A stretch of 64,000 nucleotides of DNA from Minisyncoccota bacterium (GTDB taxonomy: Bacteria > Patescibacteriota > Minisyncoccia > Phycocordibacterales > UBA2100). Positions 1-64,000 of this stretch are shown one piece after another. Positions within the stretch are counted from its first letter, which is position 1; every line of letters begins with the position of its first letter. Where the stretch lies: contig JAGOVW010000002.1 of the NCBI GenBank assembly GCA_018060545.1, positions 141-64,140 of the forward strand, given 5' to 3'. The notes below the pieces were generated by a model. It had not been told where the DNA came from, did not search any database, and was given only the letters and a program-made list of their open reading frames with translations. Made by a program: the position numbers and the translations under genes.

Positions 1-625
1 AGTATCCTGTTTCAGGGAGGGTAACTACAGCACCATGGTCCCTAAACTCGTGGAATGCCTGAACACCTAGAATATGCGTTACGTCGTGGCAGTTGCGCTG
101 GAACTCTCCATCATCCGCATACCACACGCGGAATTGGTCAAATGCCGCGGCGAGCCCCGTATCGTCAATAATCTTTTTTAGGTCTGCCTCCCAGCACACG
201 GCACGAATCGTATCGGTGTTTGTGCGTAGGCAGCTCTCTATGGTCTCGCCATCTTCGCCAGCAACAAAAATGGTTCCATGAAATTGGGATGCCATGTGGT
301 CGTGTAGCGGCCAGACGCCGGGCTCAGAGAAAGTGAACGACCATTCGCCACGAGGAGGTATTTCTACTGTGGGATCGAAGGCGGGGTAGCGTGTGTGATT
401 GGGGTGAGAATCTGATGCGGGCCAGAAGGGGAGGTCAATGTGGGAAACAAAACGTACCGTGTCGCCTTTGTTGATGTACACCTTGGCTGGTGTAAAGCCC
501 GTGGTGGTGCGCGTAACGGTAACGGTCTTTGGGTACTGGTCATACTGTGTCCATGCATATGCACAAACGAGTGCGACGACAGCGATGGCAAGAAGGGTAG
601 TGGGCGTGGTCCACGCGAAGCGCAT
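1..625 (-). CDS. Partial CDS (C-terminus beyond window start): N-terminally anchored secreted protein with a cupredoxin-like domain
   Basis: Open minus-strand frame with no stop codon before the window edge, so it is absent from the ORF track. It reads MRFAWTTPTTLLAIAVVALVCAYAWTQYDQ (signal/TM) followed by TVTRTTTGFTPAKVYINKGDTVRFVSHIDLPFWPASDSHPNH...GVWPLHDHM, a cupredoxin-like pattern. It lies in a copper-related neighbourhood. Confidence 0.35.
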   Translation of the reverse strand, partial: MRFAWTTPTTLLAIAVVALVCAYAWTQYDQYPKTVTVTRTTTGFTPAKVYINKGDTVRFVSHIDLPFWPASDSHPNHTRYPAFDPTVEIPPRGEWSFTFSEPGVWPLHDHMASQFHGTIFVAGEDGETIESCLRTNTDTIRAVCWEADLKKIIDDTGLAAAFDQFRVWYADDGEFQRNCHDVTHILGVQAFHEFRDHGAVVTLPETGY

Positions 626-661
626 TACCGTATTTAAACATGGGCGCTATCTCGCGAGTCA

Positions 662-690
662 TTGACATGCATTTTAAAAATGGTACTATC
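662..690 (+). promoter_or_regulatory. Near-consensus sigma70-type promoter (TTGACA, 16-17 nt spacer, TACTAT)
   Basis: TTGACA at about 662-667 and TACTAT at about 684-689 with a 16-17 nt spacer. No credible CDS lies downstream before the terminator at about 951-980. Confidence 0.45.
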
Positions 691-696
691 GGAGTA

Positions 697-980
697 GACA
701 GGTGCGGTAAGAGCAATCGATCGCCCCTAGCAAGTATGCTGTGGTCCATGGACACAGCTACTGAGCAAAAGCCACTGGTCAACCATGCGAGGAAATCCGT
801 TACGGCACCTCGATGAGACCTTTCCTGCATAGCGCAGGGTGGAAAACTTGGCATCAACCAGATGACCAGGCGTCCCTCTCGTGGGGATGGAAGGGAGAGC
901 AAACGACGAGCCTGTCTTTTGTTACTCCCTTTACCTTTCATCTAAAACAACAGCCACGCGAAAGCGTGGCTGTTGCTGTT
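697..980 (+). ncRNA. Candidate small non-coding RNA (about 280 nt) defined by a promoter and an intrinsic terminator; identity unknown
   Basis: A strong promoter upstream and a GC hairpin plus T-run at 951-980, with no ORF longer than about 26 codons in between. No RNase P, SRP, tmRNA or 6S signature motifs were recognised by eye. Confidence 0.3.
951..980 (+). terminator. Intrinsic terminator hairpin (cagccacgcg-aaa-gcgtggctg plus T-rich tail)
   Basis: Perfect 9-bp GC-rich stem followed by ttgctgtt. Confidence 0.5.
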
Positions 981-995
981 ATACATACTCAACAA

Positions 996-1023
996 AGAAG
1001 CCGCGGCGCACCAGGCGCCGCGG
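996..1023 (-). terminator. REP-like palindromic hairpin (aagccgcggcgc-acca-ggcgccgcggct); terminator of the small membrane protein gene
   Basis: 12-bp GC stem directly downstream of the minus-strand gene at 1047..1268. A near-identical stem recurs at about 1401-1429. Confidence 0.5.
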
Positions 1024-1046
1024 CTACATACATTTCCTGATCCGAA

Positions 1047-1268
1047 CTATCGACGCTGTAACATTCTGCCCGCGATGGCAAAGAGTACGAATAGACTGCT
1101 GCCCATCAGGGACACTGCAGTGGTGGTGGGTACCGCGCGATGTACTTGGTCAACAATCTGCGTGTCCCCCGAGAAGGTGGCCGCAGCGACTACGACTATG
1201 GTGCTCAGCAGTACAACAAATGCTCCGTACAGAAGAAATGTGCCCACATGGTGGCAAAACCTACGCAT
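1047..1268 (-). CDS. Small two-TM membrane protein (paralog of 1454..1675)
   Basis: 73-aa ORF with two hydrophobic helices. It aligns along its length with the neighbouring 73-aa protein (IVDQVHRAVPTTTAVSLMGSSLFVL vs LLEQIVRAVPKLIAFLLMGAGLSWL). A REP-like terminator lies downstream. Confidence 0.45.
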   Translation of the reverse strand: MRRFCHHVGTFLLYGAFVVLLSTIVVVAAATFSGDTQIVDQVHRAVPTTTAVSLMGSSLFVLFAIAGRMLQRR

Positions 1269-1400
1269 CTCTCTTCATGCCTCCAAATCACCCGTAATGG
1301 ACGCACGGGAACCGTCTGGGTTATACACGCGCACTATTCCTATGTCAAAAGGACGTGCAAGCGGCGGAGGTAATAGTTGTGTGTTTCTCTGTGTAAAAAG

Positions 1401-1429
1401 GAAGCCGCGGCGCTGAGTGCGCCGCGGCT
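1401..1429 (-). terminator. REP-like palindromic hairpin (aagccgcggcgc-tgagt-gcgccgcggctt), second copy
   Basis: Same stem sequence as 996-1023. It lies directly downstream of the minus-strand gene 1454..1675. Confidence 0.5.
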
Positions 1430-1453
1430 TTTACTGCCGAGGAATCTGGCAAC

Positions 1454-1675
1454 TTACTTCCCGCCGATCTTCTTTCCTGTGAAGCCGAGGAGCCAGCTCA
1501 GGCCCGCACCCATAAGTAGGAATGCGATCAGCTTGGGAACGGCGCGAACGATTTGTTCGAGCAGAGCTGTCTGCTCGAAGAAGAAAGCAGCAACCAGGAT
1601 TGCAGCCGTTCCAATGTCGGTAAAGATGGACGCGAGTAGGAATAGGGCTCCTACGATGTTGCGTACAGCTGACAT
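1454..1675 (-). CDS. Small two-TM membrane protein (paralog of 1047..1268)
   Basis: Start moved to the internal ATG (MSAVRNIVGALFLL...), which is preceded by GGGAGG. 73 aa, similar to the adjacent paralog. Confidence 0.5.
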   Translation of the reverse strand: MSAVRNIVGALFLLASIFTDIGTAAILVAAFFFEQTALLEQIVRAVPKLIAFLLMGAGLSWLLGFTGKKIGGK

Positions 1676-1740
1676 GTGTCCTCCCACATAACCCGTGACG
1701 GATGTCCGGGCACTAGATGTATTATACATCCAATAACCCT

Positions 1741-2925
1741 CTATGTCAAAAGTAGGTTGCCGTTTGCTCCCAGGGTTTCGCCCGCAAACTCGTTTCTCAG
1801 AAAGCGGAAATAACCGGCAAGGGCAATCATGAGTGCGTTGTCGGTGGCGTCCTTTGGGTTACATACCATAAATGATATCTGCTCTTCCGCACAGAGTGCC
1901 TGCAACTTCTCCCTGATATAGCGATTGGCTGCAACACCACCACCAATAATGAGCGTCTCGGTGCCATACTCGTCGATAGCACGTTTCGTCTTCTTGATGA
2001 ATACGTCAGTAACGGCGTCTTCAAACTCCCGCGCCACCATATTTTTTTGCTCGTCGGTGAGCTTTTCGCCACCTCCGAGCGCTTCTACTTCCTTGCGTAC
2101 TGCTGTTTTGATACCAGAAAAAGAAAAGTCGAGGTCGCCGCTCTGAAGCATGGGGCGGGTGAGGGTAAACGGTGCGTTGATACCCGCTTCGCGCGCAAGC
2201 GCTGCGCGGCGAGAGATTTCAGGACCACCGGGGTACGGTAATCCCATGAGGCGCGCCACCTTATCAAACGCCTCACCAATGGCATCGTCACGAGTAACAC
2301 CCACGCGCTGGTACGAGAACCATTCGGGCATGTGTACGAATTCGGTGTGCCCGCCAGAAATGAGGAGGGCCAGCAGCGGAAATGTGGGGGCATGCAATGT
2401 GTGTGTTTGTGTGTCTTTCACTTTTTGATCCAGCGACATAAATATGTGGCCCTCCATGTGATTCACGGGAACCAGCGGGATGCCCCACACGAGTGAGAGG
2501 GCTTTCGCAAAATTGATGCCGACCCACAGTGCTGGCTCGAGCCCAGGGCCGTGGGTGACAGCGATCGCATCAACGGGCGGCTTTTCGTATTGTGCGAAAA
2601 AAAGCATGAGACGCGCGAACAGTTCCTCTTCGCGCGCCAAGAGTACTTTCAACTCATCGAGCTGTGCTTTGCTGGCGCTTGGGCGCGGGGCAGCGGAAAG
2701 GAGTTTCGCCTGGGTGAGAGCTTCCGTAAGAAGCGGTACCAGATTCTTTGCGTGTTCACGCTTGGCGAGACTTGGGAATACACCACCGTATTGCTTGTGC
2801 AGCTCAACCTGAGAAAACAGTGCATTGCCTAACTGTGTGTAGCTGAAATGTTCAAGCGTGCCATCCGCATCGATAATGCAGATAGCGGTCTCGTCGCAAG
2901 AGGTCTCAATAGCAAGAAGTTTCAT
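1741..2925 (-). CDS. tsaD: tRNA N6-adenosine threonylcarbamoyltransferase TsaD (Kae1/YgjD family)
   Basis: 394 aa. N-terminus MKLLAIETSCDETAICII, metal-binding HMEGH and GGGVAAN motifs typical of TsaD. Confidence 0.9.
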   Translation of the reverse strand: MKLLAIETSCDETAICIIDADGTLEHFSYTQLGNALFSQVELHKQYGGVFPSLAKREHAKNLVPLLTEALTQAKLLSAAPRPSASKAQLDELKVLLAREEELFARLMLFFAQYEKPPVDAIAVTHGPGLEPALWVGINFAKALSLVWGIPLVPVNHMEGHIFMSLDQKVKDTQTHTLHAPTFPLLALLISGGHTEFVHMPEWFSYQRVGVTRDDAIGEAFDKVARLMGLPYPGGPEISRRAALAREAGINAPFTLTRPMLQSGDLDFSFSGIKTAVRKEVEALGGGEKLTDEQKNMVAREFEDAVTDVFIKKTKRAIDEYGTETLIIGGGVAANRYIREKLQALCAEEQISFMVCNPKDATDNALMIALAGYFRFLRNEFAGETLGANGNLLLT

Positions 2926-3049
2926 AATAGAGATGCGTGAAAAGACTATACCAAACGCTTACTGCTCGTCCCGTACCTTACGGGGCTCGTCGCAAGAGGT
3001 CTCAATAGCAAGAAGTTTCATAATAGAGATGCGTGAAAAGACTATACAG
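2888..3049. repeat. Tandem direct duplication (two copies of about 62 bp, period 99 bp) of the tsaD 5' end, RBS and upstream leader
   Basis: ctcgtcgcaagaggtctcaatagcaagaagtttcataatagagatgcgtgaaaagactata occurs at about 2888-2950 and again at about 2987-3049. The second copy creates a 20-codon uORF, MKLLAIETSCDEPRKVRDEQ. Confidence 0.7.
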
Positions 3050-3069
3050 CAGCAGCTACTGTGCGGCCA

Positions 3070-4815
3070 CTAGTTGTGCCCGTGCGTGTCGTGCGAGCCG
3101 CCATTCTTTTGGATTACATCGTACTCGGCGAAGTATTGTTCTCCGACCACGAAATTGAACATCATGCCGGAGTGCATGTGTTCAGCGATGTGGCAGTGCG
3201 CCATCCATACGCCAGGATTCGAAAACTCGATGGCGATATCGTACGTATCACCTACAGGAATGAGAATCGAATCTTTCCACACTTTATTGTCGACCGGCTC
3301 GCCATTTATCGAGAGTGTCATCATGCGTTGCCCATGCATGTGGAAAGGGTGCTGCATCGGGTGGGGTGAGAGCGGATCGTTGAATATACGAATTTTAATA
3401 GTGTCTCCAACGGCGTACTTCCAATCGTCAATTGCCATGTTTCTCTTATCGGTCGTCTCATCGAGAATCTGCCAGGTGATGTCTTTGTTAGTAGTCACAC
3501 TGTTCATCTCGAACGTGTGGTCTTCCCAATGAATTTTCTCGCCTCCCATGCTCGCGCCTTCAGCCGAGAGGCCAGCAAGCCATGCCTCTTTCTTTGCTTC
3601 GGTGCATTTGCCCATCCACTCACCATCGGGCATGCGATGGCAGGGAAGCTGGTCCATGGAAGAGCCGAAATCAACTTTTCCTGGGTCCATAGTGAGCCGC
3701 AATGTGCGCTCTGGTTTTTTGTAAAGCCAATCAGAAAATGCGGCAGCCTCTTTGGTTACCCATGCTGCACGGTGCACCGTGTTGAATGTGCGGAGAGTAG
3801 AGACGCCACTCGTGCGAGGCTGCACGTTGAACCATGTCATCTTGTACGACATAGGTCCCAGGGCGAGGTCGTGGCTTGTGTGCGTGAGTGTATACGTGCC
3901 TTCTTTCGGGAAATACACATCCACCACGTAGCGCTCGGAAGGTCCCATGAGTAGCTTTTCAATGAATGCCTCGCGTTCAAACGGGCTCAAGTCGGATGCG
4001 ACGAGCTTCATGCGTGCACCTGGAATGGTGAATTCAAATGGGCGCGCGTTGGCAACGCTCGTGATATTGAGCCGCACTACATCGCCGGCTTGGTACTCGC
4101 GCGAATAGTCGGTAACACCATTGGTTAGCATGATGTTGCCAAACCTGCCCATAATGGCGAAATTCACACGGTCCTTGAAAAAAGGAAACACGGCATCATC
4201 TTCAATAAGAATGTCGTCAACAATCAACGTGTCTTCGGCATTAACGGGCGGCAGTGTGTAGGTATTTGGCTGCACCAGATAGTTTCCTGTGAGTCCCAAC
4301 TCTTGGGCATAATCTTCGCGCACGTGTGGGTGATACCAGTACACGCCACCATCAGGGAAGGAAAGTGTGTACGTGAACGTTTCGCCAGGCTCCACCGCAT
4401 CTTGCGAGAGCCCCGGGGTTCCGTCGCTTTTTACATCCAGTCGCAAGCCATGCGAGTGCACCGTCATCGGAATGTCGAGGTTGTTGGTGAAATGCATCGT
4501 GACCGTGCTGCCTTGGGTGACTTTCACCAGGGGTCCGGGAATCGAGCCATTGTAGGCAATCATGCGGATGGTACGGTTGCCGATTTCTTTGGCCACATAG
4601 CCAGCCTCCAGTGTGTATGAGTCGCCATCCTTGAGCTCAATCAGATGCATGCCCTCCTTGGCTGTGGGGAGGCCGTTGGTTTCGGTGCTGAATGTGTTTG
4701 AGAAAGTGCCCGTTGCAAATGCATAGGAGAGGACACCTGCGGTGCACAGAAGTGTTGCCACAAGGGCGATGGTGGTTGCATGTGATCGCACGGTTGACCC
4801 AATTTTTTCTAGCAT
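3070..4815 (-). CDS. Multicopper oxidase (CueO/laccase-like), secreted
   Basis: 581 aa. Copper-site motifs WYHPH, HPFHMHG and HCHIAEHMHSGMM. N-terminal signal/TM. Confidence 0.85.
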   Translation of the reverse strand: MLEKIGSTVRSHATTIALVATLLCTAGVLSYAFATGTFSNTFSTETNGLPTAKEGMHLIELKDGDSYTLEAGYVAKEIGNRTIRMIAYNGSIPGPLVKVTQGSTVTMHFTNNLDIPMTVHSHGLRLDVKSDGTPGLSQDAVEPGETFTYTLSFPDGGVYWYHPHVREDYAQELGLTGNYLVQPNTYTLPPVNAEDTLIVDDILIEDDAVFPFFKDRVNFAIMGRFGNIMLTNGVTDYSREYQAGDVVRLNITSVANARPFEFTIPGARMKLVASDLSPFEREAFIEKLLMGPSERYVVDVYFPKEGTYTLTHTSHDLALGPMSYKMTWFNVQPRTSGVSTLRTFNTVHRAAWVTKEAAAFSDWLYKKPERTLRLTMDPGKVDFGSSMDQLPCHRMPDGEWMGKCTEAKKEAWLAGLSAEGASMGGEKIHWEDHTFEMNSVTTNKDITWQILDETTDKRNMAIDDWKYAVGDTIKIRIFNDPLSPHPMQHPFHMHGQRMMTLSINGEPVDNKVWKDSILIPVGDTYDIAIEFSNPGVWMAHCHIAEHMHSGMMFNFVVGEQYFAEYDVIQKNGGSHDTHGHN

Positions 4816-4856
4816 ATACGATGGATGGTATATCTATAAGGTGTTCCCAACAAGCT

Positions 4857-5300
4857 ATGAATAAAAACATCGGTGCAGGATTGGCGGCAGTTGTTATCTT
4901 TATCGGCGCTGCGCTTGGGCACTACTACTTCACCAAAGGTACGCCCATGGCAACATCGGACGAGCACACAGCAACAGAATCCACACACACAGAGGAGTCA
5001 AGCGCTGCGGATCACAGCACGGCAGATCACATGAAGATGATGGACGATGGGCGCACCGTGATGGCAATGGGTGGGATGATGAGCCCAAGCGTGTTGCACG
5101 CTGCAGCAAGCCAAGCACTGCGCTTGGTGAATCACGAAGCAGCTCCCGTCAAAATTGTTTTCACTGCGTCTGGTATTGAAACGGTAGAAGTGCCGCCAGG
5201 TGGGGAAGCGTACTTCACCGCGCCCGTTCAAGTAGGTCGCTACGAGTACCACAGTTCACAGAACGCAAACATAAAAGGAGTGATTGTCGTGGAGCAGTAG
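4857..5300 (+). CDS. Membrane-anchored Met/His-rich cupredoxin-like copper-binding protein
   Basis: N-terminal TM (MNKNIGAGLAAVVIFIGAAL). Met/His-rich segment HSTADHMKMMDDGRTVMAMGGMMSP, then a beta-rich C-terminal domain. Lies next to the multicopper oxidase. Confidence 0.5.
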   Translation: MNKNIGAGLAAVVIFIGAALGHYYFTKGTPMATSDEHTATESTHTEESSAADHSTADHMKMMDDGRTVMAMGGMMSPSVLHAAASQALRLVNHEAAPVKIVFTASGIETVEVPPGGEAYFTAPVQVGRYEYHSSQNANIKGVIVVEQ

Positions 5301-5305
5301 AAACA

Positions 5306-5554
5306 CTAGATGGTAAATGCCGCGGCGACTCGCTCTGCCAAGAGCGAGTCGCCTTCGTTTAGGGCCGTACCATCGTGGTGGTAGATGCGGATGAGCACCT
5401 TGTTGTAGTGATGAATAGTCACATCGGGGTGGTGGTTCATGTCTTCAGCAATAGGCAGTATACGATTCACGAATGCTACAGCATCGGTAAAATCTTTGCA
5501 TATAAATTCGCGCTCGAGTGCGCCATTGGTTTCGGTGAAGTGCTGGGTGGGCAT
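5306..5554 (-). CDS. Pterin-4a-carbinolamine dehydratase (PCD/DCoH)
   Basis: EDMNHHPDVTIHHYNKVLIRIYHHDG matches the PCD signature. Start moved to MPTQHF to exclude the N-terminal extension, which runs into the tRNA-derived repeats. Confidence 0.7.
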   Translation of the reverse strand: MPTQHFTETNGALEREFICKDFTDAVAFVNRILPIAEDMNHHPDVTIHHYNKVLIRIYHHDGTALNEGDSLLAERVAAAFTI

Positions 5555-5582
5555 GAGGAGAGTGTAGCAGTTGGGAAAGGTC

Positions 5583-6235
5583 CGATACAGGAATTTCTCC
5601 CACAGAAAAAAATCGCCGTCGCTCACCTTCGAATCCTGTATCGCGCTACGGAAATATAATCGCTCAAAGCTTCGCTTCGAGCTCATTATTTCTGTGCGCG
5701 ATACAGGAATTTCTCCGACAGAATCTGCTCGACGTCTCTCGCAGATTTCGCCGGCCGCCTCACGCCTTCCCGCATGCTTGCGGGTCCCGAGGCGTTCGCT
5801 TTCGAATCCTGTATCGCTTACAAAATGATAATCGCCTGAAGCTTACACTTCAGGCTCGATGAGAATTTGGCGATACAGGAATTTCTCCCACAAAGTTTTC
5901 TTGCCGTCGCAGAGAAAACTTCGCGGGCCGCTTCGCAGCTCCCCGTGTGCTCACGGGGCCCCGCTGCTCACCTTCGAATCCTGTATCGCGCTACGGAAAT
6001 ATAATCGCTCAAAGCTTCGCTTCGAGCTCATTATTTCTGTGCGCGATACGGCTTCGTCCCAGAATCACGGGCTTTTGCTGCTGCCCATGGCAGCGCAAAA
6101 GGCCTCGTGTTCTTGGACGGCGCCTCGGATGGTTTGCTCGTGGTGCTCGCAAACCATATCCTGCGGCGCTTCGAATCCTGACGCACAGTGCGCCGGCACT
6201 GTGCTTTATCGCGCACTTGTCGCTTTGCTCCTCTG
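5583..6235. repeat. Array of palindromic repeat elements whose arms are copies of the tRNA-Val 3' end (T-arm/acceptor), in both orientations
   Basis: Sense-orientation fragments cttcgaatcctgtatcgcgc at about 5627-5646, 5802-5817, 5972-5991 and 6160-6170. Inverted fragments gcgcgatacagg(aatttctcc) at about 5583-5602, 5696-5716, 5871-5890 and 6041-6051. An 89-bp unit, 5612-5700, is repeated exactly at 5957-6045. Confidence 0.75.
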
Positions 6236-6308
6236 TGCGCGATACAGGATTCGAACCTGTGACCCTCCCCACGTCAAGGGGATGCTCTACCAACTGAGCT
6301 AACCGCGC
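6236..6308 (-). tRNA. tRNA-Val (anticodon GAC)
   Basis: Cloverleaf folded by hand: acceptor gcgcggt/atcgcgc, D-arm gctcagttggtagagc, anticodon loop ttGACgt, T-arm caggttcgaatcctg. 73 nt, CCA not encoded. Confidence 0.8.
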
Positions 6309-6342
6309 GTGTGGAAAATATAGCAAATCCTCACGCAATGTT

Positions 6343-7383
6343 CTAGTTTCCACCCTGTGGTCGACTGAATGGCGGCCGCTTCTTCTTTGTCTCAACCACT
6401 ACTGAGCGCGTTGCCCCTCCGCGGCCGCGCTGCTCTACGGTACCATCAGTAACTTTGAATTCAGCTCGATCGCCAATCACGGTCCCACCACGAATATCAG
6501 TTTTTCCAGCCGGCTTCTTGGCGACGAGGGAATTAAACCCAGAAAGGTACCCATCGAGTTCGCCGAACATGTAGTCCCATGTTGCAGGAGCTTCCCGTGC
6601 GTCTTTTACTTTGTCTTGGTCGAATGCGGCAACAATCTTGGTGATTGCGCGGAGCGCAGCTTCAAGCTTCGGTATGGCAATACGGTAATCTTTGGTGCGT
6701 GCATACTCGAGAAACTTCCTCAGCTGCATTTCGATCTCGAGCGCAACGGTTGTTTTCAGGATGCTATTGTCCAGCGCAGATCCGTTTGTCCCCATTTTCT
6801 TTGCAGTCCATGCGTTAATTAGTTGTTCGACACGGCTTTGTGAAGCAGAAATAACACAGTGTGGAATCCCTGATTTGTAGTCTGTGCCCACATCTGGGAT
6901 TCCAGGGTAATCGACGGTTGCAAGCTTTTGTTCATCGAGGTTGAACTTGATACGCGCCAATTTGTCGGCAAGTGCGTCTCGGTTTGTCGTGAGGTCGATG
7001 CTGAGTGCAATGAGTACGTGGCCTGATTCATCAAGAATGGAAACTGTTGCGTCTACGCCATGCTTCAGGTCGTCCCATGGAGAGCGTGTAACGCGGACAT
7101 TGGGACCAAGCCACCCTTCGTTAGCTATACAGTCAATGAGTGTCGCCTCAAATAAAATGGAAGTCTTCATCGCGGTACCTTCCTCGGTGCCATCCCGTGC
7201 TTGCATTTCCTTCACATATGCGGCGTGCGCAGGGTCAGTAGGCTCTACTGTGTGGTTGCGGAATACGTTTGCTGCAAGTGTTTGTGCAGTCGCAAGTTGT
7301 TCAATTCCTCCTTTGCGCGGTGCGGGCGAGCGCTCTCCGAATGACATGCCGTTACTATACCACAGAGACGGACACACAATCAT
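6343..7383 (-). CDS. Hypothetical protein
   Basis: 346-aa ORF with no recognisable motifs. The start may be the internal Met (MSFGERSP). Confidence 0.4.
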   Translation of the reverse strand: MIVCPSLWYSNGMSFGERSPAPRKGGIEQLATAQTLAANVFRNHTVEPTDPAHAAYVKEMQARDGTEEGTAMKTSILFEATLIDCIANEGWLGPNVRVTRSPWDDLKHGVDATVSILDESGHVLIALSIDLTTNRDALADKLARIKFNLDEQKLATVDYPGIPDVGTDYKSGIPHCVISASQSRVEQLINAWTAKKMGTNGSALDNSILKTTVALEIEMQLRKFLEYARTKDYRIAIPKLEAALRAITKIVAAFDQDKVKDAREAPATWDYMFGELDGYLSGFNSLVAKKPAGKTDIRGGTVIGDRAEFKVTDGTVEQRGRGGATRSVVVETKKKRPPFSRPQGGN

Positions 7384-7610
7384 TGATTGTGTGTCCGTAA
7401 GTCTTTCGCGGCAGTGTGCAGTTCAGCCGCAGCAATGAAGACAGGGAAGGCCATCTCGCTTGCCGGGACTTTTGTCCCGTGTATGTCGTATGCCACATGC
7501 CCTTTCCGTTTTGAACGGTAAGGAATTTCGTCCCATTCCCAGGACCTTGCGTTGGTTAAGAAAATTTCTCCAGGTTGAAGTTCCGGATGGGAGTCGTTGA
7601 AGCTTTTCAT
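7380..7610 (-). CDS. Small hypothetical protein (76 aa)
   Basis: Start re-chosen to MKSFNDSHPEL, preceded by GAGGTG and a TATAAT box. The upstream part of the tracked ORF is an Arg/His-rich low-complexity stretch, probably non-coding. Confidence 0.4.
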   Translation of the reverse strand: MKSFNDSHPELQPGEIFLTNARSWEWDEIPYRSKRKGHVAYDIHGTKVPASEMAFPVFIAAAELHTAAKDLRTHNQ

Positions 7611-7634
7611 GGGCACACCTCGGTTGCTCTGCTC

Positions 7635-7663
7635 ATTATAACACGAGTATTTTTTATTGCAAA
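7635..7663 (-). promoter_or_regulatory. Candidate promoter (TTGCAA, 16 nt spacer, TATAAT) reading into 7380..7610
   Basis: On the minus strand, ttgcaa taaaaaatactcgtgt tataat lies immediately upstream of the RBS. Confidence 0.35.
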
Positions 7664-7861
7664 TTACTGCTGCGGAATCAAAATTGGTGTGTCGGTGGCG
7701 ACGGGAATGTTGGGGTCCAGGGGGAGTGGAACGCCGGTGGTGTCGCGGAAAAGTGACGCGATACTCGCGTATGCTGCCCAGCCGATTGCGCTCACAAAGA
7801 TGAGGGAGATCACGAATGATGCTGGGTCCATGCCACCACCGCCTTCGTCGTCGTGTGCCAT
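7664..7861 (-). CDS. Small membrane protein candidate (65 aa)
   Basis: MAHDDEGGGGMDPASFVISLIFVSAIGWAAYASIASLF has a single TM helix. Low complexity, uncertain. Confidence 0.25.
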   Translation of the reverse strand: MAHDDEGGGGMDPASFVISLIFVSAIGWAAYASIASLFRDTTGVPLPLDPNIPVATDTPILIPQQ

Positions 7862-7921
7862 ACATTTATAGTATCACAAGACATACCGCGGTGCGCAAGA
7901 TGGTGGATATGGAATACGGGG

Positions 7922-8959
7922 CTATTCCGTCACAGTGTTTCCGAGAGTGGGGGATGCATCACAGGTCAGATGCTTACTGCCGGCAAGTGTTTTGATCCAG
8001 CATTCTGACGGTGCAGGGATAGTGGCAGAGCGATACTGTTCGAGCGCCCCGCGCTCGCACGTCGCTGCGTCTATTGCGTCTTCATCCGCGATGCGGGAGC
8101 ACAGTGTGTGCGTTTTGTCTGCGGAAAATGCCACTGCTTGTACCGCCTGTGAGCCTGCACCCAAAAAGCAGCCAGTTCGCACGAGTGCATGTGTGCTCGT
8201 GCGGCAATGGGTGCCAAGGGTAGCAAAGCGAGCATCTTCATCGCGCGATGTGTCTTGATCCAGTAGCCACTGCGGGGTGGCAAATCCACACGTTGCCGCT
8301 GGCACATCATCCATCCCCTCACAGAGTGCAAGGGGTGCTTCGGTGTCTGCTGGTAGTGGTGCGCGCGCCAAGTGTTCCCAATAGCGCGTGTAGTACTCCA
8401 TGAAGGCGCCCCACATACAGCCACTCAGACTATCTGCATACGTACTTTGAGGAAGCGCCTCACATGCGTCGAGTGCGTTCTTGAGCGCTGCTTCTGTGTA
8501 TCCAAAATGTGCAACGAGGCCATGCCCTAATCCGTGCTGGCATTGCTTGGTGAATCGTCCCTTGGAGAGACACCACTCATTTAGCTCGTGTGCTGCTTCT
8601 GGACCATCCTGAAGTATCGCGCGCGCTACAAATCCATGCTGGCATGCGTAGCGAAACTCTTCGCCACAGGTTTCGATACCAGCGCTACCCATTGCATCAT
8701 AGAGCGCGCGGCCAAATACACGTGCATCGTAGAATTGTGTGTTCGCGCTTTCTCCTGAAACCGATTCTCGAAATGCCTGATACGCCTCGGGCGCTCCATC
8801 GGTCGTGATGCGCTCTCTCCAGGTGGCGTAGAGTGCTTGCTCACGTTCAGATTCCTGGGGTGCCGCGTAATACGTACGGGCAAGGGCGATGCCACCGCCC
8901 ACGATGATGCCGACTGCGGCGAGGGCAAGTACGCGCGTAAGCAGTGGTCGCGGCATCAT
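7922..8959 (-). CDS. Cys-rich secreted protein, unknown function
   Basis: 345 aa. N-terminal signal/TM (LALAAVGIIVGGGIALA) and many conserved-looking Cys. Confidence 0.5.
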   Translation of the reverse strand: MMPRPLLTRVLALAAVGIIVGGGIALARTYYAAPQESEREQALYATWRERITTDGAPEAYQAFRESVSGESANTQFYDARVFGRALYDAMGSAGIETCGEEFRYACQHGFVARAILQDGPEAAHELNEWCLSKGRFTKQCQHGLGHGLVAHFGYTEAALKNALDACEALPQSTYADSLSGCMWGAFMEYYTRYWEHLARAPLPADTEAPLALCEGMDDVPAATCGFATPQWLLDQDTSRDEDARFATLGTHCRTSTHALVRTGCFLGAGSQAVQAVAFSADKTHTLCSRIADEDAIDAATCERGALEQYRSATIPAPSECWIKTLAGSKHLTCDASPTLGNTVTE

Positions 8960-9153
8960 GAAAGAATAGTGTAGTCAGGTCCTTCAGGAATCAGGATCCA
9001 CAACACAATATAGATAAACAGAGCGGATGGTGGCAGTGGAATCAATATCACAAACAAAAGGCGCACGAGCCACACGGGAATATCGAAACGACGAGCGAGG
9101 CCTGAGGCGACACCAGCGATGATGCGATCGTTCTTGGGGCGATTCAGTGACAT
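8956..9153 (-). CDS. PspC-domain membrane protein
   Basis: RIIAGVASGLARRFDIPVWLVRLLFVILIPLP matches the PspC N-terminal domain. Start moved to MSLNRPK. Confidence 0.55.
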   Translation of the reverse strand: MSLNRPKNDRIIAGVASGLARRFDIPVWLVRLLFVILIPLPPSALFIYIVLWILIPEGPDYTILS

Positions 9154-9188
9154 ACAGCGACTATACACTGCGGTATATATTTTGGAAA

Positions 9189-9629
9189 TTACCAGGTCCC
9201 TGTGTTTGGCAGGGATTGCCATGGCTCTGCCGCAGGAAGAGCGTCACCAATCTGCAATAGCTCGATTGATATGCCATCTGGCGATTTAATGAATGCCATT
9301 CTGCCATCGCGTGGTGGGCGGCTGATGGTGATACCTTTTTCTTGAAGCGCCGCACAGTATTCGTATATGTTGTCTACCGCATAACACAGGTGGCCGAAAT
9401 TTCTGCCTCCGGTGTATGCTTCGGGATCCCAGTTGTAGGTGAGCTCGAGAAGTGGTGCTTTGCGCTCGCTCATGTCCACGTCATCACCGGGTGCCTTTAA
9501 AAACACATTCGTGTAGCGGCCCTTTTCATCGTCACGTCGCGATACTTCCACGAGGCCCAGGGTGGTGCAGTAAAAATGCAAAGCACTTTCTAAATCTGAC
9601 ACGCGAACCATGGTGTGGAGGTAGTGCAT
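9189..9629 (-). CDS. VOC/glyoxalase I family protein (lactoylglutathione lyase-like)
   Basis: [26 protein letters not shown]...[21 protein letters not shown], the glyoxalase fold signature. Confidence 0.7.
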
Positions 9630-9666
9630 GGATAAAATGTAGCACAGCAGGGGCTATACTGTTGGT

Positions 9667-10062
9667 ATGGGGAATGCAGAAGAGAAGGTGCAGACTATCT
9701 ACTACGATGGCAGCTGCCCACTGTGTTCGGTGTTTGCAGATACCGTGGCTACATCGAGCAAAAAAGAAGGGGTGGTATTGAAAGACATCACCAGGGATCC
9801 ACTGCCGGCAGATTTCAGTATGGATGCGGTGCAGAAAGAAATGCATGTGGTGGGGAAGGATGGCGTGGTCTATAAGAATGCTGATGCAATTCTCGAAGTG
9901 CTCTCGCAGTATCCGCTGTGGCGGCCAATCGTGTGGCTGGGGCGGTTGCCGGGCATGCGAGCACTCTTGCCGTATGGATACAACGCACTCGCGCGAAATC
10001 GCCATGCGATTTCGCGCCTCCTGCACGTGACACATAAAGGAACACCGTCACGCGAAGCATAA
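9667..10062 (+). CDS. DCC-family thiol-disulfide oxidoreductase (DUF393)
   Basis: YYDGSCPLCS motif near the N-terminus. Confidence 0.6.
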   Translation: MGNAEEKVQTIYYDGSCPLCSVFADTVATSSKKEGVVLKDITRDPLPADFSMDAVQKEMHVVGKDGVVYKNADAILEVLSQYPLWRPIVWLGRLPGMRALLPYGYNALARNRHAISRLLHVTHKGTPSREA

Positions 10063-10089
10063 CGGTGTTGTAACTGGTTGTGTGAATCA

Positions 10090-10455
10090 TCATATCCAGC
10101 GTGGCTGGATAGTGGTCTTGCCGCTGAAGTCATCAATGCGTTCAAAGCGCACATACTGGATGGCGTTTGCTCGAAGACCGCGCAGTAGGATTTCATCCGT
10201 AAGCCGGCCCGATGCCGCATGCTCCATCATGTCGTGCAGGGTCAGATGGTGTACTTCAAGTGGTGGACCCACGGGATCACCTGCTTCCTCCACCCAGGTA
10301 AATGAAAAAGGCTTGTTCGCGCGGAAGCGACATTGCCGCTCACACCACATCATGAAGCGAGCAAACCGACTCGCCTGATATTGGGTGCACAGTTCATTGA
10401 TAAGCTCTTTCTGCTCGGTATATGCTTTGAGGCTCGTATCTGCTGAGGCGATCAT
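10090..10455 (-). CDS. Hypothetical protein
   Basis: ORF with no motif recognised. Start chosen at MIASADTSLKAY. Confidence 0.3.
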   Translation of the reverse strand: MIASADTSLKAYTEQKELINELCTQYQASRFARFMMWCERQCRFRANKPFSFTWVEEAGDPVGPPLEVHHLTLHDMMEHAASGRLTDEILLRGLRANAIQYVRFERIDDFSGKTTIQPRWI

Positions 10456-10522
10456 GATGCATCTCCACATCTGTTCCTGCCCGCACCGTAGCATGCGGCA
10501 CTACGGTACGCGAGGATAGGGG

Positions 10523-10939
10523 CTACTGAGCGATGCTCTCCGCGTGTTTCTTGAAGTTATCCAAAATGGATTGCCAGCCGGCGCGCTGCATGTCTTCGGG
10601 ATTCTCGTTTTCGGGATCGAATGTTTCGATGATGTGGGTACCTTCTGGTGTTTCAGTAAACGTAATATCAACGGTGCGGCCATCGCTCATGGAGTAGGCA
10701 AGGTGCTCGTGTAGGGCAACCGCTGAATAGGTACCGCCAAAGTCGAATCCTGCGGAGCCATCTTTTGCGGCCATACGGGTGCTGAACGAGCCGCCAATGC
10801 TTACATCATTTGTTGCGCTCGGGCATTCCCAATCGTCCGAGGCAAAGCACCACTGTGTAATGTGTTCTGGCTCGGTCCAGGCACTCCATACGGTATCCAG
10901 AGGTGCGTGAACGGTGGTTTCTACAGTGATAGCGGTCAT
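10523..10939 (-). CDS. SRPBCC (AHSA1/START-like) domain protein
   Basis: MTAITVETTVHAPLDTVWSAWTEPEHITQW resembles the Aha1/polyketide-cyclase superfamily. Start moved to this Met. Confidence 0.55.
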   Translation of the reverse strand: MTAITVETTVHAPLDTVWSAWTEPEHITQWCFASDDWECPSATNDVSIGGSFSTRMAAKDGSAGFDFGGTYSAVALHEHLAYSMSDGRTVDITFTETPEGTHIIETFDPENENPEDMQRAGWQSILDNFKKHAESIAQ

Positions 10940-11015
10940 AGATGCAACATATACGAATATGGGTGCAGTGTAGCAAATTCTATCTCGGGCGCTGCTAATG
11001 ATACAATCACGCCAT

Positions 11016-11894
11016 ATGAAAAAAATTGTCCCACACCTGTGGTTTGATACGGAAGCCGTTGAAGCAACAGCATTGTATACCTCTCTTTTTCCAGACTCTG
11101 CGGTGACCCACGTATCCCAGATTAAAGACACTCCCTCGGGAGATTGCGACGTAGTTTCTTTTACGCTTGCCGGCGAATCGTTTATGGCCATCAGCGCTGG
11201 ACCCTATTTCAAAATGAATCCATCGATATCGCTGTTTGTAGTGTGTGATAACGAAGCAGAAATCGAAGCGGTGTGGAACAAGCTCATTGATGGAGGGAAG
11301 GCGTTGATACCACTCGATACCTATCCATGGGCACAAAAGTATGGATGGTTGCAAGACAGGTTCGGTCTTTCATGGCAACTCTCGGTGAGCGAACATCATC
11401 AAATGGCTCAGAAAATTACGCCACAGCTGATGTTCACGAAAGACAAAGCAGGCAAAGCGAAAGACGCGATTGCCGCATATACCGCTCTGTTTCCCAATTC
11501 ATCCGCCGATATGCAGGTGCCGTATGAGAAAGGCGAGGGTGACGTCGAAGGCTATCTGAAACACGCGCGCTTCACGCTGAATGGGCAACACTTTCTTGCC
11601 ATGGATAGCTCGGGGCCGCACGAGTTTACGTTTAACGAGGGAGTTTCGTTGATCGTACAGTGCGACACACAGGAAGAAATTGATCGATACTGGGCAGCGC
11701 TCTCTGCAGTACCAGAATCTGAAGAGTGCGGCTGGCTCAAGGATCAATTTGGCGTGTCCTGGCAGATTGTGCCAACAGTCATGAACGACATGATGGAGAA
11801 GGGCACACCCGAGCAGAAAGCACGCGTCACCCAAGCGTTCTTGAAAATGAAAAAGTTCGACATCAAAACACTTGAAGCCGCATTTGCAGGCTAG
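11016..11894 (+). CDS. Tandem PhnB-like (3-demethylubiquinone-9 3-methyltransferase fold, glyoxalase superfamily) two-domain protein
   Basis: Two repeats of about 140 aa, each with a PhnB-like signature (KIVPHLWFD..., ITPQLMFTKD...GWLKDQFGVSWQI). Confidence 0.55.
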   Translation: MKKIVPHLWFDTEAVEATALYTSLFPDSAVTHVSQIKDTPSGDCDVVSFTLAGESFMAISAGPYFKMNPSISLFVVCDNEAEIEAVWNKLIDGGKALIPLDTYPWAQKYGWLQDRFGLSWQLSVSEHHQMAQKITPQLMFTKDKAGKAKDAIAAYTALFPNSSADMQVPYEKGEGDVEGYLKHARFTLNGQHFLAMDSSGPHEFTFNEGVSLIVQCDTQEEIDRYWAALSAVPESEECGWLKDQFGVSWQIVPTVMNDMMEKGTPEQKARVTQAFLKMKKFDIKTLEAAFAG

Positions 11895-11896
11895 AG

Positions 11897-12439
11897 ATGG
11901 ATCGTATGCAATACGTTGCGCTCTTGCGCGGTATTAATGTGGGAGGAAACAACAAAGTCGCCATGAGCGAACTGAAGAAAGTGTGCGAAGACCTCGGCTT
12001 TGCCGAGGTGCGCACCTACATCAACAGCGGGAATGTGATGTTTTCGGCGCCCAAAAAATCACCGCGCGTGCTGGCCGACACCATCGAAAAGGAGCTGCAT
12101 AAAGCGTTTGGTTTTCCTATTCGCACGGTGGTGCGCGATGCGGCGAGCATACAAGCGCTCGCCAAGGCACTTCCTGGTGCCTGGGCCAACGATACCGAGC
12201 AGAGGACGGATGTGCTTTTTCTGTGGGACGATTACGATTCAAAAAAGACACTCGCTCTTATCAAACAGACTCCCTCGGTGGACACGTTGCAGTACATGCC
12301 AGGCGCTATCGTGTGGCACGTGAAAAGAAAAGACATCAACAAAAGCGGCATGCGTGATTTCATTGGTACGGAGGTATACAAACACATGACCGCCCGTAAT
12401 GTGAATACAGTGCGGAAGATTGCCACACTGCTTGCGTGA
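11897..12439 (+). CDS. DUF1697 family protein
   Basis: MQYVALLRGINVGGNNKVAMSELKKVCEDLGF matches the DUF1697 N-terminus. Confidence 0.5.
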   Translation: MDRMQYVALLRGINVGGNNKVAMSELKKVCEDLGFAEVRTYINSGNVMFSAPKKSPRVLADTIEKELHKAFGFPIRTVVRDAASIQALAKALPGAWANDTEQRTDVLFLWDDYDSKKTLALIKQTPSVDTLQYMPGAIVWHVKRKDINKSGMRDFIGTEVYKHMTARNVNTVRKIATLLA

Positions 12440-12452
12440 CGCTACGCACGGT

Positions 12453-12941
12453 TTACCTAAGTGTTTTGGCAATCTGCCGTGCTTCCTTCAACGAGGGGAC
12501 GTTGTACTGCGCACGTTCCTTGTCCGTGGTTGTTTTGTCGTAAGGGTAGAGCTCAAAAATGGTGCGTACGGTATCACCTTCACCTGCAACATGTCGCTGC
12601 GTATATTGCGTACCGTACTTCTGCTTCTTGTTTTTCCGCATGAGTAGGCGATCGGTGGCGGCGGCATAGAGCCATTTTGCTCGTTCATCGCCCAGCGCGA
12701 TGCTTTTCCTGGCCAACTTTTGAGCCATGGCGTTTCCTGATAATTCGATAGCGTGCTGAAAGATCATAGCTGCATGGAAATAGTCGGCAGCCGTACATAC
12801 CAAGCCATTATCAAGGAGTATCTTCGCTTTGTTCTGGCGCAACTCGTCGCGCCTGCCTACGTGGCGCCAGTCAATAGTTTTATGCTTTCGGTCACTCTGG
12901 TCCGCCTCGTATAGAGCTCGCAGTGTGCGATTGTCCTTCAT
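12453..12941 (-). CDS. Hypothetical protein
   Basis: 162-aa ORF with no motif recognised. Confidence 0.4.
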   Translation of the reverse strand: MKDNRTLRALYEADQSDRKHKTIDWRHVGRRDELRQNKAKILLDNGLVCTAADYFHAAMIFQHAIELSGNAMAQKLARKSIALGDERAKWLYAAATDRLLMRKNKKQKYGTQYTQRHVAGEGDTVRTIFELYPYDKTTTDKERAQYNVPSLKEARQIAKTLR

Positions 12942-13060
12942 ATGCTGACAGTACTCTTGAAATGACCGCTGCGCCAGGCTGCTACCTGTGGTTGCGGATG
13001 CTGTGCGGATGCAGATTTGCCGCGTGATTTTGACTCAGAGTTCCTGCGCAATCTACCGTC

Positions 13061-13951
13061 TCATGCACCACGTACTTTTGAATACTTGTAGTGTTTCAAA
13101 TACGCGACGATGATGAAGCTTATGATGACCATCAGGAACCAGGAGGTGATTTTGTTCATAGAGACCACATTCCATACGTGCACCTGATCCGGGTACTGCC
13201 AGGCACCGAGGAATGTCGAGATGTTTTCAGCTATCCAAATGAAGAATGCGGTGAGGATGAAGCCCACGTTGAGGGGCATCCACCTACGTATGCCGGGAAT
13301 GACGGTAAAGTGCACGCGAGTTTTCCAGTAGAGTGCAAAAATGATGGCGATAAGAAAGTACCGAACGTCGTAGACGAAGTGATTCGTGAAAAAGTTGATG
13401 TATATCGCCGCGCCCAGAATGACGCTCCATATATAGGGCGGGAAGCCGGAGATTTCCATATCAAGGATGCGCCACGCTTGAGCGATGTAGCTTCCCACGG
13501 CAGCGTACATAAATCCGGAAAAGAGTGGCACGGTGGCAATTTTGAAAAATGCTTCTTCAGGGTAGCTCCAGGAACCAACGGAAGGGTGTGTTTTGAAAAG
13601 CTCTAAACACAGCCCAATGATGTGAAAGAGGAAAATAGTTTTCACTTCGTCCCAGGTTTCTATTTTCGTGAAGTACAAAATGATTTGCAGCAGGATGGCC
13701 GATATGAAGAGGAAGTCGTACCGAGGAATGCCAAAGAGTGGGATATGGCTGGAAATAAAAAGGAGGGCGAAGAACGAGCCCGCAAAAATACACGCACGGG
13801 CCTCTTTGATGCCAAAGAGGAACAATTCCTTGAGGTAGGGCATGAGGGAGGGGAGGAACATCACTCCACGATACCCTCCACTACCATGTGCGTCCATCCA
13901 TTTGACTGTTTGTTTTTTGAAACGTACAGTGCAGCCGGTACGAAATTTCAA
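13061..13951 (-). CDS. Polytopic integral membrane protein (DUF817-like)
   Basis: 296 aa with 7-8 predicted TM helices. Confidence 0.45.
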   Translation of the reverse strand: MKFRTGCTVRFKKQTVKWMDAHGSGGYRGVMFLPSLMPYLKELFLFGIKEARACIFAGSFFALLFISSHIPLFGIPRYDFLFISAILLQIILYFTKIETWDEVKTIFLFHIIGLCLELFKTHPSVGSWSYPEEAFFKIATVPLFSGFMYAAVGSYIAQAWRILDMEISGFPPYIWSVILGAAIYINFFTNHFVYDVRYFLIAIIFALYWKTRVHFTVIPGIRRWMPLNVGFILTAFFIWIAENISTFLGAWQYPDQVHVWNVVSMNKITSWFLMVIISFIIVAYLKHYKYSKVRGA

Positions 13952-13963
13952 CGGGAGGTACTG

Positions 13964-14239
13964 ATGGACAAAGCGACACTCGAAAAACTACGCAGACGCA
14001 ATACTGCCTTCATGAAGCGGTGCAAGAGCGGCAACGTGCGGAGCAAGGAGTCGGTTCGTGCAAGCCATTGGGTTGCAAACCTGCCGCCCAATGATCTGGA
14101 AGCCTTGAAGAGCCTCATTTTCAACTACGATGCGTGGACGCCAGAGACTGACCTGCGAGACACCAAAAGTGCAGGCATCGTGCAGTTCAAAGGGCACTAC
14201 GTGATCTGGGTCATCCGAGAAATGGATGTAACCCCCTGA
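13964..14239 (+). CDS. Small hypothetical protein
   Basis: Start MDKATLEKL, preceded by GGGAGG. Confidence 0.4.
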   Translation: MDKATLEKLRRRNTAFMKRCKSGNVRSKESVRASHWVANLPPNDLEALKSLIFNYDAWTPETDLRDTKSAGIVQFKGHYVIWVIREMDVTP

Positions 14240-14407
14240 AGGCATCCTGATGCTTCATCCACTGATTGAGCTCGTGCTTATGATTAAGCACTCTGCCGAA
14301 ATCTGACGGCGAACAATGTTTTCGAAGGCCCTGCGCACATTGCGTGGGGCCTCTCTTATTAATGAGAACCTTCCACGCGTACTCTCTACACATGCTACGA
14401 TATTTAC

Positions 14408-14980
14408 ATGGAAGCGGTGGTGTACCTCGCAGAGCAGAACAAGGCACTGGTCACTATTTTTCACGTCTTTTTCGTGGTGGTAGGGATGGGCAGTGCGCTC
14501 GTTACTGATCTTCTGTTTGTGTATTTTGCGTTAAACAAAACGCTGGCACCATTTGAAACGAAAGTTATACGATTACTTTCGCGCGCGGTTACTTTTGCAC
14601 TGTGCGGCATACTGCTGAGTGGATTCTTTCTATTTCTGTCTGATACAGAACGGTACCTCGGCTCTGCAAAGTTCCTCACCAAAATGACGGTGGTCGCGAT
14701 TTTAGTGGTAAATGGATTTCTTTTGCACACATTGGTTTTCAAACACCTGAGTGACCAGGGATACCTCAACAAAGCTGCTAATAGGAGTAATCGGCGAAAG
14801 GCATTCCTCTTGGGCGCCATATCTTTTGTTTCGTGGGTATCCGCGATGTCTTTGGGAGTACTCGACAAAATTCCGGTGTCGTATGCAACAGCGCTATCAA
14901 TTTACCTTGCTATCTTGGGATGTGGTGCGCTCGTTTCCCAGGTGCTCCACGGGATGTACGAAAAATTGCGACGAAAATAG
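14408..14980 (+). CDS. Integral membrane protein, unknown function
   Basis: 190 aa with 4-5 TM helices. Confidence 0.45.
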   Translation: MEAVVYLAEQNKALVTIFHVFFVVVGMGSALVTDLLFVYFALNKTLAPFETKVIRLLSRAVTFALCGILLSGFFLFLSDTERYLGSAKFLTKMTVVAILVVNGFLLHTLVFKHLSDQGYLNKAANRSNRRKAFLLGAISFVSWVSAMSLGVLDKIPVSYATALSIYLAILGCGALVSQVLHGMYEKLRRK

Positions 14981-14993
14981 TCGTCCCGCTTGT

Positions 14994-15335
14994 TTACACT
15001 GCAATAGCAAGCGCAATCAGAAATACGAGCGCGACACCAATCGCAAATATGCCGACGGTGCGAATGAAAAGCTCACCGGCTTCTACGTGCTCGCCCTTCA
15101 AGAGCATCACCACGGGCTGATAGAAAAAGATGTAGGCCATCACGGACACAGAGAGCACCAAGAGCGAGAGCATCCCAATCGGGATAAAAATGCTTTCTTC
15201 AGGGGTGGGAATTATCTTCGGTGTAACAAAAATCAGCGACACAATACCTACGATGTAGCCCAATGCGGCGAGTGCGTTGTAGAGAGGGCTGCGGGACATG
15301 GGAGAAGTATAGGGTGGGGCAGTGGGAGAGTCCAT
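14994..15335 (-). CDS. Small membrane protein
   Basis: 113-aa ORF with 3 TM helices. Confidence 0.4.
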   Translation of the reverse strand: MDSPTAPPYTSPMSRSPLYNALAALGYIVGIVSLIFVTPKIIPTPEESIFIPIGMLSLLVLSVSVMAYIFFYQPVVMLLKGEHVEAGELFIRTVGIFAIGVALVFLIALAIAV

Positions 15336-15393
15336 GGAGGCTCCCGTGATGCCATATAATGATTGTGTACGTCAGTGCAACAGAACTCGACAC

Positions 15394-16059
15394 ATGACCA
15401 TCGTGAATCAAAACTCGGCTCGAAATGCGTTCAACGCTATTTTTCCAACGCCATCTCCGGCGGATGTGGCGATATTCCTGTTTTTGCTCACGCTGGTGAT
15501 GGCGACATATATTCCCACAGTACTTTCGTGCGTTGCCGAAGGTTGCCTTGCCCTAAGTATTCGCGAAGAAACGGTGCCGCTCGCTGATGTTGCGCATATG
15601 GTAGTGACTCTCCCAATCTTGTCGCTCGCCGCCATCTCTTTCGTGGGGGCGATATACGCCATCCTTCTGGGAAAATTGTCCCTTACCACACAACTCAGTC
15701 CAACGTTTCGCATCCACGGGTTTTCGTACCTGCTGTACATCATCAGTGTGATCGGGGCGCAATACAGTGTGGGAGATGTGTCGCTGTGGCTCGTCTTCGC
15801 ACTTCCTGTATGTATGTATGGATTTCTCTTTCTCAATCGCTTTGCGCAGCTGCATGATCTTAACCCACGAAATGAATATGGGGTTATCCGGCCACTATTC
15901 GTACTCCTGAGTACGATATTGGCTGCGGGATTGTTTGCGTACTACGCATACCTCCTGGAACAGCATCCAATACTAGCGCTTGCGAATGCGTACGGCACGT
16001 ACATTCTTCTGAGCATTCCGTATCGCATGTTTATTACGCCAATCAAGCGAGGAAAGTAG
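15394..16059 (+). CDS. Integral membrane protein, unknown function
   Basis: Start moved to MTIVNQ to avoid overlap with the convergent membrane ORF. Multiple TM helices. Confidence 0.4.
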   Translation: MTIVNQNSARNAFNAIFPTPSPADVAIFLFLLTLVMATYIPTVLSCVAEGCLALSIREETVPLADVAHMVVTLPILSLAAISFVGAIYAILLGKLSLTTQLSPTFRIHGFSYLLYIISVIGAQYSVGDVSLWLVFALPVCMYGFLFLNRFAQLHDLNPRNEYGVIRPLFVLLSTILAAGLFAYYAYLLEQHPILALANAYGTYILLSIPYRMFITPIKRGK

Positions 16060-16127
16060 CTAAGGGTAGGGATCTAGCACTCGCTATCGAAGTAACCTTT
16101 CGACCGTCAAAATATAATCGCTGATGC

Positions 16128-16721
16128 TTACGGCAAGTTCACAGTGTTCTCCTTAAGCACATCTATGCTTGCATAAAAATATGCTTGAATGCCTAACTTC
16201 CTAGCATTGTCTATATTCTTCTGACTGTCACAGAAAAACATAATCTCTTCGGAGGCTAGGTTTAGTTCCTTGGAAACATGGTCCCAATATCCTTGTTCCC
16301 ATTCATCATAACCAATATCACAAGTGCAGAATGTCCCTTCAAAGTAATCTTTTAGGCCAACCACATTTAGTAAATATTCTTTTCTATACTTTTCCTGGCG
16401 GGTGGCAATATAACACCTCACTCCTTTCTCACTTAGCTCACGTACTAGCTTCAATACTTCTTTGTCTGTATTACTTTCACCTTCAAACCAGTAATTCAAA
16501 AAATCATCAACTGTGCCTACATAACCCCATTTTGCTAAATATGGTGCAATTTTCTCTCTCAGGTCAGCTCTTCCAAATGAACATTCTCTAAAATCGTTAG
16601 CAAAAAACTCGGATACTTGCTCATATGGAATATTCATTTCTTCTGAAATACGCTGACTGAAGAGCTTGCCGTTTCCAATTATTACCAGCCCATCAAGATC
16701 AAAGAGTATTGCTTTTGTCAT
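16128..16721 (-). CDS. HAD-superfamily hydrolase
   Basis: MTKAILFDLDGLVI (motif I DxDG). Start moved off the tRNA-Ser gene. Confidence 0.65.
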   Translation of the reverse strand: MTKAILFDLDGLVIIGNGKLFSQRISEEMNIPYEQVSEFFANDFRECSFGRADLREKIAPYLAKWGYVGTVDDFLNYWFEGESNTDKEVLKLVRELSEKGVRCYIATRQEKYRKEYLLNVVGLKDYFEGTFCTCDIGYDEWEQGYWDHVSKELNLASEEIMFFCDSQKNIDNARKLGIQAYFYASIDVLKENTVNLP

Positions 16722-16738
16722 ACTGTGATTGAACTTTG

Positions 16739-16825
16739 CGGAGAGGGAGGGATTCGAACCCTCGAGAATCTTTCGACTCTGCCGGTTTTCGAAACCGGTG
16801 CTTTCGACCACTCAGCCACCTCTCC
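16739..16825 (-). tRNA. tRNA-Ser (anticodon CGA), class II long variable arm
   Basis: ggagaggtggctgagtggtcgaaagcaccggtttCGAaaaccggcagagtcgaaagattctcgagggttcgaatccctccctctccg. Anticodon loop ttCGAaa, long variable arm. Confidence 0.8.
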
Positions 16826-16924
16826 GTGGACCTACATATTACTCGAAATCTTGGAGTTTGCAGGTGTTGGCGTATCAATCACTAATTCGTCCATCTGCTT
16901 GGTTTCTCGCAGGGACTCATGGAG

Positions 16925-16941
16925 CACTCAGCCACCTCTCC
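16925..16941. repeat. 17-bp direct copy of the tRNA-Ser 5' end (cactcagccacctctcc)
   Basis: Identical to 16809-16825. Lies about 100 bp upstream of the tRNA in tRNA orientation. Confidence 0.6.
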
Positions 16942-17027
16942 TGGTGACAAACGACGAGACTATACCACAAATACACCGCATTGGCTTTATTTTTTCACCA
17001 AAAATGCTACACTCGCCCTGTTCGGAC

Positions 17028-17099
17028 GGCCCTATCGTCTAATGGTTAGGACAGCGGCTTTTCAAGCCGTTAATCCGGGTTCAATTCCCGGTAGGGTCA
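17028..17099 (+). tRNA. tRNA-Glu (anticodon TTC)
   Basis: ggccctatcgtctaatggttaggacagcggctttTTCaagccgttaatccgggttcaattcccggtagggtca. Clean cloverleaf. Confidence 0.8.
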
Positions 17100-17283
17100 C
17101 AAAATTAAGTAGGGCAAAGCGAAGCTTTGGGCGACTATACATTTTGTAAGGTCGACCAGGAATTGAAGGCCGGAGGGGCGGGACCCATCAGCAGATGGGA
17201 CGCCGAGGCAGGGTCGTGGAATTTTAAGATGCGACGGCATCTTAGAGTATCCCTGACCAATTCTCGCTAGAGTCACAAATCGA
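17100..17283 (+). ncRNA. Candidate structured RNA or processing cassette between tRNA-Glu and a terminator; identity unknown
   Basis: No ORF. Internal hairpins (cccatcagcagatggg; taagatgcgacggcatctta). Bounded by tagggtcacaaaat (tRNA-Glu 3' end plus trailer) and a degenerate copy tagagtcacaaatc at about 17267-17283. Confidence 0.2.
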
Positions 17284-17313
17284 CAAAAGGAAGTGGACTG
17301 CTCCACTTCCTTT
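17284..17313 (+). terminator. Intrinsic terminator hairpin (aaaaggaagtggactgctccacttcctttt)
   Basis: 11-bp stem flanked by A- and T-runs. Bidirectional. Confidence 0.5.
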
Positions 17314-17631
17314 TGCGTTTTGTGAAGACGGAGCCATGTTTCGTTAGCAAACGAAACGGGCGAGTCCGGCGTAGATTTTGCTAGGAGCGCAGCGAGTTAG
17401 AAAATCAAATGCAGAGCTGCTGGAAAATTCACGTTTGACGAAACGTGAATTATTGTGGCCCACGTGGATCAGTACACGCAGTGATCAACATTCGTGCATA
17501 GACTTCGATTCTAATTATGCCCTGTCCCCTTATGGCCTGAATTAGCAAAGAAATGACACATACTCTCACTTTGTGTGGGCATAGCGAATCAAATCTTCAT
17601 GAGAAGGAAGCTTGATTCCAAGCAGACTAGG

Positions 17632-17829
17632 CTAGACTTTGGGATTAGGACGCGGATTATCTTGCTGTTGCGGTTCAGCAAATCCTGAAAAGAGAGTTTC
17701 TATGTAGGCCGCCATTGTTTCTGAAACAGGATGAATCTTTCTCGCGGGAGTTAGCAAATCCTTACCCTCTCTCAACATGTTACTCGAGCTATTAGAATCA
17801 CTCCTCTCAATCTCCAAAAATGAAGGCAT
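17632..17829 (-). CDS. Small ORF (65 aa) immediately downstream of the protease-like gene; doubtful
   Basis: Co-directional and AT-rich, with no motif. Confidence 0.15.
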   Translation of the reverse strand: MPSFLEIERSDSNSSSNMLREGKDLLTPARKIHPVSETMAAYIETLFSGFAEPQQQDNPRPNPKV

Positions 17830-17847
17830 AGTGTCTACTTTATACCT

Positions 17848-19152
17848 TTAATTAAAGTACTTTTCAATGAAGCCCCGATTCAGTTCGAGACTAAAGTAGT
17901 GCTTCCTCTTTATCCAGACAAACCCGTCACCCTTGGTAATTACCGCAACGTCGACAGGCCCCCCGACACTTTCATCTGCTGCGTTCGAAGTAAATTTCCT
18001 TCTTAAGGATGTAATGCTTACAAGAGATTCCGCCATTTCTGCCATGTCTTCTTTTCCCATGAACGCAAGAATATCGAGCAAAGGTTTGGTGATTGCATCC
18101 CAGCGATACTTATATAGCTCACTAATCATCTTTTCTCCGATTTCCTTTATTGCTGCGCTGATACTTTGAGCTTCGGTTTGATCAGATAATTTTGGTGCAA
18201 CTTGTGTAGAGACGGTCTCAAATGATACTCTGATGGACTTCTCAACCTCGGCCTCGTATTTGGGATCAACGCCGGTGAGGACTGTCATTGTTACATCCTC
18301 CTGAGCATAAGGGACTATGTTTGCGTTAGCTGTACCTGGAGAAATTCTAATTGGGTCTTGAATATCGTAGCGAATTGAATCTTGGATTACGCAGCCAACC
18401 AGTACACAGTGATTAGATGGGTACATTTCTTTTTCCCCGAAACCCATGAAGACCAAGCCCGAATGAGGCTCAAAAATTTGTGCCACTTTTGTGAGCCCGA
18501 GGACAAACTCGTTTATTGCCACCTTATCTTCGGTTGTCAGGCGGTGATTCGGATACTTCTTAGCGATCTCCACTTGGAGCGCCTTTGGAATTTCGCTAAG
18601 TAAATCTTGATATTCGCTCACGAATTGCTCATACGAACTATCCATTGAACTATTCCTTGGCAGAGCCAAGATATCATCACGATATTCACGAATCGCTGTT
18701 GATATCATCGGTGTTATATAGATCGCGGCAGCATCGGGGTCAAGAGTATTAGTATTTGCTTCGTTATCCGCAATGGACTTAATGACCTTCTGTTTTAATT
18801 CGCCAAAATTACCTGAACAAAGTTGGAAAAAAGCATTATTTCGAGACTCGGGTGTGATGTGGGCGAGCTGCTCTTTCAGGAACGTAAGAAAATTAGTCTG
18901 GTACTTTTCGACAGTATCAAACTTCTTCTCACCGAGCTGTTCTCGATAAACTTTTATAAGAGCCTCCCAAGGTATGCCCATAAAATCTGCGTTGTTGTAG
19001 ATTGCGATACCGACAGGGTGGTACTTAGACAGGGTGAACAACTTATTGCTCTTGTTGTAAACCTTCTTGATGTCACCGGACGATACAGTAGCCGCGCTAT
19101 CAGCGGCGATTGCAATCCCTTGAGCATTTAGGACACTTATGATCGCTGTCAT
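17848..19152 (-). CDS. Proteasome-beta/HslV-like Ntn hydrolase (N-terminal Thr) with a large internal insertion
   Basis: With the start at M-T, the mature N-terminus is TAIISVLNAQGIAIAADSAATVSSGDIKKVYNKSNKLF, giving Thr1, Asp17 and Lys33 at the canonical proteasome-beta positions. The C-terminal segment AADESVGGPVDVAVITKGDG matches the D-x-x-S-G-G ... ITKDG end of the beta-subunit fold. About 250 aa of mostly helical insert lie between the two halves. Confidence 0.55.
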   Translation of the reverse strand: MTAIISVLNAQGIAIAADSAATVSSGDIKKVYNKSNKLFTLSKYHPVGIAIYNNADFMGIPWEALIKVYREQLGEKKFDTVEKYQTNFLTFLKEQLAHITPESRNNAFFQLCSGNFGELKQKVIKSIADNEANTNTLDPDAAAIYITPMISTAIREYRDDILALPRNSSMDSSYEQFVSEYQDLLSEIPKALQVEIAKKYPNHRLTTEDKVAINEFVLGLTKVAQIFEPHSGLVFMGFGEKEMYPSNHCVLVGCVIQDSIRYDIQDPIRISPGTANANIVPYAQEDVTMTVLTGVDPKYEAEVEKSIRVSFETVSTQVAPKLSDQTEAQSISAAIKEIGEKMISELYKYRWDAITKPLLDILAFMGKEDMAEMAESLVSITSLRRKFTSNAADESVGGPVDVAVITKGDGFVWIKRKHYFSLELNRGFIEKYFN

Positions 19153-19415
19153 ACGTGCCGTCATAACATCATTTATTAGTGAATATGTCCAGGAGTGTCC
19201 AAAGCTTCTCAAAATAGCGATTCAGTATCCGCATCGTGCCGCCCCCTGATCCGATAATCCCGGTGGCTACCGGGTGCCCAAAACTTGCGAATTCCTGTGC
19301 ATTTCTGACCGGCCTTTGCTAAGGTATGTTTCGTGAATGACTCCGTAGTTACACCAATGATTCTTGTCTCAGGCAATGTTTTCTCCGATATGAATTTTCA
19401 ACTCCTTGAGTTTCA

Positions 19416-19441
19416 AATCCCTCCCTCTCCGCAGAGTCGAA
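19416..19441 (+). repeat. Displaced, inverted copy of the tRNA-Ser 3' end (aatccctccctctcc) plus variable-arm fragment (gcagagtcgaa), followed by a hairpin
   Basis: 15 nt identical to the tRNA-Ser T-arm/acceptor 3' strand, in the opposite orientation to the intact gene 2.6 kb away. It is followed by cctctccgcag...ctgcggagagg, an 11-bp stem at about 19421-19470, immediately upstream of the HEPN-like gene. Confidence 0.55.
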
Positions 19442-19484
19442 CGCAGTAAAATACTGCGGAGAGGAGCAATAGTGCGGGGCACCG

Positions 19485-20750
19485 TTGCGAGAGGGATATG
19501 AAAGCCGGAGCGGGCCACAGCCGAGCACGACTGGGAGCGAGGCACGGTGTGCGGCGAGAATTACAACGGCGATGGGGAGCGCTCAACCAAAGCGAGCTTA
19601 TTACTTAACTTTATCGCCCATTGACTTCATAATAGGCGGCATGCCAGGTCAAGAACAACGTACGAGTGGGTCGCAGCAGGTGGTGGATAACCGGATGAGG
19701 TTTATTCGCCTGCTCGAAAGCGATCAGCCGCCGGAATATCGGGCTGAATATGAGTTTGCTTCAGAGGCTCGAATTACTGGCCAACTCAACTATTCAAACG
19801 ATGACCTGATCCTCCGGCTTCTCACCATGGAGCCGAATCGGGATGGCCTCTTGAAGTACACCCTTTCTCTTGCCGCACCTGCGGAGTATCGCTTACCCGC
19901 ATATCAATCTAGTAAAGATGGCTACTACTTTGAGGGCGGAGGCTCCGAAGAAATATTGTCTTTAGTTTCCTTACATTTGAGGTGTCGTTCTTTTCCTATT
20001 TCCTATGTCTTTCGAGATCTCAATGGTCCTCCGTTAACGAAGTTTGAACACGACTTTAACTACATAAAACCGGACAAGGGTGCGGATAAATATCTATTTG
20101 ATACATCAAATAGAAACTTCGTAACTCTCAGCGACTTTTTTGATTTGGTAAAGAGATTACCGGGAACCTTTCATCATCGCTTTGCAAATGCTGTCAGACT
20201 TTACGCTCTAGCCCTGCGAGAGGTGGGAGTGAATGACCAACAAGCATATATACATTTGGTCTCTGCGATAGAAATACTTTCAAAACATCAAGTCCTTCCT
20301 GAGGCGCGTGATCCTTTACAAGGTGTTGTAGATCAACTTAAGAGTGTTCTTGAACAAGGAACCCCGGAAGCAAAAGGAGACCTTGGTAATCTCCTTGAAC
20401 AAAGAAAAACGATGCTAAAGTTCATCGCTTTTATACAAGAGCATTCCGACGGAAAGTTCACTGATAGACCTGTGGAGGGTGCTATGGAGCATAAGATCTA
20501 CAAAGATAATCTTCCCGACGCGCTAAAAAAGATTTATAAGGCTCGGTCCAAGTATCTACATGAAGGCAGTTCGATGTACTTGAGCGTGCCTCGTGTCACT
20601 GTGGCAGATTGTGACTACGATTCTTCAATGGGGCAGACTATCGACAATAGGCAATTTGACCCTGAAGACAAACTCCCAAATCTAGTGTTTTTCGAGAAGC
20701 TTGTCCGGGAATGCCTCTTGAGTTACCTGAACACTCATCAGAGTACGTGA
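19485..20750 (+). CDS. Hypothetical protein with a C-terminal HEPN-like Rx4H motif (Abi-like putative RNase)
   Basis: The ORF track begins at a TTG. The true start is probably an internal ATG (MPGQEQ at about 19641 or MRFIRLL at about 19695). The C-terminal region ...LKFIAFIQEHSDGKF...KKIYKARSKYLHEGSS contains R-S-K-Y-L-H (Rx4H). The gene is AT-richer than its surroundings. Confidence 0.45.
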   Translation: MREGYESRSGPQPSTTGSEARCAARITTAMGSAQPKRAYYLTLSPIDFIIGGMPGQEQRTSGSQQVVDNRMRFIRLLESDQPPEYRAEYEFASEARITGQLNYSNDDLILRLLTMEPNRDGLLKYTLSLAAPAEYRLPAYQSSKDGYYFEGGGSEEILSLVSLHLRCRSFPISYVFRDLNGPPLTKFEHDFNYIKPDKGADKYLFDTSNRNFVTLSDFFDLVKRLPGTFHHRFANAVRLYALALREVGVNDQQAYIHLVSAIEILSKHQVLPEARDPLQGVVDQLKSVLEQGTPEAKGDLGNLLEQRKTMLKFIAFIQEHSDGKFTDRPVEGAMEHKIYKDNLPDALKKIYKARSKYLHEGSSMYLSVPRVTVADCDYDSSMGQTIDNRQFDPEDKLPNLVFFEKLVRECLLSYLNTHQST

Positions 20751-20864
20751 TAAGAGATGTGTTCGATAGATCCACGAAATCATGAGTGTAGATAGGGCAT
20801 ACTGGACTATCTTATTATAGAGAATGGGAAAAAATGGGCACGTCAAAATGCTATACTCCCACCC

Positions 20865-21578
20865 ATGAACACAAAAATAATTGTTGGTATTGTGGTGCTA
20901 TTGATCGCGGGCGGAGCTTATTTTGTGATGAGCAAGGAGAAAGCGGCTCCTGTGGCTGACACAGCACCAGTACCAGTTGAGGTACCGATGAAAACAGCGA
21001 ACGAGAAGATGTCTTTTTTCATCACCTCTAAAAACCCAGGGCAGGGTGGAAACTTGGGCGGGCTTGCAGGAGCGGATGCATACTGCCAAAGCTTGGCAGA
21101 GAGTGCTGGGGTAACAGGGAAATCATGGGCAGCATATCTTTCGACTACCGATACCGACCCAGCTAAGAACGTACACGCGAAAGACCGCATCGGTTCTGGC
21201 CCATGGTACAACTTCAATGGGGAACTAATTGCGAGCACTTCGGAAACATTGCACGGTGAAAATTTCTTGAACAAAGCAACTGCACTGGATGAACAGGGCA
21301 ATCAAGTGAAGGGGCGTGGCGATGAACCAAACGATCACGACATCCTCACTGGCTCTGATGCATTCGGAATGGCTGTAAGTACGAGCACTTCTACCACGTG
21401 TGATAACTGGACAGCAGCGACGAGCAGCTCGGCAATCGTGGGTCACCACGATCGTATTGGTATCAACGAAAGTGCACCGATGAAATCGTGGGTTTCCTCG
21501 CACCAGACGCGCGGCTGCAGCCTCGAGCAATTCCGCAGCACCGGTGGTGCAGGGTTGTTCTACTGCTTTGCGAAATAG
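20865..21578 (+). CDS. Membrane-anchored secreted protein with a C-type-lectin-like domain (EPN motif)
   Basis: N-terminal TM (IIVGIVVLLIAGGAYFV). Cys pattern ADAYCQSLA...WYNFNGE...RGDEPNDHD...CDNW...FYCF resembles the CTLD fold. Confidence 0.35.
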   Translation: MNTKIIVGIVVLLIAGGAYFVMSKEKAAPVADTAPVPVEVPMKTANEKMSFFITSKNPGQGGNLGGLAGADAYCQSLAESAGVTGKSWAAYLSTTDTDPAKNVHAKDRIGSGPWYNFNGELIASTSETLHGENFLNKATALDEQGNQVKGRGDEPNDHDILTGSDAFGMAVSTSTSTTCDNWTAATSSSAIVGHHDRIGINESAPMKSWVSSHQTRGCSLEQFRSTGGAGLFYCFAK

Positions 21579-21624
21579 TGATGCCTGATTGCGCCAGAAG
21601 GAATCTGGTCAGTCATGAATGAAT

Positions 21625-21652
21625 CGCCGCCGCTCTCAATGAGCGGCGGCGG
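21625..21652. terminator. Bidirectional intrinsic terminator (cgccgccgctc-tcaatg-agcggcggcgg)
   Basis: 11-bp GC stem between convergent genes. Confidence 0.5.
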
Positions 21653-21675
21653 TGTGTATGGCAGGGAAGTGTGCA

Positions 21676-22191
21676 CTACCTGCGTGGGACATACGAGAGG
21701 ATTTTGTCTTTCCATACCCGAAGCAGTTCGTGCGATGCAAAGAAAAGATCGGTCACGGTATCGGTGGACTGCTTGATGAGCGACGTGTTGATCACCACGA
21801 GTACGATTTCGTTGTCGGTGACCTCGAGTTTCCACGAATCCGTGGCGTATCCTTCCGCTGCAAGTCGAACGACATCTTTGTGGAGCTCGATGCCCACTTG
21901 CTTCACCTCGTTTGGAACGAACCAGGCCGCTATGCGGCGCAGCATGCTTTCTTGCACTTCCTCTTTGAGTTCACCGTGTTGCGTGAGCACGATGCGCGCG
22001 CCTTCGCTTTTGGTGAGCGCAATGCTTCCCAGCGAAAGTGGTACCACTTGCGCGAGTGCCATGGCAATCGCTGATTCTTTCATGCGGGTTGGGATGCCTT
22101 TGAAAACGAGCCCAGCCACATAGGGAACGGGAGCGAGGATTGCATCAAGTACTGCTTTGGTCAGCTCGGGTGAGGGCACGTAGGTTGCCAT
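21676..22191 (-). CDS. Hypothetical protein
   Basis: Start moved to MATYVPSPEL (172 aa) to remove overlap with the divergent gene. No motif recognised. Confidence 0.45.
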   Translation of the reverse strand: MATYVPSPELTKAVLDAILAPVPYVAGLVFKGIPTRMKESAIAMALAQVVPLSLGSIALTKSEGARIVLTQHGELKEEVQESMLRRIAAWFVPNEVKQVGIELHKDVVRLAAEGYATDSWKLEVTDNEIVLVVINTSLIKQSTDTVTDLFFASHELLRVWKDKILSYVPRR

Positions 22192-22312
22192 GAAGTGTCT
22201 CCTGTTGCAGATTAGACCGCCTGGACTATCCCACAAAAAAGTATGGGAATCAAGGAGCTGGTGCGCAATCTTCGCGTGTCGATACTTGCTCCTGGCACGA
22301 TATACTTTCGGC

Positions 22313-22669
22313 ATGGCTACACCACTCGAGTTTATTTCATATGACGATTTCGAAAAAGTAGATATCCGAGTCGGGAAAGTAATTGCTGTTGCGGATTTTC
22401 CTGAAGCGCGGAAGCCTGCGTTTCAGTTCACCATCGATTTTGGCCCAGAGATTGGCATCAAGAAATCCAGCGCGCAGGTGGTGGGTGCACATACCAAAGA
22501 GGAGCTTCTCAATACGCTTGTGTGCTGTGTCGTCAGTTTCCCACCGAAACAAGTTGGCCCATTTGTTTCAGAAGTACTTACTCTGGGGTTCAAAAACAGT
22601 GCCGGCGATGGGTGGGTATTGATTGCGCCCAAGAACGAAAACGTGGCGTTGGGCAGCAAGTTGGCGTAA
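22313..22669 (+). CDS. tRNA-binding protein (CsaA/Trbp111, MetRS C-terminal-like OB fold)
   Basis: MATPLEFISYDDFEKVDIRVGKVIAVADFPEARKPAFQFTIDFGPEIG matches the EMAP/Trbp111 domain. Confidence 0.65.
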   Translation: MATPLEFISYDDFEKVDIRVGKVIAVADFPEARKPAFQFTIDFGPEIGIKKSSAQVVGAHTKEELLNTLVCCVVSFPPKQVGPFVSEVLTLGFKNSAGDGWVLIAPKNENVALGSKLA

Positions 22670-22745
22670 ATGCAGGTACTTGCATTATCTTGTAAACAGT
22701 TGTATAATACAAAAGGAAGACCAACAACAGGAAAGACACCACAAA

Positions 22746-23198
22746 ATGTCATTTCTCGCACGCGAAGACGGCTTTCGTGCTGGCACGAAGGCAGCCCTCG
22801 AAGCCATGCGGCCGTTCTTGTACCACAGCTGGGAGTATCGGCAGTACCCCAGCGACGCTGTAGGAAAAGTCCACTCTGGACCCACTGCGGTGTTCGGCGA
22901 ACTGAAGCAAACCGGCTTCTATGTGTACGCAGGTAGCGTGCGCATTCAGGCTGCGAAGGGTTTCAGCGTCGGTGGTCGCGAGTTTGCGACCGTTGTGCAA
23001 CGAGCCGCCAAGTCGCCGAATCGGTGGAACTACCACCCCGTCGACGTCTACTTCCTTGGCCTGGTGGAGAACGGCGCTCCGGTGCCGGAATTCACGTGGA
23101 CCGACGAAGAGATGGATGCATACCTCGTTGAAGAAGCAGCACTCGCACCCACGGAGCCTCCCATTCCTGGCATGCCTGTGCCGGAATCGGCAACGTGA
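22746..23198 (+). CDS. Hypothetical protein
   Basis: Start MSFLARE, preceded by AGGAAAG. Terminator downstream at 23211-23240. Confidence 0.45.
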   Translation: MSFLAREDGFRAGTKAALEAMRPFLYHSWEYRQYPSDAVGKVHSGPTAVFGELKQTGFYVYAGSVRIQAAKGFSVGGREFATVVQRAAKSPNRWNYHPVDVYFLGLVENGAPVPEFTWTDEEMDAYLVEEAALAPTEPPIPGMPVPESAT

Positions 23199-23210
23199 CG
23201 TCAATCGCCT

Positions 23211-23240
23211 GCGAAGCCCCCGACCTGTCGGGGGCTTCTA
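23211..23240 (+). terminator. Intrinsic terminator (gaagcccccgac-ctgt-cgggggcttc)
   Basis: Perfect 12-bp stem. Confidence 0.55.
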
Positions 23241-23300
23241 CTATTTTCCGTGCATACGCACGCACAATTGAAGTAGAAACTGATACACTCTAGCTATCCT

Positions 23301-26300
23301 ATGGAGCCAAAGGACACAGCACCCGTGCCTCCTGCACCAGCGCCCGATTTAGATGTGCCTGCTGCGGTTTCACCCGTATCCCAGATCAAACAGAAAGTTG
23401 CGACGCTCATTACGTGGGGTCGCACGCATCCATCAAAAAACACCGCAACCCTGGCACTGGGGGCTGTGCTCTCGCTTCTTGTGGTCATGCTGGTGGCGAA
23501 TGGTTTTGGAAAAGGCATCGCGTTCTTCACGCCCGATACGAATTATGTGCCCGTGTATACATTGGTGAATGACAAAATCTCGAAGAGCGGCGCGATTATC
23601 GTGAACTTGCCAGAAGGTGTGGCCCAAGCGAGTGCGGCAGCAGCCGTGACGTTTGATCCGCCGATTGCTGGCGAATGGATTCCTTCAAAGCTACGTGAGG
23701 CGGTGGTGTACAAGCCATCTGAACAACTGACCGTGGGCAAACACTACCTGGTATCGCTGGCGACCGAAGAGGGTGTCATCAAAAAAGATTTTCTTGTGGA
23801 TGAGGATCCCCGTGTGTTAGACATGTTCCCATCCAAAGACGCTGAAGCAGATCCGGCTTCCACCATCACCATCGTATTCAATCGGCCCATGGTGCCCTTA
23901 ACCACGCTCTCTGAGTTGGATGCACTGGAGGTGCCAGTGGGAATCACGCCACAGACTCCTGGCAGATTTAAATGGATTAGTACGCGTACGCTACAATTCA
24001 CGCCTACATCCGCGCTTGCTGGTTCGGCCAACTACTCGGTAACAATTGGCGATGATTTTGTTTCGATGGATGGGCTTGCGGTACCAGCAGTCACCCATAC
24101 ATTCACCACGAAGCGCTTGCGTCTTGATCAGGTAACATCTGGTGCAATTGTGTACAACGAACCCGTGCAGCTGTATTTCAATCAGCCAATTGATCTGGAG
24201 CGCACACACAGGGAAATTACGCTCACCGATGTGGCAGCAGGAAGAGCAATTGATTTTGTTGCAGCATATGGGCAGAAAACGGTGTACGACCAATCAAGCG
24301 GCACGATGCAGAAAGTTGAAGATCAATCGATCCTCAGTGTGGTGCCTAAAAATTCCCTCAACGGGCATGCAAACGTCTGGCGTTTTGATGGTGTGTACCG
24401 AGTGGTGGTGCAGAAAGCGTATACCGTGGGCGGGGACATTCCACTCCCAGAAGCGGGTTCTGATCCTGCAGCTGCAACCGACATCGTAGCAAGTGGTGTC
24501 CTGAGAGAGGTAACCGCACAGTCAGAGAAATCTACTTTGGTTTCGCCTGCACTCTTTGATCCGTCAGGCACCGTTACCTTTGCTTTCCATGAAGCGATTG
24601 ATATTGGGAAAAGTACGATTCGTGGCAAGGGAATGAAGAAGATTTCCTATGGCGAGACGTGCAAGCAAACAGAGCAAGACGACTACTATAGTGCTGCGTG
24701 CGAAAAGGTACCCGACGAATCCACTCTGGTGATGACCTTTGATGAGGGTGCGTATGCGCGGGGCGAGCAGGTACCGATTACGTTTGAACGGCTGTTCAAT
24801 GCTGCGGGCTACCAAGTGAACAGCGAACCGATCGTATCCACGCTCTCGGTATATCCAGCACTTAAAGTACGAATGATGCCTTCAGATGGTGCCACCTCTG
24901 CAAGTGTGAAAGATTTGGTCGTGTGCTCGAATGCACCTCTCAAGCCACAGGAAGCAACTGCGTTTTACGAGCAGGTAAAGGCCAATAATTACCTGGTATT
25001 TGGCAGGTGGGACAACCCGTACCTAGAGGGAGAGATGAACTACTATGGGGCCGAGCGGCTGTGCGCCGTGGGTGAGTACGTGAACAAAATCGCTTACGGG
25101 CTTTTACCACAGAAGCCGTATACCCTCACGGCGTCTTTTGAAGACGTGTTTGCACAGAAAGCGAGCGTCAACGCCTCACTCGCTACTGGGCGCGCACCGC
25201 TCTTCTATTTGCGGTTCCAGAATTTGCAAAAAATATACAACGTAACGACACCCGAGCACACCAAGCTTACCTATGCGACAGAAAACTTTGATTACGTGAA
25301 TCTTTCCATCTGCAAAGTGTCGCCCGACGCTATGGTGCAATACCTCGCAGCGGAGCCGAGTGAAGTATCCACAAAGCCTACCAGTGCATTTGCGTGTACG
25401 TCGTCGGTAAACGAGCGCATTCAGTTGAAGAGCGACCAGTGGGTAAACCAGTATTTCCAAGTAGATCTGAAACAGTATTTCCCCGATCCGCGCGGGCAGT
25501 ATGTGGTGTCGTTTACGCATCCGCAGTATGTAGACGCGCAGGGGGCAGCGCTGTATGGGCGCACGTATGTGAGCGTGACAAATCTTGCCGCAACGTCGAA
25601 ACGCGTGAAGTGGTCGTCATACGATTACACTCCAGAGACACCAGATAGGACCGACATGGACACCCGTGGTGCGGTGTATTGGGTGAGTCAGATGCAATCG
25701 CTGTTGCCGGTTTCGGGTGCACAGGTGAAAGTGTACAAAGCGGGGGCGACGCAGGAGTGGGGTGGAAACAATCCTGCGGTACCACCGATTCTTGCAAGTG
25801 TAACGAGCACTAATGCTGGTGGGTTTGGTGAGTTCACGCTGATTCCTGATGTGGTGGGTGCCGCTATAACGCACGGAGCAGAATCAGCAGTCGTTTCAGC
25901 CTGGGCCGACACGCTCAATAGCCCCAGCTGGCAGGACGCTCGCCAAGACGAAAAAATGTACCTATACACCGATCGGCCGATATACCGACCGGGGCAAGAG
26001 GTATTTGTGAAAGGGCTCTACCGCATGCATTTCGACGGTGTATTCAAAGTGTTCGACGAGGCAGACATGAAAGTGGAAGTGCGCGACAGCAAAGGCGAGG
26101 TAGTGCTTTCGCAAAAGCGGCCAGTGAGTGCGTACGGTACTTTTTCAACGAGCGTAAAACTACCCGCTGATGCACCGCTGGGTTCATACTCCATTTCGGC
26201 TGGGAATGGATGGGCATCATTTGATGTTGCTGAGTATGTGGGCGCTGCGTTTGAAGCAAAGGCCGAGACCGATAAGGAGGAGTATCTTGCCGGGGAAACT

Positions 26301-29300
26301 GCGCGGCTGGCGATTTCAGGAAAATACTACTTTGGGGTGCCGCTTGATGGTGGGGTGCTTGAGTACAGCCTCAGTGCGCAGAATTTCCATTTCGACAGAT
26401 ACAAGGATGAGTACTTTAGCTTCGGTAATTCATGGTACTCCTGCTACGACTGTGGCTACGGCGATACGTACTTAAAGAGTGGTAAAGCAACGCTTGATGC
26501 GCAGGGTATTGCGCACCTCGAGCAGTCTCTCGATTTCGCGCAGCTCTTCACGGGCGAAACGGGTGGCCAGAGCAAAATATTTGTGTTGCACGGCACGATA
26601 AAAGATAAGCAGGGCAAATCGGTCAGTTTCCAGAAGTCGTTCATTGTGCATCGTGGCAGCTTGTACCTAGGAGTAAAAACAGATCCTACATTTACAGGGG
26701 CGAACCAGGATGTAGCGCTTCGCCTCAAGACGGTTGATGTGCAAGGAAAGCCTACGGCGAAAAGCGGCATCACTGTGGTGGTGAATAAAGTAGGCTGGGA
26801 ATCATACAAACGACAAGAGGTTGATGGCGGATACTACAATCGTCCGCAGCAGATTCTCACCCCTGTTATTACGAAGCGCGCATCAACAAATAGTGCTGGC
26901 GAGTATACCGAGCAGTTGAAGCTTGCAGAGCCTGGCCAGTATCAGATAGTGGCGACCACCGAAGATGGCAAGGGAAATACGGTTACCGGCGTGAGTGACC
27001 TATACGTGTATGGTGCCGGTACGATTGATGTGCGTCCTACCAACAACGCCACCCTAAACGTGCGTGCTGAAAAGACTGATGTGAAAGCGGGCGATATGGC
27101 GCAGTTCATCATCGAGTCGCCGTTCCCGCGAGCAAAGGCGCTGATATCTATAGAGCGTGGCCGCATCTTCACCTATGAAGTGATAGACATCACGCAGAGC
27201 ATGTACCAGTACGAGTTTCCGATTACCGAAGACTATGCGCCCAACGTGTTTGCCTCGGTGGTGCTCTTGGCACCAGGTCCGGCTATTAAGTTTGGGCAGG
27301 TAGAGTTTACGGTAGACAAGAAAGCCAAAGAGCTCACGATTGACCTAAAGGCCGACAAGACCGCGTACCTTCCGGGCGAGAAGGTGACTCTTGCTATTAA
27401 AACTACTGATGCCGCGGGCCGTGCGGTGCCAGCGAATGTATCCCTTGCTGTGGCTGATTTAAGCGTGCTAGCCCTAAAAGGTAATCCAAAGAAAGATCCG
27501 CTACTCTTTTTCTATGACGGGTTTCCGCTCACGGTTACTACCGAAGCCAACGTTAAAAACTTGCTGATGGAAGCAGAGATTCCGACGGGTAACAAAGGTG
27601 GCGACGGTGGCAACCCGGCAGATTTGGCTACACGTAAGCGTGGAGAGTTTAAAGACACTGCTTTTTGGCAAGCAGATGTGATAACGAATGCGCAAGGAAT
27701 GGCTGAAGTTTCGTTCACTCTTCCGGACAATATTACGCGTTGGCAAATTGAATCGGTGGGGCTCACCAAAGATACGCGGCTCGGGGTGCGGTACGCGGAA
27801 TTGCTGGCGCAGAAGGAAGTGATGGCGGTGCCATTGAAGCCACGATTTATCGTACCAGGCGACACCTTCATGCTCGGTGCAAAGATTTTCAATCAGAGTG
27901 CCAATACGCAAACACTCGAGGTGACTTTTGAAAGCGATACGCTTACGTTTGAGGATACACCGCGTGCACGCAAAACAATCAAAGCAGGGGAGAGTGACGT
28001 GGTGTATGTAGAGGTGACCGCACCGGAGTCGGTGCAGAGTGGAGTGCATTCATTTACGCTTTCAGCAAAGAACGGGAGCTATAACGATACGGTGGAGCAA
28101 ACCATTTCGATTACGCGAAACATGACGTATGAGTCTACGGCAACAGCAAACTCAACGAGTGCAGTCAGCGCCAAGGAGTATCTGTACCTACCAGACGGGC
28201 TTCTGAAAGATCGTGGTGGACTCACGATAAAAACGAGCGCCACTTTGGCTGTGTACCTCACGGATGCGCTTACCTATCTATTTGAATACCCATACGGATG
28301 TTCGGAGCAGCTTGCTAGCCGCCTTTCTGCAATGGCGATTACAAAAAAGGCGCTTGCGGTGCCGAATGTTGGTACATCATTTGATCTGCCAGAAGTAACT
28401 ATGGGTGGCGTTTCCTATACAGTAGATGAGGCTATCGCCAAAGGACTTGAGCAAATATACGATAGCCAAAATGCTGATGGCGGATTTGCGTACTACAAAG
28501 GTTTGAAAGCTGATCCATACGTCTCTATCCACGTGCTTAATACACTTATGGATATCAAGGCTGCTGGATACCCTGTGCGTCCGCAGGTCATCAATAACGC
28601 GGTGAGCTATTTGTATGGTCAGGTGTCGTACTTCAAAAAGCAGCAGGGCAGCGCCGATACACTCGTGCTCCTTACCTATGCACTTTCGCGTGCAGACCAG
28701 GGATCAGGAAGTTATGCGGCACTGGTACAGCAGGTAGCAGGCCTTGCTACACCACGCTACCTGAGCGACACCGCAAGCAGTAACTCGCTGGCGTATTTGG
28801 CCCTCATAACCACGCGGGCGAATGTGTCGGCTGCATTTAAAGAAAAAGTATTTGCTGCACTCATCAATAGGGTGGAGATAGATTCACGTGGAGCGTACGT
28901 GAAAACAAATCCTGCCAATACCGGCTGGGCCTACTACGAGACCGCAGAGAAGAACACCGCACTGTTCCTGAAAGCGTTGGTAGCTGATGAGCGAGTGTAT
29001 ACACAGACCGACAGTGTGTTGCGCTGGCTTTTGGCGAGCCGTGCCAGTGACGGCTCGTGGGGCTCTACCAATGCGTCTGTTGCCGCTATTGACGCACTGT
29101 CGGAATACTTGCTATGGAAGCGCGAAACGGAGTCACGCTTTACCTTAACGACCACTCTTGATGAAAAGGAAGTATCAACCACTGCATTTGGCGCTGATAA
29201 CATCCTCGCCACCATTACCACGTTCCTGCCAATTGCTGAGATGAAGACCAGCGCGGCACAGGCCATCTCGTTCACTAAATCGAACGCGAGCGAACTGGCG

Positions 29301-29957
29301 AACACGTTCTATTACGACCTGAGTCTCAAGTACTTCTTGCCGGTAAAGCAGATTGCACCGCGTGACGAGGGTATTGCTATTACGCGTGCGTTCTACCGCC
29401 TGACAGACACGGCACAACAAGAGCCGCTTACGAATGCGAAGGTGGGCGAGGTGGTAAAGGGTGTATTAACGATTATTTCCCCAAAGGAGCGGCACTTGTT
29501 TGCCGTAGAAGACTACATACCAGCTGGCTTCGAGATTGTGGATTTCAGCCTGGCGACTGAAGACGAAGAGACCATTACGAATGCTGTTGGTACTGAGAAT
29601 GCAGCGCCCGCTCTTGCCAGTGCGCAGCCGGTCAGGCGTTCGATAACGGAGCGCATACTCGGCAATTCGCACACACAAGTGGCGGGCGCGGGAATCCTTG
29701 GGGGATCGCTGGCGCCTACGGCATCCGCACGCCGCGCGCCGGTATATCAAACGTTCTACCCAGACTTCGACGAGCTACACGATGATCGCATCTTCTTATT
29801 TGCAGAACATCTTGCACCGGGCGCCTATACGTATGAGTACTACCTGCGCGCCACGACGCCCGGCGCATTTAGCCATCTGCCTGCAGTGGCGAGCGATCTG
29901 TACTTCCCAGAAAACTTTGGCAGAACAGCAGGCTCAACGTTTACGGTAGAACAGTAG
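23301..29957 (+). CDS. Alpha-2-macroglobulin family protein (bacterial A2M, YfhM/ECAM-like), unusually large, N-terminal TM anchor
   Basis: 2218 aa. N-terminal TM segment, repeated beta-rich MG-like domains. Thioester-type motif YPYGCSEQLASRL (Cys-x-Glu-Gln) at about nt 28300. PBP1C gene adjacent. Confidence 0.8.
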   Translation: MEPKDTAPVPPAPAPDLDVPAAVSPVSQIKQKVATLITWGRTHPSKNTATLALGAVLSLLVVMLVANGFGKGIAFFTPDTNYVPVYTLVNDKISKSGAIIVNLPEGVAQASAAAAVTFDPPIAGEWIPSKLREAVVYKPSEQLTVGKHYLVSLATEEGVIKKDFLVDEDPRVLDMFPSKDAEADPASTITIVFNRPMVPLTTLSELDALEVPVGITPQTPGRFKWISTRTLQFTPTSALAGSANYSVTIGDDFVSMDGLAVPAVTHTFTTKRLRLDQVTSGAIVYNEPVQLYFNQPIDLERTHREITLTDVAAGRAIDFVAAYGQKTVYDQSSGTMQKVEDQSILSVVPKNSLNGHANVWRFDGVYRVVVQKAYTVGGDIPLPEAGSDPAAATDIVASGVLREVTAQSEKSTLVSPALFDPSGTVTFAFHEAIDIGKSTIRGKGMKKISYGETCKQTEQDDYYSAACEKVPDESTLVMTFDEGAYARGEQVPITFERLFNAAGYQVNSEPIVSTLSVYPALKVRMMPSDGATSASVKDLVVCSNAPLKPQEATAFYEQVKANNYLVFGRWDNPYLEGEMNYYGAERLCAVGEYVNKIAYGLLPQKPYTLTASFEDVFAQKASVNASLATGRAPLFYLRFQNLQKIYNVTTPEHTKLTYATENFDYVNLSICKVSPDAMVQYLAAEPSEVSTKPTSAFACTSSVNERIQLKSDQWVNQYFQVDLKQYFPDPRGQYVVSFTHPQYVDAQGAALYGRTYVSVTNLAATSKRVKWSSYDYTPETPDRTDMDTRGAVYWVSQMQSLLPVSGAQVKVYKAGATQEWGGNNPAVPPILASVTSTNAGGFGEFTLIPDVVGAAITHGAESAVVSAWADTLNSPSWQDARQDEKMYLYTDRPIYRPGQEVFVKGLYRMHFDGVFKVFDEADMKVEVRDSKGEVVLSQKRPVSAYGTFSTSVKLPADAPLGSYSISAGNGWASFDVAEYVGAAFEAKAETDKEEYLAGETARLAISGKYYFGVPLDGGVLEYSLSAQNFHFDRYKDEYFSFGNSWYSCYDCGYGDTYLKSGKATLDAQGIAHLEQSLDFAQLFTGETGGQSKIFVLHGTIKDKQGKSVSFQKSFIVHRGSLYLGVKTDPTFTGANQDVALRLKTVDVQGKPTAKSGITVVVNKVGWESYKRQEVDGGYYNRPQQILTPVITKRASTNSAGEYTEQLKLAEPGQYQIVATTEDGKGNTVTGVSDLYVYGAGTIDVRPTNNATLNVRAEKTDVKAGDMAQFIIESPFPRAKALISIERGRIFTYEVIDITQSMYQYEFPITEDYAPNVFASVVLLAPGPAIKFGQVEFTVDKKAKELTIDLKADKTAYLPGEKVTLAIKTTDAAGRAVPANVSLAVADLSVLALKGNPKKDPLLFFYDGFPLTVTTEANVKNLLMEAEIPTGNKGGDGGNPADLATRKRGEFKDTAFWQADVITNAQGMAEVSFTLPDNITRWQIESVGLTKDTRLGVRYAELLAQKEVMAVPLKPRFIVPGDTFMLGAKIFNQSANTQTLEVTFESDTLTFEDTPRARKTIKAGESDVVYVEVTAPESVQSGVHSFTLSAKNGSYNDTVEQTISITRNMTYESTATANSTSAVSAKEYLYLPDGLLKDRGGLTIKTSATLAVYLTDALTYLFEYPYGCSEQLASRLSAMAITKKALAVPNVGTSFDLPEVTMGGVSYTVDEAIAKGLEQIYDSQNADGGFAYYKGLKADPYVSIHVLNTLMDIKAAGYPVRPQVINNAVSYLYGQVSYFKKQQGSADTLVLLTYALSRADQGSGSYAALVQQVAGLATPRYLSDTASSNSLAYLALITTRANVSAAFKEKVFAALINRVEIDSRGAYVKTNPANTGWAYYETAEKNTALFLKALVADERVYTQTDSVLRWLLASRASDGSWGSTNASVAAIDALSEYLLWKRETESRFTLTTTLDEKEVSTTAFGADNILATITTFLPIAEMKTSAAQAISFTKSNASELANTFYYDLSLKYFLPVKQIAPRDEGIAITRAFYRLTDTAQQEPLTNAKVGEVVKGVLTIISPKERHLFAVEDYIPAGFEIVDFSLATEDEETITNAVGTENAAPALASAQPVRRSITERILGNSHTQVAGAGILGGSLAPTASARRAPVYQTFYPDFDELHDDRIFLFAEHLAPGAYTYEYYLRATTPGAFSHLPAVASDLYFPENFGRTAGSTFTVEQ

Positions 29958-32186
29958 CTACTGCTCTACTACACGGACAGTAACTTTTTCTGGTGTGCCG
30001 TGTTCAGGTTGCGCGGTAATCGTGTAGGTACCCGCTGCGCGCGGTTTAAAGAACACACGAGCTCCTTCACCGATGAACGCACCATTCGCAGACCACGAGA
30101 CTGATTCCGTGGCGACAAGGGGAATGGTGGTTCGTGCTTCCCACAGAAACGTGTCACCAGATTGTGGCGAGGTCAGAATCCCTGTGTTGGGGAGCGCGTG
30201 CCGATGTTCTGCAACGACATCACCTGGTAGACCAAAATCAATACTGCCATCAATGAATACGTCCTCGGTGAGATCGAAAGAGAATGGTGTTTTAAGGTTG
30301 TAGGGAGAGTTTAGAAGAAGTTCCATAGAATCTTTCCAAATGGCTCCCGCGCCTGACTGCCCTGTGATTTGCTTTAGGGGTTCATTTTCAGCATTCCCCA
30401 GCCACACAGCCACCACAAAATCCGGTGTATAGCCTACCGTCCAACTGTCGTGATAATCGCGAGAGGTGCCCGTCTTTACGGCGTAGTTACGTTGGAAGAG
30501 ATTAAGGTTGCCTGCAAGGCCGAACTGCTCGACACCTGCGTAGCGGTCATTCAGGACTCGCGTCACGAGTTGGGTGAGTGCAGGGTCGGCTACTTTTTTC
30601 TCCATGCTCACACTCGACATGGGGGTGCGGATGGTCCGCGTGCCTCCGGGGTGGCTTAGGAAAAGTTGCAGTGGCTTGAGGGTTCCTTGTGCAGGGAAAA
30701 TGGTGAGGTAGTGCGCGAGCGTGAGTGGATCCATTTCAAGTCCACCGAGCGCGATTCCATATTGGTAACTATCAAGAGGGTTGAGTGGGAGGAATTGCAG
30801 GCGCTGCTCTAGAAATGTATAGAAATCGGACAGGCCAATGTATTGCAGCGTTTTAACGGTGGGGACATTCAGACTGTTCGAGAGTGCTGTGTGGAGCGTA
30901 ACCCATCCCCGATAGAGTCCATCATAATTCTTTGGATACAACGGAAATCCTGATGCAGTGGGGAACTTATACTCCCGGTCGTCAACGAGTGTATAGGGGC
31001 GGAGTCCTTTTTCGAACCCCGCGAGGTAAATAAATGGCTTTGCGGTCGAGCCGATGGGGCGTGGCTCGATAGCCATATTTATTTGCTGTCCACTTTCGGT
31101 TCCGTAAACATCGGGTGTGCCCACGATAGCAAGCAACTGATTTTCAGGAAGTTTTATCACTACAATTGCGCCGTTGCGTGCGCCTGCGGCATATCCCCGA
31201 TCCACATGGCGGCGCAACAGAGCGCGCAGCTGCTGGGTGAGCTCTTTATCAATGGTGGTTTGGCAGGTTGCTGGGCATGCTGTGCGCATCGAGGAGAGTT
31301 CAAAATTGCGTGGCGGAGCATATTGGTGGACGGTCGTCACTGTGGCAAGGGATGGATCAAACGCAATACCGATACGTAGTGCAAGATTTCGCGAGACGCG
31401 CGCATTCTCTTCTTCCCACGGGTTCTGCAGACTCGGGCTTGAAAGGGTAGCTACGAGCATCATGATTTTTGTGTCATCGAGCTCGTGGAGTGGCTTGTTG
31501 AAATAGAGTTCACTGGCGCCCGATAGCCCCTGGATGTGATTACCCATGAACACCGTGTTTGCGTACATGAGCAAAATCTCGTCTTTGGTTGAAAACAGCT
31601 CGAGCGACAGTGCGTAGAGAAGCTCAATCCCTTTGTTTAGAAATGATCGGTCCTGCTCGTGTGCCAAAAGGTTCTTCACCAGTTGTTGGGTGATCGTGCT
31701 AGCACCTCCGATGCGATTCCCGGTGACGTAGCGCCACGCTGCACGAGATGTGCTGAACGGATTGAGGCCGGGATGGTAGTAGAAAAAGCGATCTTCTTTC
31801 TCAATGAGAAGCTCTGCTACCCGTGCAGGGAGGGTGTCCGTATATGCGGCATATACGTCTTTCTTATTGGGCAACAGGGTTAGTACTTGGTGGTGGCGGT
31901 CGAGAAGCGCGACTGATTCGAGAGCGGAGTAGTTGTGGCGAAGGTGACGCTGTGCTGCATAGCTCAAGACTATGGTGGCAGTGAGCGCGACGAAAGTGAT
32001 GAGAACGATATGTAGCGAGCGCGCATAGGGGTGTTTGGCGTGACGACCGAATGCGAAGCGCATCCTGGATAGATATTCTCGAGGGGATGCCATCATCCGC
32101 ACAGTGTACCGTACTCGCTCTTGCATAAAGGCGAAGGTGCCTGGGTGGTAGCTTGTGCACAGTGCTGTTGTATCTACCCCACGCAC
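29958..32186 (-). CDS. pbpC: Penicillin-binding protein 1C (bifunctional transglycosylase/transpeptidase)
   Basis: N-terminal TM. GT51 motifs (RFFYYHPGLNP; GGSTITQQLVKN). Transpeptidase STAKPF (SxxK), SLN and KTGTS. PBP1C-type C-terminal domain. The start is probably an internal Met (MQERV/MMASP/MRFAF), since the tracked start leaves only 11 bp to the divergent gene. Confidence 0.8.
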   Translation of the reverse strand: MRGVDTTALCTSYHPGTFAFMQERVRYTVRMMASPREYLSRMRFAFGRHAKHPYARSLHIVLITFVALTATIVLSYAAQRHLRHNYSALESVALLDRHHQVLTLLPNKKDVYAAYTDTLPARVAELLIEKEDRFFYYHPGLNPFSTSRAAWRYVTGNRIGGASTITQQLVKNLLAHEQDRSFLNKGIELLYALSLELFSTKDEILLMYANTVFMGNHIQGLSGASELYFNKPLHELDDTKIMMLVATLSSPSLQNPWEEENARVSRNLALRIGIAFDPSLATVTTVHQYAPPRNFELSSMRTACPATCQTTIDKELTQQLRALLRRHVDRGYAAGARNGAIVVIKLPENQLLAIVGTPDVYGTESGQQINMAIEPRPIGSTAKPFIYLAGFEKGLRPYTLVDDREYKFPTASGFPLYPKNYDGLYRGWVTLHTALSNSLNVPTVKTLQYIGLSDFYTFLEQRLQFLPLNPLDSYQYGIALGGLEMDPLTLAHYLTIFPAQGTLKPLQLFLSHPGGTRTIRTPMSSVSMEKKVADPALTQLVTRVLNDRYAGVEQFGLAGNLNLFQRNYAVKTGTSRDYHDSWTVGYTPDFVVAVWLGNAENEPLKQITGQSGAGAIWKDSMELLLNSPYNLKTPFSFDLTEDVFIDGSIDFGLPGDVVAEHRHALPNTGILTSPQSGDTFLWEARTTIPLVATESVSWSANGAFIGEGARVFFKPRAAGTYTITAQPEHGTPEKVTVRVVEQ

Positions 32187-32197
32187 AGTGAGAGAAT

Positions 32198-33685
32198 ATG
32201 GGCATGTCTAAGTATATTGTTGCCGGTCTCTGTGTTGCTTTGCTGCTACCGCCTGTGGCGCATGCAGTGACCGCAGCCGAGCTACGCGCCCAGATCGAGG
32301 CTCTTCTGGTTCAAATGAACCAATTGCAGCAGGCGCTCGCACAACCGCAAAAACCAAACACGACGCCAGGCCTCGTTTCGGGAGGAGGTGTGTGTCCTGT
32401 GCTCACGCGCACACTTTCGCGGGGTAGTCGAGGTGACGATGTGATGGGTCTTCAAAAGTTCTTACTGCGACTGGGGCTTTTAGCGCCTGATGGTGTAACG
32501 GGATACTACGGAGCTCTCACTGAACGAGGAGTGCAAGGATTCCAAACTCAAAACGACGTGGTGAATGTTGGCGACCCCGCTTCAACTGGATATGGCGTGG
32601 TGGGATTACGTACGCGAGAGGCTATTGCAGCTCGATGTGCTGATTTAAAACCAATCACCAGTCGTTGTACGGTCCACCGACCAATTCTTTGTCGGGCTGG
32701 TGAGCATGCGGAAGCGGGGCCAAAGGATGCACAAGGTTGTGCGACGGCACCACGTTGTGTTCTGGGTTCTGCATCCGACATGGTACCTATTACGTCATGT
32801 CCCGCGTATCAGACGCCGCTCTGTAGTGCCGGCATGCATGCACACAGTGGTGCGGCGGATAGTAACGGCTGCCCAGGTGCGCCGGTGTGTATTCTGGACA
32901 ACACGCAGCCGGTGGATACGCCGATTGCACAGGGTCCATTGAATGCAGCACCGCGCGTGGGTAGTGCCCCACTTACCGTGACGTTCACGGGAAATACTGG
33001 GCAAAGTCTTACTTCCGAAATTGCTGCATGGCTCGATTACGGTGACGGTTCCATAGATAACGCTGTGGGCGTCGGTTCATTCACTCGTACACATACCTAC
33101 CAAAATATTGGAACATACACCGCTAAATTGTTGTGGCGAGCATTTGGTCCGGGACATATCCCGTACCCCGTGAATACAGCCGGCACTGCAGTGGTTGCAG
33201 TGGGTGGCGTTGGGGCCGAGCAGTCAACGATTCGCGTTATGTCACCGAATGGTGGAGAAGTCATTCACGCGTGGCGCGAAACGCCGGTGCAGTGGGAAGC
33301 AGCGGGTATTCCGAGTGCGTATACGGCACCCGATGGTGCCAAGGTGACGTACAAAATACTGCTCAAGCTGGTGGCAAAAGGTGGGAAAGTGGTCGGTTAT
33401 ATACCGACGAGCGGCAATGCACTCGATAGCACACTTCGTTCCGTTCAGTGGGACCCAGCAACACTCAACGGCGGTTTCAATGCGCTTGATGAAGTTAAGT
33501 TGCAAGCGTCGGTAGTCAAGCAAGTCGACCGCTGTGCTCTCGCGGGAGTACAGGCATCCGCCGCACAATCTACCTGTCGCACCGATGAAGTGGTTGCACT
33601 CGACGAGAGCGATACATGGTTTGGACTTAAGGGGGTGACGGTCTGCAATAACGCGGTCTATCCCATTTCGTGTATCACTTCCTAA
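32198..33685 (+). CDS. Secreted protein with a peptidoglycan-binding domain, Cys-rich repeats and a PKD-like domain
   Basis: Signal peptide (LCVALLLPPVAHA). PG_binding_1-like DVMGLQKFLLRLGLLAPDGVTGYYGALTERGVQGFQ. PKD-like PLTVTFTGN...DYGDGS...HTYQNIGTYTA. Confidence 0.6.
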   Translation: MGMSKYIVAGLCVALLLPPVAHAVTAAELRAQIEALLVQMNQLQQALAQPQKPNTTPGLVSGGGVCPVLTRTLSRGSRGDDVMGLQKFLLRLGLLAPDGVTGYYGALTERGVQGFQTQNDVVNVGDPASTGYGVVGLRTREAIAARCADLKPITSRCTVHRPILCRAGEHAEAGPKDAQGCATAPRCVLGSASDMVPITSCPAYQTPLCSAGMHAHSGAADSNGCPGAPVCILDNTQPVDTPIAQGPLNAAPRVGSAPLTVTFTGNTGQSLTSEIAAWLDYGDGSIDNAVGVGSFTRTHTYQNIGTYTAKLLWRAFGPGHIPYPVNTAGTAVVAVGGVGAEQSTIRVMSPNGGEVIHAWRETPVQWEAAGIPSAYTAPDGAKVTYKILLKLVAKGGKVVGYIPTSGNALDSTLRSVQWDPATLNGGFNALDEVKLQASVVKQVDRCALAGVQASAAQSTCRTDEVVALDESDTWFGLKGVTVCNNAVYPISCITS

Positions 33686-33781
33686 TCTCGCGCGCCCCTG
33701 TGCCTCGTGATAGGGTGCAGGCAGACCTCGCTTTTGCGAGGTTTTGTTCTATCACAGCATGTGCAACAGAAGGAAGATTCG

Positions 33782-35023
33782 ATGAGACCTAAGCGCAGAG
33801 TCGTGGTGACGGGCATGGGTATTGTCTCGAGCATTGGTAACAATTGCACTGAAGTGGTGCAATCGCTACGCGATGGTCGCTCGGGCATCACTTTCTCGCC
33901 CGAGCAAGCAGAGCTTGGCTTTCGCAGCCAAGTGTACGGAAAGCCAACGCTTGATTGGACCCGAGTTGGCGATCGTAAGCCTCGACGCTTTATGGGCATG
34001 GGTTCAGCCTGGAACTACGCCGCCATGGAGGAAGCGATTCAGATGTCGCGTCTTCCACCAGAATTGGTATCCAACGTACGGACTGGGCTCATTATGGGCT
34101 CCGGTGGACCATCCGTTGCGGCCATAGTGGGCGCAGCGGACACCGTGCGTCGCGACAAGAGTCCTAAGAAGATTGGACCGTTTGAGGTGCCGAAGGCAAT
34201 GTCTTCAACTGCATCCGCAACGTTGGCGGTGCCGTTCCACATCAAAGGACACAACTTCAGTGTTTCATCTGCATGTGCCACATCCGCACATTGCATTGGT
34301 TTGGCGGCTCAGCAGATTTGCGACGGCTACCAGGACGTTGTGTTCGCCGGAGGGTCGGAGGAATTGAATGAACATCTCTCTGCCGTCTTTGATGCTATGC
34401 CAGCAATGTCGGCAGGTTTCAATGATCGGCCGGCGGTCGCGTCGCGTGCGTTCGATAAGCATCGCGATGGCTTTGTGATTGCGGGCGGTGCTGCTGTGTT
34501 GGTGCTTGAGGCGTATGAATTCGCATACATTCGCAAGGCACCGATATTGGCAGAGCTCGTTGGCTTTGGTCTTACGTCCGACGGACACGACATGGTACAG
34601 CCATCGGGCGAAGGGGCAGTGCGGTGCATGAATATGGCACTCACATCCATCACCACAGGCGAGCGCCTGCACGATCTCGTCGGTTACATCAATCCACATG
34701 GGACATCAACACCCGTGGGTGACGCGAAGGAGATTGAAGCGATTCGTTCTGTGTTTGGTGAGCGTATACCGCCCATCAGCTCGACAAAGTCACTCACGGG
34801 GCATTCTCTCGGTGCCGTCGGTGCTCAGGAAGCGGTATTCTCGATCATGGCGTTGCGCGAAGGGTTCTTGCCAGCAAGTGCCCATATCGAAGAACTCGAC
34901 CCGATCTTTGAGAGTGTACCGATTCTTCGGCAAAACGTTGAGGCGAGACCGGAAGCGGTGCTCTCCAATAGCTTTGGTTTCGGAGGCACGAACGCAAGCC
35001 TTGTTTTCAAACGATGGGGCTAA
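33782..35023 (+). CDS. fabB: 3-oxoacyl-ACP synthase I (KAS I, FabB-like)
   Basis: Start MRPKRRVVVTGMGIV, preceded by AGGAAG. Active-site Cys in SSACATSAHCIG, His in HGTSTPVGD and GHSLGAVG. SLRDGRSGITFSPEQAELGFRSQVYG closely resembles the FabB N-terminus. Confidence 0.75.
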   Translation: MRPKRRVVVTGMGIVSSIGNNCTEVVQSLRDGRSGITFSPEQAELGFRSQVYGKPTLDWTRVGDRKPRRFMGMGSAWNYAAMEEAIQMSRLPPELVSNVRTGLIMGSGGPSVAAIVGAADTVRRDKSPKKIGPFEVPKAMSSTASATLAVPFHIKGHNFSVSSACATSAHCIGLAAQQICDGYQDVVFAGGSEELNEHLSAVFDAMPAMSAGFNDRPAVASRAFDKHRDGFVIAGGAAVLVLEAYEFAYIRKAPILAELVGFGLTSDGHDMVQPSGEGAVRCMNMALTSITTGERLHDLVGYINPHGTSTPVGDAKEIEAIRSVFGERIPPISSTKSLTGHSLGAVGAQEAVFSIMALREGFLPASAHIEELDPIFESVPILRQNVEARPEAVLSNSFGFGGTNASLVFKRWG

Positions 35024-35051
35024 TGCGCGAAGGGTGTTTAGGGAGCCGCTG

Positions 35052-35078
35052 CCATAGGCAGCGGCTCTTCACTGTGCT
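35052..35078 (+). terminator. Intrinsic terminator (gagccgctgcc-atag-gcagcggctc)
   Basis: 11-bp stem downstream of fabB. Confidence 0.5.
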
Positions 35079-35126
35079 ATGGTCGCCCCAGTTGCAGCTT
35101 CGGCTGTGTTTAGGAGGAGTAAGCGA

Positions 35127-35426
35127 ATGCTTCACAGAGCACTGGCCTTACTAATGGCCTGCAGCATACTCGGCACCAGTGCCGCGTATGCGGGCGAATT
35201 CTGCGTTCCGCGCAATGTGTTCCATAGGCCTAAAGAGCCATGGATCAGGCTCGCGGACACGCCAGATCGCATTCTGCTGCGCCATCAACGAGGTGAATAT
35301 CTATGTGGGCTCGGTCCACTACGGCCGCACCCCGACCATCGCTTCAAGATCCATGGATACTCGATGGTGATGGCGCGCATCTACGGAGACACGATGTATT
35401 TCATGATTGAGTTGCCGCATCGGTAA
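35127..35426 (+). CDS. Small secreted protein (99 aa)
   Basis: AGGAGG RBS. Signal peptide MLHRALALLMACSILGTSAAYA. Confidence 0.45.
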   Translation: MLHRALALLMACSILGTSAAYAGEFCVPRNVFHRPKEPWIRLADTPDRILLRHQRGEYLCGLGPLRPHPDHRFKIHGYSMVMARIYGDTMYFMIELPHR

Positions 35427-35532
35427 CGATTCATGCCGCGCTGTGATACGCAGAGACACCGCCATTTGCGGTGTCTCTTCTTTTGTCCTCTGGTTCGAAA
35501 TGCCTTTGACCTGGGAGGGGGTGGGGGGTAGG

Positions 35533-36465
35533 ATGGCCGTACATCAGTTTTTTAGGTCATGCCCGTCTATGTCTCGAAAGACCCTCTATACCCAAGGTGC
35601 CGCGTACTCACTTCTCGTATTTTCATGCGCGTTCCTTTCCTACATGTTTACGCCTGTATTCCTCCAGGTAGACCCACATGCTGTGTCTGATAACGGATTT
35701 GCGTTTCCATCAATAACACTTGTTCATGCCGACGACGGAGGCGGTGGAGATGGTGGTGATGGGGGTGGGGGTGGTGATGGTGGTGACGGCGGAGGTGGTG
35801 GTGACGGTGGTGATGGAGGAGACGGCGGTGACGGTGGCGACGCAGGAGATGCTGGTGACTCTGGAGGCGGCGATGGCTGTCCCGGTGACTCTGGTGATTC
35901 TGGTGGCCCAGGAGGAGATAATGGAGGCGGCGGCGATTCATACTCGCAGGGAAGCTACACACCTCAGGGCTCGTACTATACGCAGGGCAACTACTACACC
36001 CAAGGAAACTACTACACGCAGGGGAACTATTATTCCCAGGCTGACTACTATTCTCAAGCGACGTACTACACGCAAGGTAACTACTACACCCAAGGTAATT
36101 ACTACTCTCAGGCTGATTACTACACTCAGCCTTCATACTATACGCAGGGTTCCTACTACCATCAGAACGACTACTACGCACAGCCAACGTACTACACGCA
36201 GGGAACGTACTACCACCAAAACGACTACTACACCCAAGGCTCGTACTTCAACCAGGGGTACTACCAGGGAGAGTACTTGTGGTATCCGCCAACACGGCGT
36301 GTGTCTCTGTACAATCCGCAACCCCAGCAACTTGCATTGGCGAGTGTGCCGTACACGAGCGGAGATAATGACTACTATTTCTTGATGTGGTTTGCTGTAA
36401 CAATTGCATCAGCAGGAGCGGCGCTAGCTCTTGGGCATCGTGTTCTAAAGACCTCGCGAGCTTAG
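35533..36465 (+). CDS. Low-complexity membrane-anchored surface protein: N-terminal TM, Gly/Asp (GGD) repeats, about 15 Tyr-rich hexapeptide repeats (YYTQGN), C-terminal TM plus basic tail
   Basis: Start MAVHQFF, preceded by GGGGGT. GGDGGDGGGGGDGGDGG... followed by YYTQGNYYTQGNYYSQADYYSQATYY... The C-terminus YYFLMWFAVTIASAGAALALGHRVLKTSRA is sorting-signal-like. Confidence 0.55.
   Translation: MAVHQFFRSCPSMSRKTLYTQGAAYSLLVFSCAFLSYMFTPVFLQVDPHAVSDNGFAFPSITLVHADDGGGGDGGDGGGGGDGGDGGGGGDGGDGGDGGDGGDAGDAGDSGGGDGCPGDSGDSGGPGGDNGGGGDSYSQGSYTPQGSYYTQGNYYTQGNYYTQGNYYSQADYYSQATYYTQGNYYTQGNYYSQADYYTQPSYYTQGSYYHQNDYYAQPTYYTQGTYYHQNDYYTQGSYFNQGYYQGEYLWYPPTRRVSLYNPQPQQLALASVPYTSGDNDYYFLMWFAVTIASAGAALALGHRVLKTSRA
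35740..36250 (+). repeat. Tandem DNA repeats (9-bp GGD period, then 18-bp YYxQxx period) inside the 35533..36465 CDS
   Basis: ggtggtgatggtggtgacggc... then tactacacccaaggaaactactacacgcaggggaac..., about 15 units. Confidence 0.7.
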
Positions 36466-36491
36466 TAGGCCAAAAGGCCGGTATGGAAAAT

Positions 36492-36525
36492 TAAAAGACG
36501 CCGGGATGTAGCCGGCGCCTTTTTG
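36492..36525 (+). terminator. Intrinsic terminator (gcgccgg-gatgtag-ccggcgc plus ctttttgg)
   Basis: GC stem followed by a T-run, downstream of the repeat-protein gene. Confidence 0.5.
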
Positions 36526-36748
36526 GTGGGGGTCCTTGCGGACCCTCAGTTGAGGTGGTTGGACGACCCCTACTGCTGCCGCCACTCTAGCGTGAGGCGC
36601 AGTTTTATGCAAGTGCATGAAAGAACAGAGGTGGAAAAGTGGAAACCGGTGGGCGAGTCCGTCAACCAACCCGCCCACCGACCCAGGCGAACCACATCAA
36701 TTCAGGCGACTCACCCTATTTCTAAACATACCTTTGGACAGGCGCGCC

Positions 36749-36913
36749 TCAGAGAGGTTTGCCGGTCTTCGGGCAGGTCTTACCTTTGGGGTGATCCGCC
36801 TTCGTCTGATTGCCTTTCTCAACAATCACTCCGTCGGCCGCGGTGGCCGTTGAAGTGCAGTGTGTTGATAGGGCGAAGGAGACGAGTGTGGTTACCAGTA
36901 GTGCTCGCATCAT
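36749..36913 (-). CDS. Candidate small secreted peptide (54 aa), not in the ORF track
   Basis: Minus-strand ATGATG, preceded by AAGGA. MMRALLVTTLVSFALSTHCTSTATAADGVIVEKGNQTKADHPKGKTCPKTGKPL, a signal-peptide-like N-terminus. Confidence 0.25.
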   Translation of the reverse strand: MMRALLVTTLVSFALSTHCTSTATAADGVIVEKGNQTKADHPKGKTCPKTGKPL

Positions 36914-37029
36914 CTACATCCTTGCATGCGAGTGGGTACGAACCATGTCCACCATAGCCATGGTCCAGATCGGGTGTGGACGCCGACCCAGGCGCTACCA
37001 TACGGCAGAGAGGGGTCTAGGTCAATGAA

Positions 37030-37056
37030 AGGCCCGCACAATACTGTGCGGGCCCT
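37030..37056. terminator. Bidirectional terminator hairpin (aggcccgcaca-atac-tgtgcgggcct)
   Basis: 11-bp stem between convergent transcription units. Confidence 0.5.
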
Positions 37057-37080
37057 AGGTTCGTAGCGGAGTGTGGCGAT

Positions 37081-37509
37081 TCATAGTCGTCGCTCGATTC
37101 GCTTTAGAACGGGAAGAAGTGCGTCGTCGCCTGTGAAGCTGGTACGGAGTAGTGGTATGAGATCGTGTCGGATGCGCAACGCATCAATCAAGATTTGGTA
37201 CTGACGTGCGTTGATGATGTAGGCCACTCCTGCACCGATCCCTGCACACACGGGAGGGAGTCCTATGCAGAAACAGAGTTGCGACTCACTGGCACCACTT
37301 GCGCACACACCGGCATATGCAAACAGTCCGACGCCCAACCCAATCACGGTAAGAAGATAGGGGAGCCATGCCAGACGGTTAATGAGCCGCTCAGCGAGTG
37401 CCAGCTCACGCACGGTACGCTCAGGCAATTCTCCTTTGAAACTTTTCGCATCGAGCACGAGTCGCCGATACACATCCTCACTGGGTGAGTACTTGTCCTC
37501 TTTCTTCAT
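37081..37509 (-). CDS. Membrane protein, unknown function
   Basis: ATG start (MKKEDKYSP), preceded by GGAGGT. Two TM helices. Confidence 0.45.
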   Translation of the reverse strand: MKKEDKYSPSEDVYRRLVLDAKSFKGELPERTVRELALAERLINRLAWLPYLLTVIGLGVGLFAYAGVCASGASESQLCFCIGLPPVCAGIGAGVAYIINARQYQILIDALRIRHDLIPLLRTSFTGDDALLPVLKRIERRL

Positions 37510-37579
37510 GGCAACCTCCAAGCAGGGTCTTCTGCCATTAAAGCGGGTACTGCAGGGAAGTCAACGCACGGTAGAACGG

Positions 37580-38503
37580 CTAGCTCGCGTGTATGAAAAG
37601 ATAGATATCTTCGAGTGCGCGGACGGCGTCGCCGGCCGCAATGTTGTTTTGATGGTAGAGCACATCTGTACAGTCTCCGGCTGCCCAGATGCGCGGGTGT
37701 GATGACTTTTGCGTGCGAGGATCAATAACCACTTGCTTGCGATCATTGAGAGTAACCGCGTCTTTTGCCCATTCGGTGCTTGGAATAAGACCTACTTCAA
37801 CAAAGATACCGGTGCATGGTACGTGGTTAATCTCGCCCGTTTGCTGGTGTCGCCACTTGATGCCGGTGACGAACTTTTCTCCGACCACTTCTACAATTTC
37901 GCAGAAGTGCAATGCGTGCATGTTTGGTTTTGAAAGTACTTTCTGAACTGTAACTTCGTCTGCGCGGAATGCGTCGTTTCGATCAAGTAGTGTGACACTT
38001 TTCACATACGCAAGCAGTTGTGCAGCTGTCTCAAAGCCTGCATTTCCACCACCAACGACAACTACATCTTGTCCTGAAAAGAGTGGGCCATCACAACTTG
38101 CACAGTAGGTGAGTCCCTTGTGTTCAAACGTATCGGCACCAGGGACGCCCAGTTTGCGGCGAGTAGAGCCTGTCGTAATCAAAAGTGTCGCCCCTTCATG
38201 TGTTTTCCCGTCAGCAGTAGTTACTACGACTTTGTCATCGTGTGCCTCGACGTGTGTCGCGGTTTGAGGAGCAAGGGTCGTGACAACATCTTGGCCGTAC
38301 GCCTCCACGTGGGCTTTGAGAGATTTTGCCAGATCAGCTCCAGAAATTGATGGAGTTCCTATCCAGTTTTGAATGTCGGTTGAAACCGTGCTTTGTCCGC
38401 CCCACTCTGCAGTAATAAAAAGGGTCTTGAGGCGCTTTCTTGCGGCATACACGGTGGCAGCTGCGCCACCTGGGCCACCACCAACGATAATGAGGTCGTA
38501 CAT
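37580..38503 (-). CDS. trxB: Thioredoxin-disulfide reductase
   Basis: FAD motif IIVGGGPGG. Redox-active CASCDG. NADPH motif VVVVGGGNAG. Confidence 0.85.
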   Translation of the reverse strand: MYDLIIVGGGPGGAAATVYAARKRLKTLFITAEWGGQSTVSTDIQNWIGTPSISGADLAKSLKAHVEAYGQDVVTTLAPQTATHVEAHDDKVVVTTADGKTHEGATLLITTGSTRRKLGVPGADTFEHKGLTYCASCDGPLFSGQDVVVVGGGNAGFETAAQLLAYVKSVTLLDRNDAFRADEVTVQKVLSKPNMHALHFCEIVEVVGEKFVTGIKWRHQQTGEINHVPCTGIFVEVGLIPSTEWAKDAVTLNDRKQVVIDPRTQKSSHPRIWAAGDCTDVLYHQNNIAAGDAVRALEDIYLFIHAS

Positions 38504-38604
38504 AACGAGGAATGAGGGTTAGATGATATGTACCTATACAGACAAAAGCTCGGTACCTAGAGAGTCTAGCATGAGGAATGTACGCAATTCCTGTGCACAA
38601 AAGG

Positions 38605-39288
38605 TTACAGCTGTGGCGTAATCTTTACTACGCTCGAACTGAACCGGTACAGGAGTGCTGGTCGTGCACGTACTCCGGTACGTTTCTTTTTTAGCGGAGT
38701 AAGCACATTGAGCATGTCAATTTTTTTTCTGAAGTTGCGCTTGTCTAGCAATTCACCTCGGACGCTTTCATAGGCAATCTGCAGTTCTGAAAGGGTAAAT
38801 TCGTTGGGGAGCAATTTGCTGATAAGTGTGCTGTACGAAATGCGGGAGCGCAACCGCTCAATGGCGGTTTCTAATACTTCGGTGTGATCGTATGCCAGGC
38901 GCGCGGTGTGAGCAACGGGTTGCCATTGTGCAGAGGGAGTATCGGCTTGCTCGAGTGTTGAGAGTGTGTCCCACGGTACCAGTGCCAGATACGCCACCGC
39001 GACCACACGCCCACGCGGGTCCCGATTCACGTCGCTGAAGGTGAACAACTGTTCCATGTGCGCTTTCTCGGAGTCGATACCGCCGCGCTCTTTAAGAACT
39101 CGAGCCGCTGCTTCTTCTGCGGTTTCATCTTCTTGAATAAGGCCGCCAGGCAAGCCCAGCATGTTTTGAAAGTGGGGAGGGCGGTTGACCTGCATCACCC
39201 GCACATACAGCATGCGATCGCGAATGGTAAACAGCGCCACGTCAACGGCGAGTACGGCAAAGCGGAGGTGTTCAGGAGCTCGCTGCAT
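38605..39288 (-). CDS. NUDIX hydrolase with a C-terminal winged-helix-like domain (NrtR-like)
   Basis: Nudix box GLPGGLIQEDETAEEAAARVLKERGG. The C-terminal 70 aa are helix-turn-helix-like. Confidence 0.6.
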   Translation of the reverse strand: MQRAPEHLRFAVLAVDVALFTIRDRMLYVRVMQVNRPPHFQNMLGLPGGLIQEDETAEEAAARVLKERGGIDSEKAHMEQLFTFSDVNRDPRGRVVAVAYLALVPWDTLSTLEQADTPSAQWQPVAHTARLAYDHTEVLETAIERLRSRISYSTLISKLLPNEFTLSELQIAYESVRGELLDKRNFRKKIDMLNVLTPLKKKRTGVRARPALLYRFSSSVVKITPQL

Positions 39289-39375
39289 ACGTGCAGTGTG
39301 TATGGTTCACAGAGAGGTGTCAACTATACACCTGTGTCTGGACGTGCGAGCAGGGCCGTGCGTGAAAGACGTGTG

Positions 39376-40578
39376 TTACTTTCGGCGCAAGAAAGAGGGA
39401 AGAGATGCCCAGTCGTCTTCATCGTCCGCAAGAATTTTCTTTGCAGGCTCTGGTGCTGCGGGAGCGTCGTCGTGGTGCTCTGGCTCAACACCGGCAATTT
39501 CACCGCGTGGAGCCACTTCAGGCTCTTCCTTTACAATAGGACGTGGCTTTTCTTCAGGGACCGGTTTTACGACGCGAGGAGTGCTGACGCCGCTAAAGAG
39601 TGATGCCTTTGCGAGCATTTGCTCTGGGAAACCGGTAGCGATAACAGTAACTTTGATTTGTCCCTTCTTGAGAGTCTCGTCGGTGATTGCGCCAAAGATA
39701 ACCTTAGCATCTGGGTCGATCGCGTTGGTGATGACCTGTGCCGCATCCTGAATCTCGAGCATCCCGAGGTCCTCGCCGCCGGCAACAGAGAAGAGCACCC
39801 CTTTCGCGCCGTGGATAGACACATCGAGGAGCGGTGAAGAGATTGCAGCCTTCGCAGCTTCCTCGGCGCGCTTCTCGCCAGTACCCGTACCAATACCCAT
39901 GAGTGCCGAACCAGCGTTCTGCATAATAGTGCGTACGTCAGCAAAGTCTACGTTGATGATACCAGGGGTGGTGATGAGGTCGGAAATTCCTTCAACAGCT
40001 TGCTTCAGTATGTCGTCACACATTGAAAATGCATTCTTGATACCTGTGTCGCGAGAAACAATTGAGAGCAGCTTGTCGTTGGGAATCATGACCAGTGCGT
40101 CAACTGCTTTTTTGAGTTCGTTGATACCGTTATCCGCAAGGCGACCACGTTGTTGACCTTCAAATCCAAATGGCTTCGTGACGACGGCAACGGTGAGTGC
40201 GCCGAGTTCACGTGCAATTTGTGCAACCACAGGTGCTGCGCCGGTTCCTGTGCCGCCGCCCATACCGCACGTAACGAACACCATGTCAGAACCCTTGAGT
40301 GCTTCCTGAATTTCTTCTTTATTTTCTTCTGCAGCGTGTTTGCCCAGATCAGGATTCATTCCTGTGCCCAAACCGCGTGTCAGGTTGCGTCCAATATGAA
40401 TTTTTTTCGGTGCTTTTGAGCGGTGCAAGTCTTGTGCGTCGGTGTTAACGGCGATGAAATCAACCCCACGCACTTTAGAGTTAACCATGTGGTTAACTGC
40501 GTTGTTTCCAGAACCACCTACACCAATGACGCGAATACGCGCGAATGCTTCAATATCAGGTTGGACTTTCTTGGTCAT
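39376..40578 (-). CDS. ftsZ: Cell division GTPase FtsZ
   Basis: [24 protein letters not shown] and NVDFADV motifs. Confidence 0.9.
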
Positions 40579-40697
40579 AAATATCGTTTGTCTTTAGGTC
40601 GTTTTTATAGCCGCTCTTTTCACATGCTTCCATTCACAAGACTGGCTAACGAAGCCAATAGTATCAATAAACAAGTACCGCCACAATACTTGCCAAT

Positions 40698-41891
40698 TTA
40701 GGGCAAGAGTGCCTTAAAAAAGCGTTTAATGCTCTCTCCGACGCCTTCAAACAGGTTAGTTTCGGTGCGATGAGCATCTGTCGAGTACCCCCACTTGCAC
40801 AAGCCGTAGGCAACCGCCCACGTGGCATCCGCTGCAATCGCGCGAGAAGCACTCTGGCCCATACTGCCCACCTGGGATGGAAGTCGCATCGTTGCCTTCG
40901 CTAAATCACTCACGCTGGCAATGCCAGAGCCGCCACCGGTGATAACAATTCCCGCTGGAAGTAGACGCTGTTTCCCGATTGCTTTCAGGTGTGCATCAAT
41001 GAGTCCGAAAATATCTTTCAGTCGGCTTGAGATAAGCTCATCAATTTTCTTCTGCGGCACATCGCTTCCGATGACTGCGCCGCGCTTGAGTTGTTCTGCC
41101 TCGTGGAGTGGCAGACGCAATTGAATTGCAATGTCGTTCGTGATTGCCGATGCGCCAACAGGAAGTACTTTCACTGAAACGGGCGTGTCGTTTTCAAAGA
41201 CTGCGATCGAGACTGTTTCAGCTCCAATGTTTGCCAAGACAACACCAGCAACTTTCTGCGGCTTGGTAAGAGTAACGAGACTTGCAGATAGGGGAGAAGC
41301 CATGACGTCTTCAACCTCGACACCGGCGGCCTCGACTGCTTCCACGATATCGTGGTAGTGCTGTTCGAGCGCTGTAATGAGGAGGGTATCAACGGCAAGT
41401 TTTGTGCCTTTCATACCAATGGCGCGCCCTAGTACCGCATTACCATCGACACGGAAACCAATAGGGAGGCTGTGGATGATTTTGCGGTTTGTGAGCTGAC
41501 CTGATGCTCTTTTCTCTGCCTCGCGAATTGCACGATCTATGTCGCGCTCGGTTACTTCGCCTCCTGATGGTGTGAGGGTTACATCACCAGTTGCACGAAG
41601 TTCGTCGAGACCGACACCGCCTATGGCCACACGGGCTGACTGCACGCGCACTTTAGCCATCTGAGACGCCCTATCAAAAGCCTCCTTGATACTTTTTGAG
41701 GCGTCTTTTGTGTTCACGATGTACCCATGACGCATGCCTTTTGAAGAGGCGGTGCCGGTACCAATAATTTTGAGCGGTGCATCAGGAGTGTCGGCTACCG
41801 CAGCAATCACCACTTTCACGTGGTAGGTTCCAATATCAATGCCTGCGTAGACGCGTGCCATATAAGTCGGCACGTAGTGCCTTGATTTCAT
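40698..41891 (-). CDS. ftsA: Cell division protein FtsA
   Basis: Actin-like ATPase. GIDIGTYHVKVVIA. Start moved to MKSRHYV, preceded by AAGGGG. Confidence 0.8.
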   Translation of the reverse strand: MKSRHYVPTYMARVYAGIDIGTYHVKVVIAAVADTPDAPLKIIGTGTASSKGMRHGYIVNTKDASKSIKEAFDRASQMAKVRVQSARVAIGGVGLDELRATGDVTLTPSGGEVTERDIDRAIREAEKRASGQLTNRKIIHSLPIGFRVDGNAVLGRAIGMKGTKLAVDTLLITALEQHYHDIVEAVEAAGVEVEDVMASPLSASLVTLTKPQKVAGVVLANIGAETVSIAVFENDTPVSVKVLPVGASAITNDIAIQLRLPLHEAEQLKRGAVIGSDVPQKKIDELISSRLKDIFGLIDAHLKAIGKQRLLPAGIVITGGGSGIASVSDLAKATMRLPSQVGSMGQSASRAIAADATWAVAYGLCKWGYSTDAHRTETNLFEGVGESIKRFFKALLP

Positions 41892-41954
41892 TGTAACCCC
41901 TTGAACCCATTGCCTAAAGCGCTTACTGGGGTGGATAACGGACAAGATAGAGCG

Positions 41955-42368
41955 TTATGCGTCCTTGAGATACTTGTGCGTGAACTTTTTTTCTAGCGCA
42001 TCCATCCGGGGGCTATGATCATGCCCAAGCAGGTGCAGGCAGGCGTGAACGTATAAAAAGAGCAGATGTTCACGTACGGAATGTCCATACCGTTTTGCTT
42101 CACGTCGCGCCTTGCGAGGATTCAGCACTATTTCTCCACTCGCTTTACCTGTTTGGAAAGAGAGCACATTTGGAACGTACGATTTTTTTCTAAACTCTTG
42201 ATTGAGTGCGCGAGAACGACGGTCGCCGAGAAGTGCGACGGAAACAGCAAAGCGTGGCCCCAGAATGTCTTTTGCTATCGCACAAAATGGTACGCGTGGC
42301 AGTGGGCCACGCGTACCATTGTATACATCGCACTGGACTGTTTCCGGCTGTGGCCGGACTGAAGCCAT
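41955..42368 (-). CDS. ybeY: rRNA maturation endoribonuclease YbeY
   Basis: HACLHLLGHDH zinc-binding motif. Confidence 0.8.
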   Translation of the reverse strand: MASVRPQPETVQCDVYNGTRGPLPRVPFCAIAKDILGPRFAVSVALLGDRRSRALNQEFRKKSYVPNVLSFQTGKASGEIVLNPRKARREAKRYGHSVREHLLFLYVHACLHLLGHDHSPRMDALEKKFTHKYLKDA

Positions 42369-42370
42369 AC

Positions 42371-42625
42371 CTAGCGAGCAGCACCGCGGCGCGGCTGGCG
42401 CTCCTGAACTTTTCCTTCTTTGAGAAGCTGTGCAAACTCTGCACGGCGCTTGATGCGCTTGAGGGCGCGCTTCTTCTTTACTGCATCTGATGAAGCTCGC
42501 TCCCAGTAGCGACGATTACGGGTTTCTTTGACGATGCCAGTACCCTGAAGCTTGCGTGTGAATTTACGAATCACGCTCATGCTGTTTTCGGTTCCGACAC
42601 GTACTATTTCTGCGTTTATTGCCAT
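42371..42625 (-). CDS. rpsU: 30S ribosomal protein S21
   Basis: MAINAEIVRVGTENSMSVIRKFTRKLQGTGIVKETRNRRYWERASS is a typical S21. Confidence 0.8.
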   Translation of the reverse strand: MAINAEIVRVGTENSMSVIRKFTRKLQGTGIVKETRNRRYWERASSDAVKKKRALKRIKRRAEFAQLLKEGKVQERQPRRGAAR

Positions 42626-42736
42626 ATGTCTGAGGACTGTACCACGTAGGGAGGGGGAAAGGCAAGGGGAGAAAGGGTTGGGGAGTTACATAAAAGAAGC
42701 GGCGGCACCAAGGGTGCCGCCGCTGAGGGTGGAATG

Positions 42737-43531
42737 CTACGCGCCGGTTATCCGACGGAGTGGCTGCTCGTTGTTGCTGAGCCGCACAATGCCCGACGCC
42801 GCTACAGAACGGCCGGCACGAATGTCTCGGATGACCCGAAACCATACGGGCGTGCTCGACCACCACAGACGCAGGCTCGCTTCTCTAGGATGAGTAGGCG
42901 AGATAGCAATCTGCCCCATGCGGTACAGAGTACGCACACGTTCGATGTGGTGCGGCGAGCGCAACCCTTTACCGTCAGCAAATCGAGCTTCGAAACTGCT
43001 GGCGGAAAAGTAGACCAATTGCTCTTCTGTCACGAGGAAGAGCTTCAGTCGAGCAGGGATGCCGGCGTACTTTTCGCACACCAGGAGCCCCTGATACACG
43101 GGGTAGTCCATTTCGCTGGCGATAAGTGCGAGTTTTGGCAACGCACCAGCCATGCTCACCAGCTGGTTTAAGAACTGGTCGTGTTGGTCCACATTGCCCA
43201 GCACAACACATTCACGTCCGTGCTCGGTCTGCATCGCTGCGCTCTGCACTGCGCGTGCCAAGTGTTGCCACTCGGCCACGTCGGCAACGCTCAGCTTGCC
43301 CACGCCTTCCCATTCGAGATGGGGTTGGTTCGTGGCATCGAACGTCAGCGTATGCAGCTGCACGTCGATGTGCTGCAGGCTGGTTTGGCTGCGCCACTTC
43401 AGCCATTGCTGTAAGCGGCGCCCGACATAGGCGACCATGGCCAAGGTGACGAGCGCGGCGATGATCGCTGGTATGCGATACATAGCCGGCACGCCAAAGT
43501 AGTCGATGAACGCCTGGATTAAGCCGTCCAT
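42737..43531 (-). CDS. Membrane-anchored hypothetical protein
   Basis: 264 aa. N-terminal TM, no motif recognised. Confidence 0.45.
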   Translation of the reverse strand: MDGLIQAFIDYFGVPAMYRIPAIIAALVTLAMVAYVGRRLQQWLKWRSQTSLQHIDVQLHTLTFDATNQPHLEWEGVGKLSVADVAEWQHLARAVQSAAMQTEHGRECVVLGNVDQHDQFLNQLVSMAGALPKLALIASEMDYPVYQGLLVCEKYAGIPARLKLFLVTEEQLVYFSASSFEARFADGKGLRSPHHIERVRTLYRMGQIAISPTHPREASLRLWWSSTPVWFRVIRDIRAGRSVAASGIVRLSNNEQPLRRITGA

Positions 43532-43636
43532 AAGGTATTCCTTTCCCTTCGTTGTAACTCCTATGATTAAACCATTTTATATATACAAAGTCAAATAGCA
43601 TGGCGGCGCCCTTTGGGCGCCGCCATATCAGTGTCT

Positions 43637-44107
43637 TTACGCACGCTGAGCGTTGGTTCCTGCGATCGTGCGAACACGCGTGAGGAGTGCTGTTGCTGAA
43701 GCAACTTCGATCGGTGTTGGGTCGAGGCGCAACTCATTCCCTTGATGCTTAACCCAGTATCGAGTGAGGGTGCCGTTGATAAATGCAAGGTGCATGGTCG
43801 TGCGCCATGGCATGTGCACCTCGATCTGTTCTAGGCGTACCTTGGCGTCCTCCGGTGTTCGATACGTGATGGCATGTTGCGGTGGCTCGTTGAACTCGAA
43901 CATCACTGCATTTCCCCACGCCTCTCCGGGCACAATGCGTGTGTGGTATGCGTTCGGCGCGCAGGCATCAAGTTCCGATAGCTGTACGGGTGTCTCGAGT
44001 TTTGCCAACCATTCTTTGAGTGCCTCCCAGCCGCCATAGTACATAGCGACCATGAGCAATGCAGAGAAAGGCAGGAGAAAGACGAGGATGCGTGTATCTA
44101 CAGGCAT
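43637..44107 (-). CDS. Membrane-anchored hypothetical protein
   Basis: 156 aa. N-terminal TM. Confidence 0.45.
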   Translation of the reverse strand: MPVDTRILVFLLPFSALLMVAMYYGGWEALKEWLAKLETPVQLSELDACAPNAYHTRIVPGEAWGNAVMFEFNEPPQHAITYRTPEDAKVRLEQIEVHMPWRTTMHLAFINGTLTRYWVKHQGNELRLDPTPIEVASATALLTRVRTIAGTNAQRA

Positions 44108-44167
44108 TGGGTGCTCCTATGTCAGGTGTCTGGCGAGACGCTAACAGGAGGCGTACTGTTCGGCAAG

Positions 44168-45349
44168 TTATGCAACGCCAAGTCGGCGTCGGCGAAGGTA
44201 GCCCGGCAATTCAGGAAGAAGTACCGATTCTTGGAAATTGCTGCGTACATCGCGCACGATCATCGTGCCCTCCATTGCTTCTTTGTGACCCATCACTAAG
44301 AGCCATGGCACATTGAGGCGTTTTGCATCGGCCATCTGTGGGGCCAACTGTTCGTATGCAAGTGATTGGTGTACTGGAATTTCTGCGCGACGCAAAAGTT
44401 CAAGTGCGGGGAGTGTTCGGCGTCGTGCTTCTTTGCCGAGGTGCGCAAAGTATACCGAGGGTGTTGCGTTGTATCGTTTCATTTTTGCAGGCACTTTCGT
44501 ATCGAGCACAATTGATACGGTGACTGCGGAGGCACCTGCGCCCACGCAGCGTCCTGCCAGAGAATCGTAGCGTCCTCCGCGTGCAAACGGTGTGCGAATG
44601 CCCGTTTCTTCGTCAACACTCGACACTTCAAAGAGTGTGTGTGCCCAACAGTCTCTGCTTCCCAATACGAGTGGATTGAGTTCATAGAAATTGCCTGAGA
44701 GTTCCAAGTACTCGAGCACATCCCAGAAGTGACGACGCTCTTCTTCATTCAAGTAGTCCATAGATACGGGCGCACGATTGAGTTGAGGGTGCCCTTTTTC
44801 GGCGAGGTTCAGGAGCACACCAATCGGATCTGCTGGCAGACGCTGTTTGAGGTGCGTCGGGAAGTCTTCACTATACTTGCGCAAGAAAACACCAAGATCG
44901 CGTGCGTAGCGTGCCGATGACTCGCTTGAACCAATACTGTTGATATGCACGACGCGCTTCGCGATGCCCACGTCTCCGGCGATTGCGTCAGAAACGGCGA
45001 TGAGAAGTCCTTCAGCAATGGCATCAGGGATTCCGATCGCATGCAGCTCGAGTGCTGTTGCCGTGCCTTTTTCTCCAGGCATGAGGCGATACAAAAGTAC
45101 TGGCATGCGCTTGTCTCCCAGTCCTTGCACGGCGCACACTTTAACAGCGCTCACGAGCATGCGTTCTTGTGCGCGTGAAAAAGAAATATCTTTTGTATCA
45201 AGTTTAGTGGTGCGCCCGGATACGACGCCGAGTTCACCCTTGGGGGCATTCTCGAATGGAATGAATCCGTAAAACTGTGCCACACGCGCTGCACGTTCCA
45301 GCATCTCTGTCGCAGACTTACACTCTTTGGCACTTTGCGTCGTAATCAT
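44168..45349 (-). CDS. hisS: Histidyl-tRNA synthetase-like class II aaRS with a class IIa anticodon-binding domain; motif 2 appears degenerate
   Basis: Motif 3 RGGRYDSLAG and a C-terminal HGTP_anticodon-like domain are present. The motif-2 region reads LLYRLMPGEKGTATALELHAIGI, not the canonical FRyERPQkGRyRqFhQ. Confidence 0.55.
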   Translation of the reverse strand: MITTQSAKECKSATEMLERAARVAQFYGFIPFENAPKGELGVVSGRTTKLDTKDISFSRAQERMLVSAVKVCAVQGLGDKRMPVLLYRLMPGEKGTATALELHAIGIPDAIAEGLLIAVSDAIAGDVGIAKRVVHINSIGSSESSARYARDLGVFLRKYSEDFPTHLKQRLPADPIGVLLNLAEKGHPQLNRAPVSMDYLNEEERRHFWDVLEYLELSGNFYELNPLVLGSRDCWAHTLFEVSSVDEETGIRTPFARGGRYDSLAGRCVGAGASAVTVSIVLDTKVPAKMKRYNATPSVYFAHLGKEARRRTLPALELLRRAEIPVHQSLAYEQLAPQMADAKRLNVPWLLVMGHKEAMEGTMIVRDVRSNFQESVLLPELPGYLRRRRLGVA

Positions 45350-45374
45350 AAAATGAACTACAAGAGCTAATAAG

Positions 45375-45971
45375 CTATTCTTGATAAGTGGCCTCGCCAG
45401 GCAAGAGATCTATCTCGGTGAAAGGGAAGAGGCGTACTAGTGCGCGTCCGACAATATTTTGCTTTGGCAATGCTCCCCAGGTGCGCGAATCAGCACTTGC
45501 TCGGCGGTTGTCGCCCATGACGAAGTACTGGTCGTCCTTGAGCTGCATCGTGAGTTCCGTCGGGCGCGTGTTTTGTGCAGAAATATATGGCTCCGAAAGG
45601 ATAAAACCTTGTGGATGTTCGGTGTTTTGAACTAAGACGGTGTCTCCTTGGAGCACAACGGTCTCACCAGGTAGTCCGATGATGCGCTTGATAAAGGAGC
45701 GGCTCGGATCGTGTGGATATTTGAATACAATCACGTCGCCACGCTGCGGATCATCAAGGCGATAGCTGACACGATCGACGACGAGATAGTCGAGTGTCTC
45801 AAAGGATGGATCCATAGAAGCTCCTGAGACTAAATAAGGTGCTGCAACGTACATGCGCACAAACAAAGCAACGAACAGCGCGAGGAGCGTGTATACGATA
45901 AGCGAACGATACTCTTGAGTGTTACCACTCGGTGCATCAACCACATTGTTGGATGCAAGCAAATCATTCAT
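45375..45971 (-). CDS. lepB: Signal peptidase I
   Basis: SGASMDPSF (catalytic Ser) and GDNRRASADSR (box E). N-terminal TM. Confidence 0.85.
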   Translation of the reverse strand: MNDLLASNNVVDAPSGNTQEYRSLIVYTLLALFVALFVRMYVAAPYLVSGASMDPSFETLDYLVVDRVSYRLDDPQRGDVIVFKYPHDPSRSFIKRIIGLPGETVVLQGDTVLVQNTEHPQGFILSEPYISAQNTRPTELTMQLKDDQYFVMGDNRRASADSRTWGALPKQNIVGRALVRLFPFTEIDLLPGEATYQE

Positions 45972-46113
45972 GTGCTGCGCATTATACGCTCAACTTTTTC
46001 CTACACAAGTTTTTTTATCGCAGCACGCCACAAGAAAAAGTTTTTTCTTGTGGCGTGCTGCTTATTTTATTTTGCAAGTGGCACAAGTGACATAAATAGG
46101 TACACTTCTCCCT

Positions 46114-46692
46114 ATGAACTACGTCATTGTTGGTCTGGGAAATCCGGGGAATGAATACGATCGTACGCGTCACAACGCAGGAAGGATGGCAGTGGAGCTA
46201 TTTGCTAAGAAACAGGAGAGTGATGAGTGGCGAGAAGACAAAAAAGCGAACGCACTCGTTGTAAAAGTGGAAAAAAGTACGCTCGTGCTCCCCAACACCT
46301 TTATGAACAAGTCTGGGGCTGCCGTGGGGAAGTACGTAAAGAGTGTGAAGGCAGCAAAAAACCTTGTGGTTGTATACGATGACCTCGATTTGCCCCTAGG
46401 GCGCATAAAAATTTCGTTTGCCCGCTCTTCGGGAGGGCACAATGGACTTAAGTCAGTGGCGCGCGCGATAAAAACTGATGAATTCATCCGTGTGCGTATT
46501 GGCGTTTCTTCGCATACGCCCAAGGGAGTGGTGAAAAAGCCGCAGGGCGAGGAAGCAGTGCTGAAGTTCATTCTCGGTAAGTTCTCACCCAAGGACGAAC
46601 CTGAGCTTAAAAAGGTGCTGAAGACCACTGTAGAGGCTCTGGAGTGCATTGTAGAGGAAGGGTACGTGCCTGCGATGAATCGCTTCAACTAA
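46114..46692 (+). CDS. pth: Peptidyl-tRNA hydrolase
   Basis: MNYVIVGLGNPGNEYDRTRHNAG N-terminal signature. Confidence 0.85.
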   Translation: MNYVIVGLGNPGNEYDRTRHNAGRMAVELFAKKQESDEWREDKKANALVVKVEKSTLVLPNTFMNKSGAAVGKYVKSVKAAKNLVVVYDDLDLPLGRIKISFARSSGGHNGLKSVARAIKTDEFIRVRIGVSSHTPKGVVKKPQGEEAVLKFILGKFSPKDEPELKKVLKTTVEALECIVEEGYVPAMNRFN

Positions 46693-46787
46693 GGATGCTT
46701 CACGTGCACGAGGCTCTCGCACAAGGCTGTGTCTTGCGTCTCCTATTGCTGCACGGTAGCGTATGAGCAGCAACAGGAGGACTTCTC

Positions 46788-47189
46788 ATGAACACCTCGG
46801 GCATTATTGGGATTGGCATTGGCTTGGCGCTGGTGGTGGTGATGCGCAGTATACGGTCTTTGCGCGCAGACATTGCCGAGTTGAAATCGTCACTGGTACT
46901 CATCTTGCGCGAGATCGAATCGCACGAGTGGAAAGTGAGTCATTTTGAACCGCAAGGAAAATGGCGTGAAGACATGCTCGCCATGCTTGCTGACGCAAAG
47001 CATGCACTGACAGCGGCACAGCAACATGCGGTGCGTGTGCACTTGTCGCCGAAGATGCGACGGCGCACCAAGGAGCTGCGTGACCATGGAATGGCGCAGC
47101 TGCGGCAATATCAAAAATTCAAACGGGATACGGAGCTCTGGCGTGTGTATCTCTCAAACAAGCAGATCAGTGAGATACCGCATGCATAA
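46788..47189 (+). CDS. Membrane-anchored hypothetical protein
   Basis: 133 aa. N-terminal TM. Confidence 0.45.
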   Translation: MNTSGIIGIGIGLALVVVMRSIRSLRADIAELKSSLVLILREIESHEWKVSHFEPQGKWREDMLAMLADAKHALTAAQQHAVRVHLSPKMRRRTKELRDHGMAQLRQYQKFKRDTELWRVYLSNKQISEIPHA

Positions 47190-47233
47190 AGAATGCCCGG
47201 CGCGTACGCGCCGGGCATCACCTTTTCCAAAAC

Positions 47234-47734
47234 TTACTCTGGCACAAAGATCGTTGCGTCAACGCGTTGTGCAAGACGCACGCGAAGGAGCCGCCCATTG
47301 ATAGTGTATTTATCAGCCTGCTTGTGCGCGTCACTCATCATGATGATTGAGGGCGCACCTTTTACTGGTACGCAGATGATGGCCATGGGCTCTGTCGCAC
47401 TCAGATAGGTATTGCGCAACTCTTTCGCGTAGGGTGTTTCCAGTGCGTCCGCTTTGTATTCGTAGATCAGGAGTGTGTGGCCAATATGCGGAAGATCCTG
47501 AATATCCGCCACGATTCCCGTTTTGTGCGGTGGTTCATCCGCTACGCCAGCGACACCCATACGCCACAGGCAGACAAAGTGAGCGCAGGATTCAGGGCGT
47601 TTCGGGTAGATTCGGCACCCCACGCCGCGAGTGCAGTGTTTGCACCAGGTTCCTATGGGTTTATCCAGCTCTTGAACCATGTGCGTCTTGCAGCATGCCG
47701 TGCATGGGCCGCAGAAGCGCCTCTCGTGTTCCAT
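47234..47734 (-). CDS. YkgJ-family (UPF0153) CxxCxxCC zinc/iron-chelating domain protein
   Basis: CGPCTACC motif. Start moved to MEHERRF. Confidence 0.55.
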   Translation of the reverse strand: MEHERRFCGPCTACCKTHMVQELDKPIGTWCKHCTRGVGCRIYPKRPESCAHFVCLWRMGVAGVADEPPHKTGIVADIQDLPHIGHTLLIYEYKADALETPYAKELRNTYLSATEPMAIICVPVKGAPSIIMMSDAHKQADKYTINGRLLRVRLAQRVDATIFVPE

Positions 47735-47911
47735 ATGCCGTTCCTCTGTTGTGTGACTAACCGGCACTGTGCAGGGAAAGGAGAGGGGATGCAAGGGGTG
47801 GGAAAGCAGAAGCCTGGAATGTGCATGTGGCGGTAAAGGCGTGCACACATAAAATCCAGGCGGCACCGAAGGTGCCGCCTGGATTTCTACAACCTGTAAC
47901 CGTACTCTCCT

Positions 47912-49108
47912 CTATTTCTTAATTGGCTTAAGCGTCATGCGGCGATCCTTTGGCTCAAAGAGGGTGATCGTAAACTGATACACCTTACCAAGTTCCAAGT
48001 TCTTGCGCAGATTCTCCTCGTTCTCGTATTCCGAGACGTGTACCAATCCTGCAACGCCTTCTTCAATAGAAGCGAGTGCACCGTGCTTGTTGTACTTGAT
48101 GACCACGGCATCAACCTGTTGGTCTTTCTTGTACTTCGCTGCGGCGGTCTTCCACGGATCTTCAGTGAGCGCCTTAATCGAGAGGGAGATTTTACCTTCC
48201 TTGATTTCGATTACCTTAACGTTCACGTTCTCACCTACCTTGTAGCGAGACTTAGGATCCTCAACGAGGCCCCAATCCATTTCAGAGATGTGTACCAAGC
48301 CCTCCAATCCTTCCTCGAGCTTCACGAAGACGCCGAAGTCGGTTGCGCCGGTAACGACACCCTTGATGACGTCGCTCACCTTGTACTTCTCAATCAATGT
48401 TGCTTTCTCGCCAGACTCAGCGCCCTTCTCAGAGAAGATGAGCTTCTGTTCCTTTGGATTTGCCGTGATGATGAGGAGTTCGAGCTTGGTGCCGATCAAG
48501 TTCTTCAACTCAGTGAAGATGCGGTCCTTGTCGCCATCTGGTACGCGTGGGTAGTGAGCCGCTGCAAGCTGTGACGCTGGCAAGAAGCCCTGGATACCCT
48601 GCCACTCGATGATGAGGCCACCCTTGTTTGCATCGGTAACTGGAAGTTCCAAGACGGTCTTCTGAGTAGCGGCCTTTTCAGCTTCGCCCCAGATGAGAGC
48701 TTGGCGTGCTTCGCGAAGCGAAAGCTCCACGTAGCCATCCTTGTTTTCACGCTCAACAATCGTTGCGGCAATGATGTCGCCGATGTTGACGTTCTTGAGC
48801 GTATCGCGAGCCGAGAGGTATTCGCGACCATAAATAATACCGGTGCCGAAAGGGTGGAGGTCGACGAACACGCGTGCGCGTCCGATCGCTACTACCGGCC
48901 CCTCTACTACCTCACCGAGTTCAGGAAGAGCTGGGGTGTCCTTCATCAAGGAGTCCATCAAGGTCTCCTTTTTTGGCACCACCACCTCGTCTGCATCGTG
49001 CTCCTGTGCTACCACAGGTGCTGCTGTTTTCTTCGCCATAGTGTTTTTGCGTGTCAGGTTCGCAGGCTCTTGCTTCCGTTCCTTTGCGGAGCGCTGCGGG
49101 TTAGCCAT
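47912..49108 (-). CDS. rpsA: 30S ribosomal protein S1 (short, 4 S1 domains)
   Basis: Repeated S1 domains (GEVVEGPVVAIGRARVFVDL..., VIKGVVTGATDFGVFVKL...). The start may be the internal MAKKTAAP. Confidence 0.8.
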   Translation of the reverse strand: MANPQRSAKERKQEPANLTRKNTMAKKTAAPVVAQEHDADEVVVPKKETLMDSLMKDTPALPELGEVVEGPVVAIGRARVFVDLHPFGTGIIYGREYLSARDTLKNVNIGDIIAATIVERENKDGYVELSLREARQALIWGEAEKAATQKTVLELPVTDANKGGLIIEWQGIQGFLPASQLAAAHYPRVPDGDKDRIFTELKNLIGTKLELLIITANPKEQKLIFSEKGAESGEKATLIEKYKVSDVIKGVVTGATDFGVFVKLEEGLEGLVHISEMDWGLVEDPKSRYKVGENVNVKVIEIKEGKISLSIKALTEDPWKTAAAKYKKDQQVDAVVIKYNKHGALASIEEGVAGLVHVSEYENEENLRKNLELGKVYQFTITLFEPKDRRMTLKPIKK

Positions 49109-49368
49109 TCACGGGGTTTATAAGGCGTGGAGGCACTATATATGAGAGGGGGAGAGGGTGCAACCTTCGGGTTGCATTACTTTTGCAGCGGTCCAGCATC
49201 TGGCGTGTACCAATTTTAGCTGGGTAGTAAGTCTGGTGCAAAGTAGCTTGTTTTTCGCAAACCCTTTAGAAACACGCATACATCGTTGCTACGATGTTGC
49301 TCTGCTCGGCTACCCGCCTGCGCAAGGTTTCTTTGGGGTCTGCTGGTATGAATTCTTGATAGCAAGAC

Positions 49369-49427
49369 GAAATATAAAGGTCGGTCCTTTATAAACGAAG
49401 AGACCCTCGCAGCGATGCTGCGAGGGT
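49369..49427. repeat. REP-like composite element: palindrome tataaagg-tcggt-cctttata followed by a GC hairpin (gaccctcgcagc-gat-gctgcgagggtc)
   Basis: Downstream of the BI-1 gene. Near-identical copies at about 50287-50337 and, partially, at about 50810-50856. Confidence 0.55.
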
Positions 49428-49455
49428 CCAGTTTGTCAGGGAGAGTTGCTGCCTG

Positions 49456-50193
49456 CTACAGCGCTTCGCCAACCACCTCACCAACCGTCGACGCGACCTC
49501 AGGAGCCAGCTGGCCCGTGCGTGCCAAGAGCCGCACGAACAAGTTGATCATATTGAGGTACATCGCCACGGCGTTGTACACCGCGTTGTTCAGGTTCGGC
49601 GGCATCCTCATCGCCTGATTCATGTCGTAGAAAATCAGGAGGGAGAAGAGGCCGATGGCGAACCAGTCCACCGTCGGTTGATGCAGTGCTGGCTTCATCC
49701 CGAAGTACTTGAGGATGAGCGGGCTCAGGTCTGCAAGCAAGAGAATCACCAATCCGGCAAACAGGAAGCCGAACCAGTGCTCGACCGACTTCGGCCAGAT
49801 AGCACCCAAGAAACCAATCACGACCGTGGCCGCGATGGTAAGCATGAGTACATTCAAGACCGAGCTGAGCTCGAACAACTTCACGTACGGTCCGACGATC
49901 GCCCCGGTAGGGAGGATAATCATCACGTAGCCGATGAGGCTGACGAGCCAGTTTCGCGACATGCCCGAGATGATGACGCCGGGGATAGTGATGGCGAAGT
50001 ACGCCACGATCCACCATCCGTTCGGTTTCATCGTGTAGGTCTGGGATGCCGTGAACGCGGCAAGCGCGATGCCGAAAGCGATGAACAGCGAGAGGGCAAA
50101 CAAGTAGCCTCCCACCGACATCGTATCTTCACCACGATGCTCCTTATACTCGAGATACATCTCCCGAGCCTCTGCCTTACTCTTCAAAGCCAT
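49456..50193 (-). CDS. Bax inhibitor-1/YccA (TMBIM) family membrane protein
   Basis: Start MALKSKAEAR, preceded by AGGAG. Seven TM helices typical of BI-1. Confidence 0.7.
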   Translation of the reverse strand: MALKSKAEAREMYLEYKEHRGEDTMSVGGYLFALSLFIAFGIALAAFTASQTYTMKPNGWWIVAYFAITIPGVIISGMSRNWLVSLIGYVMIILPTGAIVGPYVKLFELSSVLNVLMLTIAATVVIGFLGAIWPKSVEHWFGFLFAGLVILLLADLSPLILKYFGMKPALHQPTVDWFAIGLFSLLIFYDMNQAMRMPPNLNNAVYNAVAMYLNMINLFVRLLARTGQLAPEVASTVGEVVGEAL

Positions 50194-50286
50194 AAAAACT
50201 CCTATGGCGGTTGCTGACAAGGAACTAGCGTACTAAGTTGCGAGTTCCACTATTCACTGTACAACTATTATATGCAGTGTCAAATA

Positions 50287-50337
50287 CAAATATAAAGGTC
50301 GGTCCTTTATAAAATGACCCCGCGCAGTGCGCGGGGC
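50287..50337. repeat. REP-like composite element, second copy (same 25-bp palindrome plus ccccgcgcagtgcgcgggg hairpin)
   Basis: aatataaaggtcggtcctttataaa is identical to 49369-49393. Confidence 0.55.
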
Positions 50338-50375
50338 CATGGGAATAGCAAGAAGGCAAAGACGAGGGGTGCGCG

Positions 50376-50732
50376 CTACTTACGCCCCCATTCATCGTCG
50401 TGGCGAATAATGTCGTTCTCGTCGAAGGTGCCAAATGCAATCTCGAGAACTTCGTTATGTTGCCCCACACCCTCGAGTCGGTGCACGGTACCAACGGGAA
50501 TCCAAAATTCTTCGTCGGCGCGCGCATGATGCTGTCGGGACCCAATAGTGATGATGACGGAGCCTTTCAAGACACGCCAGTATTCACTCCGTTGTCGGTG
50601 CGACTGCAGACTGAGTTTTTTACCCTGTGACACGGTAATGATTTTTACCGTCGTGGCATCGTTGTGGGTAAACTGACGAAATTTTCCCCACGGGCGGGTT
50701 TCTTCATACGGTGTTGGACGCGTATGTGTCAT
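50376..50732 (-). CDS. Cupin-domain protein (mannose-6-phosphate isomerase-like)
   Basis: Start MTHTRPTPYEETRPWGKF, preceded by AAGGA. Cupin motifs. Confidence 0.6.
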   Translation of the reverse strand: MTHTRPTPYEETRPWGKFRQFTHNDATTVKIITVSQGKKLSLQSHRQRSEYWRVLKGSVIITIGSRQHHARADEEFWIPVGTVHRLEGVGQHNEVLEIAFGTFDENDIIRHDDEWGRK

Positions 50733-50809
50733 GTGTTGATCCTTGTTTGTGGGCTGATGTGCAATGAACGTACTACATGTATTCTGGCATAGAAACGCAC
50801 ACACTTTGA

Positions 50810-50856
50810 AACCATATAAAAGAGTGACCCCGCGGATGTTTGTCCGCGGGGTCGTA
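50810..50856. repeat. REP-like element, third (partial) copy (cataaaagagtgaccccgcgg-atgtttgt-ccgcggggtc)
   Basis: A similar AT-rich lead plus GC hairpin module. Confidence 0.45.
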
Positions 50857-51238
50857 AACGAGCTGAGAGGAGTACCACTCGTAGTGTAGTAGCCTGAGTT
50901 CCTCCTGCACATGCATCGTTCTCGCTTACCTGGCCTTCAGCCCGGGGCGATTCTGCATGGAATCTCCTTAGTTGGCGACATGCCGTCAGGCGCCGATTGC
51001 GCCGCTGGTGTGGGGGCTCGCAGAACGAGCCAGAACAACCATCGTCGTCGGATCATGAGCGTATCGGAGCATGTTCTCTCCTTCGGAGTCGTTGCGAACG
51101 GGTTTTGATCCCGCACGACCACCATTCCTCTTTGAATGGCGATAGCGAGGAATGTAGCAGGTGCACGTTCTGCGCGCAAGGCAGGGGTGGGGAATAGGCC
51201 AAGTCGCACAATCGAATCGAGCAGTGTAGAATGCGCGC

Positions 51239-51871
51239 ATGATCATCACGTACCACGGAGGCGAATTCATTAAATTGCAGGCGGGCGACACCGTTCTTGG
51301 TTTTAACCCCATTTCAAAAGAATCAAAACTCAAAGGCTCTTCTTTCGGTGCCGATGTTTGCTTCGTTTCTCTGAATCACCCCGATATGAACGGGGCCGAC
51401 CTCTGCTCACGCGGCGATCGCCAAGCCTTTGTCATTAAAGGACCTGGTGAATACGAAGTAGCGTCTATCTTTGCGGCTGGATATGGCACTAAATCACACT
51501 ACGACGAAGTGGAGTGGTACAACACCGTGTACTCATTGGAATTCGATGGCATGCAGATTGTGTATCTGGGTGCACTCGATGATACGAAACTTCCTGCCGA
51601 AGTAACCGAAGATCTGGATTCAATAGATGTCCTCTTTGTCCCGATTGGTGGTTTTGGTGTTCTGGATGCTGCGCAGGCGCATAAAATGGCTGTTGCCCTC
51701 GAGCCGAAAATAATCATTCCGATTCACTTCGGAGAAATTGGAGAGAAAGACGCACTCAAGCGATTCTTAAAGGAGGCAGGAGCAGAAGGTACTAAGGCAG
51801 TTGATAAGCTCACGATTAAACCAAAAGACATCGCTGGGAAGAGTGGTGAAGTGGTTGTTCTCGGTGCATAG
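51239..51871 (+). CDS. MBL-fold metallo-hydrolase
   Basis: 210 aa. Beta-lactamase-like fold with an HPD metal-binding motif (SLNHPDMNG). Confidence 0.55.
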   Translation: MIITYHGGEFIKLQAGDTVLGFNPISKESKLKGSSFGADVCFVSLNHPDMNGADLCSRGDRQAFVIKGPGEYEVASIFAAGYGTKSHYDEVEWYNTVYSLEFDGMQIVYLGALDDTKLPAEVTEDLDSIDVLFVPIGGFGVLDAAQAHKMAVALEPKIIIPIHFGEIGEKDALKRFLKEAGAEGTKAVDKLTIKPKDIAGKSGEVVVLGA

Positions 51872-51912
51872 CTACTTCACCTGGCACCACACCGACGTGG
51901 TAGTATTTCAAT

Positions 51913-52329
51913 ATGAAGCAGCTTATAGCTGATTTGAAAGAGCGCCCGAAGGAAGACCGTGCTGCATTCGCTGGCTTAATCGCCGGGGTCTTTGCGGTAG
52001 TGCTTTTTGTTGTGTGGGCGACTTTTTTTGTACGCGGTATCCAGCACAGCGCGCGCACCAATGCTGCCCGAGAGGTAGCTGCCGGCGAGGTGTACCAAGA
52101 TCCCGCATCTATGGCTCGCGATGCAGCAGAGGAGCTTTCTGCTCGCTACGATGACGCTGCCAATCAATACACCCAAATAAACAGCGCCGCTGCGCAAGTT
52201 GCCGCAGTAGGGCAGCTCCCGCTTGGCGAGGACGTGACCATTGGGTCGGTTACCGTATTGGCCACCTCCACGCCCACACCGAAAAGTGACGTCTCCGATG
52301 CTCCTGGGGCCGAAGAGTCTGGTTTCTAG
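51913..52329 (+). CDS. Membrane-anchored hypothetical protein
   Basis: N-terminal TM. Confidence 0.45.
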   Translation: MKQLIADLKERPKEDRAAFAGLIAGVFAVVLFVVWATFFVRGIQHSARTNAAREVAAGEVYQDPASMARDAAEELSARYDDAANQYTQINSAAAQVAAVGQLPLGEDVTIGSVTVLATSTPTPKSDVSDAPGAEESGF

Positions 52330-52381
52330 GGGCATTTGGTAGGGTGTTTTCTGGAAATGGTCGTGCTATAATGCCCCCGCT

Positions 52382-54880
52382 ATGGCAGCCAGAAAAGATG
52401 CAAGTCGTGATGGAAGTGGAGAGGCACGTGAAGTGGTGCACGGCCACATAACGCAGCGAAACATCACGCAAGAAATGCGTGAGGCATACATCAACTACGC
52501 TATGTCGGTTATTACCGACCGTGCACTTCCTGATGTGCGCGATGGATTGAAGCCAGTGCACCGTCGCATTCTCTATACGATGGGCAAGCTGGGACTCAGC
52601 TCGGGCGCCAAAACTCGAAAATCTGCAACAGTGGTGGGTGAAGTGATGGGTAAGCTGCATCCTCACGGTGACTCCGCTATCTATGAATCAATGGTAAAAA
52701 TGGCGCAGCCGTTCGTGATGCGCTATCCCTTGGTTATTGGTCAAGGTAACTTTGGGTCCATCGACGGCGATAACGCCGCGGCGATGCGTTATACCGAAGC
52801 AAAAATGTCTCGCCTCGGAGGTGAAATGCTCAAAGATATCGAAAAGGAAACAGTAAGTTTCGTTCCCAACTACGACAACACTGAAAAGGAACCAACGGTA
52901 CTCCCTGCAGCTGCGCCAAACCTGCTCCTGAACGGTACCTTGGGTATCGCCGTGGGTATGGCTACCAACATTCCGCCACACAACTTGCGTGAGCTCTGCG
53001 CAGCGGCCCAACACCTGATTGATGAACCTAAGGCAACCACCGAAGATTTGCTCCAGTTTGTACAAGGTCCTGATTTTCCAACCGGCTGTATCGCGTTCAA
53101 CCAAAAAGACATCAACCATGCGTATTCAACAGGACGCGGAGGCGTGTTGGTGCGTGGTGAGGCCGAAATAGTGGAAGGTAAGAAGGGTGATTTCCAGATT
53201 GTCATTACCTCGATTCCATTCCGCGTAAACAAATCTGACTTGCTGCAGCGCATTGCGGATTTGGTAAACGAGAAGAAGGTAGAAGGCATTCGCGATGCGC
53301 GCGACGAGTCAACCGACGATATTCGTATTGTTATCGAGCTCAAAGGTACGGGGCATCCTCAGACCGTTCTGAATGCTCTCTACAAGCACACGCAACTGGA
53401 GGAAACGTTCCACTACAACATGGTGGCGTTGGTTGATGGCGTGCCACAAACACTGTCACTCAAGTCTATTCTTGAATCATACGTAGGTCACCGCAAAGAC
53501 GTGGTAACAAAGCGCACGCAGTTTGATTTGAACAAAGCAAAAGATCGCGAACACATTCTCCTTGGGTTGAAAAAGGCACTCGACCACATCGACGAGATCA
53601 TCGCTTTGATTAAGAAGTCCCGCACCGTCGAAGACGCAAAGATGGGTTTGATCAAGACGTTTAAATTTTCCGAGCGACAGGCAGTTGCCATTCTCGACAT
53701 GCGCTTGCAGAAGCTTGCTGGTCTTGAGCGAAAGAAGATTGAGGACGAGTTGAAGGAGGTACAGGCAGAAATTGAGTACTTGGAATCTCTTCTGAAGAGC
53801 GACAAAAAAATGATGAAACTCATTCGTGACGAAATCAGTGAAATTGCCGAGAAATACGGTGACGATCGCCGCACGAAGATCATGAAGCGTGAGCTTAAGG
53901 AATTGAAGCCAGAAGATTTGGTGGTGGACGAGGAAAACGTGCTCGTCTTGACCCAAGGTGGCTATATAAAGCGCACAAACCCAAGCGAGTACCGTCGCCA
54001 GAAGCGAGGCGGAGTAGGTGTTGTGGATTTGAATACCAAAGAAGAGGATTTCGTCACCCAGTTCCTCACCGCGTCCACACACAACGATGTGCTGTTCTTC
54101 TCTGATAAAGGAAAGGCATACCAGATCAAGATGTACGAAATGCCTGAAGGCAAGCGCGCAACCCGTGGCAAATCAATCATGAACTTCCTCTCTATTGAGC
54201 AAGGTGAGAATGTCACGTCTATGCTGTGCATGCCACCAACAGCAAAAGCTGCTGAAGGGCTGGCGCTGATGTTGGTAACCAAGAATGGTACCGTCAAGAA
54301 AACAGACGCTGATCAATTCCATGCGGTGCGCCGCTCGGGGTTGATTGCCATCACGCTCGACAAAGGCGACGAGCTGATATCTGCACGCTTTGTGCGAAAA
54401 GGCGACGACGTTATCGTGGTCACGGCAAAAGGACAGTCCATTCGCTTCGCCGAGAAAGACGTCCGCTCAATGGGGCGCAACGCTGCTGGTGTGCGTGGCA
54501 TGAAACTCAGCAAAGGCGACTACGTCATTGGCGTCGGTGTGATTGGTAAAGATAAAGAAAAAGCAGAACTCTTTGTCATTTCAACAAACGGCTATGGTAA
54601 GCGCACACCGCTTAAAGAGTACAAAACACAGGGGCGCGGGGGTTCAGGTATCAAAACGGCGCAGGTGACGGGCAAGACAGGAGAACTGATGGCTGCATCG
54701 GTAGTAGATGGTTCGGAAGAAATCGTTGCTGTATCGCAGAAAGGACAGGTGATCCGCACCTCGTTTGAAGAAATTTCAGTCCTCGGCCGCCAGACTCAGG
54801 GTGTTCGTGTCATGAAGCTTCGTGAAGGAGACAAGATCGCTGCCTGTGTGGCACTGGAAGGTGGCAAAGAAGAGGAATAG
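52382..54880 (+). CDS. gyrA: DNA gyrase subunit A
   Basis: [26 protein letters not shown] and the active-site Tyr region. 832 aa. Confidence 0.9.
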
Positions 54881-54978
54881 TTTTTCACGGCCCCTGCTCG
54901 ACGCGGCTTCCAGGCTGTACTATAGTCGCCACTAGCACACGGTAGGATATCGTGCGCAGTAGATTAAAGGAGCAGCAC

Positions 54979-55251
54979 ATGCAGGGAGAATTTGTGGGGA
55001 CCTTCCACAAAGTAGAAGCCGGCTACGGTTTTCTCAAAGACGTGAAGGCACGCAACTCAAACGAACCGCATCCGGATGTGTTTGTACGGGTAACGGTCAT
55101 CAAGCAGACGCTCGATTGGCCCAGGAAAACTCTGGTTGATGCAATCAATCAGCGCAAGCTCAGGTTCCGGGTTCGCCCCAGCGAGCGCCATCCAGAGCGG
55201 TTCGAAGCTTTTGCGGTGCACGAGGCGGCCGACTGGCACCTGCACGACTGA
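54979..55251 (+). CDS. Cold-shock-domain-like (OB-fold) protein
   Basis: AAGGAG RBS. GTFHKVEAGYGFLKDV...DVFVRVTVI resembles a CSD. Confidence 0.45.
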   Translation: MQGEFVGTFHKVEAGYGFLKDVKARNSNEPHPDVFVRVTVIKQTLDWPRKTLVDAINQRKLRFRVRPSERHPERFEAFAVHEAADWHLHD

Positions 55252-55290
55252 ATGCCACAACGTCGCTGTCACTTTGCTCACAACCTCTTC

Positions 55291-55316
55291 GCCCGTCCAC
55301 TGTGTGGACGGGCGTT
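55291..55316. terminator. Bidirectional terminator (cgcccgtccac-tgtg-tggacgggcg)
   Basis: 11-bp stem between convergent small genes. Confidence 0.5.
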
Positions 55317-55338
55317 TCTTTCGCATGAAAGCCAGCAT

Positions 55339-55581
55339 TTACTCAGCTGCCTTTAATTGCGGCACGTGTGTACTTTCGTCGTGCGCGGCGCACACCTCAT
55401 TGAATCGCGTCTGGGCGATTGAGAGTGCCTGCGCAGCGGTGCCTTTGTAGACGGGAAGTTTCTCGAAGTCGCATGTTCCGTCGCTGTAAGCCGTCGCTAC
55501 GTACGGTTCAAAGAGACCGGGAACTCCTTCGTGATGTGGTGCACCATAGTCGTGGCCAATGACCGCCCTGTTTATTGCCAT
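55339..55581 (-). CDS. Small hypothetical protein (80 aa)
   Basis: Start MAINRAVIGHDY, preceded by GGAGG. Confidence 0.45.
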   Translation of the reverse strand: MAINRAVIGHDYGAPHHEGVPGLFEPYVATAYSDGTCDFEKLPVYKGTAAQALSIAQTRFNEVCAAHDESTHVPQLKAAE

Positions 55582-55725
55582 GTGCTTCCTCCGATTGGTG
55601 GGCCGCCCTCTATGCAAATGAAAGCAGTCTTTACCTTTCAGCGCAAGCCATCTACATGCGCGTAATGCGGAGCGTTTTCCACCAAGTAAAAAGTTATGCG
55701 AGTCTGGTGCGCTATACTTGTTCAC

Positions 55726-56367
55726 ATGCAAATGCGCGATTTGAGCGGCATCCCTGGCGTTGCCCAGCCCAAGACAGCTGCACAGACAGATGACATCGCG
55801 CGAAAGCGTGCACAAGACGATGTTGCCTCCACTGCGGGATTCGCGAATCCTGTAGAGAACATTTTGGCGATCGGACTGCAGAATGGCATGAAGGTAGCAG
55901 ACTTCGGTGCTGGCTCCGGTGCGTACACATTAGCTGCTGCACGAACGGTGGGTACCAATGGAAAAGTGTATGCGGTTGAAGTGCAGAAAGATTTGTTAAC
56001 ACGCATCAAAAATACCGCGTCACAACAGCACGTAGACAACATAGAAATCATATGGGGAGATTTTGAACTACCGCATGGATCACGAGTGGCCAACTGCCTT
56101 GTGGATGTCGTCATCATTTCAAATGCACTCTTTCAGTTGGAAAATAAGTCGGGCGCACTGCACGAAGCGCGTCGCATCCTCAAGCCCACGGGAAAGCTTG
56201 CTATCATAGATTGGTCGGAATCCTTCTCCGGCATGGGCCCGCCCACCAGCAGTGTGGTGCAGAAAGAAGCTGCCCTTGAGTTGGCGCGCATGGCGGGATT
56301 CACGCTGCTGGATGAATTCGATGCAGGTGCACACCATTACGGTCTGTTGTTGCGACCAGTTGATTAA
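55726..56367 (+). CDS. Class I SAM-dependent methyltransferase
   Basis: Motif I VADFGAGSG. Start uncertain. Confidence 0.6.
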   Translation: MQMRDLSGIPGVAQPKTAAQTDDIARKRAQDDVASTAGFANPVENILAIGLQNGMKVADFGAGSGAYTLAAARTVGTNGKVYAVEVQKDLLTRIKNTASQQHVDNIEIIWGDFELPHGSRVANCLVDVVIISNALFQLENKSGALHEARRILKPTGKLAIIDWSESFSGMGPPTSSVVQKEAALELARMAGFTLLDEFDAGAHHYGLLLRPVD

Positions 56368-56369
56368 CT

Positions 56370-57692
56370 ATGAATACCTCAAGTCCTTTTCAGCTCATCT
56401 TGCTCGGAGTATTCGGACTCCTGGGCGCTGGTGGTGTACTTTTCTTTGCATTGGGTGGGGGATTGGGCGGCGCTACAGAAGTGGTGGGGCCAGTACTGAT
56501 TTGGGGGACCCTCGATGCTGCGCCCTTTGAGCAGGTGATTAGCGGCATGGCTGAAGACGATCGCCGCTTGGCACAAGTGGCATATGAGAGGCACGATGCC
56601 CGAAATTTTTACAGTGAACTAGCGAATGCTATTGCGAGTGATCGCGGGCCGGATCTTATCCTTATCTCTCACGAATACTTGGTGCAACATTCCGACAAGC
56701 TACTTGCTATTCCATATGAATCACTGCCCCGACGTACGTTCGAAGAGAGCTTTGTAGACCAGGGTTCACTCTTTCTCAATGAGCAGGGTGTTCTTGGTAT
56801 ACCGATAGCCCTTGACCCACTGGTGATGTATTGGAACAAAGACATGATTGCCGCTGCAGGATACGCACTGGCTCCACAGTACTGGGATGAACTGTTTACA
56901 CTCGCCGAGCGCATCACCAAGCGCGATGATGCCAACAACATTCAGAAAAGTGTCATTGCCTTTGGCGAATACCAAAATGTTGCTCATGCAAAAGATATTC
57001 TTGCAGCACTCATACTTCAAGCGGGAGGTGAGATAACCTACCAAGATTCTCAGGGGCGCATTGTGCCGAGTCTTGCGTCTACAAATGCCGAGAAAACACA
57101 ACAGCCAGCACAGAGTGCGTTGCGTTTTTACACGGAGTTCGCCAACCCCAGCAAGAGCAAGACCTACTCGTGGAATCGCTCATTGCCCAATTCGCGCGAC
57201 GCATTTGCTGCGGGGGACGTAGCGCTATACATCGGCTTTGCCAGTGAATTGAATCTCTTGCGGTCACAGAATCCAAATCTAAATCTTGGCGTCGCTCCGA
57301 TTCCTCAAATTCGTGGAGGAGGGAAGACAGTCACCTACGGGGAAATGCAGGCGTTTGCCATTCCTCGAGGTTCTTTGAACCCTGCAGGTGCACGCTTGGT
57401 ATCGTTCGTTCTCGCGGCGGCAACACCGTCTCAGGTGCTGGCATCAGTGCGTGGTACTCCGTCCCCAAACCGTCAGGCTCTCGCCGACAATGCAGCGAGT
57501 AGTACAGCATCAACAGCAGATGCCGTCTTCAGGGAAGCTGCGCTTATTTCACGCGGGTGGTATGACCCCAATCCATTGCGCACAGAGCAGGTGTTTCGTG
57601 GCATGATAGAGGGCGTAACCTCGGGCGCCCTCAGATTAGGCGATGCTATACTGGAAGGCGACAAGGCTCTCCTGGAGCTCGTCAGTCAATAG
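56370..57692 (+). CDS. ABC transporter substrate-binding protein (family 1, sugar-type)
   Basis: 440 aa. N-terminal TM/signal. Typical SBP_bac_1 fold motifs. Confidence 0.65.
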   Translation: MNTSSPFQLILLGVFGLLGAGGVLFFALGGGLGGATEVVGPVLIWGTLDAAPFEQVISGMAEDDRRLAQVAYERHDARNFYSELANAIASDRGPDLILISHEYLVQHSDKLLAIPYESLPRRTFEESFVDQGSLFLNEQGVLGIPIALDPLVMYWNKDMIAAAGYALAPQYWDELFTLAERITKRDDANNIQKSVIAFGEYQNVAHAKDILAALILQAGGEITYQDSQGRIVPSLASTNAEKTQQPAQSALRFYTEFANPSKSKTYSWNRSLPNSRDAFAAGDVALYIGFASELNLLRSQNPNLNLGVAPIPQIRGGGKTVTYGEMQAFAIPRGSLNPAGARLVSFVLAAATPSQVLASVRGTPSPNRQALADNAASSTASTADAVFREAALISRGWYDPNPLRTEQVFRGMIEGVTSGALRLGDAILEGDKALLELVSQ

Positions 57693-57696
57693 ACAT

Positions 57697-58041
57697 ATGA
57701 AACTCCAACAAATCACCGTTCATCTCGCTGCGCTCGCTCTTGTGTGCCTCCCTGTTGCCGCTTCTGCGGCGGGCGGTACCCTTGAAAGTCCTCTTCGTTT
57801 CAATACGATTGCAGAATTCGTTGAAGGGCTGCTTCGAGCCGTGGTGTACATCGCGCTCCCGATCATCTCGCTTTTTATCGTGTATGCAGGATTTAAGTTT
57901 GTCACTGCGCAAGGGAACTCAGATAAAATTAGTGCAGCGCGTGACAACTTTCTGTACGTCGTCATTGGTGCGATCCTTATCCTGGGTGCGTGGGCGATTG
58001 CTCAGCTTATTGGCGGTACTATCAATGAGCTCCGTGGCTAG
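57697..58041 (+). CDS. VirB2/TrbC-like small two-TM 'pilin' protein (paralog 1 of 4)
   Basis: Signal peptide plus two hydrophobic helices, about 115 aa. Belongs to a tandem paralog array. Confidence 0.55.
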   Translation: MKLQQITVHLAALALVCLPVAASAAGGTLESPLRFNTIAEFVEGLLRAVVYIALPIISLFIVYAGFKFVTAQGNSDKISAARDNFLYVVIGAILILGAWAIAQLIGGTINELRG

Positions 58042-58042
58042 T

Positions 58043-58423
58043 ATGCGATACGTAGTGGTGGCCTCCACACTTCTCCTTATGCCAGCGGTAGCGTTTGCTG
58101 CGCCGTCTACCTTTAAAGAACTCGTGGATCGGCTCGTCGTGCTAATGGATCTCCTGGTGCCACTACTTATTACGGTGGCGCTTGTTTTTTATCTATTCGG
58201 TATTTCACAGAACGTGCTTAACTTTGCTGATCAAAAAGGTGGCAATGAGAAGATGAAGGCGTATATGCTGTATGGCGTGCTTATTTTATTTGTCATGGTT
58301 TCAATCTGGGGGATATTGCGCCTGATGTCTGACACACTCTTTTCAACAAGTGGTACGGCTGATTTTCTCGCAGAGCCTTCAGACAGCGCTTTCGATATTG
58401 ATTGCGGGCTGGGTGAGTGCTAG
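58043..58423 (+). CDS. VirB2/TrbC-like small two-TM 'pilin' protein (paralog 2)
   Basis: MRYVVVASTLLLMPAVAFA signal. ...LFVMVSIWGILRLM is shared with paralog 3. Confidence 0.55.
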   Translation: MRYVVVASTLLLMPAVAFAAPSTFKELVDRLVVLMDLLVPLLITVALVFYLFGISQNVLNFADQKGGNEKMKAYMLYGVLILFVMVSIWGILRLMSDTLFSTSGTADFLAEPSDSAFDIDCGLGEC

Positions 58424-58581
58424 CAAAGAGCTTCGACTCGTTTGCCCCAAAGGGATACGTGTTCGCCTCGCTCCCTTTCCCCTAAAGGGATAAGTGTTCG
58501 CTTCGCTCCCTTTCCTTATCCACACAGGGGTGTCGCATTTGCCCTTAAGTAACGTACCATTCCTGTATACAACGTAATTTA

Positions 58582-58959
58582 ATGATATTGCCCTATATGC
58601 GAAAGCACTTTATGAATCCTGCGCTTCTGGCTGTTGCAGCGCTTTTCTCTCCAGTTCTTGCGAGCGCCGCAGGTCTCGCTGATACGCTCAACCTCGTTCA
58701 GGGGTTCCTCAGTGCATTGGTGCCGATGATTATCACCATTGCAATCATCGTATTCTTCTGGGGTTTGGTGAAGTACTTGATGGAAGTTGGAGACAAAAAA
58801 TCGGAAGGTCTCCAGATCATGATGTACGGTATTATCGCTCTCTTCGTGATGGTTTCTATCTGGGGTATCATCAAGCTTCTCCAGGCTACGTTCAAAGTAG
58901 GTGATACAAACCCAATTGTTCCTAAGGCGATTCAAATCAGTGACACCCTGCGCCGCTAG
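58582..58959 (+). CDS. VirB2/TrbC-like small two-TM 'pilin' protein (paralog 3)
   Basis: ...IALFVMVSIWGIIKLL motif. Start may be MNPALL. Confidence 0.55.
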   Translation: MILPYMRKHFMNPALLAVAALFSPVLASAAGLADTLNLVQGFLSALVPMIITIAIIVFFWGLVKYLMEVGDKKSEGLQIMMYGIIALFVMVSIWGIIKLLQATFKVGDTNPIVPKAIQISDTLRR

Positions 58960-58971
58960 CGCTAATCCGCT

Positions 58972-59292
58972 ATGGTGGTTGGGCAAAATCTGATGGACAG
59001 GATCGTTACGATCATCATTGATCCGCTGATTCTCCTCATATTCTCGGTAGGCTTCGTAGTATTCCTATGGGGCCTTGTCGAGTTTATGCGAGATGTGGAG
59101 TCGGAGAGTGCTCGTGAAAAAGGGAAGCAGCACATGCTCTGGGGGTTGGTGGGTATGTTTATCATGATTGCGGTACAAGGCATTCTTGCTATAGCGCTTG
59201 ATACGTTCGACATCAATCCGAATGACATGGGAAATGACACCGTCATTAATCGTTCAGGTGGCGGAGGAAACCCGTTTTTCAATGTAAAGTAA
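58972..59292 (+). CDS. VirB2/TrbC-like small two-TM protein (paralog 4, no signal peptide)
   Basis: Two TM helices. Start may be MDRIVTI. Confidence 0.45.
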   Translation: MVVGQNLMDRIVTIIIDPLILLIFSVGFVVFLWGLVEFMRDVESESAREKGKQHMLWGLVGMFIMIAVQGILAIALDTFDINPNDMGNDTVINRSGGGGNPFFNVK

Positions 59293-59322
59293 TGAATTGA
59301 GGAGGGTTATCGAAAGAGCCGA

Positions 59323-59551
59323 GAGCGAATGCTCCCGGCTCCGTCGTTTTGTGGGCGTTGACTTGGGGTCAAGTTGCTAACATTTTTGTTGCTCATCGCA
59401 CAAAAAAGTAAGCACTTCCTCCCCTAGCTCACTCGTTTTCTCCCTCGCATAGCTCGGGATTCATTCGAGTTCCGCTTTTCAAGTCTCCCTCTGCACCTAC
59501 AAAAACGACAGTCGCCGAGAGCTTACGCTCCCGGCTCCTTCGTTTTGTGGG
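59323..59551. repeat. About 40-bp direct repeats bracketing about 185 bp downstream of tRNA-Leu(TAG); the repeat covers the last tRNA nucleotides plus trailer, and an inverted tRNA 3' fragment lies inside
   Basis: gagccgagagcgaatgctcccggctccgtcgttttgtgggcg (about 59323-59364) matches gtcgccgagagcttacgctcccggctccttcgttttgtgggca (about 59508-59551). ttcaagtctccctctgcacc at about 59471-59490 is an inverted copy of the tRNA-Leu T-arm/acceptor. Confidence 0.7.
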
Positions 59552-59629
59552 CAGAGGGAGACTTGAACTCCCATGCCTTGCGGCGCCGCGTCCTAAGCGC
59601 GGTGCGTCTACCAATTTCGCCATCTGCCC
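59548..59629 (-). tRNA. tRNA-Leu (anticodon TAG), long variable arm
   Basis: gggcagatggcgaaattggtagacgcaccgcgctTAGgacgcggcgccgcaaggcatgggagttcaagtctccctctgccca. Confidence 0.8.
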
Positions 59630-59659
59630 AACGAGGGGAGTATACCGCGAGTCTGGTGA

Positions 59660-60060
59660 TTTGTCCGCCTGGGGTCATGCATTGAGCGAAAGTATGCTGG
59701 CCCGGTAAGGTTTGCCGCGTTGCGGGCCGGGCAATCCCTGCCGGAGTTGAGCCTGCCACCGCAGGTCGCTGTTTGTTGGACAGCTTTGCTGTCCGCCCGG
59801 TAGGAGTCTCTCCCACAAAATATCGCTGCAGCGATATTTAGCGTGCCGCCGTTTTCACCCCACGTTACTACGTGTGGGCCTGAAAACGCTTTCGAGTCCT
59901 ACGCGCAACATGCCCCCAGCATGTAGCTCGAGGGCACTCGCTGTGCTCGTGTCCGCCCGGTAAGGTATGTTGCTCCGCAAACCAGGCATACCTTGCCGGA
60001 AAAGTACCTGCCACCGCAGGTGCTGTGTATTCGGACAGCTTTGCTGTCCGCCCGGTAGGA
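59660..60060. repeat. Two units of about 110-145 bp downstream of tRNA-Lys, each ending in an identical 28-bp copy of the tRNA-Lys 3' end plus trailer hairpin (ggacagctttgctgtccgcccggtagga)
   Basis: The 28-mer occurs at about 59777-59804 and about 60033-60060 (the latter overlaps the real tRNA 3' end). Both units also share gcctgccaccgcaggt and gtccgcccggtaagg. Confidence 0.7.
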
Positions 60061-60119
60061 CTCGAACCTACGACCAAGTGCTTAAGAGGCACCTGCTCTA
60101 CCAACTGAGCTACGGGCGG
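60047..60119 (-). tRNA. tRNA-Lys (anticodon CTT)
   Basis: ccgcccgtagctcagttggtagagcaggtgcctCTTaagcacttggtcgtaggttcgagtcctaccgggcgga. Confidence 0.8.
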
Positions 60120-60221
60120 ATTGTTGGTGCGCACCCTAGGTTTGTACCTAGACCCTCGAAAACTGAATCCCGATGGATGTCGAATATTCTACCGCAAAAA
60201 TAGGAATACGGAAGGGTCTAA

Positions 60222-60243
60222 TCTGTGCCGGGAGTGGGACTCG
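60222..60243. repeat. 22-bp direct copy of the tRNA-Leu(TAA) 3' end plus trailer (tctgtgccgggagtgggactcg), about 175 bp downstream of the gene
   Basis: Identical to 60396-60417. Confidence 0.7.
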
Positions 60244-60399
60244 GTCAGGAATAATCTGATCGCCGTCGCAACCAGATTTTCACGACCCTGGCTCGCGGCC
60301 GCGCGTGCTCGCGCGGCATCGCTGTGCCTTTCGAGTCACACCCGCACCGTGCGCAGGCACGGTGCTTCGTAGCAGGCCTACTTTGTAAGTCTGTATCTG

Positions 60400-60480
60400 T
60401 GCCGGGAGTGGGACTCGAACCCACACGACTTTCGTCCGGGGATTTTAAGTCCCCTATGTCTACCATTCCATCATTCCGGC
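60400..60480 (-). tRNA. tRNA-Leu (anticodon TAA), long variable arm
   Basis: gccggaatgatggaatggtagacataggggactTAAaatccccggacgaaagtcgtgtgggttcgagtcccactcccggca. Confidence 0.75.
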
Positions 60481-60572
60481 GTGCTGACACTATAGCAAAT
60501 TGGATTTCGCATGGCAGTCACAGGAGCCCAATTTGCAACACCTGCACCTTCCAGCCATAATAGGCAGTGTTT

Positions 60573-60644
60573 GGCCTGGTGGTGAAGTGGTAACACCGGG
60601 GACTGCAAATCCTCTACGCGCGGGTTCGATTCCCGCCCAGGCCT
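60573..60644 (+). tRNA. tRNA-Cys (anticodon GCA)
   Basis: ggcctggtggtgaagtggtaacaccggggactGCAaatcctctacgcgcgggttcgattcccgcccaggcct. Confidence 0.8.
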
Positions 60645-60798
60645 CAGACTGGAGAGCAACGAGACTGCTCTCGTTGCGTCGGGAATCGAAGCCCGGAGCC
60701 ATGTGTGAGTTTGCGAAGCAAGTCGAACACCCTGCCCGACCGGCAGGCGGGGGCGAGGGTCGGTTCGAAGAAAAGTGCGGCAGCACTTTTACTGAGAA

Positions 60799-60840
60799 GA
60801 TTCCCGCCCAGGCCTCAGACTGGAGAGCAACGAGACTGCT
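60799..60840. repeat. 42-bp direct copy of the tRNA-Cys 3' end plus trailer (gattcccgcccaggcctcagactggagagcaacgagactgct), 171 bp downstream
   Basis: Identical to 60628-60669. Confidence 0.7.
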
Positions 60841-60847
60841 GCTATGG

Positions 60848-60875
60848 ATGTAAGGAGAGCCGCGCGATACATCGC
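60848..60875 (-). terminator. Intrinsic terminator (gagccgcgcga-taca-tcgcgcggctc)
   Basis: Downstream of the minus-strand gene 60897..61187. Confidence 0.5.
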
Positions 60876-60896
60876 GCGGCTCGGTCGTGCCGCATG

Positions 60897-61187
60897 TCAG
60901 TGCAGCACGGGGAATGGCTCGTTGAGAGTGATACAGATAACTTCGGGGTCTCGAGCCGGACGCAGGCTCTGGGCGATATCTTCGCCAGACCTGATTGCTT
61001 CCATCTGGCATGTCGTCACTGCTGCATCCTTGAACAGCAACGACGCGGCACGCCAATTCAGCGGCCCTTTCTTCAGAGGGCGTATGCGCTCGGTGTCGAG
61101 CACGTTTCGCACACGAAACTCACGAGTACCGTCCGGCCGCACGGTGCCCAGAACGACGACGCCTTCGATAGCGTTCAGTGAAGTCAT
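60897..61187 (-). CDS. Small hypothetical protein (96 aa) downstream of rbfA
   Basis: GGAGGA RBS 6 nt upstream of the ATG. Has its own terminator. Confidence 0.5.
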   Translation of the reverse strand: MTSLNAIEGVVVLGTVRPDGTREFRVRNVLDTERIRPLKKGPLNWRAASLLFKDAAVTTCQMEAIRSGEDIAQSLRPARDPEVICITLNEPFPVLH

Positions 61188-61240
61188 GCTGAATCCTCCA
61201 GTTGTAACTGGAAGGATTATACCATATTATAAAAAGAAAG

Positions 61241-61612
61241 CTAGTTTCTCCCTTCCTCTCGTGCGCGGTACTTCTGGCTGACACGCTCTACATCTTGGCG
61301 ATGCTTTTCTCCCGCATCAAGCATGAAATCAAATTGTGGGACGCGACGTAGGCGAACTTCCTTGGTGATCCAGCGCCTGAAATCGCCGCGTGTGCGCTTT
61401 AGAAAATGGAGTGCCTGCTCTTCCGCGCTCTCGGGGAGTACTGATACAAAAATTATCGCATTAGCACCATCGGGCGAGACATCGGTGTGGGTCACTGTTA
61501 TAAGCGACTGGCGATTTGACTCTTGTGAAATGAAGCGAGCTGCCGCGTGCGAAATTTCTTTCGCTGCTCCCTCTTTGCGGCCTTCGTTTGAGTATTGTTG
61601 CTGTTCGTCCAT
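61241..61612 (-). CDS. rbfA: Ribosome-binding factor A
   Basis: KH-like RbfA signature (...SLITVTHTDVSPDGANAIIFVSVLP). Immediately downstream of infB. Confidence 0.75.
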   Translation of the reverse strand: MDEQQQYSNEGRKEGAAKEISHAAARFISQESNRQSLITVTHTDVSPDGANAIIFVSVLPESAEEQALHFLKRTRGDFRRWITKEVRLRRVPQFDFMLDAGEKHRQDVERVSQKYRAREEGRN

Positions 61613-61616
61613 ACGG

Positions 61617-63119
61617 TTAGCGTTGTGACACGCGATATGTTTCTAGCACGTCACCACCCTCTGGCACAACATCGCATGCGATCTGTGCTCCGAACTCATC
61701 ACCGAACGTTACCTTGTCTACCTGTTGGCGAGCTGCCTGGAGTGCAACCACCTCACCGCTGGCCAATTTTTCCCCTTTGCGCATAAGGTGAAATTTTGCG
61801 CCTTTCGTGATGGTACCGGTTTCAACCTTGCCACCGACAATGTGCTCGTCGCGCTTGCTGCTGAAAAACTTTAAGAGCCGTGCCGCCCCAAGCACTTCCT
61901 GCACGTTCTCAAGCGGTTTTCGTTCCTTAATGAGAGCGGCAAGGTGTTCGGTAAGTTTGTAGATGATATCGAAATACTCTATGGTGATGCCGCTCTGGCG
62001 GGCCAGCTCTATCGCATTTCGATCTGCTGCAACCGTGAATGCTGCCACGACAGCACCTCCTTCGGGGCACGCTACCGCTGCTTTGATATCGCTCTCTGAA
62101 ATGGGGCCAAGACCTGTAGAGACAATCTTGTACCGGCTCTCGCTGGTGTTTATCTTCTCCACTTCGCCTACGATAGCCTCAAGTGATCCAGTCGTGTCAG
62201 CCTTGATGATGAGTGGAATGACAAAGCCACCTGTTTGCGCATCAAGCGCATGCGCATTCTCAAGAGCTGCGCGAGCATCGGACGCAGCTTCTTCGGCGTC
62301 TGCGCGCTTTTTGTAGCTAGCGAAAATTGACCCAACGGCCGGGAGTTCATTAAAGCCAAATACCTGAATGGGGGTGGAGAAGGTGGCCGTCTTAAGTGCC
62401 TTGCCCGCTTGGGATTCAAACAGGCGCAGTGGGGCACACGAGCTTCCTGCAACCACCGTCATGCCAGTTTGTACGCTGCCGTTGGTGATGATGAGTGTTG
62501 CGGCAATACCTCGCTTTTCGTCGCGGTGCGCTTCGATGACAAAACCTTCGCCTGGTGCATCTGGGTCAGCTTTAAGTTCGGCAAGTTCTGCAGAAATAAG
62601 TACGAGGTCGAGCAGTTCAGGGATGCCTGTACCATTCTTGGCTGAAATGGGCGCAAACGGTATGTCGCCCCCGAGTCCTTCCAAGTAAACCCCGTGTTCA
62701 AGCAGTGAATACTTCGTTCGTTCCACATCTGCATTTGGTTTATCAATCTTGTTGATGGCAACAATGAACGGTGTGCCACTGGCCTTGATGCTCTCCAGTG
62801 CCTCAAGTGTTTGCGCCTTCACGCCGTCATCAGCGGCAATCACGAGGATGGCAATGTCTGCCACGTTTGCACCTCGAGCTCGAATCGTTTTAAAGGCCGC
62901 GTGTCCTGGGGTATCAATGAAGGTGATTCGCTTTGTCTTGCCCTCATGCTCGCGTTCTACTTCGTACGCTGCTACGTGCTGGGTAATGCCACCGGCTTCG
63001 CCGGCAACCACATTACTTTTTCGGAGGAAGTCGAGCAGGGTAGATTTACCGTGATCCACGTGACCCATAACGACCACAATAGGCGGTCGCTCCACGAGAT
63101 TTGGTGTTTTTTGGGTCAT
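61617..63119 (-). CDS. infB: Translation initiation factor IF-2 (short form lacking N-terminal extension)
   Basis: G domain VVVMGHVDHGKSTLLD...EAGGITQHVAAY and IF-2 C-terminal domains. 500 aa. Confidence 0.9.
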   Translation of the reverse strand: MTQKTPNLVERPPIVVVMGHVDHGKSTLLDFLRKSNVVAGEAGGITQHVAAYEVEREHEGKTKRITFIDTPGHAAFKTIRARGANVADIAILVIAADDGVKAQTLEALESIKASGTPFIVAINKIDKPNADVERTKYSLLEHGVYLEGLGGDIPFAPISAKNGTGIPELLDLVLISAELAELKADPDAPGEGFVIEAHRDEKRGIAATLIITNGSVQTGMTVVAGSSCAPLRLFESQAGKALKTATFSTPIQVFGFNELPAVGSIFASYKKRADAEEAASDARAALENAHALDAQTGGFVIPLIIKADTTGSLEAIVGEVEKINTSESRYKIVSTGLGPISESDIKAAVACPEGGAVVAAFTVAADRNAIELARQSGITIEYFDIIYKLTEHLAALIKERKPLENVQEVLGAARLLKFFSSKRDEHIVGGKVETGTITKGAKFHLMRKGEKLASGEVVALQAARQQVDKVTFGDEFGAQIACDVVPEGGDVLETYRVSQR

Positions 63120-63278
63120 ACGCTGTCGGGGAAATGCAATTCATGCAACGGGCGCAGAGTACCATAGAAATAGGGGATAGGGAAGCGGGACGGAGTGTGC
63201 CCACGGATGAACCGCCAGTGGGTCTCGTTGGTCGCACAGAGTCTGGGAGGGAACCCTGCCCAGGGGGTCTGCGATCTC

Positions 63279-63755
63279 TTATGCGCATCGGGCTTTCGCC
63301 TCGGCAACTGCAGCTTGTTCTTCCTCGCTCAATTCGTGCTCCGAGGAGAAATGAACTACTGGTTTTGCGTACACACGGGTGTTATCGCGGGAGTGGATGC
63401 TTGAAAATACAACACCGTCGCCGTGCTCGTTCAATATGGCAGTGGCAAAGCTCTGGCGAGCACTCGTATTTCCAGCAAGTGCGTTGTAACGAATCGTGGA
63501 AATACCTCGAGCGCTCTGAGAAAGACGTTGCATCATTACGGAAAGCGTCTTCTCCAGCTCGGCGCGGTACGCGTTACGGTCCTCGTGTGTCGTGAGCACT
63601 TCTCGCATCGTGCGTTCCAAACTCTTACCATCGGCGCCTTGCATAAAGCGGCGCAGGCGCAACTCCAAACGTATCGTGAGGATAGCGAGGGCAATTAAGG
63701 CAACAAACAGGACAATAATCAGCGGTGCTGCGTATAGGGTGATGAGTGCTTGCAT
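63279..63755 (-). CDS. DUF4446-like membrane-anchored protein
   Basis: Start moved to MQALITLYAAPLIIVLF to avoid overlap with the divergent desulfurase gene. RYNALAGNTSARQSFATAILNEHGDGVVFSSIHSRDNTRVYAKPV resembles DUF4446. Confidence 0.4.
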   Translation of the reverse strand: MQALITLYAAPLIIVLFVALIALAILTIRLELRLRRFMQGADGKSLERTMREVLTTHEDRNAYRAELEKTLSVMMQRLSQSARGISTIRYNALAGNTSARQSFATAILNEHGDGVVFSSIHSRDNTRVYAKPVVHFSSEHELSEEEQAAVAEAKARCA

Positions 63756-63816
63756 CAATGCAGTATAGACCCACTTTTGTTTTGCCAAACTGTGCATAGC
63801 TGTGCACAATGCAGTC

Positions 63817-64000
63817 ATGTGGCCATTTTCTTCCCCGTCTAGGGCACGTGAGCGCCTCTACTTTGACTATGCAGCAGCAACGCCGCTGCATATAGAGGCA
63901 AGAAAGGCCATGGATGGTGCGACGCATCTTTTTGGAAACCCCGGTTCCATACATCGTGATGGCATGATGGCAGAAGAGGCTCTTGATACCGCGCGCAAAA
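63817..64000 (+). CDS. Partial CDS (runs off window end): cysteine desulfurase / class V aminotransferase (IscS/NifS-like) N-terminus
   Basis: MWPFSSPSRARERLYFDYAAATPLHIEARKAMDGATHLFGNPGSIHRDGMMAEEALDTARK is a typical IscS/NifS N-terminus. Confidence 0.6.
   Translation, partial: MWPFSSPSRARERLYFDYAAATPLHIEARKAMDGATHLFGNPGSIHRDGMMAEEALDTARK

Follow-up and report, generated by a model that had tools for sequence, protein, structure and literature searches.

The window, i.e., the whole 64,000-nucleotide stretch of DNA analysed here, contains a tRNA-Val(GAC) gene (ARAGORN; Rfam tRNA, 68.3 bits) and a gene for pterin-4a-carbinolamine dehydratase (Pfam), and the gap between the two is packed with copies of the tRNA 3' end. 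What is this array, and by what process might it have formed? The window matches the Logan run SRR11088468 exactly. The explanation we favor, and consider probable, is that it consists of four head-to-tail units of a single family of duplicative elements that target tRNA 3' ends, mobile and apparently undescribed.

A preliminary description of this DNA had reported repeats built from the tRNA-Val 3' end in both orientations. These repeats are real: a 13-mer of the tRNA-Val end, with up to 2 mismatches allowed, occurs 9 times in the window, compared with 1.6 expected, and none of 100 shuffles reached 9. Because the tRNA-Val gene is on the minus strand, however, the plus-strand copies that had been called sense are inverted relative to the gene, and those called inverse are the direct repeats. 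An 89-bp repeat, said to be exact and placed at 5612-5700 and 5957-6045, does exist, but it spans 5616-5704 and 5961-6049, about 4 nt away, and includes 2 mismatches; only 84 nt are exact (5621-5704 = 5966-6049). The palindromic units of about 85 bp were also correctly perceived, that at 5627-5716 having a folding energy of -44.9 kcal/mol (z = -8.5), but the element is something other than this 85-89-nt palindrome, which marks the joint of consecutive units and is made up of a direct tRNA-end copy, a terminator-like hairpin and an inverted copy. Tandem Repeats Finder detected no regular array. That the array is made of non-coding repeats originating from the 3' end of tRNA-Val was a correct conclusion.

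On the strand of the tRNA, the array consists of four head-to-tail units, E1 to E4 (Table 1). A unit opens with a terminator-like hairpin, which all Val units have, continues with the 3' part of tRNA-Val in inverted orientation, and ends in a two-hairpin core; behind it comes a direct copy of the tRNA 3' part, beginning in the T-loop. E2 and E3 are intact, E4 is internally deleted, and E1 is divergent. We compared the units with R1, a covariance model made from canonical copies. E2 and E3, both outside the training set, match it at 5870-5987 (32.9 bits, E = 6e-8) and 5698-5815 (31.9 bits, E = 1.3e-7), respectively. As single sequences, both fold into the same three-way junction, with energies of -66.7 kcal/mol for E2 (z = -7.9) and -65 kcal/mol for E3 (z = -5.9); they are 75% identical, and compensatory changes separate their hairpins. 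E4 has lost the first hairpin of the core and shares an identical 84-nt block with E2. The score of E1 is not significant (6.4 bits), and its layout is that of a split inverted repeat, as in canonical family members.

Table 1. Features of the tRNA-Val array and related elements in the window.
Feature	Positions	Strand	Remarks
Pterin-4a-carbinolamine dehydratase gene	5306-5556	-	
tRNA-Val(GAC) gene	6235-6308	-	
TTCGAATCCTGTATCGCGC	5628-5646	+	exact
TTCGAATCCTGTATCGCGC	5801-5817	+	2 mismatches
TTCGAATCCTGTATCGCGC	5973-5991	+	exact
TTCGAATCCTGTATCGCGC	6169-6180 and 6204-6216	+	split
GCGCGATACAGGA	5583-5592	+	partial
GCGCGATACAGGA	5696-5708	+	
GCGCGATACAGGA	5868-5880	+	
GCGCGATACAGGA	6041-6049	+	truncated
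GCGCGATACAGGA	6237-6249	+	the tRNA-Val gene itself
X1, first direct copy	6232-6255	-	tRNA-Val T-loop-to-3'-end segment plus 4 nt
E1	6050-6231	-	divergent; read from the sequence; also in strain L002
E1, parts		-	spacer; inverted acceptor part 6204-6216; hairpin hpX 6184-6203; inverted T-arm part 6169-6183
E1, two long hairpins	6127-6161 and 6056-6118	-	
Direct copy between E1 and E2, GTATCGCGCACAGA	6036-6049	-	5'-truncated
E2	5881-6035	-	terminator-like hairpin 5992-6035; inverted copy 5972-5991; two-hairpin core 5881-5971
Direct copy TCCTGTATCGCC	5869-5880	-	closes E2 and opens E3
E3	5709-5868	-	terminator-like hairpin 5818-5868; inverted copy 5800-5817; core 5709-5799
Direct copy TCCTGTATCGCGCACAGA	5691-5708	-	tRNA 3' end plus 4 nt; identical to 6232-6249
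E4	5593-5690	-	internal deletion; terminator-like hairpin 5647-5690; inverted copy 5627-5646; truncated core 5593-5626
Final direct copy TCCTGTATCGGAC	5580-5592	-	degenerate; 24 nt upstream of the dehydratase ATG
Element after tRNA-Glu	17101-17280	+	canonical; core 17153-17272
Second core after tRNA-Glu	17310-17397		truncated
Element after tRNA-Leu(TAA)	60221-60398	-	canonical; core 60229-60344; 23-nt direct repeats 60221-60243 and 60395-60417
Element after tRNA-Cys	60646-60840	+	R1 match 60676-60809 (18.2 bits, E = 2e-3); exact 42-nt direct repeats 60628-60669 and 60799-60840
Element after tRNA-Leu(TAG)	59318-59546	-	R1 match, 20.1 bits; 157-nt insert 59357-59513 between 39-nt repeats 59318-59356 and 59514-59552

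The inverted copy has two alternative partners, namely the upstream and the downstream direct copy. Pairing with the former yields the palindrome noted initially. Pairing with the latter produces a closed three-way junction, and covariation of its helices is seen in more than 120 copies; the conserved, covarying unit comprises the inverted copy, the two-hairpin core and the next direct copy. When 130 R1 hits were aligned, in an alignment itself fitted to the model, 92.7% of the cells were paired, compared with 66.8% upon shuffling; double changes were seen in 33 of 35 pairs, and the covariation score was 0.579, compared with 0.16 when shuffled and 0.05-0.09 when the partners were slid, part of the covariation of helix I being due to differences among the tRNAs. 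Among the variable core pairs, G:T outnumbers A:C by 78 to 21, which points to the tRNA-sense strand as the one that folds; this G:U excess is the one observation behind the proposed RNA form. Across distant organisms, conservation is very strong in both the structure and the unpaired nucleotides, and the closing helix with its discriminator base resembles an acceptor/T minihelix.

This fold corresponds to none of the RNAs with which we compared it. Rfam searches of the window at the gathering score returned tRNAs only, and searches up to E 10 in the Val array and up to E 1 in six canonical loci gave nothing relevant; known RNA families (self-cleaving ribozymes, group I and II introns, tmRNA, bacterial motifs) were ruled out, without an Rfam match. 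The motif GGUCGUG...CCUGACC is not a hammerhead, whose junction strand lengths, assessed by hand, do not fit, nor a K-turn of the box C/D-like type, as there is Watson-Crick covariation where sheared G-A pairs would be needed. An omega-RNA or TnpB-guide reading was discarded as well, in that a guide identical to the tRNA end would be directed against the very locus that the element occupies.

The Val array is not an isolated case. Further copies were sought beyond it, and a related element was found at all seven tRNAs of the window, each of which is followed by additional copies of its own 3' end. R1 also detects a Ser remnant; its matches in the window are all on the tRNA-sense strand, and away from the tRNAs none falls below E of about 0.2. 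The core pattern matched at least 120 metagenome contigs, and a scan of genome contigs found one genome, of a Parcubacteria, with the same layout after tRNA-Gly. In 85 of the 121 loci examined, i.e., the 120 metagenome loci listed plus that of the Parcubacteria, a same-strand tRNA is found just upstream, and the sequence 3' of CCTGAC repeats this very tRNA from C56 on; 19 amino-acid identities are represented. One family copy is located behind a tmRNA gene. Among the matches listed, most loci feature an inverted copy terminating at the T-loop; it comprises the 3' strands of the acceptor and the T-stem, along with the T-loop as far as T54. The direct copy starts inside the T-loop and ends at the tRNA end or slightly beyond, and the direct repeats vary in length from 18 to more than 50 nt; long, perfect inverted copies are kept even where the direct copy has decayed. 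The orientation is always that of the tRNA. The core is present at only 94 of the 185 tRNAs in the loci examined, and remnants without a tRNA body exist.

The Val units belong to this family. E2 and E3 are on the same strand as the tRNA, just 3' of it, and have significant R1 scores; in the Val array, as in the family, the core has an inverted tRNA 3' copy before it and, after it, a direct copy whose start lies in the T-loop. We regard the family, with reasonable though not full confidence, as one of small (about 170-190 nt), protein-less elements, located directly 3' of tRNA and tmRNA genes and on the strand of the tRNA. A phage or plasmid origin was rejected, as there were no matches in viral contigs or in the phage and plasmid collections. 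A literature search, the conserved sequence itself included, found no published description, and the family seems undescribed so far.

To identify associated proteins, all ORFs within 3 kb of the 120 listed loci were clustered. The clusters are housekeeping genes, along with an HTH protein at 9 loci and an IS200-like Y1 transposase at 3, neither of which has a homologue in the window. No transposase, integrase or reverse transcriptase is enriched beside the elements or present in the window; there is no integrase near any of the seven window tRNAs, no recombinase enrichment within 3 kb of the listed loci, no recombinase among the ORFs flanking the Val array (Pfam), and no autonomous insertion sequence sharing the ends of the element in the window or the loci examined.

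The family behaves like a mobile, duplicative element, and tRNAs of all kinds are occupied. In one metagenome, a core of about 100 nt, 100% identical, is found both at tRNA-Ser and at tRNA-Pro, and the direct and inverted flanks of each copy match its own tRNA. The hairpins neighboring these two cores are less similar (17 of 22 positions), and the identity could reflect gene conversion between pre-existing elements instead of a fresh insertion. More generally, nearest-neighbor cores reside at tRNAs for different amino acids in 63 cases, and for the same amino acid in 19. In strain L127, whose flanks are 99.3-99.7% identical, the tRNA-Leu(TAG) site is empty, and differs by exactly the element and one repeat; the 39-nt repeats of the occupied site differ from each other at 5 positions, and the empty site could also be a secondary deletion between them. 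Lastly, the near-identical strain L002 has two Val units only, and tandem and truncated copies occur at other loci as well.

How might such an element move? We propose that the element passes through a single-stranded stage of tRNA sense, probably as RNA, in which its inverted copy would act as an internal guide. This guide would base-pair with the tRNA gene, at the almost universal T-loop and at the 3' part, and the pairing would set the 3' end of the element beside position 56, which is the observed joint; this 3' end (...CCUGAC) would sit in a helix stacked on the guide helix. Because insertion would generate a second tRNA 3' part, the tRNA gene would stay intact, and it would gain the terminator of the element. 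Arrays may grow by re-insertion into a tRNA-end copy or by unequal recombination between direct copies, and units may be lost through the latter kind of exchange. The catalyst would be encoded outside the element; with no transposase, integrase or reverse transcriptase enriched, the insertion chemistry is entirely inferred. The observations that stand against this scheme include the terminator-like hairpin upstream of the core, which argues against strong co-transcription with the tRNA, and the variable length of the direct repeats, which is unlike any known transposase. More tentatively still, the family may represent an undescribed class of protein-less, self-guided mobile elements, of single-stranded RNA or DNA, that recognize the universal T-loop and 3' end of tRNA or tmRNA by guide pairing, insert beside position 56 through ribozyme-like reverse splicing/ligation or enzyme-assisted strand transfer, duplicate the tRNA 3' end, and re-tailor the guide to each tRNA.

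Several known systems share individual traits of this scheme. In group I and group II introns, too, an internal guide pairs with the sequence flanking the insertion and helical stacking places the 3' end at the joint, but the family has no intron core domains, Rfam match or reverse transcriptase, and it duplicates the host sequence where introns interrupt it. Target choice by base pairing inside the element is established for IS608. As in the CTX-phage attP and the integron attC, the inverted and direct copies could fold one strand into a hairpin imitating a double-stranded target; the layout of hybrid site, loop, inverted arm and hybrid site also resembles that of an integrated CTX prophage. 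Recombination at such folded sites depends on XerCD or IntI acting on the folded strand, and a link of the family to these enzymes or to TnpA would be hypothetical. Compared with CTX, attC and IS200/IS605, the pairing is long in our family (10-20 nt), as are the direct repeats, and there is no phage or cassette cargo. If the elements are indeed mobile, the T-loop, the most conserved sequence in the cell, is targeted by base pairing and not by a dedicated site-specific protein, and a compact, reprogrammable targeting module becomes testable.

A different possibility is that the element is a tRNA-linked non-coding RNA that benefits the host, whose closing helix mimics the acceptor/T-arm of the upstream tRNA; tRNA-processing enzymes would excise it, or it would have a role in the termination, 3' processing or regulation of this tRNA. 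The strong conservation of structure and unpaired bases in distant organisms speaks for this interpretation, as do the tRNA-matched orientation, which is without exception, the similarity of the closing helix and discriminator base to an acceptor/T minihelix, and the terminator-like hairpin that each unit supplies; in addition, some copies seem to be retained at one tRNA type in related contigs. Yet a host function does not account well for tandem arrays, an internally deleted unit, truncated copies and remnants lacking a tRNA body, nor for the vacancy of about half of the tRNAs in element-bearing contigs; presence and copy number vary between near-identical strains, and the terminator-like hairpin separates the tRNA from the core. 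We consider a host RNA unlikely. There is a resemblance to tRNA-like structures (the tRNA-like domain of tmRNA, viral TLS, mascRNA), in that the acceptor and T-stem strands of a real tRNA are reproduced by the closing helix, which extends to the discriminator position, but there is no T-loop hairpin or elbow, two hairpins replacing the 'T-loop', and whereas those structures are fixed mimics, the family copies the sequence of the neighboring tRNA. Were the host interpretation correct, the element would be an unrecognized, widespread partner of tRNA genes in bacteria of the candidate-phyla-radiation type.

It is rather improbable that the same family has spread with no dedicated machinery, through template switching of a polymerase or reverse transcriptase by way of T-loop microhomology and hairpin fold-back, with quasi-palindrome correction keeping the inverted copy matched. 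Both junctions of the core do fall inside T-loop sequence common to nearly all tRNAs, and the inverted part at tRNA-Leu(TAG) and tRNA-Cys extends the hairpin stem as a fold-back copy of the flank and the tRNA end. Variable direct-repeat lengths, perfect long inverted copies that outlast the decayed direct ones, and the lack of an associated protein among the ORFs within 3 kb of the listed loci also speak for it. Template switching, however, leaves the covarying three-way junction and the invariant unpaired bases unexplained, and canonical direct repeats stop at the tRNA end, whereas simple fold-back predicts that they extend to the hairpin. Simple hairpin fold-back was accordingly rejected as the general origin of the direct repeats; it accounts for tRNA-Cys and tRNA-Leu(TAG), whereas the canonical loci do not conform to it.

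Integrases classically land in tRNA and tmRNA genes, and direct repeats of the tRNA 3' part with a joint in the T-loop are the classic signature of integrases that target tRNAs. One of the two origins proposed in the preliminary description was serial integration scars, which would be remnants of att-flanked islands, or integrase-less cis-mobilisable elements, placed one after another at the tRNA-Val 3' end by a tyrosine integrase, each with a tRNA-end copy of its own. The idea was right insofar as the array has the look of a serially accumulated small mobile element. The direct repeats and their T-loop joint, the tandem array at one tRNA, and the precise presence/absence difference that the repeats bracket all fit, and tRNA-targeting integrative and cis-mobilisable elements likewise leave the tRNA intact, use tmRNA genes, accrete in tandem and are lost precisely between repeats. 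That these are decayed att scars of integrase-driven islands is nonetheless very improbable. There is no associated integrase, either near the seven window tRNAs or enriched at the listed loci; each unit measures only about 170 nt and is homologous to the others as well as to one family found behind all kinds of tRNA, of 19 identities; and the inverted copy and covarying structured core are foreign to att-site architecture. Moreover, integrative elements bring along an att block that is specific for one tRNA, and chimeric tRNAs would result from such an element-borne site; here the same core has target-matching tRNA ends, i.e., the repeats come from the target, as for Ser and Pro. Integrase landing sites are, in other words, held by a gene-less 170-nt element with a strongly covarying fold and tailor-made tRNA copies.

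The other origin proposed was that of MITE-like elements whose terminal inverted repeats equal the tRNA T-arm/acceptor; a DDE or IS200-type transposase encoded elsewhere would have to move them. Like MITEs, the units are small non-coding repeats with palindromes, inverted T-loop sequence (GGATTCGAA ... CGAATCC) stands on either side of the core, and the IS200-like Y1 transposase occurs near 3 of the 120 listed loci. A classical MITE is however highly improbable: there is no fixed short target duplication, and there are no terminal inverted repeats at both ends of a unit, the supposed ones being internal and varying with the host tRNA; copies are found only behind tRNA and tmRNA genes, in a single orientation; and no Y1 transposase homologue (window) or related full-length insertion sequence (window and loci) was seen. 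With REP/BIME/REPIN sequences and MITEs, the family does share short non-coding palindromes, alternating orientation in arrays, terminator-like hairpins and strain-variable copy number. It differs from them in its strict location at tRNA/tmRNA 3' ends on one strand, in arms re-tailored to each tRNA, and in that the conserved part is a three-way junction and not a palindrome; no RAYT or parent insertion sequence was found in the window or the loci examined. A RAYT-mobilized REP/REPIN was rejected on the grounds of the restriction to tRNA/tmRNA genes and of the Y1 transposase, which has no homologue in the window and is near only 3 of the 120 listed loci. A CRISPR array was also rejected: the 'spacers' are homologous to each other and to the family, and no cas genes were seen in the window or the loci.

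Collapse or expansion of repeats in a short-read assembly is extremely improbable, even though E2 and E4 have the 84-nt exact block in common, the related contigs L001 and L128-L130 end at these repeats, and E3 and E4 are absent from L002, since E1 and E2 are identical in L002, an independent NCBI assembly that supports the tRNA-proximal half of the array, the same layout, tandem copies included, recurs in more than 120 unrelated assemblies, and E3 is a diverged paralogue with compensatory changes and not a duplicated read path.

On the practical side, such elements fragment assemblies, yield false ORFs and can pass for split or duplicated tRNA genes, and a covariance model for them would improve the annotation of metagenome-assembled genomes. 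We also considered an archaeal origin, and plus-strand tRNA genes that would be split or contain an intron; these were rejected because the T-stem 5' strand is missing beside the T-loop copies, neither ARAGORN nor Rfam detects a further tRNA, and the neighboring genes look bacterial. The two ORFs called across the repeats (5571-5828 and 5859-6302) match nothing in Pfam, and one of them crosses the tRNA gene in antisense; thus, they are most likely artifacts, as had been suspected.

Between tRNA-Val(GAC) and the start of the dehydratase gene listed in the table, the DNA is densely filled with tRNA 3'-end copies of either orientation, as the preliminary description of a 660-bp palindromic array at 5570-6240 had held. 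A 13-mer from the tRNA end occurs 9 times in the window with at most two mismatches, against 1.6 expected, and none of 100 shuffles reaches 9. Because the tRNA gene lies on the minus strand, fragments labeled 'sense' on the plus strand are the inverted copies; the copies stand, with their orientation reversed. The repeat reported as exact over 89 bp at 5612-5700 and 5957-6045 also exists, at 5616-5704 and 5961-6049, with two mismatches and 84 nt exact. The two ORFs called across the array are indeed most likely artefacts: neither matches a Pfam family, and one of them crosses the tRNA in antisense. The array comprises four units, E1 to E4, numbered from the tRNA outward. It is real for E1 and E2; L002, a contig from a near-identical strain, carries the same tRNA-Val, E1 and E2, and in place of E3 and E4, which are seen in the window assembly alone, has unrelated sequence that includes a terminator. 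In one sense, the array is ordinary, i.e., repeat DNA with artefact ORFs; in another it is unusual, since it clusters tandem units of an element that is structured, widespread, associated with tRNA and tmRNA genes and apparently undescribed. The mechanically called ORF of the dehydratase (5306-5686, minus strand) extends 130 nt into the repeats, and the start called in L002 corresponds to the window ATG at 5554-5556, giving 83 aa.

Features of the window, with scores of R1 (a covariance model of the element core) for matches outside its training set of 36 canonical copies; E-values are rough according to the tool
Feature	Position	Strand	R1 bits	E	Remarks
tRNA-Val(GAC)	6235-6308	minus
E1	6050-6231	minus		below significance	divergent; extra hairpin splits inverted copy
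E2	5881-6035	minus	32.9	6e-8	terminator-like hairpin, inverted copy, 91-nt core
E3	5709-5868	minus	31.9	1.3e-7	terminator-like hairpin, inverted copy, 91-nt core
E4	5593-5690	minus			84-nt exact block in common with E2; first core hairpin lost
Pterin-4a-carbinolamine dehydratase gene	5306-5556	minus			Pfam
Region listed with displaced tRNA-Ser copies	16738-16825 and 16922-16941	minus
Truncated copy 3' of Glu element	17310-17397	plus	26.4	6.5e-6	second core, without second hairpin
tRNA-Ser remnant	19412-19602	plus	29	1e-6	degenerate element behind a tRNA-Ser 3'-end copy
Leu(TAG) element			20.1	5.8e-4
Cys element			18.2	2.2e-3
Lys element				below significance
Inserts at tRNA-Lys	59951-60046 and 59700-59791	minus			two copies, ~95 nt

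Read in the direction of the tRNA, the four units run head-to-tail. In E2 and E3, a hairpin with a T-rich tail is followed by the tRNA 3' part in inverted copy and then by a core of two hairpins; such terminator-like sites number 5, against 1.0 expected. The inverted copy in both units extends exactly as far as the T-loop (GCGCGATACAGGATTCGAA), and direct copies of TCCTGTATCGC(GCACAGA) flank each Val unit. The 85-89-nt palindrome that had been taken for the unit consists of a direct copy, a terminator hairpin and an inverted copy, with a folding energy of -44.9 kcal/mol (z = -8.5). The inverted copy has an alternative partner, the next direct copy; when these two pair, they enclose both core hairpins in a three-way junction (-66.7 and -65 kcal/mol for E2 and E3; z = -7.9 and -5.9). 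E2 shares 75% identity with E3, and the hairpin differences between them are compensatory.

This layout is not special to tRNA-Val. A search for further copies, as had been advised, found it at other tRNAs in the 64-kb window and in metagenome contigs. All seven window tRNAs have additional copies of their own 3' end close by: tRNA-Cys has 42-nt exact direct repeats with a spacing of 171 nt, together with an inverted piece of the T-arm; the repeats at tRNA-Leu(TAA) are 23 nt long and lie 174 nt apart; tRNA-Glu has a complete, older copy of the element; and tRNA-Lys and tRNA-Leu(TAG) have variants of it. The shared motifs are absent elsewhere in the 64 kb.

Outside the window, the hairpin motif common to the Val and Glu elements matched one species genome, a Parcubacteria MAG, where the same layout lies 3' of tRNA-Gly(TCC). 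The core pattern CAGGGTCGTG ... CCTGACCRANTC matched at least 120 metagenome contigs, many from groundwater, landfill and sediment samples. Among 121 loci (the 120 metagenome loci listed and the Parcubacteria locus), 85 have a same-strand tRNA just upstream of the core, covering 19 amino-acid identities; most loci lacking a tRNA call are truncated where the contig stops, and the repeat there is still tRNA-end-like. The bases 3' of CCTGAC are those of the upstream tRNA from T-loop position C56 on, and the direct repeat usually ends 0-7 nt from the tRNA end. The inverted copy is usually the T-loop plus the 3' strand of the T-stem (10-12 nt); in some loci it takes in the entire 3' part, perfect over 17-21 nt. 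One copy follows a tmRNA gene identified by ARAGORN (L107 51-433; core 484-594, 51 nt downstream), and tmRNA-like 3' ends (…TTCAATTCCC…CTCCAC) precede elements in L027 (1500-2150) and L049 (3256-3700); in L027, the whole unit is in exact tandem duplicate. The pattern was found in none of the viral contigs, phage genomes or plasmids searched. We file the family under a known kind, the small non-autonomous elements that lie at the 3' ends of tRNAs. A full-text literature search, which included the conserved sequence and covered the literature incompletely, found no description of it, so a prior one is possible; Rfam has no matching family. In L015 (1050-1460), two tandem cores lie 3' of tRNA-Arg with the T-loop inverted copy nearly absent, only 'CAC' of the tRNA end after CCTGACC, and the guide helix largely missing.

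Alignments of 73 and 36 copies give a core under strong conservation, ...GGGAATCGAA-AGRC-GGA-GC(hairpin, loop AGCA)GC-GAG-YC-AG-GGTCGTG(hairpin)CCTGAC/C..., with covariation apparent by eye. Across 100 loci, R1 found 130 copies, up to 6 per contig, with several tandem pairs; its window matches outside training are all on the tRNA-sense strand. In the 130-copy alignment, which is model-fitted and so somewhat inflates these figures, 92.7% of cells are paired (66.8% in shuffled alignments), both sides change in 33 of 35 pairs, and the covariation score is 0.579, as compared with 0.16 in shuffles (0 of 500 reach it) and 0.05-0.09 with slid partners. Even the invariant-looking GGUCG:UGACC helix has compensatory changes, in copies outside the selection by the search pattern. 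Because G:T exceeds A:C in the variable core pairs (78 vs 21, one G:T pair being nearly invariant), the pairing points to the tRNA-sense strand as the one that folds, as RNA or as single-stranded DNA.

Several observations speak for movement or duplication of the element. Near-identical strains differ in whether they have these elements and in how many. The flanks of L127, from another near-identical strain, are 99.3-99.7% identical to the window, and tRNA-Leu(TAG), the terminator hairpin and the downstream flank are all there, with the element absent; the window has exactly 196 nt more, i.e., a 157-nt element and one further copy of a 39-nt repeat. Because the repeat copies differ at 5 positions, the empty site may have arisen by deletion between them and not be the ancestral state. 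In metagenome Ga0210057, a core of ~100 nt is 100% identical at tRNA-Pro(TGG) (L040 442-558) and tRNA-Ser(GCT) (L049 11787-11903), while the spacers and the copies, both direct and inverted, are different, each fitting its own tRNA; nearest-neighbor cores lie at tRNAs for different amino acids in 63 cases vs 19. Judged from the identical core and tRNA-matched flanks, the tRNA-derived parts are supplied by the target tRNA and not carried along by the element. This origin speaks against an att site borne by the element, from which chimeric tRNAs would result. Gene conversion between existing elements could also yield the identical cores and is possible, since the neighboring hairpin is only 17/22 identical. 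Tandem, truncated and tRNA-less remnant copies exist. In element-bearing contigs, the core lies downstream of only 94 of 185 tRNAs, and therefore is not a standard part of tRNA genes. At canonical loci, the sequence 3' of the first tRNA-end copy is unrelated to that 3' of the second, which often has its own terminator behind it; thus, the element supplies a new terminator to the tRNA, and the old 3' end and terminator are displaced downstream. Independent short-read assemblies, made from the same strain or close ones, break at elements (L001 ends in tRNA-Val, L128-L130 at the tRNA-Cys element), and hence the elements fragment assemblies of these genomes.

In the mechanism that we propose, the inverted copy would act within the element as a guide to the near-universal T-loop and 3' part, the helix with ...CCUGAC at its end would stack on the guide helix and offer the element 3' end to position 56, and insertion would be accompanied by duplication of the tRNA 3' part. 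The element encodes no catalyst. The chemistry would most plausibly come from a single-strand enzyme acting in trans or from a host recombinase, with the pairing as guide. Within 3 kb of 120 loci, neither recombinases nor reverse transcriptases are enriched among the ORFs, which are limited to housekeeping genes plus an HTH protein at 9 loci and an IS200-like transposase at 3; the window has no copy of these last two. Gene content, with type IV secretion pilin genes, and the setting in which the family occurs tentatively suggest a bacterium of the candidate-phyla-radiation type. That these are a new class of self-guided element is a tentative idea, and judged less likely than not. The main rival to the mobile-element reading is a host function, i.e., a tRNA-linked structured RNA, which we retain because the fold is so well conserved. 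As a second choice for the chemistry, a polymerase or reverse transcriptase would switch templates at T-loop microhomology with hairpin fold-back; this agrees with the tRNA-Cys and tRNA-Leu(TAG) junctions, but not with the canonical repeat ends. Ribozyme-type reverse-splicing would come third. Among known systems, those nearest to the family are integrase elements that target tRNAs, with their tandem derivatives lacking an integrase; REP/BIME/MITE repeats; folded single-strand att sites (CTX phage, integron attC) and guide pairing of the IS608 type; intron internal guide sequences; and tRNA-like structures. Wherever a defining feature of these systems could be checked, there was one that the family lacks.

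A protein family of ~270 aa that matches HTH_23 weakly and has a motif of the GLGLYIGEG type occurs near elements (L015 5808-6620, L003 654-1289, L039, L079, L091), and directly upstream of tRNA-Gly in the Parcubacteria MAG; the window has no homologue. The truncated second core comes directly after the full element at tRNA-Glu and a small hairpin that resembles a terminator, so arrays are not confined to tRNA-Val. The tRNA-Ser remnant is 2.6 kb from tRNA-Ser(CGA) and on the opposite strand, a tRNA-Ser 5'-end copy lies ~100 nt upstream of that gene, and GC content falls to 44-48% across 16-22 kb; the displaced copies and the GC drop suggest an inversion or island between tRNA-end copies. The two inserts at tRNA-Lys, a second type interleaved with the main element, are 76% identical, each with a hairpin and an acceptor-end copy at its end (TACCGGGC...), and may be another tRNA-end-targeting family.

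Follow-up and report, generated by a model that had tools for sequence, protein, structure and literature searches.

Within the window, by which is meant the whole 64-kb stretch of DNA that was analysed, two divergent genes, here termed A and B, lie beside a pair of tRNA genes (Table 1). Gene A, a minus-strand ORF with its stop side at 17848, had been read in a first-pass annotation as beginning with M-T, and from the ATG at 19152 it does indeed start M-T-A-I-I-S. In its NCBI record, MBP9668851.1, the start is the ATG at 19164, 4 codons upstream; MT is the start common to all the homologs aligned (n = 39), with a propeptide being absent.

Table 1. Positions of the genes, tRNAs, repeats and hairpins at the locus
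Feature	Position	Strand	Remarks
Low-GC, compositionally deviant stretch	16100..20860	.	lowest-GC region of the 64-kb window; from GC and composition
tRNA-Ser (CGA)	16738..16825	minus	intact
Copy of tRNA-Ser 5′ end	16922..16941	minus	20 nt, 19/20 bases; between both tRNA genes
tRNA-Glu (TTC)	17028..17100	plus	intact
Three perfect hairpins	17284-17315, 17337-17358, 17426-17451	.	within the 530 nt without genes from tRNA-Glu to the operon end
Terminator-like hairpin	17610..17623	minus	directly after partner ORF; consensus scan only
Partner ORF, 65 aa	17632..17829	minus	conserved second gene of operon; 18 nt downstream of gene A stop
Gene A, predicted PMI-type proteasome-beta-fold N-terminal-Thr hydrolase	17848..19152	minus	434 aa, two helical insertions
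Copy of tRNA-Ser 3′ end (T-arm and acceptor)	19412..19437	plus	between A and B; inverted relative to the intact gene
Gene B, N-terminal beta-rich and C-terminal helical HEPN-like domain	19641..20750	plus	369 aa, R302-S303-x3-H307 invariant

The proteasome-beta (Ntn) fold that had been proposed for gene A is borne out both by alignment and by an AF2 model (pLDDT 85, pTM 0.80), in which the alpha-beta-beta-alpha sandwich of a proteasome beta subunit is present; no residue of the catalytic set is missing, and the insertions are large. The Asp that had been noted at position 17, counting from the Thr (D18 in Met numbering), is invariant in 39 homologs. A Lys at position 33 had been placed in YNKSNK and, while a Lys there is present and invariant, it is the second K, Thr-based 36 (K37 in Met numbering), and not the first that is the counterpart of proteasome K33, the S2-S3 loop of gene A being longer by 3 residues. 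The C-terminal D-E-S-V-G-G-P-V-D-V-A-V-I-T-K-G-D-G-F, also singled out earlier, is invariant or nearly so among the 39 homologs and pairs, in a family profile alignment, with RDSASGGMIDVAVITRKDGY of the Thermoplasma beta subunit. In the HMM alignment to that subunit the T falls opposite T1, the D opposite E17, K37 opposite K33 and SVGGPVDVAIITKGDGF opposite SASGGMIDVAVITRKDGY. In the family T2, D18, K37, ESVGGP and GDGF are invariant and G48 is conserved in at least 90%, and each part of the proteasomal set (Thr nucleophile, Asp/Glu17, Lys33, Gly47 and the C-terminal Asp166/Ser169-Gly-Gly) has its counterpart. To judge from these residues the product looks like an active Thr hydrolase, the Thr1 nucleophile of which would be exposed by removal of Met1 alone, as there is no propeptide. 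What had been taken for a single insert of about 250 residues is truly large extra sequence, but it comprises two insertions (~100-225 and ~297-362): DSSP on the model gives H62-73, H81-98, helices at 101-221 and S5, and then H285-293, helices at 297-362 and H367-388. Members of the family are all ~430 aa, number more than 6,268 homologs without a Pfam domain, and fall into over 6,000 sequence clusters from bacteria, archaea, prophages, phage satellites and plasmids. One homolog (P0108) that might have been a ThiF fusion, and so a ubiquitin-like link, was rejected as a chimera or disrupted gene: its protease is cut off at residue 335, lacks H4 and the SVGG strand, and is joined to unrelated sequence.

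Is this architecture new? The first-pass annotation knew of no described family with it. However, the insertion pattern and taxonomic spread of gene A match PMI-3/PMI-4 (PMI for ‘Proteasome homologs with Multiple Insertions’) of Fuchs, Alva and Lupas (Bioinformatics 2021, PMC8665760), who catalogued 22 new proteasome-homolog families, the tie being by described architecture and spread; the published representatives are HDY66466.1 (PMI-4) and OGZ26396.1 (PMI-3). Shared with these families are the proteasome-beta core with Thr1/Asp17/Lys33, the lack of a propeptide, the long insertion after H1/H2 and the further one between H3/H4, and, as with PMI-4, occurrence in Proteobacteria, Firmicutes, Bacteroidetes, PVC, Cyanobacteria, Euryarchaeota and phages. 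There are two differences: the AF2 model (pTM 0.80) packs the insertions on the core whereas the tFold models of that paper have no core interactions, and gene A homologs have a near-universal small partner ORF (below) while the paper gives neither genomic context nor a co-occurrence pattern and states that context gave no hint of a function. Gene A also matches PHROG 5990, a phage family of unknown function whose entry is without annotation, over its full length (E 7e-98), and phage and satellite homologs match it at E 1e-101 to 1e-152; the small partner is covered by no PHROG. A single phage homolog has, besides, a weak match to PHROG 1040 (E 0.0033). Compared to 20S beta, HslV, Anbu and BPH, gene A has ~190 extra residues, at two sites through which ring and double-ring contacts are made, and it is borne by mobile elements; ORF clustering of 80 loci found neither an AAA+ partner nor an alpha subunit near its homologs. 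HslV/ClpQ, of ~175 aa and partnered by HslU, was considered and set aside, since gene A has 434 aa and a small ORF for its sole conserved neighbour, and no HslV match was returned from NCBIfam or Pfam. It is not a connectase either, as the loss of H1/H2 and the two-helix insertion between S3 and S4 were not found in it. Still, that archaeal protein ligase (PMC7980362) is also a Thr1 proteasome homolog whose helical insertions probably give specificity, as those of gene A may; it is monomeric, gene A would likewise be non-ring, and for both a peptide motif may be the target.

The family is widely carried by mobile elements. IMG/VR gave 139 matches, and homologs are present in 13 phage or satellite records and on 10 plasmids. 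In Streptococcus Javan satellites they sit at the element ends, and a lambdoid Providencia phage has one in its Q-to-holin region. The closest CPR homolog adjoins a serine recombinase. Many other homologs have ordinary chromosomal surroundings without visible mobile genes.

Gene B had been given a TTG start at 19485, but the ATG at 19641, as in all homologs and the NCBI record, is more likely. The C-terminal Rx4H motif ascribed to it stands: the protein ends ...IYKARSKYLHEGSS, with R, S, H and G unchanged throughout 20 close homologs, and conservation of the motif in the family extends to 53 distant members, down to 20% identity, in which R, S and H are invariant. In the form R302-S-K-Y-L-H307 it agrees with the Rx4-6H of the HEPN superfamily, and E211, Y299, R302, S303, H307 and P346 are the invariant residues of a family that has 989 representatives by profile search. 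A structure model (pTM 0.87) has two domains and is predicted to place R-S-x3-H on the third core helix (H3), with an insertion between H3/H4. Some family members have weak HMM matches to Abi_2, HEPN_Apea and Cas13-ApeA, and neither a PDB sequence-profile search nor Foldseek of the model against the PDB gave a match. A HEPN-type assignment is plausible, and gene B would most likely be a single-protein HEPN-type RNase toxin whose N-terminal domain acts as a sensor, much as in ApeA; that R-S-x3-H instead derives from some other helical enzyme or binding domain, with no HEPN RNase involved, seems to us somewhat unlikely. The likeness to ApeA, a single-protein HEPN anti-phage system (bioRxiv 10.64898/2026.01.26.701840), includes being stand-alone, the N-terminal non-catalytic domains, a C-terminal HEPN-type domain (a putative one in gene B), and the Arg/His motif on H3 followed by an H3/H4 insertion. 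In contrast to the 369 aa and beta-rich N-terminal domain of gene B, Ec2ApeA has its catalytic Arg at residue 502, is predominantly helical and has separate N-terminal and Mid domains (same source). Membership in ApeA was rejected, as gene B has no significant Pfam match (HEPN_Apea and ApeA_NTD1 being those expected of ApeA), the HEPN_Apea match had an E of only 0.21, in 1 of 20 members, and the domain layout differs. What is added is a family of HEPN-like proteins that stand alone, with ~1,000 representative clusters; those of its close homologs that were examined are from CPR (Candidate Phyla Radiation) bacteria, in which annotated defence genes are few.

The true partner of gene A is not gene B, but the 65-aa ORF that follows it, and the association is near-obligate. 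A small ORF lies downstream of the gene A homolog in 79 of 80 genome loci, versus 34 of 264 for control ORFs (13%), with a median spacing of 5 nt and, in 19 of the 79, a start that overlaps the stop codon. It follows the homolog in 78 of 82 viral loci. At homolog loci L001 and L003 it is present. All-against-all ORF clustering of the 80 loci revealed no other conserved neighbour, the remaining clusters being antisense artefacts inside A. Though overall sequence conservation of the small proteins is low, those of different loci have alignable motifs in common, across phyla; what partners in other lineages retain is an aromatic/basic motif and, at the C-terminus, an amphipathic or aromatic segment. 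Short conserved motifs of the small proteins include xYEKKYYPES and EWQKKFNPS, and in 25 Bacteroidota loci the small ORFs are linked by BLAST-level similarity. Such features suggest a peptide, disordered for the most part, with the protease as its docking site. A comparison of protease clade with partner type was set aside, as the motif classes were crude, many loci were lost and a correlation would be expected from shared descent alone. Records of phages, satellites and plasmids carry a CDS annotation for the small ORF. The gene had been overlooked, and it tends to escape both standard gene calling and the analysis of context. With a near-obligate small partner, no other conserved neighbour and moron carriage on prophages, satellites and plasmids, the PMI-4-like family gains a testable hypothesis.

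How might the pair act? Insertion 1, at the pore-loop site after H1/H2, and insertion 2, between H3 and H4, would block ring assembly of the proteasome type, following Fuchs et al. 2021 (PMC8665760), and, going further than that paper, we suggest that they form a lid or docking surface conferring substrate specificity. Most likely the partner would bind the protease about one-to-one, as inhibitor/antitoxin or as adaptor, and its loss or displacement, on phage infection or when the element is lost, would free the protease to cut specific cell or phage proteins. The two genes would then be a defence or addiction module, a role in keeping with a moron that prophages, phage satellites and plasmids carry. 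The gene layout is that of type II toxin-antitoxin systems (co-directional, tight or overlapping, with sporadic mobile spread), though here the enzyme gene is first and the small gene second, and the partner is without a DNA-binding domain, neither of which is typical of the classical type II pairs. Scans of gene A, gene B and the 65-aa ORF with Pfam, NCBIfam and PADLOC gave no significant match, and as no PADLOC model matches any of the three, a defence role is without support from any curated system; no proteasome-like anti-phage system was found in the literature. That there is here a new and very widespread mobile class of defence or addiction system, in which a non-ring sequence-specific Thr protease is checked or targeted by a short partner, is a tentative proposal and one that may well be wrong, but if true it would provide the first function for the largest of the ‘new proteasome homolog’ families.

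A less probable alternative, though one not lightly dismissed, is that no conflict is involved at all, gene A being a specific processing enzyme or connectase-like ligase that would mature or attach the small protein. As the substrate, the small protein could be a pro-peptide, a tag or a signalling peptide. Connectase is a precedent, in that monomeric proteasome homologs can act as sequence-specific transpeptidases (PMC7980362); the short conserved motifs of the small proteins (the two given above) could be recognition sites; and a single Pedobacter locus adjoins a C39-peptidase ABC exporter.

Given their position, it was natural for A and B to be viewed as one divergently transcribed module, in which a proteasome-like protease controls a HEPN toxin. 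They are adjacent, share a 488-nt intergenic region within one AT-rich stretch, and both have invariant catalytic-looking residues. However, A and B never co-occur in the loci surveyed: by tblastn or profile search a B homolog is present in 0 of 168 A loci and, on the B side, where the test consists of 4 loci, A is present in none, i.e., both together in 0 of 172. In other CPR bacteria the neighbours of gene B homologs include tRNA-Ser genes and large serine recombinases, while gene A is absent from these contexts. Also against a single module are the different, near-universal partner that A has and the tRNA-Ser fragment between A and B, as if at the junction of separate insertions, so that the pairing is very improbable; tempting as it was, its correction spares misdirected experiments. 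Hardly credible either is a gene A that works by itself, the small ORF having arisen by chance or by misannotation, since the lack of a Pfam, NCBIfam, PADLOC or PHROG family for the protein in the window, and the low overall conservation, are outweighed by its frequency in genome and viral loci relative to controls, its constant strand and position with a start often overlapping the A stop codon, and the similarity among Bacteroidota loci and motifs common to several phyla. Our reading is that A with its partner, and B, are two unrelated pieces of mobile cargo; for the whole, i.e., independent cargo units in an AT-rich, tRNA-adjacent variable region and including the mechanism outlined above, the balance tips slightly in favour.

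The composition of the region, which had been judged AT-richer than its flanks by eye, is so when measured: GC of 17101-20860 is 45.3% versus 52.0 ± 2.3% for equal-size windows, and the stretch is the sole one below 46% in 1-kb windows across the 64 kb. Its tetranucleotide distance is ~2 times the median, and by composition the stretch is marked as foreign. Low GC extends leftward beyond the tRNAs, into a gene for a HAD hydrolase (39.5% GC). The segment had been described as lying between tRNA-Ser and tRNA-Glu, but both genes are on the same side and the segment is beside them. The copy of the tRNA-Ser 3′ end is real and inverted, as had been noticed (20 of 21 bases match over 19412-19432, and 0 of 100 shuffles were as good), though it is ~200 nt and not 40 upstream of gene B, because gene B most likely starts at 19641. 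A tRNA-integrated genomic island was considered and rejected: there is no recombinase among the flanking ORFs, the tRNA-Ser 3′ copy lies inside the stretch and in inverted orientation, and a direct repeat of the tRNA-Glu 3′ end was sought without success, as were att-like direct repeats at locus L088. An Rfam scan of 16000-21000 returned the two tRNAs and no other non-coding RNA. At the other edge, the hairpin aattcacgttt/aaacgtgaatt reported earlier is present at 17426-17451, and with it are two further perfect hairpins, the fold z-score being -6.5.

Gene A, which encodes the proteasome-beta-like protease, has no match among Pfam, NCBIfam and PADLOC models, and its homologs, of which a homology search gives more than 6,268, are almost all of about 430 amino acids and unannotated; over its full length it matches PHROG 5990 (function unknown; E 7e-98). 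Among 39 aligned homologs, with identities as low as 36%, M1, T2, D18, K37, ESVGGP.D and GDGF.W.KRK are invariant, and G48 nearly so. The similarity of the family profile to the Thermoplasma proteasome beta subunit is weak (E 0.06), yet it falls at both expected places, with Thr1 on Thr1, the Asp on E17, K37 on K33, and SVGGPVDVAIITKGDGF on SASGGMIDVAVITRKDGY. The Thr and Asp chosen as catalytic in the first-pass annotation stand but, as it is K37 that aligns to K33, the invariant Lys is the second K of YNKSNK, three residues past the one selected there. Judged from sequence, the protein has an intact proteasome-type catalytic centre without a propeptide. Every homolog begins MTA(I/V), matching ATG 19152; the NCBI record uses ATG 19164, 4 codons upstream (MTARMTAIIS, 438 aa), and were that start used, a 5-residue propeptide, MTARM, would need removal before Thr1 is exposed. 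What had been read as one insertion block is, by secondary structure, two separate insertions, the first helical and of ~125 residues after H1/H2 (about 100-225), the second a two-helix hairpin of ~65 residues between H3 and H4 (about 297-362), and they occupy the proteasome pore-loop and ring-ring contact sites. One homolog, P0108 (locus L004, 2825-4582), was considered as a protease-ThiF fusion, residues 1-335 being joined to a ThiF-like C-terminal region; the catalytic C-terminal strands are missing from it, so either gene disruption or chimeric assembly is its probable origin.

Is the architecture without a described family, as had been supposed? Among the 22 new proteasome-homolog families of Fuchs, Alva and Lupas 2021 (PMC8665760) are those termed PMI, Proteasome homologs with Multiple Insertions, in which the propeptide is absent, PMI-3 and PMI-4 have long insertions after H1/H2, at the pore-loop site, and there is an additional insertion between H3/H4. 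Gene A has these same features. PMI-4 is the largest PMI family, and its tabulated distribution takes in Proteobacteria, Firmicutes, Actinobacteria, Bacteroidetes, PVC, Cyanobacteria, other bacteria, Euryarchaeota and phages (PMC8665760); the spread of the gene A family over 80 genome loci and phage records agrees with it, PMI membership being assigned here by architecture and distribution and not by sequence clustering. On that basis gene A is a new member of a bioinformatically described, never characterised family. Fuchs et al. report neither a genomic context nor a pattern of co-occurrence (PMC8665760).

A constant neighbour does exist, immediately downstream. In each of the two nearest gene A contexts retrieved (L001 and L003) a gene for 63-66 amino acids lies 2-5 nt past the protease gene, and the window has a counterpart (table). 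With a small ORF defined as having an ATG start, a length of 40-100 aa and a beginning at -40 to +90 nt relative to the stop, one follows the gene A homolog at 79 of 80 genome loci, set against 34 of 264 other large ORFs from the same loci. These 80 cover Bacteroidota, CPR, Nitrospirota, Planctomycetota, Verrucomicrobiota, Bacillota, Cyanobacteria and Pseudomonadota, with several archaea also among them; for viral loci the count is 78/82. At the genome loci the small ORF is spaced from the protease gene by a median of 5 nt, with overlap of the stop codon in 19 cases. When all neighbouring ORFs were clustered, no further neighbour proved conserved. The small proteins have low overall conservation, yet can be aligned in register, with a central hydrophobic/aromatic-basic motif (DVLSVFKQ in Bacteroidota, KDFF in streptococcal elements, EYEKKYYPES or EWQKKFNPS elsewhere) and a C-terminus that is either an amphipathic helix, EISEIVSEKIIxVVKEQF, of which the window's version is PVSETMAAYIETLF, or an aromatic tail (NFFTKL, SFFSR). 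They matched no known family in the family libraries. The partner is near-obligate, co-translated and marked by short conserved motifs.

The pair is spread by mobile elements. The gene A family has 139 confirmed IMG/VR matches and is present in 13 GenBank phage records and 10 plasmids. In Streptococcus "Javan" satellite phages protease and partner are the element's final two genes, in a lambdoid Providencia phage they lie between Q/Dam and holin, in a Stenotrophomonas phage they are a reverse-oriented insert with lysis genes on one side and tail genes on the other, and in a Porphyromonas phage they are amid head and neck genes. They are also near a recombinase on a 41-kb E. faecium plasmid and inside a prophage region of a Pantoea megaplasmid, and the closest CPR homolog of gene A (59% identity) adjoins a large serine recombinase. 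These are typical moron/accessory positions, and as such suggest, short of proving, a role in defence, exclusion or addiction. The protease would function without classical rings, against which Fuchs et al. likewise argue (PMC8665760), and be a protease of narrow specificity, with insertions that would bind the partner; the partner may inhibit or direct it, and together the two could serve in defence or as an addiction module. Alternatively, the enzyme could be one of processing or ligation, with the small protein its substrate. The new point is the near-universal small ORF together with moron-like carriage, and it makes the family's function testable.

What of gene B, for the HEPN-like protein? 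Its relatives number 20 by word-indexed search and 989 representatives by full profile search, and across 53 members, whose identity falls as low as 20%, the invariant residues are E211, Y299, R302, S303, H307 and P346. In the structural model (pLDDT 84.6, pTM 0.87) residues 33-136 form a beta-rich N-terminal domain and residues 160-365 a helical C-terminal one, where R-S-K-Y-L-H stands at the end of helix 291-308, with a long insertion between it and the last helix. Single family members give weak matches to HEPN_Apea (0.21), Abi_2 (0.0024) and PADLOC Cas13-ApeA (0.002), and ApeA too has its active-site residues on H3 and an H3/H4 insertion; gene B is not an ApeA member. It is likely, though not established, that gene B is a HEPN protein, the rival reading being a helical enzyme of non-HEPN type. 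The proposal that protease and HEPN toxin form a two-gene module, the one controlling the other, is contradicted by the co-occurrence data, as tblastn or an HMM of the gene B family alignment found a gene B homolog in 0/168 gene A loci (6-8 kb flanks), and gene A was in 0/4 gene B loci.

In other CPR genomes the genes adjoining gene B homologs vary (a 209-aa ORF, an EMARD_N protein, a DUF2441 protein), and large serine recombinases, or else an MTase/excisionase-like pair, are close by. Of 3 distinct contexts, 2 have a tRNA-Ser gene in the vicinity; in L088 it is 0.95 kb upstream of the homolog, its 3' end identical to the window's pattern, and the order (2718-8623) is tRNA-Ser, DUF5677 gene, gene B homolog, EMARD_N gene, recombinase. 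This stretch and L087 1-10793 look like small integrative elements of one family with variable cargo. Together with the tRNA-Ser 3'-end copy upstream of gene B, the tRNA-Ser association fits arrival of gene B with a tRNA-Ser-associated element, separately from the protease and its partner; this history is tentative, as no recombinase lies in the neighbourhood of either gene in the window and the copy runs opposite to the intact tRNA-Ser gene.

Features of the locus and its edges
Feature	Position	Strand	Remarks
HAD-family hydrolase	16128-16811	minus	maximal ORF overlaps tRNA-Ser gene, so true start probably internal MTKAILFDLDG
tRNA Ser-CGA	16738-16825	minus	
tRNA Glu-TTC	17028-17100	plus	
Gene-free stretch	17101-17631		530 nt; three perfect hairpins (14, 9, 11 bp)
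Partner ORF	17632-17829	minus	65 aa, 18 nt past gene A stop; then terminator-like hairpin
Gene A	stop end 17848, ATG 19152	minus	translation begins MTAIISVLNAQGIAIAADSA
tRNA-Ser 3'-end copy, ~35 nt	19412-19437		between genes A and B, ~200 nt upstream of B
Gene B	ATG 19641 to 20750	plus	369 aa; start as in NCBI record and all homologs
Gene following B	20865-21578	plus	237 aa; N-terminal hydrophobic segment

The source is a Candidatus Pacebacteria MAG (records MBP9668851.1 / KBE09_01020 and KBE09_01025). The first-pass annotation, largely right in observation and half right in interpretation, had started gene B at TTG 19485, for which ATG 19641 is to be substituted, and had set the segment between tRNA genes; as both are left of genes A and B, it is beside them. 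A 20-nt copy of the tRNA-Ser 5' end (19/20 bases) is present at 16922-16941 (minus strand), between the two tRNA genes, and, taken with the inverted 3' copy, suggests that a tRNA-Ser gene was once rearranged. The gene-free stretch has a fold z-score of -6.5 and no Rfam match, and its hairpins may be a repeat element, or else terminators of tRNA-Glu and of the protease operon in convergent arrangement. The 14-mer AAAATGCTA(C/T)ACTC, at 17001-17014 (~15 nt upstream of tRNA-Glu) and 20845-20858 (~7 nt upstream of the gene following B), may be a reused extended -10-like promoter element.

The GC content of 17101-20860 is 45.3%, compared with 52.0 +/- 2.3% in equal-sized windows (gene A 43.6%, partner ORF 43.4%, gene B 45.0%), and the stretch of low GC and high tetranucleotide distance begins at about 15.5-16 kb and reaches 20.9 kb. 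Inside it is the HAD hydrolase gene, at 39.5% the window's lowest in GC, which may be foreign cargo at the tRNA-Ser 3' end. On the other side the gene following B, whose product has sub-threshold DUF1554 and endostatin-like matches, is of normal GC (51.4%), so that the foreign stretch probably has its right-hand limit here. Further on, a gene at 23301-29957 (plus strand) encodes a 2,218-aa bacterial alpha-2-macroglobulin with MG2, bait region, A2M, TED and bMG10 domains, and its end is abutted exactly by a convergent gene at 29958-32186 (minus strand) for a class A penicillin-binding protein (transglycosylase and transpeptidase), an instance, in a CPR genome, of the well-known A2M-PBP1C pairing.

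Follow-up and report, generated by a model that had tools for sequence, protein, structure and literature searches.

Integrative elements that target tRNA genes have a classic layout, in which a repeat starts in the T-loop and extends as far as the tRNA 3' end. Sites that recombine as single strands include the attC arrays of integrons, the folded attP of phage CTX, and the ends of IS200/IS605 elements, in which a guide pairs with the cleavage site. IS200/IS605 elements and PATEs have subterminal hairpins and a 4-5 nt insertion motif, and they lack terminal inverted repeats and target-site duplications. At the tyrT locus of E. coli, 178-bp tandem repeats each start with the 3' end of tRNA-Tyr. 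Genomic islands and prophages whose tyrosine integrases target tRNA and tmRNA genes have been catalogued, for example in Islander (PMC4383910).

Here we describe structured units behind the tRNA genes of a 64-kb window, by which we mean the whole stretch of DNA analysed. Six of its seven tRNA genes (Val, Glu, Leu-TAG, Lys, Leu-TAA, and Cys) have one to four tandem units downstream, about 13 in total, which amount to roughly 2.3 kb. On the tRNA strand, a full unit consists of 'b' (the 3' part of the tRNA, positions 56-73) with its trailer; H1, a terminator-like hairpin that lies between tRNA and core and often has a U-run; IR-L, the reverse complement of tRNA positions 54-73; a conserved core, Z, of about 90 nt; and IR-R, a second direct copy of 'b', the tRNA 3' end. 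Core Z contains the hairpins H2 (loop AGCA) and H3 (loop GCGACGGC), and its conserved sequence runs in the order AGNCGGAG, H2, CGAGNCGGGGTCG, H3, and TATYCGTGAC. IR-L and IR-R form a helix like the acceptor/T-stem, in which the acceptor 3' strand and the T-stem 3' strand face their perfect complement. The units are 95-235 nt long and carry no genes, and many of them (class S) have no IR-R at all. The linkers contain -10-like boxes (TATCAT and TATATT), and a canonical terminator follows the first unit of tRNA-Glu.

Like the integrase islands, the units would be inserted in a tRNA or tmRNA gene, within its 3' part, and the element sequence would regenerate the gene; the displaced 3' fragment forms a direct repeat that starts in the T-loop, and tandem arrays occur at one tRNA. 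Unlike the islands, the units are not kilobase-scale, carry neither integrase nor cargo, have a conserved single-strand fold mid-element plus an extra inverted copy of the target, and occupy most tRNAs of a small genome. With attC and the folded attP of CTX and IMEX they share the order of site, cargo, inverted site copy, structured spacer, and site, and they resemble them in part in strand-specific folding and in arrays at one attachment point. However, they lack the GTTRRRY / RYYYAAC core of attC, their arms (11-19 nt) are tRNA-specific, their central part is conserved in sequence, and their junction is at the inner helix end (where TTCRA is found), whereas the attC core lies at the outer ends. 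As for the strand specificity of attC, Z is strongly strand-specific, the IR-L/IR-R helix is symmetric, and arrays are present. Integrons also have IntI, attI, and a cassette promoter, none of which occurs in the window.

Like IS200/IS605, PATEs, and the REP/REPIN sequences mobilised by RAYTs, the units are gene-less, hairpin-rich, strand-specific, and situated behind terminators; as in IS200/IS605, insertion would take place 3' of a short motif, and an internal sequence by the foot of a hairpin would pair with the cleavage or target site. The units have hairpins at both ends and a junction fixed after GGTT, but the arm reaches up to 19-21 nt, against 4 nt in IS200/IS605, and the long duplication of the target's 3' end (15-75 nt) is a feature of the units that those elements are not known to have. 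In contrast to MITEs, whose target duplication is short and fixed, the units have a direct repeat of 11-42 nt (75 nt at the topA-like gene described below) that is itself a gene 3' end, and their inverted pair brackets the core only, not the element ends. The tyrT repeats are likewise tandem, behind a tRNA, and furnished with its 3' terminal segment; they are confined to a single locus and are not known to form a family across several tRNAs or to have an inverted arm or a structured core conserved across genomes.

Repeats and units in the window

The sequence-only reading had reported five direct repeats behind the tRNAs, and realignment recovered all five, with a spacing of 171-255 nt from copy to copy. 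The repeats of tRNA-Cys (60628-60669 and 60799-60840, 42 nt), tRNA-Leu(TAA) (60221-60243 and 60395-60417, 23 nt), and tRNA-Lys (59778-59808 and 60033-60063, 31 nt) are 100%, 100%, and 97% identical, respectively, and the degenerate copy of tRNA-Glu (17258-17279), read from the sequence, matches that tRNA at 19 of 23 positions. The repeat of tRNA-Leu(TAG) exists as well (59318-59356 and 59514-59552, 39 nt, 90% identity), about 5 nt from where it had been placed; however, only about 5 nt of it are tRNA and the remainder is trailer and hairpin, so that it is not the copy of the tRNA end for which it had been taken. The true, degenerate 3'-end copy of this tRNA is at 59351-59365. We compared the last 24 nt of each tRNA with the 400 nt downstream, scoring exact matches against 300 shuffles, and the similarity to the tRNA ends held: the matches of Lys, Leu-TAA, and Cys were 15-19 nt long versus a shuffle maximum of 10-11. 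The bracketed segments are gene-less, as had been stated, since the ORFs in them are only spurious and overlapping, and the proposed attL/attR-like geometry is borne out by a repeat whose start is fixed at C56 in the T-loop and which extends to the 3' terminus of the tRNA.

Beyond these repeats, the segments are homologous to each other, and each also contains an inverted copy of the 3' part of its own tRNA (19 nt for Val, 17 nt for Leu-TAG, 12 nt for Lys, and 11 nt for Cys). tRNA-Val(GAC) (6236-6308, minus strand) heads a tandem array of four units, all on the minus strand (bit scores here and below are those of a covariance model trained on six window units). V1 (6039-6234) is of the divergent type B, with IR-R at 6039-6049 and an arm made of an acceptor-strand complement (6207-6216) and a T-arm complement (6170-6180) with a hairpin between them. 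V2 (5868-6038) has H1 at 6007-6027, IR-L at 5973-5991, core Z, and IR-R at 5871-5880; its IR-L is a 19-nt exact reverse complement of the tRNA from T-loop through acceptor, and the unit scores 112.6 bits with a fold z-score of -6.8. V3 (5694-5867; H1 5834-5855, IR-L 5801-5817, IR-R 5694-5708) scores 113.8 bits with a z-score of -6.5. V4 (5581-5693; H1 5662-5682, IR-L 5628-5646, IR-R 5583-5592) is identical to V2 over its initial 84 nt, has lost most of core Z, and scores 31.5 bits.

Behind tRNA-Glu(TTC) (17028-17099, plus strand) lies E1 (17101-17279, plus), with H1 at 17113-17132, IR-L at 17154-17167, core Z, and the degenerate IR-R at 17258-17279 (99.1 bits). It is followed by a degenerate second unit, E2 (17286-17450, plus), in which a terminator-like hairpin and then H2- and H3-like hairpins can be read from the sequence; recognisable tRNA-derived arms are absent, and the covariance model matches it weakly (17315-17432, E=0.37).

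The remaining units are clustered. tRNA-Leu(TAG) (59548-59629, minus) is followed by the type B unit Ltag1 (59351-59546, minus), with H1 at 59514-59536, an exact 17-nt IR-L at 59478-59494, and the degenerate IR-R at 59351-59365. A second copy of H1 (59318-59340, minus), within the 39-nt repeat at 59318-59356, marks the start of a truncated next unit. tRNA-Lys(CTT) (60047-60119, minus) has three units rather than one, all on the minus strand: the 95-nt mini-unit K1 (59951-60045), with two hairpins and then a short helix of IR-L (59991-59999) and IR-R (59951-59964); K2 (59791-59950; IR-L 59891-59902, core Z, IR-R 59791-59805; 77.7 bits); and the mini-unit K3 (59696-59790; IR-R 59699-59709), a diverged copy of K1 with 73% identity. 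Behind tRNA-Leu(TAA) (60400-60480, minus), unit Ltaa1 (60225-60398, minus; H1 60345-60364, IR-L 60330-60343, core Z) has an exact 19-nt IR-R at 60225-60243, a score of 103.7 bits, and a fold z-score of -5.3. tRNA-Cys(GCA) (60573-60644, plus), whose orientation is inverted relative to the ancestral cluster, precedes C1 (60646-60816, plus; H1 60656-60677, IR-L 60680-60690, core Z; 71.5 bits), which has an exact 18-nt IR-R at 60799-60816. Next to C1, the tRNA-Cys trailer is repeated over its first 24 nt, up to the H1 loop (60817-60840, plus); this second copy is absent from a related species (L084). All the tRNAs are intact, with 52-73 bits against the Rfam tRNA model.

A conserved fold and its distribution

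The sequence-only reading had suggested miniature or decayed elements; rather than decayed, the segments are intact members of a conserved family, as the strong covariation of 85 aligned copies among the matches listed indicates. Of the cells in aligned units, 86% are paired, versus 67% in shuffles, and 21 of 28 pairs have changed on both sides. G-U pairs exceed A-C mismatches in H3 (104 vs 14) and H2 (10 vs 1); the IR-L/IR-R helix, unlike H2 and H3, is unbiased (23 vs 21), which counts against mobility. The sense fold, on the tRNA strand, is more stable than the antisense fold in 82 of 84 cores, with z-scores down to -6.8, and the loops and junctions are invariant in contigs that span 41-67% GC. 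Z was also considered as a small peptide, but its ATGs are not conserved in the window units and its stems covary. A hammerhead-like core (CUGA...GAAA) was rejected because the motif varies among units, as was a group II intron GUGYG reading of the 'GTGCG' before Z, which varies with the tRNA 3' end.

In the window the covariance model matched only the tRNA-adjacent units (next best E=0.12), and it found nothing at E<=0.1 in 1.31 Mb of unrelated bacterial loci, which served as a negative control. These loci came from a contig scan with the highly conserved protein IF-2, in which the matches listed were mostly from unrelated bacteria and L004, described below, was the one of use. In metagenomes the model detected at least 77 units in at least 80 loci; unit-rich sites include the Hainich groundwater wells, the source of L112, L133, L139, L141, L165, and L170. 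Among the matches listed, 45 of 102 tRNA and tmRNA genes of the metagenome loci have a sense core within 260 nt downstream (an estimated 2 or so would be expected by chance), compared to 1 of 102 for antisense cores, and more than 14 isotypes have units; tmRNA genes likewise have units behind them. When the unit regions and the whole window were searched against Rfam 15, only tRNA and tmRNA reached threshold, and below threshold Z matched no family at E<=5-10, ribozymes, IS605-orfB, HEARO, YrlA, and tRNA-like RNAs included. Unit matches were absent from viral contigs, phage records, and plasmid records, and a literature search found no description of the family. We conclude that gene-less structured elements behind tRNA and tmRNA genes form a widespread and apparently undescribed family in Parcubacteria-type bacteria.

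The 3' end of a topA-like gene has a unit in two further loci (L125 and L141). There, the unit is followed by a second copy of about 75 nt of the ORF tail, which still codes for the same peptide, and the arm complements the junction GGCA|CAAAA. Template switching, by which the terminator palindrome would be extended outward into an arm, was rejected as a general cause because the site to which the topA arm is complementary lies upstream of the hairpin by about 75 nt and because the arm end is fixed at T54. In one locus (L112), a gene is bracketed by two identical units in the manner of an integron cassette; it is the sole between-unit gene among the matches listed. A DGR-type reverse transcriptase pseudogene adjoins the L112 units, yet no other locus has a reverse transcriptase homologue, and this link was dropped.

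A cognate integrase, for which the earlier reading had proposed to look, was not found among the 52 window ORFs tested, nor were recombinase, transposase, or reverse transcriptase domains, including the Y1 (HUH) transposase TnpA. The same enzyme domains were also missing beside units that have no nearby tRNA, and none of about 85 units is an autonomous, ORF-bearing version.

Junctions, exchange of cores, and turnover

In metagenomes, about 30 independent cases among tRNAs and tmRNAs show IR-L reaching exactly T54 and IR-R beginning at C56. The arms could be taken for a primer-binding site for mature tRNA, but they fit the genomic trailer (..AC) and not ..ACCA. The arms always match the local tRNA, and at Leu-TAA they follow the local tRNA variant in the three species compared; the Z cores, in contrast, are most alike across differing tRNAs and genomes. 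The core nearest to that of V2 (Val) belongs to a Tyr unit of L084 (83%), the nearest to E1 (Glu) belongs to a Leu-TAA unit of another relative, L090 (81%), and the nearest to Ltaa1 belongs to a Ser unit (80%), while the K2 core is 96% identical to the orthologous Lys unit in L084. These sequence comparisons indicate that cores are exchanged between different tRNA loci.

Related genomes differ by gains and losses of units. In a distant relative (L004), the syntenic cluster of Cys, Leu, Lys, and Leu is compact: it lacks units, and its spacers measure 8, 84, and 45 nt. L090 has none at Cys and Tyr, and many tRNAs in related genomes have none. L084 carries a type B unit at a place where the window carries a type A unit, and the order of the Lys array differs. 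However, no presence/absence difference was found among six contigs of one species, and no excised form, circular form, or exactly matched empty site was seen, both of which count against mobility. A look-up of the window's RbfA returned only contigs shorter than 2 kb, all ending before the tRNA cluster; short-read assemblies break at tRNA clusters because of these units. Identical arrays recur in independent assemblies of a related species, so the arrays are not an assembly artefact.

Possible origins of the units

We read the unit as a non-autonomous, site-specific mobile element that is aimed at the T-loop or 3' end of a gene and brings a replacement 3' end, at a probability of roughly 0.55. 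We infer that the unit moves as DNA, and likewise where it inserts and what its arm does. The insertion point would be the T55/C56 step of the T-loop motif GGTT|CRA or, in a simpler class, the position directly after the discriminator base. The element would supply its own 3' end and terminator, which would preserve the tRNA and push its former 3' end downstream, as integrase-borne islands do; tandem arrays may arise from repeated insertion or unequal crossing-over. The junction-complementary arm could pair with either 'b' copy, and arm and folded core together are probably the recognition target of a trans-encoded enzyme, with Z acting either as RNA or as single-stranded DNA. A unit that inserted with a foreign 3' end would create a chimeric tRNA, which is a difficulty for the retargeting of both arms. 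The many units without IR-R, and the search for enzyme domains and autonomous versions that found none in the window ORFs and units covered, likewise count against mobility. A bolder version, which we regard as doubtful, is a programmable nucleic-acid-guided element whose arm (tRNA 54-73) would be the guide and Z the scaffold: a trans-encoded enzyme would do the cutting and joining, at T55|C56 of the matching gene, tRNA T-loops would serve as attachment sites for integron-like arrays in CPR bacteria, and the arm would be rewritten for each target.

The strongest rival, unlikely but to be taken seriously, holds that Z is a host-useful non-coding RNA module without dedicated mobility. Either read-through of H1 would extend the tRNA transcript into Z, or a weak linker promoter would drive Z. 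With an IR-L/IR-R helix that mimics the acceptor/T-stem minihelix, the module would be released by RNase P, RNase Z, and the CCA-adding enzyme, much like the processing signals for co-transcribed small RNAs that the sequence-only reading had offered as its alternative. Or the module might insulate, terminate, or stabilise tRNA transcripts. Copies would arise by local duplication, and the arms would be kept matched through gene conversion between direct repeats together with compensatory change. The sense-strand-only folding and conserved loops suit such an RNA equally well, as do the RNA-like surplus of G-U pairs relative to A-C in H2 and H3, the invariance of loops and junctions over the range of GC content, the co-orientation of units and tRNAs (45 to 1), the composition of the IR-L/IR-R helix, and the -10-like boxes and the terminator behind E1. 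Yet a terminator-like hairpin separates the tRNA from Z, and a processing helix needs no copy of the neighbouring tRNA, whereas the arms are exact over up to 19 nt and share one fixed T-loop end in about 30 cases. Core exchange between tRNA loci also speaks against an RNA module, as do the duplicated coding tail at topA, which is an insertion signature, and the many tRNAs of related genomes that manage without units.

Alternatively, the units could be scars of larger integrase islands or prophages at the T-loop, whose interior was lost and whose att arms fused like solo LTRs, and the direct repeat from T-loop to 3' end, the arrays at tRNA and tmRNA genes, and the gene between the two L112 units would fit such a history. 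We consider it very improbable: the repeats enclose one conserved fold that covaries over its full length, not two unrelated arm remnants; unit size is uniform; none of about 85 units carries a kilobase-scale insert or adjoins an integrase; and viral contigs, phage records, and plasmid records gave no matches. That the repeats are chance similarities, slippage duplications, or assembly artefacts without a common element, a view to which the breaking of short-read assemblies at repeats might lend some colour, is already refuted by the shuffle controls, the specificity of the covariance model, the identical arrays in independent assemblies, and dozens of confirmed hits in at least 80 metagenome loci.

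In practice, the units give rise to false positives for tRNA fragments in annotation. If they are RNAs, they would constitute a new, abundant class of structured RNA linked to tRNA and tmRNA 3' ends. If instead they are mobile, as we favour, no integrative elements known to target tRNA genes would be smaller, and a complementary arm beside a conserved fold would be a natural means of target choice that is relevant to programmable insertion. The genomes concerned are very small, yet the window holds about 13 units in 64 kb, behind six of seven tRNAs, which implies that something actively makes or keeps them.

Repeats behind the tRNA genes of the window

ARAGORN and Rfam place seven tRNAs in the window, and four of them form the cluster: tRNA-Leu(TAG) (59548-59629), tRNA-Lys (60047-60119) and tRNA-Leu(TAA) (60400-60480) on the minus strand, and tRNA-Cys (60573-60644) on the plus strand. 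The sequence-only reading had reported a direct copy of the tRNA's own 3' end downstream of each, and a repeat finder recovered the repeats at Cys (42 nt, 100% identity), Leu-TAA (23 nt, 100%), Lys (31 nt, 97%), and Leu-TAG (39 nt, 90%). Within 400 nt downstream, the longest exact direct match to the last 24 nt of the tRNA was 15 nt for Lys, 19 nt for Leu-TAA, and 18 nt for Cys, compared to at most 10-12 nt in 300 shuffles of that stretch per tRNA; this excess therefore confirms the repeats. The Leu-TAG repeat is likewise real, but nearly all of it is trailer and hairpin; the 3'-end copy proper is degenerate (59351-59365).

Every segment bracketed by the repeats also carries an inverted copy of the 3' part of its own tRNA (exact over 19 nt for Val, 17 nt for Leu-TAG, 12 nt for Lys, and 11 nt for Cys), and the segments are homologous between different tRNAs. 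A further such gene-less structured unit lies behind tRNA-Glu (17101-17279), four are arrayed in tandem behind tRNA-Val (minus strand, from 6234 to 5581), and tRNA-Lys has three (K1, K2, and K3). The sole window tRNA without a downstream unit is tRNA-Ser, directly after which an ORF begins. The phenomenon is larger and more regular than first stated.

Anatomy, fold and strand of the units

Read in the direction of the tRNA, a full unit runs from the trailer through H1, IR-L, and core Z to IR-R. H1 is a hairpin, several copies of which score as terminator-like; IR-L is the reverse complement of the tRNA's T-loop-to-acceptor-end part; Z contains hairpins H2 and H3 and is sharply bounded, starting with AGNCGGAG and ending with TATYCGTGAC; and IR-R repeats the tRNA 3' end in direct orientation. 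The junctions are fixed: in about 30 independent cases, IR-L stops being complementary exactly at T54 (21 nt from the ARAGORN 3' end; 23 nt when the gene encodes CCA), and the identity of IR-R begins at C56. The two arms can pair with each other and close a three-way junction (fold z-scores down to -6.8); IR-L can also bridge H1 and pair with the tRNA end that lies upstream, which gives a long palindrome. A second, simpler class (class S) lacks IR-R; its Z comes after a terminator hairpin whose outer stem is lengthened by the complement of the tRNA's last ~5 nt and trailer.

Across 14 units, 86% of cells were paired, versus 67% in shuffles and 39-52% with slid partners, and 21 of 28 pairs had changed on both sides. 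Among 85 units, G-U and A-C numbered 104 versus 14 in H3, 10 versus 1 in H2, and 23 versus 21 in the IR-L/IR-R helix. Independently of any alignment, 82 of 84 cores had a sense fold of Z more stable than the antisense fold, by -5.7 kcal/mol on average over the cores; the region of tRNA end, H1, and arm was strand-symmetric (24/47). The strand-biased folding and the G-U excess therefore indicate that Z acts as a single strand of tRNA polarity, either RNA or sense single-stranded DNA. The arms and H1 behave as plain DNA palindromes.

K1 (59951-60045) and K3 (59696-59790) are mini-units of 95 nt that lack the Z core and follow the same logic as full units, with hairpins, a short arm, and a tRNA-Lys 3'-end copy. 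Their counterpart in the related locus L084 combines stretches of K1 and K3 as a mosaic, a pattern suggestive of recombination among the copies. The motif GCGAAGC, an unusually stable DNA mini-hairpin, lies at the centre of H1 in two Val units, V2 (6007-6027) and V4 (5662-5682), and in the Glu unit E1 (17113-17132).

Distribution of the family and movement between loci

R1, a covariance model built from six window units, matched only tRNA-adjacent units in the window (next best match, E=0.12). In infB neighbourhoods of unrelated bacteria, totalling 1.31 Mb, it had no match at E<=0.1, and it detects units in relatives of the window organism. A degenerate H3-derived pattern matched at least 120 stretches in JGI metagenome contigs; 80 loci were retained, in which R1 confirmed 77 units. 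No family for the units exists in Rfam 15, full-text literature searches brought up no description, and viral contigs, phage records, and plasmid records gave no match. Among the matches listed for the metagenome loci, a sense core starts within 260 nt downstream of 45 of 102 tRNA or tmRNA genes (about two are expected by chance, by estimate), and an antisense core accompanies one of the 102. At least 14 isotypes carry units in these loci. Several units without an ARAGORN tRNA sit behind tmRNA genes (L100, L165, and L169) and share the arm design, the arms coming from the tmRNA T-arm and acceptor; further seeming orphans keep tRNA-derived arms, such as the tRNA-Ala-type arms in L129. The units are a widespread family.

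In L004, a Taylorbacteria MAG (IF-2 49% identical), infB and rbfA are followed by tRNA-Cys, Leu-TAA, Lys, and Leu-TAG, all encoded on the same strand; the spacers between them measure 8, 84, and 45 nt, and the cluster bears no units. L084-L089 (RbfA 85% identical) have units behind Tyr (two), Cys, Lys (three), Leu-TAG, and Leu-TAA; the Leu-TAA unit is of the divergent type B, versus type A in the window, and the Lys array order differs. L090 (RbfA 65% identical) has a type A unit at Leu-TAA and none at tRNA-Tyr or at tRNA-Cys, which is in ancestral orientation, and in L096 (RbfA 54% identical) only Cys and Lys bear units, which are diverged. Both arms track the local tRNA variant between species (three versions for Leu-TAA), and core similarity does not go with tRNA identity: the V2 core is nearest to a Tyr unit of L084 (83%), the E1 core to the Leu-TAA unit of L090 (81%), and the window Leu-TAA core to a Ser unit (80%). 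Between the orthologous Lys cores, identity is 96%. The cross-tRNA similarity therefore indicates that cores moved among tRNA loci, the arms always being those of the resident tRNA.

Comparison of the window with L004, L090, and L096 shows that the window and L084-L089 have tRNA-Cys inverted with respect to the ancestral same-strand order Cys, Leu, Lys, Leu; in L090 the inverted gene is tRNA-Leu(TAG), and its tRNA-Lys does not lie at the usual place. Unit-bearing tRNA clusters appear prone to rearrangement. A 163-aa HNH endonuclease ORF (Pfam HNH_3, HNH) overlaps the tRNA-Leu(TAA) 5' end in L084 (11165-11656). This possible free-standing homing endonuclease has no counterpart in the window, whose Cys-to-Leu spacer measures just 92 nt. 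Small membrane proteins are encoded one after another at 57643-59292 of the window; their L084 and L096 counterparts match Pfam T4SS_pilin / TrbC. This run together with the RbfA/IF-2 relatives points to a Parcubacteria (Patescibacteria) genome. The window also holds a 2218-aa ORF (23301-29957).

A mirror-image phenomenon occurs at tRNA 5' ends, where the initial ~17-20 nt of the tRNA, as far as the D-loop, recur 75-105 nt upstream: at tRNA-Ser in the window (16921-16945, minus strand) and at tRNA-Cys in L090 (10716-10890; two in tandem, 88 nt) and L096 (10363-10450). The piece between copy and tRNA bears the tRNA's -10-like box, and these copies may reflect insertions of another kind, by which the gene would gain a new 5' end and promoter.

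Proposed interpretation of the units as insertion elements

The best-supported reading is that the units are a non-autonomous, site-specific insertion element. Its target would be the T-loop sequence GGTT|CRA or, for class S, the site that follows the discriminator base; it would bring a replacement 3' end and a terminator and would build up in arrays. The order of site, short cargo, inverted site, structured spacer, and site is the topology of single-strand recombination systems, a likeness by geometry only; such systems include integron attC arrays, the folded phage CTX attP, and the ends of IS200/IS605, whose cleavage site is paired with an internal sequence. In two metagenome loci (L125 and L141), the unit lies 3' of a topA-like ORF, and ~75 nt of the ORF 3' end is repeated beyond Z; the copies share only ~65% DNA identity, and both encode ..TKTIPERCSNK.C.NHNPHK..stop. 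The duplicated segment starts at GGCA|CAAAA, a site that resembles GGTT|CRAA and to which the arm ahead of Z is complementary. This case shows the arm to be tied to the junction, not to the terminator palindrome, and is the signature of an insertion bringing a surrogate 3' end.

Against the insertion reading, no enzyme was found in the 52 window ORFs or among orphan-unit neighbours, no autonomous version of the unit was found, six contigs gave no within-species polymorphism, and there is no obvious route for retargeting both arms. A serious rival, of lower probability, is that the units yield an RNA of use to the host, which would be transcribed along with the tRNA and excised via the tRNA-like helix. 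That the units are scars of larger islands is very improbable.

In L112, two nearly identical 181-nt units (3082-3262 and 3924-4104), both with tRNA-Ser-type arms, flank an IGPS-like 183-aa ORF (3276-3827), a cassette-like arrangement and the only observed gene enclosed by two units. Just upstream of the unit-bearing tRNA-Ser of this locus is a DGR-type reverse transcriptase with an in-frame stop (1700-2689; Pfam RVT_1, E=3.6e-17), for which the other loci compared gave no RT homologue. In L124, sub-threshold group II intron D1-D4 matches (2384-2477 and 2582-2633, minus strand; E=0.057 and 0.54) lie ~1.3 kb from a unit-bearing tRNA-Ile.

The units resemble integrase islands and integron attC sites in geometry, and they fail the defining tests of integrase islands, attC sites, MITEs, and every Rfam family. 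We rate the units as belonging among the elements that target tRNA genes; that they are something categorically new, an element programmed by a guide arm and without a gene of its own, is improbable.
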